Counted from the first letter of the stretch, positions 1 to 28,295 are shown. The stretch: 28,295 nt of DNA from Crocinitomicaceae bacterium (GCA_041303135.1 JBFYPS010000359.1:1-28295), one strand, 5' to 3'. Notes: generated from the letters alone by a model not told the origin. Numbers and translations are program-made.

Positions 1-7
1 AAAAAAA

Positions 8-162
8 GATATTAGGACACTAGGATTTTATGATATTAGGACTTTTGATTTTTGTAAAAATTGAAATTAATCTAAAAATTTGGAAACGGCAACATAAATC
101 AAAGTCTTAAAGTTGCTTAGCAACGTGTCCTAAAATCTTAATATCTTAAAGCGCAGCGGGTC
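8..162 (-). repeat. Octamer tandem-inverted-repeat element, copy 1 (may extend past the window start)
   Basis: Left arm has 8-bp units gatattag/gacactag/gattttat/gatattag/gacttttg (8-47). The right arm has the reverse-complement units plus the hairpin gttgc-tta-gcaac (112-124). The reverse complement of 91-162 matches 13145-13216 at 66/72 ungapped. Confidence 0.9.
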
Positions 163-166
163 TTTT

Positions 167-2068
167 TTAATAAGCGCGTTCGTTTTTACCTTCAACGAAA
201 TTAATAAATGCACGGTTGACCACTTTATTTCCACCTGGTGTTGGATAGTTTCCTGTGAAATACCAATCTCCCAAGTGATCTGGAATGGCTGCATGTAAGT
301 TTTCTATTGTTTGATATACAATTTCAACTTTTGCTTGTATGTTTGCAGGAGTTAACAATTCAGCGATTTTTGCAGAAATCTCTTCCGCTGTGAAAGGCGC
401 ATAAATTTCTTTGACGTAATTTTTGATTTGCTCTTTCGGCAATTTGGCTTGATCCAAACATTTTCTATAAACATCGTCAATGATGTGTCCTTTTCCTTGT
501 TCTTTCAGTAATTGAATGGCAGCTTCGAAAGCAATAAAATCTCCCATTTTCGCCATGTCGATTCCATAACAATCAGGATAACGAATCTGCGGAGCTGAAG
601 AAACAACAACGATTTTCACAGGTTCAAGTCTGTCCAAAATACGCAAAATACTTTGCTTCAAAGTGGTTCCACGAACGATACTATCGTCAATTACAACCAA
701 ATTGTCTTTTCCTCGAACGACTGAGCCGTAAGTGATATCGTAAACATGCGCCACTAAATCGTCGCGTGCATCATCTTGCGTGATGAATGTTCTCAATTTT
801 GCATCTTTGATCGCGATTTTTTCAATGCGCGCTCTTTGGTAGATGATTTCTTTCAATTGTTCCGGAGTAGGATTTGCTCCTAAATCCAAAATTGCTTGAA
901 ATTTTCTATCGTTAAGGTAATCTTCCAATCCCTTAATCATCCCATAAAAAGATGTTTCTGCAGTATTTGGAATGAATGAAAAAACGGAATTATCTAAATC
1001 ATAATCAACAGATTTCAATACTTGATTCACCACCAATTTCCCCAAATTGATACGTTCTTTGTAGATATCGATATCGTTTCCTCTGGAAAAATAAATGCGC
1101 TCAAAAGAACAACTTTTTCTTTCTCGAGGTTCGTTGATTTTAACTTCATTTACAGCACCTGATTTTTTGATAATCAAAGCGCTACCTGGAGTCAATTCTT
1201 GTACTTGGTCGTATTTCAAACGGAAAGCAGTTTGAATTACAGAACGTTCAGATGCTACAACGCAAACTTCTTCATCTTCATACCAAAATGCTGGACGAAT
1301 TCCAGAAGGATCGCGCAAAACAAATGCATCACCATGACCAAATAATCCTGCCATTGCATAACCACCATCCCAATCTGAAGAAGCTCTTTTTAGGATTTTT
1401 TCGATGTTTAAATTTTTGGCAATGCGCTCATAAATTTCAGGAATGGAGAAACCTTGTGCGGTCAAAGATTGCAACATTTCGTCGTTTTCTTCATCCAAAA
1501 AGTGACCTATTTTTTCCAATACGGTAACTGTATCGGATTTCTCTTTTGGATGCTGGCCGATTTCTAACAAGACATCAAAAAGTTCGTCAACATTGGTCAA
1601 ATTAAAATTTCCGGCAACAGCTAAATTTCTAGTAATCCAGTTATTTTGTCTTAAAAATGGGTGACAACTTTCAATGCTATTTCTTCCAAAAGTTCCATAT
1701 CTCAAATGTCCCAAGAAAAGTTCACCAGTAAAACCAGCGTTTTTTTTCAGGTATTCAACATCTTTCAATTTGGAAGCATCTTCTTCCTCGATTTGTTTGA
1801 ATCGACTGTTGATGTGGTCAAAAATGTCTTGAATTGGTTTGCTGTCGATAGAACGGTAGCGAGAAATATAACGCTCGCCAGGCTGCATGTCAAATTTAAT
1901 ATTTGCCACACCAGCTCCGTCTTGTCCGCGGTTGATTTGTTTCTCCATCAAAAGATGCAGTTTGCTCAAACCGTAAAAGGCAGTCCCATATTTTTCGAGA
2001 TAAAATTGAAGGGGTTTTTTCAATCTTAACAGTGCTATTCCGCACTCATGTTTGATCGGATCACTCAT
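167..2068 (-). CDS. purF: Amidophosphoribosyltransferase (long Bacteroidota-type PurF)
   Basis: Propeptide MSDPIKHE|CG gives an Ntn Cys. Motifs GHLRYGT, HPF, NGNL-like GNFNL, CSFERIYF, PRPP loop VVIDDSIVRGTT and YPDCYGID. Start moved to the ATG at 2068 because the longer ORF start overlaps the promoter box. Confidence 0.93.
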   Translation of the reverse strand: MSDPIKHECGIALLRLKKPLQFYLEKYGTAFYGLSKLHLLMEKQINRGQDGAGVANIKFDMQPGERYISRYRSIDSKPIQDIFDHINSRFKQIEEEDASKLKDVEYLKKNAGFTGELFLGHLRYGTFGRNSIESCHPFLRQNNWITRNLAVAGNFNLTNVDELFDVLLEIGQHPKEKSDTVTVLEKIGHFLDEENDEMLQSLTAQGFSIPEIYERIAKNLNIEKILKRASSDWDGGYAMAGLFGHGDAFVLRDPSGIRPAFWYEDEEVCVVASERSVIQTAFRLKYDQVQELTPGSALIIKKSGAVNEVKINEPRERKSCSFERIYFSRGNDIDIYKERINLGKLVVNQVLKSVDYDLDNSVFSFIPNTAETSFYGMIKGLEDYLNDRKFQAILDLGANPTPEQLKEIIYQRARIEKIAIKDAKLRTFITQDDARDDLVAHVYDITYGSVVRGKDNLVVIDDSIVRGTTLKQSILRILDRLEPVKIVVVSSAPQIRYPDCYGIDMAKMGDFIAFEAAIQLLKEQGKGHIIDDVYRKCLDQAKLPKEQIKNYVKEIYAPFTAEEISAKIAELLTPANIQAKVEIVYQTIENLHAAIPDHLGDWYFTGNYPTPGGNKVVNRAFINFVEGKNERAY

Positions 2069-2089
2069 GGCTCTTCCTGAAATTTTTTG

Positions 2090-2120
2090 CAAAGATACTT
2101 ATAAAATGCAGGGATTACAA
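2090..2120 (-). promoter_or_regulatory. Bacteroidota sigma-ABfr-type promoter for purF
   Basis: Minus strand: TATCTTTG (-7 box TAnnTTTG, 2097-2090), with TTG at 2120-2118 and a 20-nt spacer. Confidence 0.7.
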
Positions 2121-2175
2121 TTTAAGGAAAGGAATAAAAAAGAATTCAGCTAAATCAGTTGTAAAAATCTTTCAA

Positions 2176-2886
2176 TCAAGAGATTACTTCTGTTTCATTT
2201 CCATCTTCTGTATTTTCAGAAATGTTTTCAATTGCAGCTGTATTTTTCTTTTTTCTTGGGAAGTAACTTCTTTGTCTGATTAAAATCAACACCACACCGC
2301 AAGTGATTGCACCATCGGCGACATTCCAAACTGCTGGAAAAACATCTTTGCCGCCCAACCAAGGAATCCAAGAAGGCCAAGTGAAATCGAATTGAAACAT
2401 ATCCACTACATTTCCGAGTAAAAATCCAGCGTGTCGTACTTCTACTTTCCCGTAGAAATCGCAATTGGCAAAAACACCAGAACCTTCCAATTGGTTGAAA
2501 GACATACAAGGTTTGAATGGAAAGATAAAATCATAGAACATGGAATCGATGAGGTTACCTGTTGCGCCTGCAAAAATAAATCCAATCGCGATAAGAAACT
2601 CCATTTTCATTCCTGCTTTGGCTTGTTTGAACCAGTAATAGCCAATTCCACCAATGGCAATAATTCTGAAAATACTTAAGGCCAATTTACCCCAAATTCC
2701 AGAACCAAATGTGGTACCGAAAGCCATTCCTTGGTTTTCAACGTACACAATTTTGAACCAATTTCCAATTAAATTGAGCGGCTGATCCATGGTTGAAACA
2801 GAGGTTTTCACCCAAATTTTAATCAATTGGTCTAATAACAAAATAAGGGCCACGACAGCCCCTACAATAATTAATTTTTTTCTCAC
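2176..2886 (-). CDS. lspA: Lipoprotein signal peptidase II
   Basis: Motifs DQLIKIWV, ENQGMAFG, GATGNLIDS, GNVVDMF and VWNVAD. Likely GTG start at 2886, 4 nt after the dksA stop. Confidence 0.93.
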   Translation of the reverse strand: MRKKLIIVGAVVALILLLDQLIKIWVKTSVSTMDQPLNLIGNWFKIVYVENQGMAFGTTFGSGIWGKLALSIFRIIAIGGIGYYWFKQAKAGMKMEFLIAIGFIFAGATGNLIDSMFYDFIFPFKPCMSFNQLEGSGVFANCDFYGKVEVRHAGFLLGNVVDMFQFDFTWPSWIPWLGGKDVFPAVWNVADGAITCGVVLILIRQRSYFPRKKKNTAAIENISENTEDGNETEVIS

Positions 2887-2890
2887 AATG

Positions 2891-3271
2891 TTATTTTTGA
2901 GCGTTTTTGGCATCGATGCTAAGTGTAGCATGAGGTACCAAACGCAATCTTTCTTTTTGGATTAATTTTCCTGTAACACGACAAATTCCATACGTTTTAT
3001 TTTCAATGCGCATTAAAGCACTTTGCAAATTTTGAATGAATTTTTCTTGACGTGCACTCAATTGCGCAACTTCCTCACGAGAAAGCGTTTCAGAACCATC
3101 TTCCATCATGTTGAAAGTACGACCTGTATCATCTGTTCCGTGATTATCACTGTTTGAAAGTGAACTTTTCAACATGTCATAATCCTCTTGCGCTTCTTTC
3201 AACTTTTCGTTGATTAATATTTTGAATTCTTCCAATTCAGCATCGGAATATCTTGTTTTCTCCTGTGACAT
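2891..3271 (-). CDS. TraR/DksA family transcriptional regulator
   Basis: N-terminal coiled coil followed by ALMRIENKTYGIC..TGKLI.KERL..VPHATL, the C-terminal DksA finger region. Confidence 0.9.
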   Translation of the reverse strand: MSQEKTRYSDAELEEFKILINEKLKEAQEDYDMLKSSLSNSDNHGTDDTGRTFNMMEDGSETLSREEVAQLSARQEKFIQNLQSALMRIENKTYGICRVTGKLIQKERLRLVPHATLSIDAKNAQK

Positions 3272-3316
3272 ATTTTTCTACTTTTTTGAGACTTTCGTCT
3301 CTTTCACTACTGCTGA

Positions 3317-3324
3317 CAAATATA
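3317..3324 (-). promoter_or_regulatory. -7 promoter box for dksA-lspA
   Basis: TATATTTG on the minus strand, 46 nt upstream of the ATG. Confidence 0.6.
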
Positions 3325-3543
3325 ATTCAAAATTATTTGGAATAACTACTAAATTATACCACTTTATCAACAATTTATGTAAATTTAATATTTAGTTTGA
3401 TTTAAGTATATTTTTCATATGTGTTTATTATTCAGTTGTTTGTGTCTAATTTGTCAATTCTAAAATTCCTGTTACTTTGTTAACTTTTAAAAATTAAACG
3501 TTTTTGCATTTAAATTGTACAACTTTAAAATTCAAATTGAATT

Positions 3544-3918
3544 ATGATGAGAATTAAAAAATGCTTTTCAATCGTTATATTATGTTTAGTGTATCTCAAT
3601 CTTTTTGGTCAAGTGCAAGAAAGAGAAATGGTGCCGTTGACTCCGATTTTTAGTCAAACAGTTTCAGTCAATTCTGAACGCCCTTATTTTGAGATCAAAA
3701 ATCTAAACTTGTTTCCTGACAATGAGTTATTGATATACAACAGATGGGGAAATGAAATTTTCAAAGCTTCTCCGTACTTGGGAAATTGGAATTGTACAGT
3801 TAAAGGCAAAACCAAAAAAGAACCTGACACTTTAATTGAAAGTGGTACTTATTTTTACATTTTCATAGATAAAAAAACGCAAGAGAATTACCAAGGATAT
3901 TTTAATTTCTTGCGCTAA
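3544..3918 (+). CDS. Small exported protein consisting almost only of a gliding-motility/T9SS type-B C-terminal domain (CHU_C-like)
   Basis: Signal peptide ending LFG-Q, then F.I.N....DNELLIYNRWG.EIF....Y...W.......GTYFYI......QGYF. Confidence 0.75.
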   Translation: MMRIKKCFSIVILCLVYLNLFGQVQEREMVPLTPIFSQTVSVNSERPYFEIKNLNLFPDNELLIYNRWGNEIFKASPYLGNWNCTVKGKTKKEPDTLIESGTYFYIFIDKKTQENYQGYFNFLR

Positions 3919-4586
3919 TCAAATTTGACTGGAAAGATGAAATAGGAGCGGACTGCGCGTCCATTGTTTATCGCTGGAATCCATTTTGGCATTGATTTCA
4001 CAACTCTTAGGGCTTCTTTGTCGCATTCAGGGCAATTAAATGCACTTTTAACTATTTGAATATTGGATAACATTCCGTCTTTTTCAACGACCAATTTTAT
4101 ATAACACTTCTGAAAAGCTTTTTCTTCTGCCTGCACAGGTTTTTGAAGTATTTTTGAAATGTATAAATTCATTTTTTCTGGTCCTCCAGGAAATGATGCC
4201 GCAACTTCTGGAACGTCATAAATTTTTTCTTCGTCTTGAATATATTCTGGTTCAGGAACTGCGACTTGGAAATCTAAACCCAATCGTTCTTCAATTGTTT
4301 TCACTTCCAATTCGATTTCTTGAAGATCTTTTGGATTACTCTTTGTGGCAATGTAGATATAGGTTTCATAATCTTTTCCACTTTTGAAAATAATTGTGTC
4401 ACTTTTTTTGATCGAAGAAACTTTAATCATTCCTTCTTTGTCTGTTATACCAATGCTTGCTTTATCGACAATTACATCAACATTTGCAATTGGAATTCCT
4501 TCACCATCAGTGACTAAAAAAGTGGTTTGTGCTTGCAGAATATTTACAAATAAACTTACAATTAGCAATGAAATTAAATTTTTCAT
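3915..4586 (-). CDS. TonB C-terminal-domain protein with an N-terminal carboxypeptidase-regulatory-like domain
   Basis: Signal peptide, GIPIANVDV...GITDKEG, then ASFPGG...KLVVEKDGMLSNIQIV..DKEALRVVKSMPKWIPA...GRAVRSYF. An alternative ATG lies at 4619. Confidence 0.85.
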   Translation of the reverse strand: MKNLISLLIVSLFVNILQAQTTFLVTDGEGIPIANVDVIVDKASIGITDKEGMIKVSSIKKSDTIIFKSGKDYETYIYIATKSNPKDLQEIELEVKTIEERLGLDFQVAVPEPEYIQDEEKIYDVPEVAASFPGGPEKMNLYISKILQKPVQAEEKAFQKCYIKLVVEKDGMLSNIQIVKSAFNCPECDKEALRVVKSMPKWIPAINNGRAVRSYFIFPVKFD

Positions 4587-4624
4587 AAGCAAGAAAAAGA
4601 ACAACTTTTGAAGTTGCATTTAAC

Positions 4625-4632
4625 CAAATGTA
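4625..4632 (-). promoter_or_regulatory. -7 promoter box for the TonB-C gene
   Basis: TACATTTG on the minus strand, 5 nt before the ATG at 4619. Confidence 0.6.
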
Positions 4633-4662
4633 CGATATTTAATCAGACTAAAAAATTTAATT

Positions 4663-6498
4663 TTAATCTTGTTTCACCACTTTGAAAGTTGAAATTTTTT
4701 CACCTTGTTGCAACTGAATTAAATAAATTCCAGGAGAAAAATTTCCAAAATCAACACTTGTTGCATTCGTGCTTTTAAAGATATTTTTCCCTGCAAAATC
4801 AAATATTTCGACCTTAAATTCACCGGATTTTGAATCAATGTGAACGATGTTTTGCGTTGGATTTGGATAGATTTTAAAGTCTTCATTTTCATTTTCTTCT
4901 ATCGACAAAGAACTTGTACAAGGTACAAAATTCACTACATCATCCCACAAATCTGATTGTGCTGTTCTCAATCCGCACTGATTTCCGTTCGGCGTTGCTT
5001 TGATTTCCAAATAGCAATCTGAAGCGGCATTGTATTGAGGCCAAGCGACTAAATCTGTCCCATTTGGATTTCCTGTTTTTGCAAAATTTATCCAATAATT
5101 CAACATATTTACTTGAACAGAATCGTCTGCTGGTTTGAATAATATTCCAGAACCTGCAGTGGCATTTTCCCAATTGTTGAATACATAAAAAAGTTCCATT
5201 CCGTGGTAACTTCCATAATTTGCAAGAGCCGCCAACGTATGTTTGTGGCTGAAAAAATACCTCCAAACTGGTTCAGTTTGATTTTGACTTACGCATTGCG
5301 CTGTTCTTCTTGTAGTTGCTGTGAATTGTGAATCCGTCAACAAACCAATATAAGATTGTTTGGCTTGCGTTGCGTTTGATCCTGGAGGATACAACGCGGT
5401 TGCAGTCGCCTGATTTGCAGCAGGAACGGACGCATTTATTAATGCTGTAACCATTGCGGGAAGCACTGTTTGCGGAGCTGACAAACTCATTTCATCTGCA
5501 TTTGAACCAATAATCAAAGGAACTTTGTTGTAAACACCGCTTTGAATGGTTTGTAAAGGATAATTTGAAAAAACCAAATTGTCGATGACTGGTTGCCATG
5601 CCAATTGCACTGCGCCACCTGAAAGGGGAGAAGTTTCGTATTTCACCAAACTATCGCTTGGCAATGATCGCATATAAGCAATTTTTTGAACGTCATTTCC
5701 TGTGGTTGTAAAGTCTGCGACATAATTAATTCCTTTCGTTTTCGAATCGCTGTAAGTATTTACAACCGGCATCGCACTTTGGATACAAGCACGTTGAAAC
5801 AAACCAGCGGCAAGTGGCGTCGTGAGCAAGTTTCCAACGTTGATTCCGCCGGCACTTTCACCAAAAATCATCACTTTGGTCGGATCACCGCCAAAATTAG
5901 CAATGTTATTTTGTACCCATTTCAAGGCTAAAATTTGGTCTAAAACGGCATAATTTCCTGCAGTTCCATTCGCGTTTTCAGGTTCTAAACCTGGGTGAAC
6001 TAAAAATCCCAAGGGACCCAATCTGTATTGAATTGTTACAATCACTGCATCGCCTCGTTCCGCCATGTTTTTACCGAAATACATTTGCGTTCCTCCATTT
6101 ACTTCATTCGCGCTTCCTTGCTGATTTCCACCGCCGTGGATAAAAACCAATACAGGTCTCATTCCAGCGCCCACTTGTGGCGTCCAGACATTCAAATACA
6201 AGCAATCTTCATTTCCAACAATCGTCGAAGTTGTATCGCCTTGTTGAAAAACTTTCTGAGGACAAACGGGCGCAAAACTTGTTGTTGCTAAAGTATTTGC
6301 CCAATTGGTAGGATTTTCTGGTGCCTTCCATCTCAAATTATTGACAGGCGGTTTCGCATAAGGAATTCCTAAAAATTGAATTACATTTCCATTTTGAGCA
6401 CCTTGAATGGAACCGAATTGTGTGGAAACGGTTTGTGCTTGAATTGCACCAACATTGGCGAGTATCAAAAAGACGACAGAAAGTATTCTTGTATTCAT
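4663..6498 (-). CDS. Secreted type-B carboxylesterase (alpha/beta hydrolase) with a T9SS type-A sorting domain
   Basis: Motifs FLGIPYAKPP, EDCLYLNVW, HGGG oxyanion loop, GESAGG nucleophile, GSNADE and SYHGMEL. C-terminal KIYPNPT...G.Y.I...K..KQD CTD. Confidence 0.92.
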   Translation of the reverse strand: MNTRILSVVFLILANVGAIQAQTVSTQFGSIQGAQNGNVIQFLGIPYAKPPVNNLRWKAPENPTNWANTLATTSFAPVCPQKVFQQGDTTSTIVGNEDCLYLNVWTPQVGAGMRPVLVFIHGGGNQQGSANEVNGGTQMYFGKNMAERGDAVIVTIQYRLGPLGFLVHPGLEPENANGTAGNYAVLDQILALKWVQNNIANFGGDPTKVMIFGESAGGINVGNLLTTPLAAGLFQRACIQSAMPVVNTYSDSKTKGINYVADFTTTGNDVQKIAYMRSLPSDSLVKYETSPLSGGAVQLAWQPVIDNLVFSNYPLQTIQSGVYNKVPLIIGSNADEMSLSAPQTVLPAMVTALINASVPAANQATATALYPPGSNATQAKQSYIGLLTDSQFTATTRRTAQCVSQNQTEPVWRYFFSHKHTLAALANYGSYHGMELFYVFNNWENATAGSGILFKPADDSVQVNMLNYWINFAKTGNPNGTDLVAWPQYNAASDCYLEIKATPNGNQCGLRTAQSDLWDDVVNFVPCTSSLSIEENENEDFKIYPNPTQNIVHIDSKSGEFKVEIFDFAGKNIFKSTNATSVDFGNFSPGIYLIQLQQGEKISTFKVVKQD

Positions 6499-6606
6499 AT
6501 TTGTTTATTTATGAGATAAATGTAGCAAGAAAAACAAATCGAAAATTGAAATGGATTTGATTTAACAAATAATCAGCTAGATTTTAACAAAAAGCTTTTA
6601 TTTTCT

Positions 6607-7656
6607 TTAATCTTCCACATTGAACGGAATAACAACACTGTAAAATGAATCTATTGCCTCGCCGTTTTTTATTGCAGCTTGCATTTTCGGCATTGTCATA
6701 ACCAATCTAATACTTTCTTGGTCACAGGCCTCGCATTGAGGCACACCTCGAATTACTTTCGGAGAGTTAATAATTCCTTCTTTTGAAACTTGAAACAAAA
6801 CAATTGATTTTCCAGCAAAATGTTGCTTTCCATTTACAGTGGGGAGAAGTAAATTTTCTCTCAAAAAGGATTCAAGCGCGGCTTTTCCACCAATAAATTC
6901 AGCGTTTTTATCCGTAGGTTTTTGATTTTTTAAATTTTCGTTCTCTGTTACTGTGGCATCAAAATCAGCATTTTCTTCATTTCTATATGACGACTGAGGT
7001 TGAAATAATTGAAAATATTCTTGAGGGTATTTTTTCAGCTTGTAGTTTGCCATGAAATCACTTTCTACTTTAGCAAAAAGGGCTTCGTTTTTCAATTTTG
7101 TGCTGCGTAGTTTAAGATATGAGGTCAATAATGAGTCATAAAACAATGGAATAAAAGCATTTACTTGGATATATTTTTCTTGGTAATCAGTTAAGCAAAC
7201 GTTGTAATCCGCAATTTTTTTATTTAACAATTCGATTTCCCTTAATTGGTTTTCCAAATCACTTTTTTCTAAAAGTTGAAATTCGGTTTCAGCAGAAAAA
7301 AAAGTTTTGTAATCACATTTTTTCTCCACAAAAGTCTTACTGTCATTGTTTAGTAAAACTTGTATGGATTCATATTTTGTTGAATCGTAAGTTTTCAATT
7401 TTAAATAGTTGAATTTGAAAACCACATCTTGATTTCGGTCATAATATCGGACGTAGAAAGCCTCTAATTCCAGTAAATTTTTTCGTAAGCTATCAGTGAC
7501 TTTATATGCTTTATTATTTGATTTTGTTAATTCTTCATATTTCCGAAAATTCAAATCATAATTATTTTTAGCCGATTCAATTTGCTTCCTCAAATTCTGG
7601 CTAGACGCTGTTTTTGCAAAAATGCAAAGAATGAGAATCAATGATTTTTTAAGCAT
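6607..7656 (-). CDS. TonB C-terminal-domain protein with a long coiled-coil N-terminal region
   Basis: Signal peptide MLKKSLIL..TASS-Q, a helical heptad-rich middle, then AEFIGG...VLFQVSKEG.I....DQESIRLV..MP....AIKNG. Start set at 7656. Confidence 0.8.
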   Translation of the reverse strand: MLKKSLILILCIFAKTASSQNLRKQIESAKNNYDLNFRKYEELTKSNNKAYKVTDSLRKNLLELEAFYVRYYDRNQDVVFKFNYLKLKTYDSTKYESIQVLLNNDSKTFVEKKCDYKTFFSAETEFQLLEKSDLENQLREIELLNKKIADYNVCLTDYQEKYIQVNAFIPLFYDSLLTSYLKLRSTKLKNEALFAKVESDFMANYKLKKYPQEYFQLFQPQSSYRNEENADFDATVTENENLKNQKPTDKNAEFIGGKAALESFLRENLLLPTVNGKQHFAGKSIVLFQVSKEGIINSPKVIRGVPQCEACDQESIRLVMTMPKMQAAIKNGEAIDSFYSVVIPFNVED

Positions 7657-7706
7657 ATCATCAAAATAAATTTTCAAAACTTGCACTAAAAGTAGTAAAT
7701 AAAAGC

Positions 7707-7743
7707 AAAAAAAAAGGACAATTACCAACCGTAATCATCCCTT
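7707..7743 (-). terminator. Intrinsic terminator after the DUF2911 gene
   Basis: Minus strand GGGAUGAUUAC-gguug-GUAAUUGUCCU followed by a U-run. Confidence 0.75.
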
Positions 7744-7763
7744 TAAGAGTGAGATATTATTTT

Positions 7764-8621
7764 TTATTTACCGCCTTTTTTAGCTGTTGCGATGATTTCA
7801 TCTGCCATTTTAACGTAAGCATTGTCGCCGTCTGCTGTCGCTAATTTTTTCACGATCTCTGCTGTTGCCATCGCGTTTTTGTAGTCTTTCAATTCCAATT
7901 GGATTTTAGCTTTCAAATTCCCAACCCAATAAGCATCAGGATTTAATTCAAATGCTTTTGTTGCCCAATCCAAGGCTTGTTTCATGTCTTTTTTGTTGTC
8001 GTAATAATACGAAGCTGCTGTATAAAATGGTCTCGCGTCTTTTGCCATTGTTGTTTCAATGTTTTTCATCACGCGCTCATCTACTTCTGTCGTGATATCA
8101 AAAGCTACCACTGTATTTTCCCAAGACATTTCCAACGTTGCTTGAAGCGGTTTTAAATTGGCGAAATCGATGGTAAAAGTTTCCGTTTTTTCTGTTTTGG
8201 TTTTCACAGCTGCTTTGAAACGCATCAAATCTTCTGCTTCAGAATATCCAAAAGCGCCACTCAATTTGGTGTTTTTGTTCAAAATAATTGTCCATTCTGT
8301 TTTGCTAGGAATTGTAAACAAAGAATAAGTTCCAGCTGGTACTGCTTTACCTTCAATTTTTACATCTTCACCAAATGTGATTTTTGTACAAGCATTCGCA
8401 CCAGTTCTCCAAATGGCATCAAATGGCACGACATCACCAAAAACAACTCGTCCGCGAGCGCTTGGTCTGCTGTATTCAACAGTCAATTCTGTTAAACCAA
8501 AGTTTTGTTTTACTGTTGAAAAAGGACTTAAAGAAGGTGTTTTGATCGATTGTGCTTGGCTGTTAAAACCAAATCCAACTGCGACAAATACTGTCAAAAA
8601 TGCTGAGATAACTTTTTTCAT
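7764..8621 (-). CDS. DUF2911 domain protein with a C-terminal TPR-like segment
   Basis: Signal peptide, PSLSP...Q.FGLTE..VEYSRPS.RGR.VFG..VP....WRTGAN, GTYSLFTIP, and a C-terminal YYTAASYY..ALDWATKA helical repeat. Confidence 0.88.
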   Translation of the reverse strand: MKKVISAFLTVFVAVGFGFNSQAQSIKTPSLSPFSTVKQNFGLTELTVEYSRPSARGRVVFGDVVPFDAIWRTGANACTKITFGEDVKIEGKAVPAGTYSLFTIPSKTEWTIILNKNTKLSGAFGYSEAEDLMRFKAAVKTKTEKTETFTIDFANLKPLQATLEMSWENTVVAFDITTEVDERVMKNIETTMAKDARPFYTAASYYYDNKKDMKQALDWATKAFELNPDAYWVGNLKAKIQLELKDYKNAMATAEIVKKLATADGDNAYVKMADEIIATAKKGGK

Positions 8622-8756
8622 TTTGATTTTTTTTAATTTATTGAAGTGTGAAATTACGAAATATTCGGGATTCCAATTCTTTTTAGAAACAAGTTGAATT
8701 CAGAATTGTTTTGAAAGGCAATAAAAGATGAATCAGTTGATTATCTCGAGCGTATT

Positions 8757-10208
8757 TTATCCTTTTTTGAAACTTTTCATTGGATCTTCTAAAAACCAGA
8801 ATATCCCAACAAATAGCAACAACAAGAAATTATTGAAGAAAAATTTCACGATTCCTCCAGGTTCAAAACTGAACCAAGTTGAAATCCAGAAAAGCAACAA
8901 ACTGCTTCCTAGATAAACTACAAATTTGCGTAAATTGTATTTGATTGGATAATATTTTTGTCCGAGTAAATAAGACGCAACCATTTGAGCACCATATACA
9001 ATCATCGTTGCCCAAGCGCATGCCATGTAGCCATATTTTGGTATAAAAAGCAAATTGATAATAATTGTCAAACTCGCGCCACCAATGGCAATGTAAGCAC
9101 CAAATTTGGTTTGTCCGCTCAGTTTGTACCAAATACTTTGATTGTAATAAATTCCTAAAAAAATGTTTCCAAGCAACAAAACGGGCACAACGCTTAAACC
9201 AACCCAATAGCTTTCTTTGCTGATGAAATGCTTGAAAATATCAATGTTCAAAGTCACTAATAAAAACACGACGCAAACCATCGCAATGAAATAGTTCATG
9301 ACTTTGATATAGACTTTGTTTTTGTCTTGATTTTTAGCCTGTGAAAAGAAAAATGGTTCCGCGGCATAGCGATATGCTTGCAATAAAATCGTGACCAACA
9401 TCGCCAGTTTGTAGCATGCGCTGTAAATCCCTACTTGAATCATCGAATATTCAATCGAATGTCCACTCGCGTGTGTAACGTGTTTGAGCAAAATTCGGTC
9501 GATGGTTTCATTGATAATTCCCGCAAAACCAGCAATGACCAATGGTGCTGCATATTTGAGCATTTCCTTGGCAAGTTCAACATTGTAGGTCCATTTTAGG
9601 TACAAAAAATCTTTGTACAACATCACAGGTTTCACCAAAGAAGACAATAAATTGGCTATCAAAATAAAGAAAACAGCTTCTTCGGGATTGCTTCTATCGA
9701 CCACAAAACCAATCAAAATCACATTGAGTAAAATATTGACTCCGATGGATGTAAATTGAATGGTTGCAAATTTGACTGCTTTTTCTTCAGCGCGCAGTTT
9801 GGCTAAAGGCAAGCTTGTCACCGCATCAATGCAAACGATAGTGATGAGTAAAATAATGTATTCATTGTGATCTGAATACAGCATCGCATTGGCAATGTTT
9901 TGATTGAAAAAAATCATGATCGCAAAAAATGCAATATTGATTCCGATGACGGTGAGAAAACTATTTCGAAAAACTTCTTCGCGGTCTTCTTTTTCGTGTA
10001 AAAATTTGAAAAAAGAAGTTTCCATTCCAAACGTTAGAATGACAATTAAAAACGCAACCCATGCATACAATTCAGAAACGACGCCGTATTTTTCAGGGTC
10101 GATTACTTTGGTGTGCAACGGAACGAGCAAATAATTTAGCAGACGTCCCAAAATACTTGGAAGTCCATAAATGGCTGTTTGCCCTAAAAGTTTTTTAATT
10201 GGATTCAA
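8757..10208 (-). CDS. Oligosaccharide/polysaccharide flippase (Wzx/MOP superfamily)
   Basis: About 12-14 hydrophobic segments; LAGQT-like LGQTAIYGL, FGMETSFF, IDRILL, YSACYKLA and YRYAAEPFFF. TTG start directly abuts the upstream stop. Confidence 0.85.
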   Translation of the reverse strand: MNPIKKLLGQTAIYGLPSILGRLLNYLLVPLHTKVIDPEKYGVVSELYAWVAFLIVILTFGMETSFFKFLHEKEDREEVFRNSFLTVIGINIAFFAIMIFFNQNIANAMLYSDHNEYIILLITIVCIDAVTSLPLAKLRAEEKAVKFATIQFTSIGVNILLNVILIGFVVDRSNPEEAVFFILIANLLSSLVKPVMLYKDFLYLKWTYNVELAKEMLKYAAPLVIAGFAGIINETIDRILLKHVTHASGHSIEYSMIQVGIYSACYKLAMLVTILLQAYRYAAEPFFFSQAKNQDKNKVYIKVMNYFIAMVCVVFLLVTLNIDIFKHFISKESYWVGLSVVPVLLLGNIFLGIYYNQSIWYKLSGQTKFGAYIAIGGASLTIIINLLFIPKYGYMACAWATMIVYGAQMVASYLLGQKYYPIKYNLRKFVVYLGSSLLLFWISTWFSFEPGGIVKFFFNNFLLLLFVGIFWFLEDPMKSFKKG

Positions 10209-10988
10209 TTAAGCGCGAAAATTTGGTTTTCTTTTTTCGATAAATGCCGTTGTTCCTTCGTTGAAATCAGCTGTTCCAAAACAAGCGCCAAATTCAGCAA
10301 TTTCGACTTCAAAACCATTCACACCACTTCTGAAATTGGCATTCACAGCGTTGATTGCGCTTGCAATGGCAGTAGCGGAATTATTTAGGATTTTATTTGC
10401 CATTTTTTCGGCAGTTGCATGTAATTCCTCCAATGCACATACATCGTTTACCAATCCCCATTTCAGTGCTTCTTCAGCTGGAATCATTCCTGCAGTGAAA
10501 ACCATTTCATTCGCTTTTCCACGTCCTACCAATTGCGGTAAACGTTGTGTTCCACCGTAACCGGGAATCAATCCCAAAGAAACTTCTGGAAGTCCCATTT
10601 TTGCATTTGATGAAGCAATTCTGATATGACAAGACATCGCCAATTCTAGTCCGCCACCCAATGCAAAACCATTGACAGCAGCGATGACTGGTTTGCTCAT
10701 ATTTTCAATAAAATCAAACAACAAAGCTTGGCCTTTTGCAGCCAATTCCTTTCCTTGCAATGTATCAAAATCAGCGAATTCTTTGATGTCAGCGCCCGCA
10801 ACGAAAGATTTTTCGCCTGAACCTGTTAAAATCACAACGCCCGTTTTGGAATCGTTGTTTGCTGCGTCTAAAGCCAATCTCAATTCTTGGATTGTTTCTT
10901 TGTTCAAGGCGTTCAATTGCGATGGACGATTGATAGTTATCCAAAGAATTTGACCTTTTTGTTCTGCAATAATATTGTTGTATGCCAT
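10209..10988 (-). CDS. Enoyl-CoA hydratase/isomerase (crotonase family)
   Basis: Motifs INRP..LNALN, FVAGADI, IAAVNGFALGGGLELAM, GLPEVSLGLIPGYGGTQRL and AFIEKRKP.F. Start set at MAYNN (10988). Confidence 0.93.
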   Translation of the reverse strand: MAYNNIIAEQKGQILWITINRPSQLNALNKETIQELRLALDAANNDSKTGVVILTGSGEKSFVAGADIKEFADFDTLQGKELAAKGQALLFDFIENMSKPVIAAVNGFALGGGLELAMSCHIRIASSNAKMGLPEVSLGLIPGYGGTQRLPQLVGRGKANEMVFTAGMIPAEEALKWGLVNDVCALEELHATAEKMANKILNNSATAIASAINAVNANFRSGVNGFEVEIAEFGACFGTADFNEGTTAFIEKRKPNFRA

Positions 10989-11083
10989 GATTTGTAAATT
11001 TTTCATTGTAAAGATAAAAATATCAGTCAAGGAAAGGATGAAATGAGGGAGGATTTATTTTTTCAGTTCAACATTCGAACAAC

Positions 11084-12589
11084 CTAAAAATCCTTTTTTG
11101 ATTTAAAAACTATCGTTTGAAAACCCAATTTTTGCAATCTTTTTAAATCTTCTTCCATAGGGATAAATGGATAGGCGATTTCATTGTGGAAGTACATCCA
11201 TGAAATATTGGCGTATTCAAAATCATTGATTCCAAAAACGATTCTTTTGGGATTATCTTTGCCATTTTTAACGATGAAATTTTGCGCATCAATTCTTGAG
11301 ATTCGACCAGATTGTTCCATGGTGTCATTCTTAAATCCATAGGCTGTGAGCGTTGGACCTGGTTTGAACATCCAATTTAATACTAACAATGAAAACAAAG
11401 CCAAAGCGAAACGACGAACCCAATTTATTTTAATCAATGCTGAAAAATGGGTCAATCCAAACGCGATAATCAGGGCAACAAAACTGAAAACAGGAATTGC
11501 AAAAGCGGGCATTTTGGTAGGCACGTAGGTGAAAAATCCGTAAACAAGGATTAAACTTGAAAGCATTAAAAGGATATTTTTCCTCGAAATTTTCGCTAAA
11601 AAAAGTGCAACAATTCCAAGTAAAAGCAAAATAAAAAATTCAGTTTGATGAAAGTAAACTGTCTGAATTTGTTCATAATGAAACCAAGCAGAACCTTCGT
11701 GTTTTTCAATTACTTCTGAGACATGTTTGGCATTGTAAGCCATTTCGTGCGCTGCTTCGTTAGGAAATTTGATGAAGGTATAAATTTGCCAAGGAATGAA
11801 AACCAAGCAAGTTATTCCCAGTGCTTTCACAAAACAGATTGCTTTTTGCCAAAAATGTTCTTGTTTGAGTTGCTGCAAAAGGACAAATCCCCATGCGCCA
11901 AAAACGAGTAAACCGACCAACCATTTTGTCAAAATTGCACAACCAGCGAAAACGCCAATCCAAATCAACCATTTTTGTTTTTGAGAATGTTGAAATTCGA
12001 ACCACGCCCAAAATGAAAATGTGATGTAGCAAAGAAAAATGAAATCATTGTGATCGGTACCAATTCTTCCAGAAACTAATCCGAGCAAGAAACTTGAATG
12101 CATCACAAGCAATGCCGCTAGAAATCCTGTTTTTCGATTGATAATCAAGGTTCCTATTCTAAAAATGGAGGCGACCAATAAACCATGAAAAAGTACCGAC
12201 GGCAATCGCACGGCAAAAACATTGTTTCCAAAAATCTTGATGCTTAATGCCATTTGCCAAGTAAAAAGCGGTTGTTTGTGTAGCCAAACTTGCGCATTGA
12301 CCCAGTTTTCGGGATTTAAACCCAAAGGTTCGTTTCTAAATAACCTCGGTACAAATGGATTTTCGGATAAATTTTTCCCAACCAAGGCATGAAATTGTTC
12401 ATCCCAAGTGTAGAAATAGGGCGCGAACATCGCAAAAGCAGCAGCTAAAAAGAATGCTGTGAAAAAAAGTAGAATCGAAGTGAATTTTTGAAATTTGAAA
12501 TATGAAAAAATGGTAAAACCAAGAAAAATCAGCCAACAAATTAGAAGAATCAAAGAATGATTTCCGATATTTTGGATGGATTCAATCAT
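11084..12589 (-). CDS. GT-C fold glycosyltransferase (ArnT/PMT, family 39/83-like)
   Basis: Multi-pass membrane protein with WDE, HKQPLF.W, AVRLPS and LTKWLVG motifs. Confidence 0.85.
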   Translation of the reverse strand: MIESIQNIGNHSLILLICWLIFLGFTIFSYFKFQKFTSILLFFTAFFLAAAFAMFAPYFYTWDEQFHALVGKNLSENPFVPRLFRNEPLGLNPENWVNAQVWLHKQPLFTWQMALSIKIFGNNVFAVRLPSVLFHGLLVASIFRIGTLIINRKTGFLAALLVMHSSFLLGLVSGRIGTDHNDFIFLCYITFSFWAWFEFQHSQKQKWLIWIGVFAGCAILTKWLVGLLVFGAWGFVLLQQLKQEHFWQKAICFVKALGITCLVFIPWQIYTFIKFPNEAAHEMAYNAKHVSEVIEKHEGSAWFHYEQIQTVYFHQTEFFILLLLGIVALFLAKISRKNILLMLSSLILVYGFFTYVPTKMPAFAIPVFSFVALIIAFGLTHFSALIKINWVRRFALALFSLLVLNWMFKPGPTLTAYGFKNDTMEQSGRISRIDAQNFIVKNGKDNPKRIVFGINDFEYANISWMYFHNEIAYPFIPMEEDLKRLQKLGFQTIVFKSKKDF

Positions 12590-13122
12590 TTTTTAGCACG
12601 CAAGCGTTTGTAGATTTGAATGGCAATCATCAGTCCAACCGCCACGCCAAAAAATCCGAGTGTACCAGTAATCCAATTGAAAGTTGATTTCAAAACAACG
12701 AGGAAAACAATGGCAACTAAAAACAAGGTCGCGAGTTCATTCCACAAGCGCAATTGTGTTGATTTCCATCGGAAAATATTTTGTTTGAATTTAACCATGA
12801 TGTTTTGACACAAAAAATGGTAAACTAAGAGCAATACGACAAAAACCAACTTGATTTGAAACCAGGGCGCATACAAATAACTAGGATTTAGAATCACCAT
12901 CCAAGTGCCAAAAATGACGGTCAATACCATCGCTGGAGTAGTAATAATCCACCATAATTTCTTCTCCATGATGACAAATTGATTGGAAAGAATTTCTTTT
13001 TCAACCTCAGATTTTGCTTGCGCTTCCACATGATAAATAAATAAGCGAACCATGTAAAATAACCCTGCAAACCAACTCACCACAAAAATGATATGTAAAG
13101 CCTTAACTGTTAATAAATCCAT
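12586..13122 (-). CDS. hemJ: Protoporphyrinogen IX oxidase HemJ (CopD/UPF0093 family)
   Basis: Motifs KALHIIFVVSWFAGLFY..RLFIYH.E, MEKKLW.II.TPAM, KL.FV.LL..YH and RLWNE..T. Confidence 0.9.
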   Translation of the reverse strand: MDLLTVKALHIIFVVSWFAGLFYMVRLFIYHVEAQAKSEVEKEILSNQFVIMEKKLWWIITTPAMVLTVIFGTWMVILNPSYLYAPWFQIKLVFVVLLLVYHFLCQNIMVKFKQNIFRWKSTQLRLWNELATLFLVAIVFLVVLKSTFNWITGTLGFFGVAVGLMIAIQIYKRLRAKK

Positions 13123-13126
13123 GGCA

Positions 13127-13134
13127 CAAAAATA
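13127..13134 (-). promoter_or_regulatory. -7 promoter box for hemJ (near-leaderless geometry)
   Basis: TATTTTTG followed by TGCC and then ATG. Confidence 0.6.
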
Positions 13135-13144
13135 CTAAAAAAAA

Positions 13145-13308
13145 GACCCGCTTCGCTTTAGGATTTTAAGATATTAGGACACGTTGCTACGCAACTTTAA
13201 GACTTTGATTTTTGTTTCTGCAAAATTTTTAGAATGATTGCAAATAATAAAGAATATCACAAGTCTTATCATCCTAATATCTTAATATCTTAAAATCCTT
13301 TTGTCTTG
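13145..13308 (+). repeat. Octamer tandem-inverted-repeat element, copy 2
   Basis: Left arm taggattt/taagatat/taggacac/[gttgc-tac-gcaac]tt/taagactt. Right arm aagtctta/tcatccta/atatctta/atatctta/aaatcctt/ttgtcttg (13261-13308). Homologous to 8-162 in inverted orientation. Confidence 0.9.
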
Positions 13309-13338
13309 AAAAAAAATACTTTCAATTTGATAATTGAT

Positions 13339-13346
13339 TACTTTTG
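13339..13346 (+). promoter_or_regulatory. -7 promoter box for the bacilliredoxin gene
   Basis: TACTTTTG, 57 nt upstream of the ATG at 13404. Confidence 0.6.
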
Positions 13347-13403
13347 TATATAATAATAAAACACTTAGTTTAATTTAAACTTTGTTAATCAAATTTAGAA
13401 GTT

Positions 13404-13817
13404 ATGTATCCAGAACAATTAGTTGCCCCGATGAAAGAAGACCTTATTAAAGTGGGCTTTAAACAATTAGTAACTCCGTCAGAAGTTGACGCTTCCATTC
13501 CAGATTCTAAAGGAACTGTGTTGGTGGTTGTGAATTCTGTTTGTGGTTGTGCAGCAGGAAATATGCGTCCAGGCGTAAAATTATCTTTGTCTAATGATAA
13601 AGTTCCTGCGAACTTAACAACTGTTTTTGCAGGTGTTGACGGTGAAGCGGTGGCGCAAGCAAGAAAATACTTTTTGCCATATCCTCCATCATCTCCATCT
13701 ATCGCGCTTTTCAAAGATGGCGAATTGGTTCATTTCCTAGAAAGACACCATATCGAAGGCGGAACAGCTCAAATGATTGCCGATAATTTGACAGAAGCAT
13801 ACAACGAATTCTGTTAA
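13404..13817 (+). CDS. BrxA/BrxB family bacilliredoxin (YphP/YqiW, DUF1094)
   Basis: Motifs MYPEQLVAPMKEDL..GF, VVVNSVCGCAAG..RP (CGC motif), TVFAG.D.EA...AR and PPSSPSIALFKDG.LVHFLERH.IEG. Confidence 0.92.
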   Translation: MYPEQLVAPMKEDLIKVGFKQLVTPSEVDASIPDSKGTVLVVVNSVCGCAAGNMRPGVKLSLSNDKVPANLTTVFAGVDGEAVAQARKYFLPYPPSSPSIALFKDGELVHFLERHHIEGGTAQMIADNLTEAYNEFC

Positions 13818-13836
13818 TTCATTGATTCAAATTTTG

Positions 13837-13874
13837 AAAGGATTGTAAGCTTTAAGTTTGCAATCCTTTTTTTT
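13837..13874 (+). terminator. Intrinsic terminator after the bacilliredoxin gene
   Basis: aaaggattgtaagc-tttaa-gtttgcaatccttt followed by a T-run. Confidence 0.85.
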
Positions 13875-13978
13875 GTTTTAAAGAATCTTTAAAGCACAAA
13901 TTTTCACAAATCAAAACATCGAAACCAATGTTTTGTTAATATTGATTCCTTATTATTCATCCAATTAAAATTTAAAAA

Positions 13979-15142
13979 ATGCTCAATTTTGAAATTCACA
14001 ATCCTACCAAAATCGTTTTCGGAAAAGACCAATTAAGTAAACTTGCGCAATATATTTCAAACGCCACTGATTCCAAAAAAATCTTGTTGGCTTACGGAGG
14101 TGGAAGCGCCGAAAAAATCGGCTTATTAGATAAAATTAGAACGGAATTGCACGATTTTGAAATCATCGAATTTGGTGGGATTGAAGCCAATCCAGAATTT
14201 GATACTTTGATGCAAGCAGTAGAAGTTTGTCGAACTAGAAATCTCGGATTCATCCTCGCAGTGGGCGGTGGATCGGTGATTGACGGCGTCAAATTTATCT
14301 CAGGTGCTATCAATTACGCTGGTGATCCGTGGGAAGTTTTGTTGCGCGAAGAAGGAAAAGTTTTCACTTCTGCCGTTCCATTTGGCAGCGTATTGACAAT
14401 TCCAGCAACGGGTTCAGAAGCCAACAGTGGCGCGGTGATTAGCCGTTCGTCTTTGAAAGAAAAACGCACGATGGGTGGACCATTATTTTTTCCGGTTTTC
14501 TCCTTTTTAGATCCAACAGTAGTGGCAACTTTGCCGAAACGACAATTGGCTAATGGAATTACAGATGCTTTCATGCACACTTTGGAACAGTATTTAACAT
14601 ACCCAACTGCCAATTTATTGCAAGAAAGAGAAGCTGAAGCAGTGTTGTCAACATTGATTGAGATTGCACCAAAAGTGCTTGAAAATCCTGCCGATTACGA
14701 AGCTGCTGCAAATTTAATGTGGTGTGCAAACCACGCCTTGAATGGCAATTTGCGTTGCGGTGTTCCAACGGATTGGTCGACGCACATGATTGGACATGAA
14801 CTTACAGCATTGTATGGTATTGATCATGCGCAATCGTTGGCAATTATTTGTCCGCGCTTGTTTGAAGTAAAATTCGAAAACAAAAAAGCCAAATTAGAAC
14901 AATACGGAAAACGTGTTTGGCACCTTACGGGCGATAATGTTGCTGGAGCTACCATTGCGAAAACGGAATCATTTTTCCATTCATTGGGAATCAAAACACA
15001 CATTTCGGATTACACGTCTGAAGGCAAAGATGCAGCGCAGATTATCAAAGCCCGTTTCGCTGAACGTCAGTGGATTGCCATGGGTGAAAGACAAGATTTA
15101 ACGCTCGATGAGGTAGAAAAAATCGTGACAAACGCGCAGTAA
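13979..15142 (+). CDS. Iron-containing alcohol dehydrogenase, YqhD/BdhA-like (probably NADPH-dependent)
   Basis: Motifs NPT.IVFGK, YGGGS, GGIEANP, AVGGGSVIDG.K, TIPATGSE, D...HTLEQY, H.IGHELTALYGIDHA. Confidence 0.92.
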   Translation: MLNFEIHNPTKIVFGKDQLSKLAQYISNATDSKKILLAYGGGSAEKIGLLDKIRTELHDFEIIEFGGIEANPEFDTLMQAVEVCRTRNLGFILAVGGGSVIDGVKFISGAINYAGDPWEVLLREEGKVFTSAVPFGSVLTIPATGSEANSGAVISRSSLKEKRTMGGPLFFPVFSFLDPTVVATLPKRQLANGITDAFMHTLEQYLTYPTANLLQEREAEAVLSTLIEIAPKVLENPADYEAAANLMWCANHALNGNLRCGVPTDWSTHMIGHELTALYGIDHAQSLAIICPRLFEVKFENKKAKLEQYGKRVWHLTGDNVAGATIAKTESFFHSLGIKTHISDYTSEGKDAAQIIKARFAERQWIAMGERQDLTLDEVEKIVTNAQ

Positions 15143-15166
15143 TTTTTTAGAAAAGGATATTGATTG

Positions 15167-15203
15167 AACACCGTTTGAACTTGGTTTGAATGGTGTTTTT
15201 TTT
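15167..15203 (+). terminator. Intrinsic terminator after the Fe-ADH gene
   Basis: aacaccgtttgaac-ttg-gtttgaatggtgtt followed by a T-run. Confidence 0.85.
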
Positions 15204-15219
15204 ATAGTTTTCTTTAAGT

Positions 15220-15495
15220 TTTGCCCGCTCTGGGGCAAAGATTTGTAGGTATTCAGTTTTTTAAATAGTTCAGCCCTGCTAGGGCTGTGCGTTGATTTTT
15301 AAAATAGTGTAGGTATTGCAGAGGTTTGATTTTCAATTTGTCTTTGTTTTTAAAAATGATTTATTCTTTTGATGGATAACTGTAAATTTTTAATTTATCA
15401 TTTTTAGCAAAATACAAAGCCTCAGAGAGGCTGAACAATCCTAGAAAAAAATTGTTTTTTTTTCGTTTTTGTTGCCCCAGCGTGGGCAAAACAAA
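15220..15495. repeat. Cluster of four GC-rich REP-like hairpins in mirror arrangement
   Basis: H1 tttgccc-gctctg-gggcaaa (15220-15239), H2 cagccct-gct-agggctg (15271-15287), H3 agcctc-aga-gaggct (15418-15432), H4 ttgccc-cagcgt-gggcaa (15472-15489). revcomp(H1) resembles H4 and revcomp(H2) resembles H3. Confidence 0.8.
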
Positions 15496-15648
15496 ATTTT
15501 TATATATTAAGCGATTTTAATCGTGAATCACCATTTCACCAAGCAAGAAGAAATCCATTTTCATCTGATTCATTCCCTTGTTTGTCGGTTTTTGTTTCTT
15601 TATAGAAGAGAAGAAGAAAACAGAAGGAAAAAACACCATAATTTAAAC

Positions 15649-16500
15649 TTAGAGTTTTTCTACAAATCGACTACTTATCCAACCAAGTTTGAAACTTTTC
15701 GCTTCCTCTTCAGGGTCGTAAAATCTTGAATTGAATATCATTGTTTCTGGTTTTAATGCGACATACCACCAAATTCTTCCAGTAGCATCGGTTTTTTCTG
15801 AAAGCGCATAACCAATTGATTCTGATGATATTTTACCCAAAACATTTCCAGTAACAATTTCACCACAATCAAATAAAGTTGTTGTATCATCTAAATTAGT
15901 AGAAGTTCTTATGTTGTATTTATTTTGTAAAACCTTAAATTCAAAAGGTTGCTCTAGATAAGAATTTGGCAATTCGGTGTATTTTAAATACTGAAAACTG
16001 TTTACGAGCTCAATTTTCGGAATCGATGTTTCATAATTAAATTCATAAATGTAGTTTCGAATAATAAATTCACAGCAACAACCCCAATCTTGAAAGTATA
16101 TTTTTGAAATTTTGTGGTTAATCATTTCCATCTTGAAAATGCCTTGAAGACCTTCAAAAAGCAGATCAAACGAATTACCTTTATTTAGAAAAAAGTAAAT
16201 GAAATTTGCTTCGGATCCATTTGGTCCATCAAAAACAATATCATTTAATCCATCATTATTGAAATCGAAAACGTGCAAGCAGGTATCCAAAATTCTTAAA
16301 TTTGAAGTATCTTCATTCTCTTCGAAATAATAAGAAAATACTTCAGCTTGTTCTTTTTTAAATTTCGCTAGTAAATTATCGTCTTTTTTTTCAATTTCCT
16401 TCCATTGAAATTCATTTTTCAGTGGGAAAAATAAATTTTGTTGGGAATATGTAAACTTTGAAAAGGAAAGTAAAATCAAAAAAAGTAGCAAAATTTTCAT
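15649..16500 (-). CDS. Exported hypothetical protein with an FG-GAP/EF-like loop and a C-terminal SH3b-like segment
   Basis: Signal peptide ending TYS-Q, DFNNDGLNDIVF, and C-terminal YNIRT...WWYV....GWISSRFVE. Confidence 0.7.
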   Translation of the reverse strand: MKILLLFLILLSFSKFTYSQQNLFFPLKNEFQWKEIEKKDDNLLAKFKKEQAEVFSYYFEENEDTSNLRILDTCLHVFDFNNDGLNDIVFDGPNGSEANFIYFFLNKGNSFDLLFEGLQGIFKMEMINHKISKIYFQDWGCCCEFIIRNYIYEFNYETSIPKIELVNSFQYLKYTELPNSYLEQPFEFKVLQNKYNIRTSTNLDDTTTLFDCGEIVTGNVLGKISSESIGYALSEKTDATGRIWWYVALKPETMIFNSRFYDPEEEAKSFKLGWISSRFVEKL

Positions 16501-16518
16501 AGTTTCTCAATTTAAAAC

Positions 16519-17181
16519 TCATTCAAACTTCATTCGAATTTGTTCAGGAGTTAATTTTTGAAGGTCTTCCAACAATTCTTGAAAATCACCATATTCTTGC
16601 ATTTCCGCAAAATCATTTAACGCATTTAATACCTCAGGAGTTAATTGTTCTTCCCTATCATTGAGTTCATAAGCTGCCATGATTGGGAAAAGCATGGTGT
16701 TTTCTTTGGTGTAATCTTTGAAGTTTTTAATCATGTGCATTAACGTAAACGAGGTGTTTTGCAACGCATTCATTAGCAATTCAGAGGAAGTTCCAAAAGT
16801 AATTTCTGGTAAATTATTAAGGTTTGAACCTTTTTCATTTGGTTTCATTTTTACGACAATGGTATCGATGTCTTTTTTGCTTAATTGTCCAATGATGATG
16901 AGCGCCAATCCTGTGAAGAAGAATAGGAAAATTGCCCAAATTGTATAATCACGGTTGAGTTTTTTGATAATATTTTGACCATAAATCATCAATCCAAAAC
17001 TAGCAACACCATAAATTGCCAAACTCCAAAAGTTGACTGGCGTTGATGTATAAAAGCCTGGAATGACTACCCTAATAAAAATAAAAAATCCAATTAAGGC
17101 AATTCCGAAATAGGTTGTTTTTGGAAAACGAACTTTCGCATTTGAGAATTGGTCCAAAATTTCAGATTCTTCATCAGCCAT
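16519..17181 (-). CDS. Hypothetical membrane protein (3 TM helices and a soluble C-terminal domain)
   Basis: 220-aa ORF packed 10-18 nt from its neighbours on the same strand, with three hydrophobic segments. No family recognised. Confidence 0.7.
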   Translation of the reverse strand: MADEESEILDQFSNAKVRFPKTTYFGIALIGFFIFIRVVIPGFYTSTPVNFWSLAIYGVASFGLMIYGQNIIKKLNRDYTIWAIFLFFFTGLALIIIGQLSKKDIDTIVVKMKPNEKGSNLNNLPEITFGTSSELLMNALQNTSFTLMHMIKNFKDYTKENTMLFPIMAAYELNDREEQLTPEVLNALNDFAEMQEYGDFQELLEDLQKLTPEQIRMKFE

Positions 17182-17191
17182 TGTTTCGATA

Positions 17192-18460
17192 TTAAATGTG
17201 GATCACCAATCTCACCAACTCAATTCTCCTATCAGAAACAGCTTCAATGGTGAAATGATATTTACCCAAATCCAATGTGTCGGCAGCTTCGGGAATGGAA
17301 GCCAAATGGTGAATTATAAGTCCGCCCAAGGTTTCATATTCATCTGATTCTTCGAAATCAAACTTGTAGTTTTCATTCAGATAATCGATTTCGATGCGGG
17401 CAGAAAAACGGTATTCATTTTCGTTGATTTGCTCTTCCAACCAATCTTCCACATCGTGTTCATCTTCAATTTCTCCAAAAATTTCTTCGATCACATCTTC
17501 AATCGTCACAATCCCTGCTGTTCCGCCGTATTCATCCACAACGACTGAGATATTTGCAGATTGTTTGGTGAACATTTCCAATAGTTCTTTCCCCGGAATC
17601 GCTGCAGGAACAAATGCGATTGGTCGCATAATTTGATTGATTGCAGTTGGTTTTTTGAACATTTCGAACGAATGTACATATCCGATGATATTGTCAATAT
17701 TGTCGCGGTAAATGATTACTTTGGAAATTCCTTTGGAAACAAAAAGAGTACTCAAATTTTCAATAGAATCATCCACTTCTAAGCAAATGATTTCTGGTCG
17801 CGGAACCATGCAATCTCGCGCTCTGATTTTCGAAAAATCCAAGGCATTTTGCAAGATTTGCATTTCATTTCCAAAATCTTCTTCTTCGTTGCTTCGTTGT
17901 TTCAAGTCTTGGAGATAATGTTCTAAGTCGACTTTAGAAAATGCTTTTTCAGAATTGGTGATTTCAACACGCATAAGCATGAAAAAGAGCTTACTAATCA
18001 TCAAAATAAAAGTAGTAGGAATGTATAAAATCCAATATAAAACCAAGGTGGGAATTGCCAAAGTTTTCATAAATCCGTTTGGATTCAACTGAAAAATAGC
18101 TTTGGGAGAAAATTCTACCGTAATTAAAATAATCAATGCAGAAATGATGGTTTGAACAATCAACAAACTGATCGAACCTTCGGTGATTCCTATGTGCCAA
18201 GCAATGATTGGTGAACCTAATACTTTGGCAATAAAAATGGCAAAAAGCACCAATGCAATATTATTTCCCAAGGACAAAGAGGCAATAAAATTAGTTTCTT
18301 TGCTGTAAAAAAAGCCTACAATGCGCCCATTAAGAGAACCTTTGTTTCGATCAAGTTCAATTTTCAATCTATTGGACGAAATAAAAGCAATTTCAACTCC
18401 CGAACAAAAGGCAGAAAGAATGAGTGTGCTAATGATTATTATCAGATCGGGTGAGTCCAT
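17192..18460 (-). CDS. Hemolysin-family CNNM/CBS/CorC-HlyC transporter-associated protein
   Basis: Motifs SAFCSG.EIAF.S, GNNIA, EFSPKAIF, RARDCMVPR, VVVDEYGGTAGIVTIED.IEEIFGEI.DEHD and YETLGG.I. Confidence 0.92.
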   Translation of the reverse strand: MDSPDLIIIISTLILSAFCSGVEIAFISSNRLKIELDRNKGSLNGRIVGFFYSKETNFIASLSLGNNIALVLFAIFIAKVLGSPIIAWHIGITEGSISLLIVQTIISALIILITVEFSPKAIFQLNPNGFMKTLAIPTLVLYWILYIPTTFILMISKLFFMLMRVEITNSEKAFSKVDLEHYLQDLKQRSNEEEDFGNEMQILQNALDFSKIRARDCMVPRPEIICLEVDDSIENLSTLFVSKGISKVIIYRDNIDNIIGYVHSFEMFKKPTAINQIMRPIAFVPAAIPGKELLEMFTKQSANISVVVDEYGGTAGIVTIEDVIEEIFGEIEDEHDVEDWLEEQINENEYRFSARIEIDYLNENYKFDFEESDEYETLGGLIIHHLASIPEAADTLDLGKYHFTIEAVSDRRIELVRLVIHI

Positions 18461-18534
18461 TTACAAAACTTGCAGTTGGAAAGGTAGTAAAAAAAATGAA
18501 AAATGGACAAAAAAATGACACACGATTTGGTTTA

Positions 18535-19809
18535 CTACACAACATCGAATCCAATGTCTTTTCTAAAATAAGCTTTTTCGAATTCAATATTTTCTATCGT
18601 TCCATAAGATCTAAGAAGCGCATTTTCAATGTTTTTCCCGTAGGAAGTAATTGCCAAAACGCGTCCTCCAGCTGACATGATTGCAGGTCCATCGGCACTT
18701 GTTCCCGCGTGGAAAACCAAACTGTCTGTAACGCTATTCAAACCATAAATCACTTTTCCAGTTTCGTATTCTTCAGGATAACCGCCAGAAACCATCATGA
18801 CAGTTGTCGCACTTCTTTCATCGAATTGAATGTCTCTTTCTGAAAGTGTATTAGAAGCAACGCCTTCAAATAAATCCAATAAATCAGATTTTAGGCGAGG
18901 AATCACAACTTCTGTTTCAGGATCACCCATGCGGCAATTGTATTCAATCACATAAGGTTCGCCTTTCACATTGATAATTCCAAAAAAGATGAAACCTTTG
19001 TAAACCAATCCTTCTGCTTTCAAACCTTTGACAGTTGGAATAATGATTTGATTTTCGATTTTATCTTTGAAAGTTGCATCTGCAAATGGAACAGGAGAAA
19101 CAGCGCCCATTCCGCCGGTATTCAGACCTTTATCGCCTTCGCCGACACGTTTGTAATCCTTCGCTTCAGGCAAAGTTTTATATGAATCGCCATCTGTAAT
19201 GACAAACGCAGACATTTCAATTCCTTTTAAGAATTGTTCAATGACAACGCGTGAACTTGCATCACCAAATTTTGCATCGGCCAACATAGATTTTAATTCT
19301 TGTTTGGCTTCTTCCAATGTTTCTAAAATCAAAACACCTTTTCCAGCAGCTAAACCATCTGCTTTCAATACGTAAGGCGCTTTCATTGATTCCAAAAACT
19401 TGTAACCTTTTTCTAAAGTATCTTTGGTAAATGTGGCATATTTTGCGGTTGGAATATTGTGACGCATCATAAATTCTTTCGCAAAATCTTTGCTTCCTTC
19501 CAATTGAGCCGCAGCTTTCGATGGCCCAATGACAGGAACTTTCATCAATTCTGGATCAGCCACAAAGAAGTCATAAATTCCAGCTACCAAAGGATCTTCT
19601 GGACCAACAACTACCATGTTGACATCATTTTCCAACACAAAAGCTTTTATCCCTTCAAAATCAGTTGGTTTCAATGCTACATTCGTTCCATGATTGCGTG
19701 TTCCTGCATTTCCTGGTGCGATGTATAATTGATCTAATTGCGAGCTTTTCGCCATTTTCCATGCCAATGCATGTTCTCTTCCTCCTGATCCTAGTAATAA
19801 AACTCTCAT
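18535..19809 (-). CDS. purD: Phosphoribosylamine--glycine ligase
   Basis: Motifs LLGSGGREHALAWK, APGNAG, VVGPEDPL, LEGSKDFAK, KADGLAAGKGV, DYKR..EGD.G.NTGGMGA, EYNCRMGDPETE and GGRVL. Confidence 0.97.
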   Translation of the reverse strand: MRVLLLGSGGREHALAWKMAKSSQLDQLYIAPGNAGTRNHGTNVALKPTDFEGIKAFVLENDVNMVVVGPEDPLVAGIYDFFVADPELMKVPVIGPSKAAAQLEGSKDFAKEFMMRHNIPTAKYATFTKDTLEKGYKFLESMKAPYVLKADGLAAGKGVLILETLEEAKQELKSMLADAKFGDASSRVVIEQFLKGIEMSAFVITDGDSYKTLPEAKDYKRVGEGDKGLNTGGMGAVSPVPFADATFKDKIENQIIIPTVKGLKAEGLVYKGFIFFGIINVKGEPYVIEYNCRMGDPETEVVIPRLKSDLLDLFEGVASNTLSERDIQFDERSATTVMMVSGGYPEEYETGKVIYGLNSVTDSLVFHAGTSADGPAIMSAGGRVLAITSYGKNIENALLRSYGTIENIEFEKAYFRKDIGFDVV

Positions 19810-19849
19810 AATTGATTGGAAATTGATTTCGGTAAATCTATATTTAAGA

Positions 19850-20536
19850 TTAACAGTTTTTCAATAATGATTCGAAAAGTAATTTTCCATCCTCATTGTT
19901 CAAAGCGGCATCAGCTGCTCTTTCTGGATGGGGCATCATTCCAAAGACATTTTTTCCAACATTGCGGATTCCAGCGATGTTGTTAATTGCTCCATTTGGA
20001 TTGAATTCTGATGCGATTTCACCATTTTCGGAGCAATATTGAAAAATGACTTGGTTGTTGTCGTAGATTTTTTTCAAAGTATCTTCACCTGCATAAAATC
20101 TTCCTTCACCATGCGCGATTGGAATTTGATAAGCGCGATTTAAGTCTAAATCTTTGGTGATTGCAGAATCGTTTGAAGCAGGTTTTAGATAAACATTTTT
20201 ACAAATGAATTTCTGATTGTCGTTGTGTAACAAAGCACCATCTAACAATCCTGATTCTGTCAAAATTTGAAATCCGTTGCATACTCCCAATACATATCCG
20301 CCTTTGTTTGCGTGATTGATAACTTCTCCCATGATCGGAGAAAGTTTGGCAATAGCACCAGAACGCAAGTAGTCTCCGTAGGAAAATCCACCTGGAAGAA
20401 CCACAAAATCAACGCCTTTTAAATCGGCTTCTTTGTGCCAAAGTTTTTCTACTTTTTGTCCCATCAAAGTTTCCAACACGTAAACCATGTCTTCATCGCA
20501 ATTTGAACCAGGGAATGTAACAACACCAAATTTCAT
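19850..20536 (-). CDS. purQ: Phosphoribosylformylglycinamidine synthase subunit PurQ
   Basis: Motifs FPGSNCD, LPGGFSYGDYLR.GA, GVCNGFQIL.E.GLL.G, PIAHGEG, NPNG and GMMPHPER. An alternative ATG lies at 20545. Confidence 0.96.
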   Translation of the reverse strand: MKFGVVTFPGSNCDEDMVYVLETLMGQKVEKLWHKEADLKGVDFVVLPGGFSYGDYLRSGAIAKLSPIMGEVINHANKGGYVLGVCNGFQILTESGLLDGALLHNDNQKFICKNVYLKPASNDSAITKDLDLNRAYQIPIAHGEGRFYAGEDTLKKIYDNNQVIFQYCSENGEIASEFNPNGAINNIAGIRNVGKNVFGMMPHPERAADAALNNEDGKLLFESLLKNC

Positions 20537-20586
20537 GTGTATCAATTTATTTTTGAACTGTAAGAATTACTTCTTAAAAATTGATA

Positions 20587-20594
20587 CAAAAGTA
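20587..20594 (-). promoter_or_regulatory. -7 promoter box for purQ(-purD)
   Basis: TACTTTTG on the minus strand. Confidence 0.55.
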
Positions 20595-20698
20595 GTCATT
20601 TCAAAGCCATCTGAAACGATAATTTTGACTTTTTTTTGAACGAAAATTTCAATCGATAAATCAGAAATCAATGCTGTATTTAGGTGGTTTTTTACTCC

Positions 20699-21685
20699 TT
20701 ATTTAATAAAAAACTTGCCTATCGAGAACAAAAAAGTAGCGTAAAAAAGGATGGTTGCAAACATGTGGGTCGATTTGTGAAAGAATGAAAATGGTAGAAA
20801 AAGTACCAACGCTATCATTCCAAAACTAAACCATTCGTATTGTTTTAAAAATAAAATCTCAACTGTGCCCAAACCAATTCCGATGAAAAGAAATAGGAAA
20901 ATAATCGCAGTTAATTTTCTAAAACGGATAGAACTTTTGGCGTTTTTGATTCTAATTCCCCACAAACTCAGCAAGGCAGAAAAGGCAAAAAGTCCCATAG
21001 AAATCAAGAACAACAATTGTTTTTGGGTGTAATTGACAGACGTTTCAATGAAATTCCAATTGATTTGATTTTTGTTCCAAAGCACCATGATGAATCCATA
21101 AATCAGTGGAGTGATAAAACCAATGGTCGAAAGAAAAGTTTCTCTGAATACAAAAGGTCTGATTCGGGTAATCATAAACCAAATCATCGGAAAGCCGAAA
21201 ATCAACGGTGGATGAAAACTGGCAGCGCAACCAAAGAGAAATCCTGCATTGAAAGCGATTTTTCTTCCGTCTAAATTGTTTTCTAATTCAAATAATTGAA
21301 ATAGAGAAAGAATCAAAAATGTGTGCGCAACGAGAACACCGTCGATTTGATAAAATGAGTGATAAAAACTCATTAAAACGGTATAAAGAAGCGAAACGAC
21401 GTAGGTATTTTTGTCGTAGAAAGTGTTGATGTTGAACAGGAAATTGAGCAACAATGCATTCAATAAAACAAAAACGCCTGGAATAAATTGCACCCAATCG
21501 AATCCCAAATCAACTGAATTTGGAAGCGTAAAACTGCCCCAAAGTCCCAAATCCACTTCTCGAGAAATTTCGAAGAAAATCGTTTCAGAACTTAACATCC
21601 CGCTATTAAGCATGATATATCCTCCAATCACCAAAGGCAATAAGAACAATACCAACAATTGATTTCCGAGAAATATTCTGATCAT
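20699..21685 (-). CDS. DUF6427-like polytopic membrane protein
   Basis: About 9-10 TM segments. Recognised from its overall pattern and its purD/DUF6341 neighbourhood, which is typical of Flavobacteriales. ATG start at 21685. Confidence 0.65.
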   Translation of the reverse strand: MIRIFLGNQLLVLFLLPLVIGGYIMLNSGMLSSETIFFEISREVDLGLWGSFTLPNSVDLGFDWVQFIPGVFVLLNALLLNFLFNINTFYDKNTYVVSLLYTVLMSFYHSFYQIDGVLVAHTFLILSLFQLFELENNLDGRKIAFNAGFLFGCAASFHPPLIFGFPMIWFMITRIRPFVFRETFLSTIGFITPLIYGFIMVLWNKNQINWNFIETSVNYTQKQLLFLISMGLFAFSALLSLWGIRIKNAKSSIRFRKLTAIIFLFLFIGIGLGTVEILFLKQYEWFSFGMIALVLFLPFSFFHKSTHMFATILFYATFLFSIGKFFIK

Positions 21686-21691
21686 GGACGC

Positions 21692-21699
21692 CAAAGTTA
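21692..21699 (-). promoter_or_regulatory. -7 promoter box (near-leaderless)
   Basis: TAACTTTG-gcgtcc-ATG. Confidence 0.6.
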
Positions 21700-21908
21700 A
21701 TGAAATCTGTTAAGCTATCGAAAAAGGGAGCGGATAGAACATTTTTTTTGTCTTTTCGCAAGCAAAATTTTGCATATTTAGTGCTTTTTTGAACGCTTTT
21801 TATTTAGAAAAATTCCAATCTAAATGAGTTATTCACTTTTTTGATAAAGAATGTTGATAATTACTTAAAAAATGTTTTACTTTGTCCTAAGTTTAAAAAA
21901 TAGAAATT

Positions 21909-22097
21909 ATGAATTCAAGAGAAATATGGTGGTCAGTCGGAGATGGTTTACAATCATTTTTAGGCATGTTTTACGATAATATTGGTAATATTTTCAATTA
22001 TTCTTGCATTGTTCTTGGATTTATCGGTCTTTTCTATTGGTTGAACTTACAACGTAAATTCAATTTAGAAGAATTTAAAGACAAAGGAAAAAACTAA
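21909..22097 (+). CDS. Small single-TM protein, DUF6341-like
   Basis: 62 aa with N..F...GFIGLFYWL..Q.KF, an A-rich start context and its own terminator. Confidence 0.7.
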   Translation: MNSREIWWSVGDGLQSFLGMFYDNIGNIFNYSCIVLGFIGLFYWLNLQRKFNLEEFKDKGKN

Positions 22098-22118
22098 TTT
22101 ATTTAGAATATAAAATTG

Positions 22119-22147
22119 AGGTTGTCATAATTAGGCAACCTTTTTTT
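22119..22147 (+). terminator. Intrinsic terminator after the small DUF6341-like gene
   Basis: aggttgtc-ataatta-ggcaacct followed by a T-run. Confidence 0.8.
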
Positions 22148-22169
22148 GTTTGTCAAAATTTGTAAAATC

Positions 22170-22841
22170 ATGAAGCATACAATCATCATAACTGCTGGAG
22201 GAATCGGTAAAAGAATGGGAAGTGACATTCCTAAACAGTTTCTTTTGTTGGCTGGAAAACCAGTTTTGATGCATGCGATTGAGCGGTTTTATGAATTCGA
22301 CAATCATGCGCAAATCATCCTCACTTTGCCGAATGAATGGAAAGATTACTGGGAAGAATGTTGTGACAATGCCGATTTTGATATTTCTCATGAAATTATT
22401 GACGGCGGAAAGGAACGTTTTCATTCCATCCAAAATGCTTTGCAAATCGCTCATGGAGAATTGATTGCAGTACATGATGGCGTTCGACCATTGGTGAGTA
22501 TTTCAACGATTGAAAAATGTTTTAACACCGCTAAAGCCAAAGGAAATGCGATTCCTGTTGTGGAAGTAAAAGAATCTTTGAGAAAACTTGAAAATCATAG
22601 CTCAACAGCACTCGTTAGAAGCGAATATCGATTGGTGCAAACGCCACAATGTTTTACTGCAGATATTTTGAAAAAAGCCTACAAACAAACGTATCATTCC
22701 GCAATAACCGATGATGCTTCATTGGTAGAAGCCATGGGAATTCAAATTCATTTAATTGATGGAAATGATGGTAATATCAAAATCACAACGCCCCTTGATT
22801 TGCAATTGGCAGAAATTTTATTGAGTACTGAAAAGATTTAA
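22170..22841 (+). CDS. ispD: 2-C-methyl-D-erythritol 4-phosphate cytidylyltransferase (IspD/TarI family)
   Basis: Motifs IITAGGIGKRMG..IPKQF, GGKERFHS, VHDGVRP, VQTPQ.F, TDDASLVE and NIKITTPLDL. Start set at 22170. Confidence 0.9.
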   Translation: MKHTIIITAGGIGKRMGSDIPKQFLLLAGKPVLMHAIERFYEFDNHAQIILTLPNEWKDYWEECCDNADFDISHEIIDGGKERFHSIQNALQIAHGELIAVHDGVRPLVSISTIEKCFNTAKAKGNAIPVVEVKESLRKLENHSSTALVRSEYRLVQTPQCFTADILKKAYKQTYHSAITDDASLVEAMGIQIHLIDGNDGNIKITTPLDLQLAEILLSTEKI

Positions 22842-22848
22842 TTGCTTT

Positions 22849-23724
22849 TTACAATTGTCCGTCAGAATGATAGACGCCATTTTTGAAAACTTTTACCTTC
22901 AATAGAATTCCGTCTCGGTCGTAAACATAGACTTTTCCATTAAAAAGTTTTCCTTCTTTGAAATCTCCGTCTTGCCAAATTTCACCGTCAACGTTATACA
23001 CTTTGTTGTATCCATTGGGTTGAAACTTGCCGTTTTTGACAATTGGTTTGGTGATTTTTGGAGCGGTTTCAGCAGCAACTGTTGGACTAGCTACTTTTAC
23101 TTTAGGTCTTTCCATTTCTTTCTCGACACTGTTTTTCAACGTTCCATCGCTGTTGTATTCAATCATTTCTTTGATGTCGCCATTTTCATAATAGCGTGTA
23201 GCTTTGCCACTTGCAACGCCATTCATTGCAGTGTATTCATATTCAACTTGTCCGTTTGGATAGAAAAATCTGACTTTTCCATTTTCTTTTCCAGTACTGT
23301 TGTATGAAGCTTCATATTCCAATTTTCCATTGGGATGATACATTTTCAAAGAATCGCTGTAAACGCCATCTTCGTAATTTCCAATTTCTTTGATTCTGCC
23401 GTTAGAATGGTATTTGATGTATTTTCCGCTTGGTCGATTGTTGTTGTATTCACCTTTTAATTTTGGTGTAACGCCGTCGTTGTGATACATTATCCAAAGT
23501 CCAACTCTGCGGTCATCTTTGTATTCGCCTTCCTCAATTTTTCCTTTTGCTGGAAAACCTTCACTTGGTCGATCTTGACCGTAATAAATCCATTTTCCTT
23601 GCTTTTTACCGTCAGCGCTTCTTTTGTTAATCTCATCATTTTGATTTACTTGCGCGCTTGCAAAAAGGGCTGTTTCAGCAAAAAAACTGAAGAAAAATAC
23701 GAAAAAAATGAAACCTTTTAACAT
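22849..23724 (-). CDS. Exported MORN-variant repeat protein (YwqK-like)
   Basis: Signal peptide followed by repeated G.W..Y..NG....EG.Y.NG...G units. Confidence 0.8.
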   Translation of the reverse strand: MLKGFIFFVFFFSFFAETALFASAQVNQNDEINKRSADGKKQGKWIYYGQDRPSEGFPAKGKIEEGEYKDDRRVGLWIMYHNDGVTPKLKGEYNNNRPSGKYIKYHSNGRIKEIGNYEDGVYSDSLKMYHPNGKLEYEASYNSTGKENGKVRFFYPNGQVEYEYTAMNGVASGKATRYYENGDIKEMIEYNSDGTLKNSVEKEMERPKVKVASPTVAAETAPKITKPIVKNGKFQPNGYNKVYNVDGEIWQDGDFKEGKLFNGKVYVYDRDGILLKVKVFKNGVYHSDGQL

Positions 23725-23768
23725 GTCTGATTAGTGATAAACGAGTGGAAGATACGAATAAAATTGTT

Positions 23769-24722
23769 TTAATTCTCCAATTTTGAAATATCGACGTTTT
23801 CCAACATAATTTTAACCATCGCTTCCAAATCAAATTTCAATTTCCAATGCCAATCGTTCGCCGCAGCAGAATCATCAATCGAATTTGGCCAACTGTCAGC
23901 AATCGCTTGTCTGAAATCTGGCGCATAATCAATCGTAAAATTTGGTAAATGTTTTTGAATCGCCTCAGCCAAAGTTGCTGGCGTAAAACTGATTCCTGCC
24001 AAGTTATAGCTTGACCTGATTTTCACTTCTTCCTTCGGAGCTTCCATTAATTCAATGGTTGCGCGAATGGCATCTTCCATATACATCATTGGCAACGCAC
24101 TTTCGCTATTCAAAAAGGAAGTGTATTTTCCTGATTTTTTGGCATTGTAGAAAATATCAACGGCGTAATCTGTCGTTCCACCACCTGGCAAACTCGTGTA
24201 AGAAATCAATCCTGGATAGCGGATGCTTCGCACATCTACGCCAAATTTGTTGTAGTAATATTCACACCATCTTTCACCTGCTTGTTTGGAAATTCCGTAA
24301 ACCGTCGTTGGTTCCATGACCGTATATTGTGGAGTCAAATCTCTTGGAGTTGTTGGTCCGAAAACGGCAATCGAGCTTGGCCAAAATATTTTTTGAATGT
24401 GTCCTTCTTTCGCTAAATCTAGAATCGTGAACAAACCTTCCATGTTCAATTTCCATGCAAAATCTGGATTTTTTTCAGCGGTTGCAGACAACAATGCTGC
24501 CAACAAATAAACTTCATTGATTTGGTTATCGATGATGTAAGCACGCACATTTTCTTTGTCGAGCGCATCGAGTTGTTTGTAAGGACCTGACTTCAAAGCG
24601 TCAGTTGCTTCTGGTTTTACGTCAGCAGCGACTACATTTTCTTGACCAAAACGGGTTCTTAAAGCCAAAACGAGTTCGGTACCAATTTGTCCACAAGCAC
24701 CGATTACCAATATTTTTTTCAT
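23769..24722 (-). CDS. NAD-dependent epimerase/SDR, most likely L-threonine 3-dehydrogenase (SDR type)
   Basis: Motifs GACGQIGTEL, YLLAALLSATAE, SSIAVFG, YGISK, RYPG.IS...PGGGTTDYAV and RQAIADSWP. Start set at MKKIL (24722). Confidence 0.85.
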   Translation of the reverse strand: MKKILVIGACGQIGTELVLALRTRFGQENVVAADVKPEATDALKSGPYKQLDALDKENVRAYIIDNQINEVYLLAALLSATAEKNPDFAWKLNMEGLFTILDLAKEGHIQKIFWPSSIAVFGPTTPRDLTPQYTVMEPTTVYGISKQAGERWCEYYYNKFGVDVRSIRYPGLISYTSLPGGGTTDYAVDIFYNAKKSGKYTSFLNSESALPMMYMEDAIRATIELMEAPKEEVKIRSSYNLAGISFTPATLAEAIQKHLPNFTIDYAPDFRQAIADSWPNSIDDSAAANDWHWKLKFDLEAMVKIMLENVDISKLEN

Positions 24723-24740
24723 TCTTTTTCGATTGTTGTA

Positions 24741-24770
24741 CAAATTTAAATGAATCATTGAATAAAGCAA
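24741..24770 (-). promoter_or_regulatory. Promoter for the SDR gene
   Basis: TAAATTTG (24748-24741) with TTG at 24770-24768 and a 19-nt spacer. Confidence 0.65.
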
Positions 24771-24864
24771 TCTACGGAGGTCTTTTTATACCGAAAAAGA
24801 AAAAAACGGCGCTTCATGTTCAAACATTTTGCCTATTTGAATGTTACCCTAACCTAGTTCATCC

Positions 24865-26292
24865 ATGGAAAAACAGCGAATTAACATAGTTTGGTTTAAG
24901 CGAGATTTGCGGTTCACAGATCACGCGCCGCTTTGTGCTGCTTGGGAAGCCAATTTGCCGAATTTGCTTCTGTATTGTTTCGAACCTTCTGTGATGGCTT
25001 GCGAAGACAGCGATGTGCGTCATTGGCGATTTGTGTATGAATCTTTGCAAGACATGCAATCTAAATTGGATGAAAGGAATGCGAAAATCTACATTTTCCA
25101 CCAGGAAATTTTGCCAGTTTTGAATGCGATTTCGACGCAATTCGAAGTTGTAAACATCTTTTCTCACGAAGAAACTGGAACCAATTTCACTTTCGACAGA
25201 GACAAAAGCGTAGGTCGATTTTGCAGAGAAAACGCCATAAATTGGCAAGAATTTCCGACCAATGCCGTGGTGCGAAGACTCAAATATTTGCGCGATTGGG
25301 GAAAAATTTGGGAAGAAAGAATGACCGCACCGCCACAAATGATTACTGAATCAGGCGGCAATATTTTGTCTTTGGATGAAACATTTTACCAAACCAATTG
25401 CGGTGAAAAATTGCCAGAAAATATCACGCAACACGACCCTCATTTTCAGCAAGGTGGCGAAACTTGGGCTTGGAAATATTTGAATAGTTTTCTGAAATCT
25501 CGGGTGCAGAATTACAGCCAACACATTTCAAAACCAGAATTGAGTCGCATAGGTTGCAGTCGATTGTCGCCTTACTTGACTTACGGAAATATCAGCATGC
25601 GCATGGTTTATCAGTACACGCAGCAACACTACAAATCGTCCAAAAACAAGCGTGACATTGACAATTTTGTTTCCAGATTGCATTGGCATTGCCATTTTAT
25701 TCAAAAGTTAGAATTGAACGTGAATATCGAATTTCACTCTATTTTGAAAAAATACGACGCGGTGGAAAGACCAAAAAATGAAGCTTTTATTTTGGCTTGG
25801 CAGTCGGGAAAAACGGGCGTTCCCATTGTGGATGCTTCGATTCGCAGTTTGGTAGCAACGGGTTTTTTGAATTTCAGAATGCGCGCCATGGTCGTTTCGT
25901 TTTTCGTTTTCAACTTGTGGCAAGATTGGCGCGATTTGCATTTTTTAGCGCGACAATTTTTGGATTACGAGCCGGGCATTCATTATCCGCAATTGCAAAT
26001 GCAAGCTGGCGCAACGGGAACCAACATCATCCGCATTTACAATCCGATTCGAAATTCTGAAAAGCACGATGCAGAAGGCGTTTTCATCAAAAAATGGATT
26101 CCAGAATTGGCAGATATTCCCGCGAATTTGATTCATGAACCGTGGAAATTGAGCGCAATGGAACAAGAATTATTCAACTGTGAAATTGGCAAAGATTATC
26201 CTGCGCCGATTGTTGATCTTGAAAAAACGAGAAAATACGCTGGCGAAGTGGTTTGGGGTTTGCGTACAAAGACGAAAGTGAAAGAAGGATAA
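24865..26292 (+). CDS. Photolyase/cryptochrome family flavoprotein (atypical clade)
   Basis: Motifs VWFKRDLR..DH, GGE, SRLSPYLTYG.IS, AW..GKTG.PIVDA, R.YNP and FIKKWIPEL. Confidence 0.9.
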   Translation: MEKQRINIVWFKRDLRFTDHAPLCAAWEANLPNLLLYCFEPSVMACEDSDVRHWRFVYESLQDMQSKLDERNAKIYIFHQEILPVLNAISTQFEVVNIFSHEETGTNFTFDRDKSVGRFCRENAINWQEFPTNAVVRRLKYLRDWGKIWEERMTAPPQMITESGGNILSLDETFYQTNCGEKLPENITQHDPHFQQGGETWAWKYLNSFLKSRVQNYSQHISKPELSRIGCSRLSPYLTYGNISMRMVYQYTQQHYKSSKNKRDIDNFVSRLHWHCHFIQKLELNVNIEFHSILKKYDAVERPKNEAFILAWQSGKTGVPIVDASIRSLVATGFLNFRMRAMVVSFFVFNLWQDWRDLHFLARQFLDYEPGIHYPQLQMQAGATGTNIIRIYNPIRNSEKHDAEGVFIKKWIPELADIPANLIHEPWKLSAMEQELFNCEIGKDYPAPIVDLEKTRKYAGEVVWGLRTKTKVKEG

Positions 26293-26302
26293 AATCGCAC
26301 AT

Positions 26303-26329
26303 AAAAAAAGCGAGAGTTTCCCCTCGCTT
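26303..26329 (-). terminator. Intrinsic terminator after the NIDO/T9SS gene
   Basis: Minus strand AAGCGAGGG-GAAA-CUCUCGCUU followed by a U-run. Confidence 0.85.
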
Positions 26330-26352
26330 CCTGAATATACATTTTTGATTTA

Positions 26353-27822
26353 CTATTTCTTAACTACTCTTTGAACACCAATTACAGTGTTGTTAGATTG
26401 AATAGTCGCAAAATAAATTCCGTTAGTATAATTTGATAAATCAATTTGTTGGTTGTTTTGAATCGCTTGATCTAGCATGATTTTACCAGTTACGTCTTGC
26501 AAAATCAATCTCGCGTTGCTGTTTCCTGCTTTCAAACTGATGTTGAATTTATCATTCGTTGGATTTGGGTAAATTGAAAATTCATTCATGCTATTTTCAT
26601 CCAAACCAGCTGTTGATTCATAAATTACATTGAAAGTAAATCTTTGGTTTGTTACTCCAACTGGGAAACCATCGTCAGTTGCTGTAAAATCAACTGTGTA
26701 AATTCCTGGAGAAACACCTGCTGCATTGAAAGTCGCATTCACGTTGTAGAACTGATTTCCAATGTTGTTTGATGTATAAGAAAACACACCAATTGGAGCG
26801 TTTGTATTGTGTGAAGTTACGATTGTTTGATTCGTTTCTGGTGTCATAATTCCAAAAGAGAAATCGATTGAATTTCCACTTTTTCCTAAAGTATCGCCTG
26901 TGTAAACATCGATTGTATCGCAAATTGTGCTGCTAATCAAAAGCGGTGGAGTGTTGGTTGTTGACATTCCAGCCACGTTGAAATAAATTTCTTGACCGTC
27001 TAAGAAATCAACGCCATCATTTAGGTTGATTGGACCATCGAAAGCAGTTCCACTTTGATCAAATTGACCCACTTGGAAGAAATCTGTTCCGTTTCCAACG
27101 TTTACGCCCACAGTTGCAGGAACGCCGCCAAAACCACCAACTCCTTGAGATACATCTCCCGTTGTCCATTGCATGTCTTGGTAACAGAAAGAAACGTTTC
27201 CACCTGCTGAAACCAAAGAATCAGAGCCATTTGAAATGATTAATTGAAAAGTGGAAACCAAATCAGTGTGATTACTAAAATAACCAACTTGATTCCAGTT
27301 GACAATCAGTGAAGTTGGCGTGATTTTATACCAAACACTTCCGCCATCGCCCGTAGAAACACCTAAACTGTCATAAGTTCCCCGTGTATCAACATCTGCC
27401 CAAAAAGGTGCGATCATGTTGTAAGATGAATCTGGAAACGGATTTGGGGTGAAAGTAATGTATGGAGAAACGAAAGAAATATTTCCGTTGTTGTTGATAT
27501 ACAATGAATTGTATTGATTTCCGTAAAAATCAAAAGTAAATGGCAAATTGATTAAATCAGACGAACCATCGTCATTTGGTTGCATCGCCAATAAAAAAGT
27601 GGAATCCAAAGGAACCATGCAATCGCAAACCCCATTTTTCTCCATTGTTCCAGCGTATTTGATGTTGCTAGGAAACGCAAGGTCTGAAAAATTATAGCTT
27701 GCATTTTGATCTATCAAACCCGAAGCTTTCAACTGTTGGTATTCTGCTTTGGTAACAGTAATTGTATTTTGACCAAAAGCAACACTGCTTGAAAGTCCGA
27801 TGAGTAATAATAATCTTTTCAT
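26353..27822 (-). CDS. Secreted nidogen-like (NIDO) domain protein with a T9SS type-A sorting domain
   Basis: Signal peptide, LPFTFDFYG..Y..LYINNNG.ISF, IAPFWADVDTR, NTFQ-like STFQLI, F.Y.DMQWTTG, and C-terminal IYPNPT...GIYF. Confidence 0.85.
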   Translation of the reverse strand: MKRLLLLIGLSSSVAFGQNTITVTKAEYQQLKASGLIDQNASYNFSDLAFPSNIKYAGTMEKNGVCDCMVPLDSTFLLAMQPNDDGSSDLINLPFTFDFYGNQYNSLYINNNGNISFVSPYITFTPNPFPDSSYNMIAPFWADVDTRGTYDSLGVSTGDGGSVWYKITPTSLIVNWNQVGYFSNHTDLVSTFQLIISNGSDSLVSAGGNVSFCYQDMQWTTGDVSQGVGGFGGVPATVGVNVGNGTDFFQVGQFDQSGTAFDGPINLNDGVDFLDGQEIYFNVAGMSTTNTPPLLISSTICDTIDVYTGDTLGKSGNSIDFSFGIMTPETNQTIVTSHNTNAPIGVFSYTSNNIGNQFYNVNATFNAAGVSPGIYTVDFTATDDGFPVGVTNQRFTFNVIYESTAGLDENSMNEFSIYPNPTNDKFNISLKAGNSNARLILQDVTGKIMLDQAIQNNQQIDLSNYTNGIYFATIQSNNTVIGVQRVVKK

Positions 27823-27915
27823 AAGTATTGCTTTATGTTGATTTATAGTCTAAAGACGTTGGTTGAATTGAAAAGTTGTTTGGGATTGGAAAATAGGTTG
27901 GAAAGTTGGATTTTA

Positions 27916-28295
27916 TTAATTTGGTGGTGACGTTTTTTCTTTCTTTTTGAAATTTAAAGGGTAATTTATGCCAATGCCAATGTTGTTATAAAAGAAAAAA
28001 ACAGAACCTTTGTCATAGCTATTTGCTGCATTCCTAGTTTTTACCCTTATCAAAGTCGGTTCGTATTGTAATTTGATTGCCCATTTTTTAAAGGAATATT
28101 GAATTGCAAAATTTGCTGTAAGCGCATAGGGCACATTTGTGATGTAGTAATATTCATCCTTACTACTAAAGGTTATTCCATCAACTTTATTGTTGAAGGC
28201 ATAAGGATTAAATTTTGAAACAACACTTGGTTTGGTTAGTTTGAAGAAATTATGGTCCTTGGAATATGATAAAGAATCTTTCATTTGATTCAGAA
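27916..28295 (-). CDS. C-terminal part of a probable outer-membrane beta-barrel protein (5' end outside the window)
   Basis: The frame stays open to the window edge (..LNQ before the ATG at 28284). Alternating beta-strand pattern FAIQYSF, IKLQYEP and NNIGIGINY. Confidence 0.55.
   Translation of the reverse strand, partial: LNQMKDSLSYSKDHNFFKLTKPSVVSKFNPYAFNNKVDGITFSSKDEYYYITNVPYALTANFAIQYSFKKWAIKLQYEPTLIRVKTRNAANSYDKGSVFFFYNNIGIGINYPLNFKKKEKTSPPN

Follow-up and report, generated by a model that had tools for sequence, protein, structure and literature searches.

Extragenic palindromes of the REP/BIME/REPIN type, described in Proteobacteria, are present in many copies as singletons, inverted doublets or tandem clusters, are often found just after stop codons, and are inherited vertically within a lineage. 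REPs lie mostly between unidirectional or convergent ORFs, and in the arrangement known as the REPtron, copies of the repeat border a small gene of nuclease type to which they belong (PMC3733652). The MITE, ERIC, and Correia elements are intergenic, noncoding, and AT rich, measure 100 to 200 nt, possess long imperfect inverted arms, may act as terminators, and are polymorphic in presence between strains. The cyanobacterial STRR, reportedly described by Mazel et al. in 1990, are lineage-specific intergenic tandem units of 7 nt, sometimes arranged in hairpin-capable inverted pairs; we know of no conserved box or hairpin module in them. Finally, in the intervening sequences of 23S rRNA, a small PF05635 (S23p) ORF resides inside a long terminal inverted repeat forming a stem (PMC4990558).

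The window analyzed here, a stretch of 28,295 nt from a Crocinitomicaceae bacterium (GCA_041303135.1 JBFYPS010000359.1:1-28295), contains two ORF-less palindromic elements of the same general class as the REP/BIME, ERIC/Correia, and MITE elements. Copy 1 occupies positions 1 to 173 (minus strand; nhmmer E=3.5e-40) and copy 2 positions 13133 to 13316 (plus strand; E=1e-39), with 85% column identity in a full-length alignment. The first-pass annotation, made from the DNA alone, had placed both loci correctly but made them slightly too short. We reproduced the ungapped match of 66/72 positions that it described between the reverse complement of 91 to 162 and 13145 to 13216, which a repeat finder stretched to 78 nt at 92% (91 to 168 versus 13139 to 13216), as well as the opening of both copies by an A-run followed by GACCCGCT(G/T)CGCTTTA and the core strings AAATTTTTAGA and ATCA[AC]AAGTC[CT]TA at equivalent offsets in both. 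Within the window, arrays of octamers like TA[AG]GA[TC]NN, direct or inverse, are confined to these two loci, and the box GACCCGCT(G/T)CGCTTTA has precisely two occurrences, compared with 0.01 expected by chance.

The beginning of copy 1 coincides with the stop codon of a gene for a purF-like glutamine amidotransferase (167 to 2092, minus strand), for which neither start codon gave an exact-protein record, and the copy runs into the left edge of the window, which is probably the end of the contig. Copy 2 lies between the divergent genes for a HemJ-like protein (UPF0093; 12586 to 13122, minus strand), transcribed away from it, and for a BrxA/B bacilliredoxin (PF06491; 13404 to 13817, plus strand), 88 nt downstream; a distance of 16 nt separates its beginning from the start codon of hemJ, upstream of which it lies, and its A-run starts 15 nt after the complement of that codon. 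The vicinity of the copies is free of tRNA and tmRNA genes.

Elements of this family are about 140 to 195 nt long, and their architecture, conserved in 16 aligned copies, consists of an A-run, the box GACCCGCTnCGCT, three 8-nt units, the hairpin GTTGC-nnn-GCAAC (hairpin 1), an inner stem, a variable center, and inverse units, often closed by a T-run. The 5' box has the form GACCCGC-TnC-GC, the left-arm unit TTARGAYN is repeated about three times per element, and the right arm comprises three to five inverse units; the inner stem, AAGACTTTGATTT/AAATCAAAAGTCTT, encloses the variable center, which often harbors a second hairpin resembling GTTGC-TTC-GCAAC. In copy 1, read on the minus strand, the A-run (163 to 168) overlaps the purF-like TAA stop codon (167 to 169) and is followed by the 5' box GACCCGCTGCGCT (150 to 162), kept in nearly all family members, the left-arm octamers TTAAGATA, TTAAGATT, and TTAGGACA (126 to 149), hairpin 1 with the sequence GTTGC-TAA-GCAAC (112 to 124), the inner left arm TTTAAGACTTTGATTT (96 to 111), which pairs with the inner right arm AAAATCAAAAGTCCTAA (36 to 52), the inverse octamers TATCATAA, AATCCTAG, and TGTCCTAA with a terminal TATC (8 to 35), and a closing T-run at the window edge (1 to 7). 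In copy 2, on the plus strand, an A8 run with the 5' box GACCCGCTTCGCT (13137 to 13157) precedes the octamers TTAGGATT, TTAAGATA, and TTAGGACA (13158 to 13181), hairpin 1 with the sequence GTTGC-TAC-GCAAC (13183 to 13195), the inner stem (13196 to 13211 with 13253 to 13268) around an AT-rich variable center (13196 to 13268 as a whole), the inverse octamers TCATCCTA, ATATCTTA, and again ATATCTTA with AAATCC (13269 to 13298), and the tail TTTTGTCTTG, which folds onto the AAGAC of the 5' end and is followed by a second A8 run (13299 to 13316).

The arms are terminal inverted repeats of 20 to 36 nt, 80 to 95% complementary and built of octamers, with the 5' box outside them. The family shares with MITE, ERIC, and Correia elements the size range, the long imperfect inverted arms, and the intergenic, AT-rich, noncoding character; different from these, however, its ends are asymmetric, the 5' box being found on one side only. 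With REPs, the family has in common the multiple copies, their grouping as singletons, inverted doublets, and tandem clusters, and vertical inheritance within a lineage. In comparison with REPs, the unit is longer (about 165 nt versus 20 to 40 nt), the GTAG/CGTC tag is missing, a small conserved hairpin CGTTGC-nnn-GCAAC is present, and the arms are degenerate 8-nt tandem units. The STRR resemble the family in their lineage-specific, short-period intergenic tandem units but have a period of 7 instead of 8 and belong to another host phylum.

Both copies of the window fold far more stably than their dinucleotide shuffles (z=-4.2 for copy 1 and z=-6.6 for copy 2), and full-length copies across the family reach z scores of -3 to -9 on both strands. 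Hairpin 1 keeps one and the same stem in 14 of the 16 distinct versions, with a loop that varies, and in one locus (L048) two pairs are replaced in a compensatory manner (GCTTC/GAAGC). Because the inner arms contain 1-nt bulges, cognate pairing was assessed by duplex energy: the inner stem prefers its own partner over those of the other copies (p=0.007 in a permutation test), and the outer arms are interchangeable between copies (p=0.89). Significant folding, a conserved hairpin 1 with one compensated variant, and modest covariation in the inner stem are what would be expected of a structured small RNA or cis-regulatory RNA family whose function resides in the RNA fold. We nevertheless consider this very unlikely, given that neither folding energy nor G-U use shows any strand asymmetry, that the orientation relative to genes is inconsistent, that unrelated sequences occupy the same slot in sister strains, and that the Rfam covariance models returned no match at the gathering score and only chance-level ones up to E<=10. 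RNAalifold, run on a MAFFT alignment, likewise yielded 12 invariant pairs only and no covariation; octamer slippage bars the column-wise alignment of the arms.

The 5' box and the hairpin 1 stem are more strongly conserved in sequence than a purely structural repeat would need, which, combined with a free loop, hints at a specific, putative protein partner. Another reading would regard the elements as arrays of binding sites for a nucleoid-associated or regulatory DNA-binding protein, with the 8-nt RGAY-centered units as putative recognition elements. Octamers with an RGAT or RGAC core do recur across otherwise unrelated modules (TTAAGATA, TAGATTAT, TAGACTTT, GAGACATT, and CACGGATT), and the box and stem are kept in sequence beyond what structure alone asks for; however, unit sequences drift widely among modules, no candidate protein is known, and strict inversion with a pairing partner favors a hairpin over a linear array of sites, so that we hold such a role to be extremely improbable.

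When all fetched DNA was searched with an nhmmer profile, 42 matches were obtained. They represent about 12 different intergenic locations, where the element is either solitary or tandemly repeated, and they come exclusively from Crocinitomicaceae metagenome-assembled genomes (MAGs) or freshwater metagenomes, which bears out the earlier suggestion of a multicopy noncoding family. Of 185,579 species genomes scanned with an exact pattern, only Crocinitomicaceae/Flavobacteriia MAGs matched, and an independent pattern based on the 5' box identified 4 contigs, all from one metagenome sample (Ga0114967). With a strict pattern, 1 to 3 loci per MAG were counted, in data consisting mostly of MAGs and metagenome contigs, where repeats are prone to collapse and to scaffolding gaps (N-runs in L031, L032, and L057). 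As far as sequence searches reach, the family is restricted to freshwater Crocinitomicaceae. No match was obtained with copy 2 in a blastn search against plasmids and phages or in a pattern scan of viral contigs, and we found no description of these elements in the literature searched on repeats, MITEs, and REPs in Bacteroidota.

The neighbors of the copies are all housekeeping genes and, as the first-pass annotation had stated for the window, no transposase lies near the copies at any of the fetched loci. No RAYT/HUH (IS200-like) gene was seen in 420 kb of element-bearing loci, and no cognate autonomous element or insertion sequence sharing its ends was found in the fetched loci. Different from MITE-like elements, head-to-tail arrays are frequent (4.5 units of 164 nt in L006, three units in L011, and two in L013). 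CRISPR was discarded as an identity for these arrays, which are made of whole units joined head to tail with no spacers; integron attC sites, rRNA intervening sequences, and parts of diversity-generating retroelements (DGR) were likewise rejected, their defining features being absent. In L003, which is truncated at the end of its locus, the sequence diverges beyond the left inner arm.

As often observed for REPs, copy 1 and the elements in L004, L010, L011, and L013 start at an upstream stop codon or at most 24 nt from it, and at 5 to 6 sites a co-oriented upstream gene has its stop codon in contact with the 5' end. Furthermore, the right arm is succeeded by a T-run in copy 1, L006 (L006a), L010, and all alleles of a site upstream of ndk, where it lies just upstream of the ndk promoter-like sequence TATCTTTG; the A-run on the opposite side would provide the U-run for antisense read-through. 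It is possible to hypothesize on these grounds that the elements are host-selected bidirectional intrinsic terminators or insulators, with an AT-rich stem between an A-run and a T-run, and that they form a family through duplication only. However, 3 to 4 of the about 12 sites, including that of copy 2, lie between divergent genes, a proportion of about one-third that is at variance with the usual location of REPs and because of which a terminator role cannot be general; copy 2 and the others of this group lack the arrangement of a stem and U-run behind a co-oriented gene. Moreover, termination gives no reason for tandem arrays, which reach 4.5 units, ordinary short terminators follow neighboring genes (for example, at 13836 to 13870 and 15166 to 15198), and orientation to transcription is not fixed, the elements of L005 and L012 being antisense to it. 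We therefore regard it as unlikely that the family consists of host-selected terminators, even though an element that follows a gene may act as a terminator. A scan for sigma-70 promoters remained at chance level, with a sigma-70 model that is uninformative for Bacteroidota.

The comparison of strains at two of the sites, for the first of which the bacilliredoxin gene served as the anchor to gather orthologous sites, revealed that both the hemJ-brx gap and the region upstream of ndk are hypervariable hot spots. In close relatives, the alleles found there comprise the standard element, other octamer arms or GC mini-hairpins, and length changes in multiples of 8 nt. In particular, strains with Brx proteins at least 98% identical carry the hemJ-brx alleles A, B, B', B'', B''', C, D, and E. 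Among the differences are a 16-nt indel (two octamers) and a deletion of 34 nt bounded by direct repeats of 13 nt, and the allele states are interleaved on the tree of the flanking genes. The slot upstream of ndk shows a similar allelic series: the window-type unit of L048 and L053 is an insertion bracketed by the 12-nt arm repeat AGTCTTAAC(A/G)TC, and the element is present in L048 and absent in L050, yet the slot is never empty. The homology between L005 and L008 stops within the right arm, so that synteny breaks inside an arm. Overall, the variation among alleles involves the gain or loss of entire octamers, deletions bounded by short direct repeats, nested replacements in which inner parts change at a fixed site (a further difference from MITE-like elements), tandem multiplication, and exchange with a cassette carrying a GxxExxY gene.

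The first-pass annotation had proposed a family mobilized in trans. Further copies do exist, and hence an isolated pair fixed at the same positions in relatives is not what we found; on the other hand, no strain presented an empty hemJ-brx site, some module being always present, and the inspection by eye of 13 junction pairs revealed no consistent target-site duplication. The A-runs that flank copy 2 and L007 on both sides are ambiguous in this regard. Given the lack of an empty site and of a clean duplication, mobility in the strict sense is, like mobilization in trans, only putative.

GxxExxY proteins form a large family, whose members are named by the NCBI annotation pipeline. In many sister strains, the hemJ-brx gap is filled by a cassette of 1 to 1.8 kb with a GxxExxY (PF13366/TIGR04256) gene, an ORF of 107 to 123 amino acids in alleles D and E, and some of these strains have a Brx identical to that of the window. 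A relative whose GxxExxY protein is only 68% identical also has the gene between hemJ and brx; judged by this sequence divergence, the gene is an old resident of the site. A fold search with the structural model (pLDDT 94.7) assigned the protein a predicted Cas4/RecB-type PD-(D/E)XK nuclease fold; a sequence search of the PDB gave nothing, and in the literature searched we found no study of the function, genomic context, or flanks of GxxExxY genes. Cassettes and window-type elements have in common the slot with its outer boundaries, the succession of A-rich linker, short-period arm, AT-rich center, and inverse arm, and a GGAT/ATCC core in their units; on either side of the cassette genes, hairpin units joined by A-rich linkers form tandem arrays like that of L006, which recalls the REPtron layout of a nuclease gene with its own repeats, and in L031 the box GACCTGCTTCGCTTTAG and the first octamers are joined directly to a cassette.

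These observations would suit decayed or empty GxxExxY or PF05635 cassettes, as suggested by the first-pass annotation, or nonautonomous copies mobilized by the Cas4-like nuclease of the cassette, by analogy with REPINs and their RAYT. That inverted arrays accompany GxxExxY ORFs was indeed confirmed at hemJ-brx in sister strains, but the arm units differ: in three independent cassette lineages they are CACGGAT(N)/ATCCGTG, with a period of 8 to 9 nt, whereas window-type arms consist of TTARGAY. Neither the 5' box nor hairpin 1 is present in D alleles, the cassettes have no GTTGC hairpin and mostly no GACCCGC box, and, the arms being different as well, the "empty version" reading remains conjectural; the cassettes share the slot with the family but not the ends. 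Nor did the expected cargo appear, since none of the 42 matches encloses an ORF within window-type arms, and CACGGAT-type units were found only in clusters around the ORF, never as dispersed ORF-less copies in the DNA examined. As to PF05635, for which the rRNA intervening sequences are the precedent, no such gene occurs among the neighbors of any copy, and the window elements, with their octamer-built arms, lie outside rRNA. The proposed cargo link is thus borne out only in part, and we judge a derivation from, or mobilization by, such cassettes to be rather doubtful.

The account that we favor, with moderate confidence, is that of a lineage-restricted, REP/BIME- or MITE-like palindromic repeat, largely neutral or selfish rather than a dedicated RNA gene, which turns over by slippage and arm recombination. 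It would belong to a broader range of octamer-armed hairpin modules that occupy particular intergenic slots in these genomes. Its spread and turnover would proceed mainly via replication slippage and via template switching, in which the degenerate octamer arms, being interchangeable, recombine homologously or illegitimately; the process probably does without a conventional transposase, and a structure-specific nuclease acting in trans may assist. Where an element follows a gene, it would be cotranscribed, and its long stem and T-run could end or stabilize the transcript.

The lineage-specific family breaks the assemblies of abundant freshwater Bacteroidota, the window, probably a whole contig, and several other contigs ending inside copies, and it serves as a marker of places between core genes where recombination is concentrated. 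In addition, the site series connects ORF-less palindromes to the GxxExxY protein family. Should the nuclease role suggested below for that protein family prove false, the repeat family would still be useful for strain typing and assembly diagnosis and would still exemplify how long hairpins are built and remodeled when degenerate tandem units slip. More tentatively, and with considerable doubt on our part, octamer-armed hairpin modules and GxxExxY genes could together constitute a mobile or "homing" system not yet described in Bacteroidota, a PD-(D/E)XK counterpart of REPIN-RAYT. In such a system, a minimal Cas4-like nuclease would recognize or cut the hairpin or cruciform DNA of cognate short-period arms and thereby drive the copying of modules into intergenic slots, the formation of tandem arrays, and cassette exchange, and the ORF-less family of the window would be made of nonautonomous passengers of another, putative cognate nuclease. 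The arrangement suggests for GxxExxY proteins the job of a structure-specific nuclease on the short-period inverted arrays that flank their own gene; if so, they would represent a second enzyme class in the REP/RAYT paradigm of domesticated intergenic repeats.

The two loci at positions 1 to 173 on the reverse strand (copy 1) and 13133 to 13316 on the forward strand (copy 2) belong to one family of palindromic, modular, multicopy elements. We could reproduce the homology proposed in the first-pass annotation, in which the reverse complement of 91 to 162 matches 13145 to 13216 without gaps at 66 of 72 positions; furthermore, the shared block found by a repeat finder extends to 78 nucleotides at 92% identity, and the alignment of the whole elements gives 85% identity. 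Exactly two instances of the box GACCCGCTnCGCTTTA are present in the window, where chance alone would give 0.01, and a window-wide scan confined the arrays of TA[AG]GA[TC]NN-type octamers and their inverse to these two loci. The copies are 27% G+C, versus 36% for the window, and both fold far more stably than dinucleotide shuffles (z = -4.2 and -6.6). Copy 1 starts at the TAA stop codon of a purF-like amidotransferase gene (167 to 2092, reverse strand) and closes with a T-run at the edge of the window. The longest contig recorded with the window's own Brx protein measures 28,295 nt; the window is thus probably a whole contig, broken inside copy 1 as would be expected of a repeat. Copy 2 occupies the gap between two divergent genes, the hemJ-like gene (12586 to 13122, reverse strand) and the bacilliredoxin gene brx (13404 to 13817, forward strand). 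At 13158 to 13181, and at 126 to 149 on the reverse strand, three successive octamers beginning with TAG or TAA are spaced by 8 nucleotides and place stop codons in all three frames, and the inverse arm does likewise on the opposite strand; since the CACGGAT-type arms discussed below lack such stops, they may be a by-product of AT-richness.

The alignment of 16 copies revealed a common modular plan, in which an A-run is followed by the box GACCCGC-TnC-GCT, by about three 8-nt units (TTAAGATA / TTAGGATT / TTAGGACA), and by a first hairpin, CGTTGC-nnn-GCAAC. The inner left arm, TTTAAGACTTTGATTT, and the inner right arm, AAATCAAAAGTCTTAA, enclose a variable AT-rich center, which in many copies contains a second hairpin, GTTGC-TTC-GCAAC (GTTAC-TTC-GTAAC in locus L009); the center of the L003 copy, near the ZIP transporter gene of OZ260085.1, is divergent. 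The right arm is built from three to five octamers in inverse form (NATCYTAA), and a T-run often follows it. Compared with the internal hairpin of L011, GACCCGTTGC-TTC-GCAAC, the 5' box GACCCGC-TTC-GC looks like a stem-shortened paralogue. The loop of the first hairpin takes nine forms among 16 distinct versions, and its 5-bp stem stays the same in 14; of the other two, L033 has a disrupted stem and L048 a doubly compensated one (GCTTC/GAAGC). In a duplex-energy test, the inner arms favored pairing with their own partner over pairing with the partners of other copies (permutation p = 0.007), and the outer octamer arms were fully interchangeable (p = 0.89): the degenerate tandem octamers can pair with the arms of any other copy. 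The two strands fold equally well and do not differ in their use of G-U pairs, which makes the palindrome symmetric and gives no hint that either strand is preferentially transcribed.

An exact scan of one genome from each of 185,579 species located the first-hairpin region at nine loci, all in Crocinitomicaceae or "Flavobacteriia" freshwater metagenome-assembled genomes (MAGs), and an independent metagenome scan located the 5' box in four contigs of a single sample, Ga0114967. No match to the element was found in the viral contigs, plasmids, and phages searched, nor any matching family in Rfam, even at E <= 10. In 420 kb of fetched loci, a profile built from the alignment gave 42 matches at about 12 independent intergenic sites. 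The strict hairpin pattern captures only about one-tenth of the copies found independently of it, which, together with the one to three pattern matches per MAG, suggests tens of copies per genome, an estimate rather than a count. The sampling of copies is biased by the search patterns, and almost all of the sequences are from MAG or metagenome contigs, where repeats may be collapsed. N-gaps fall exactly in the arrays in L031, L032, and L057, and several contigs terminate within a copy. Copies are single or follow one another head to tail, with 4.5 successive 164-nt units in L006, three units in L011, and two in L013, showing that units multiply in tandem. Their neighbors are housekeeping genes (purF, hemJ, brx, ndk, ruvC, and those for LMW-PTP, an O-methyltransferase, and a ZIP transporter), and the lack of a transposase remarked on for the window extends to all of them. 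The 5' box directly follows the stop codon of a co-oriented gene at about 5 of the roughly 12 sites, with antisense orientation at two to three and a position between divergent genes at three to four; no rule governs orientation relative to the neighboring genes.

At fixed intergenic slots the family switches state repeatedly. Using the short Brx protein (98 to 100% identical) as an anchor, we compared the orthologous hemJ-brx gap of about 45 contigs and found constant outer boundaries, ...CATGGCRCAAAAATACTAAAAA and AAAAAAAATACTTTCAATTTG, around a varying insert. Allele A, the standard element, is present in the window and L027. Allele B (L001, L019) keeps the box, first hairpin, and outer arms of A, and its inner module is replaced by octamers of the TAGATTAT type together with a GC-rich core that includes a 13-nt direct repeat. 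Three derivatives of B lack, respectively, 16 nt, corresponding to exactly two octamers (B'; L002/L022, L021, L028), 34 nt between direct repeats (B''; L024), and the GC core (B'''; L020, L025). Allele C is a minimal form of about 150 nt (L029 to L035), allele D a 0.97- to 1.5-kb cassette with an ORF of 107/123 aa and no 5' box (L014 to L018, L023, L026, L070 to L077), and allele E (L031) a 1.8-kb cassette fused to the 5' box plus the first octamers. Thus, the length changes involve either whole octamers or the DNA between short direct repeats, and inner modules are swapped in a nested fashion. The states are interleaved on a neighbor-joining tree computed from 1.2 kb of flanking gene sequence; this tree has no bootstrap support, ignores recombination, and demonstrates no more than a lack of cosegregation between state and flank. 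The window (A) falls among D strains, the closest neighbor of L023 (D) is its sister L024 (B''), and L026 (D) clusters with B and B', as L031 (E) does with C. This implies several switches among very close relatives. The first-pass annotation had looked to empty sites and target duplications in relatives as signs of mobility. The hemJ-brx slot was always filled, by differing alleles; no empty slot occurred among those compared, and no consistent duplication was seen across the junctions.

Near this hot spot, a PMT_2 glycosyltransferase gene adjoining hemJ (window 11084 to 12589) is present in many relatives and missing from the corresponding position of L001, L020, L025, and L034, a presence/absence polymorphism. 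In L056 and L058, where Brx is 86% identical and synteny differs, the gap upstream of brx (about 1200 to 1370) contains a perfect 23-nt inverted repeat, GTTGGCTTCGACTCCGCTCAGCC ... GGCTGAGCGGAGTCGAAGCCAAC, mostly deleted in L063.

The slot upstream of ndk, where the preceding gene is of the NUDIX, HMA, or Cu-oxidase type, varies among relatives in the same way as hemJ-brx. It holds a small octamer hairpin (TAGACTTT TGGATTAT TAGATTTT ... GTCTTAGCATCTTAAAATC), an octamer hairpin broken by GC mini-hairpins (GAC-TTC-GTC, CAC-TTC-GTG, GCC-TGC-GGC), or a full window-type unit. Compared with L050/L054, L048/L053 have this unit as an insertion, with the 12-nt arm repeat AGTCTTAAC(A/G)TC on either side. 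Synteny can also break within an arm, as in L005 and L008, whose common 1.55 kb stops inside the right arm, with no relationship past that point. The GC mini-hairpins, which also include CGC-TGC-GCG and consist of a 3-bp stem and a T(T/G)C loop, recur between octamers at two unrelated slots (L001, 1960 to 2020; the ndk slot in L047, L049, and L050) and may be a separate tiny repeat family.

Other repeats accompany the element. In the intergenic region between the Fe-ADH gene and a 283-aa gene (window 15190 to 15500), we could notice a different nested palindrome, with four small GC-rich hairpins (GCCCGCTCTGGGGC, AGCCCTGCTAGGGCT, AGCCTCAGAGAGGCT, and GCCCCAGCGTGGGC) and outer arms (15218 to 15238 and 15472 to 15492) that are 90% complementary; the length and small ORF calls of this region vary among relatives. 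L003 (3200 to 3520) carries two tandem units of about 170 nt from another octamer-based family (GAGACATT AGACTCGA GACCGAAG ... inverse AAAATCTAAAATCTTA), which indicates several such module families in these genomes. In L006 (OZ260085.1), a short octamer arm of the TAGACTTT/TAGATTCG kind (2740 to 2865) comes after the purF stop; next is an extra T9SS-sorted 315-aa gene (1792 to 2739), lacking in the window, which precedes the 4.5-unit array. Ordinary intrinsic terminators, with 15- to 16-bp stems, 3-nt loops, and T-runs, follow brx (window 13836 to 13870) and the Fe-ADH gene (15166 to 15198); the genome thus uses conventional terminators beside the repeat elements.

The ORF of the hemJ-brx cassettes encodes a GxxExxY protein (TIGR04256, E = 1e-38 to 1e-42; PF13366). 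In three independent lineages such an ORF is flanked by inverted CACGGAT(N)/ATCCGTG arrays: the L014 type; L037, where a protein of 68% identity is encoded in the same slot; and L036, from a different organism and site, at 67% identity. Within the fetched loci, CACGGAT clusters were located only around this ORF, and many of the flanks consist of hairpin units of about 120 nt, repeated in long tandem arrays with A-rich linkers. The arm unit has been kept across a protein divergence that erased everything else, which suggests a sequence-specific role for it. An AlphaFold model of the protein (pLDDT 94.7) best matched the Cas4 protein SSO0001 (E = 6e-6), followed by other RecB-type PD-(D/E)XK nucleases; invariant acidic and lysine positions include D69, E79, and K81. 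The PDB contained no sequence relative, and our literature search returned no paper on the genomic context of the GxxExxY family. Downstream of the gene in L036 (2930 to 4130), a tandem array of about 1.2 kb is made of units of about 120 to 240 nt, with AATCCGTGACCGCGCTGCAGCTACGAAGTAAATCCGTGGC in each. The window-type elements had been suggested as possible empty versions of an ORF-bearing cassette; in the fetched loci none of their arms encloses an ORF, and the suggested association with PF05635 was not recovered. The alternative named there, GxxExxY, did emerge, in that these cassettes have the hemJ-brx slot and architecture in common with the element, although not the arms and the ORF.

The conservation of the box and of the first-hairpin stem at the sequence level hints at a putative protein partner. 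A GxxExxY-like nuclease would be the obvious candidate class, by analogy with the RAYTs that serve REPINs (PMC3733652); however, no particular protein is linked here to window-type arms, and we regard this identification as rather improbable; readings of the element as purely a terminator, as an sRNA, or as a binding array are weaker. It seems fairly probable that the spread and turnover of the family result from replication slippage together with recombination, homologous or illegitimate, between arms, events that hairpin or cruciform formation would favor, and that an element located after a gene would be cotranscribed, its stem and T-run being able to terminate or stabilize the message, while elements elsewhere would be neutral or selfish.

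The element works like REP/BIME, ERIC/Correia, and MITE sequences but departs from them in the features that could be compared: different from REPs, it has no GTAG/CGTC tag, is of another size, and is not depleted between divergent genes; different from MITEs, it has no cognate autonomous element in the fetched loci, and no clear target duplication was seen. It belongs among the palindromic intergenic repeats, where its octamer-built stem is unusual and its association with a nuclease cassette is under-described.
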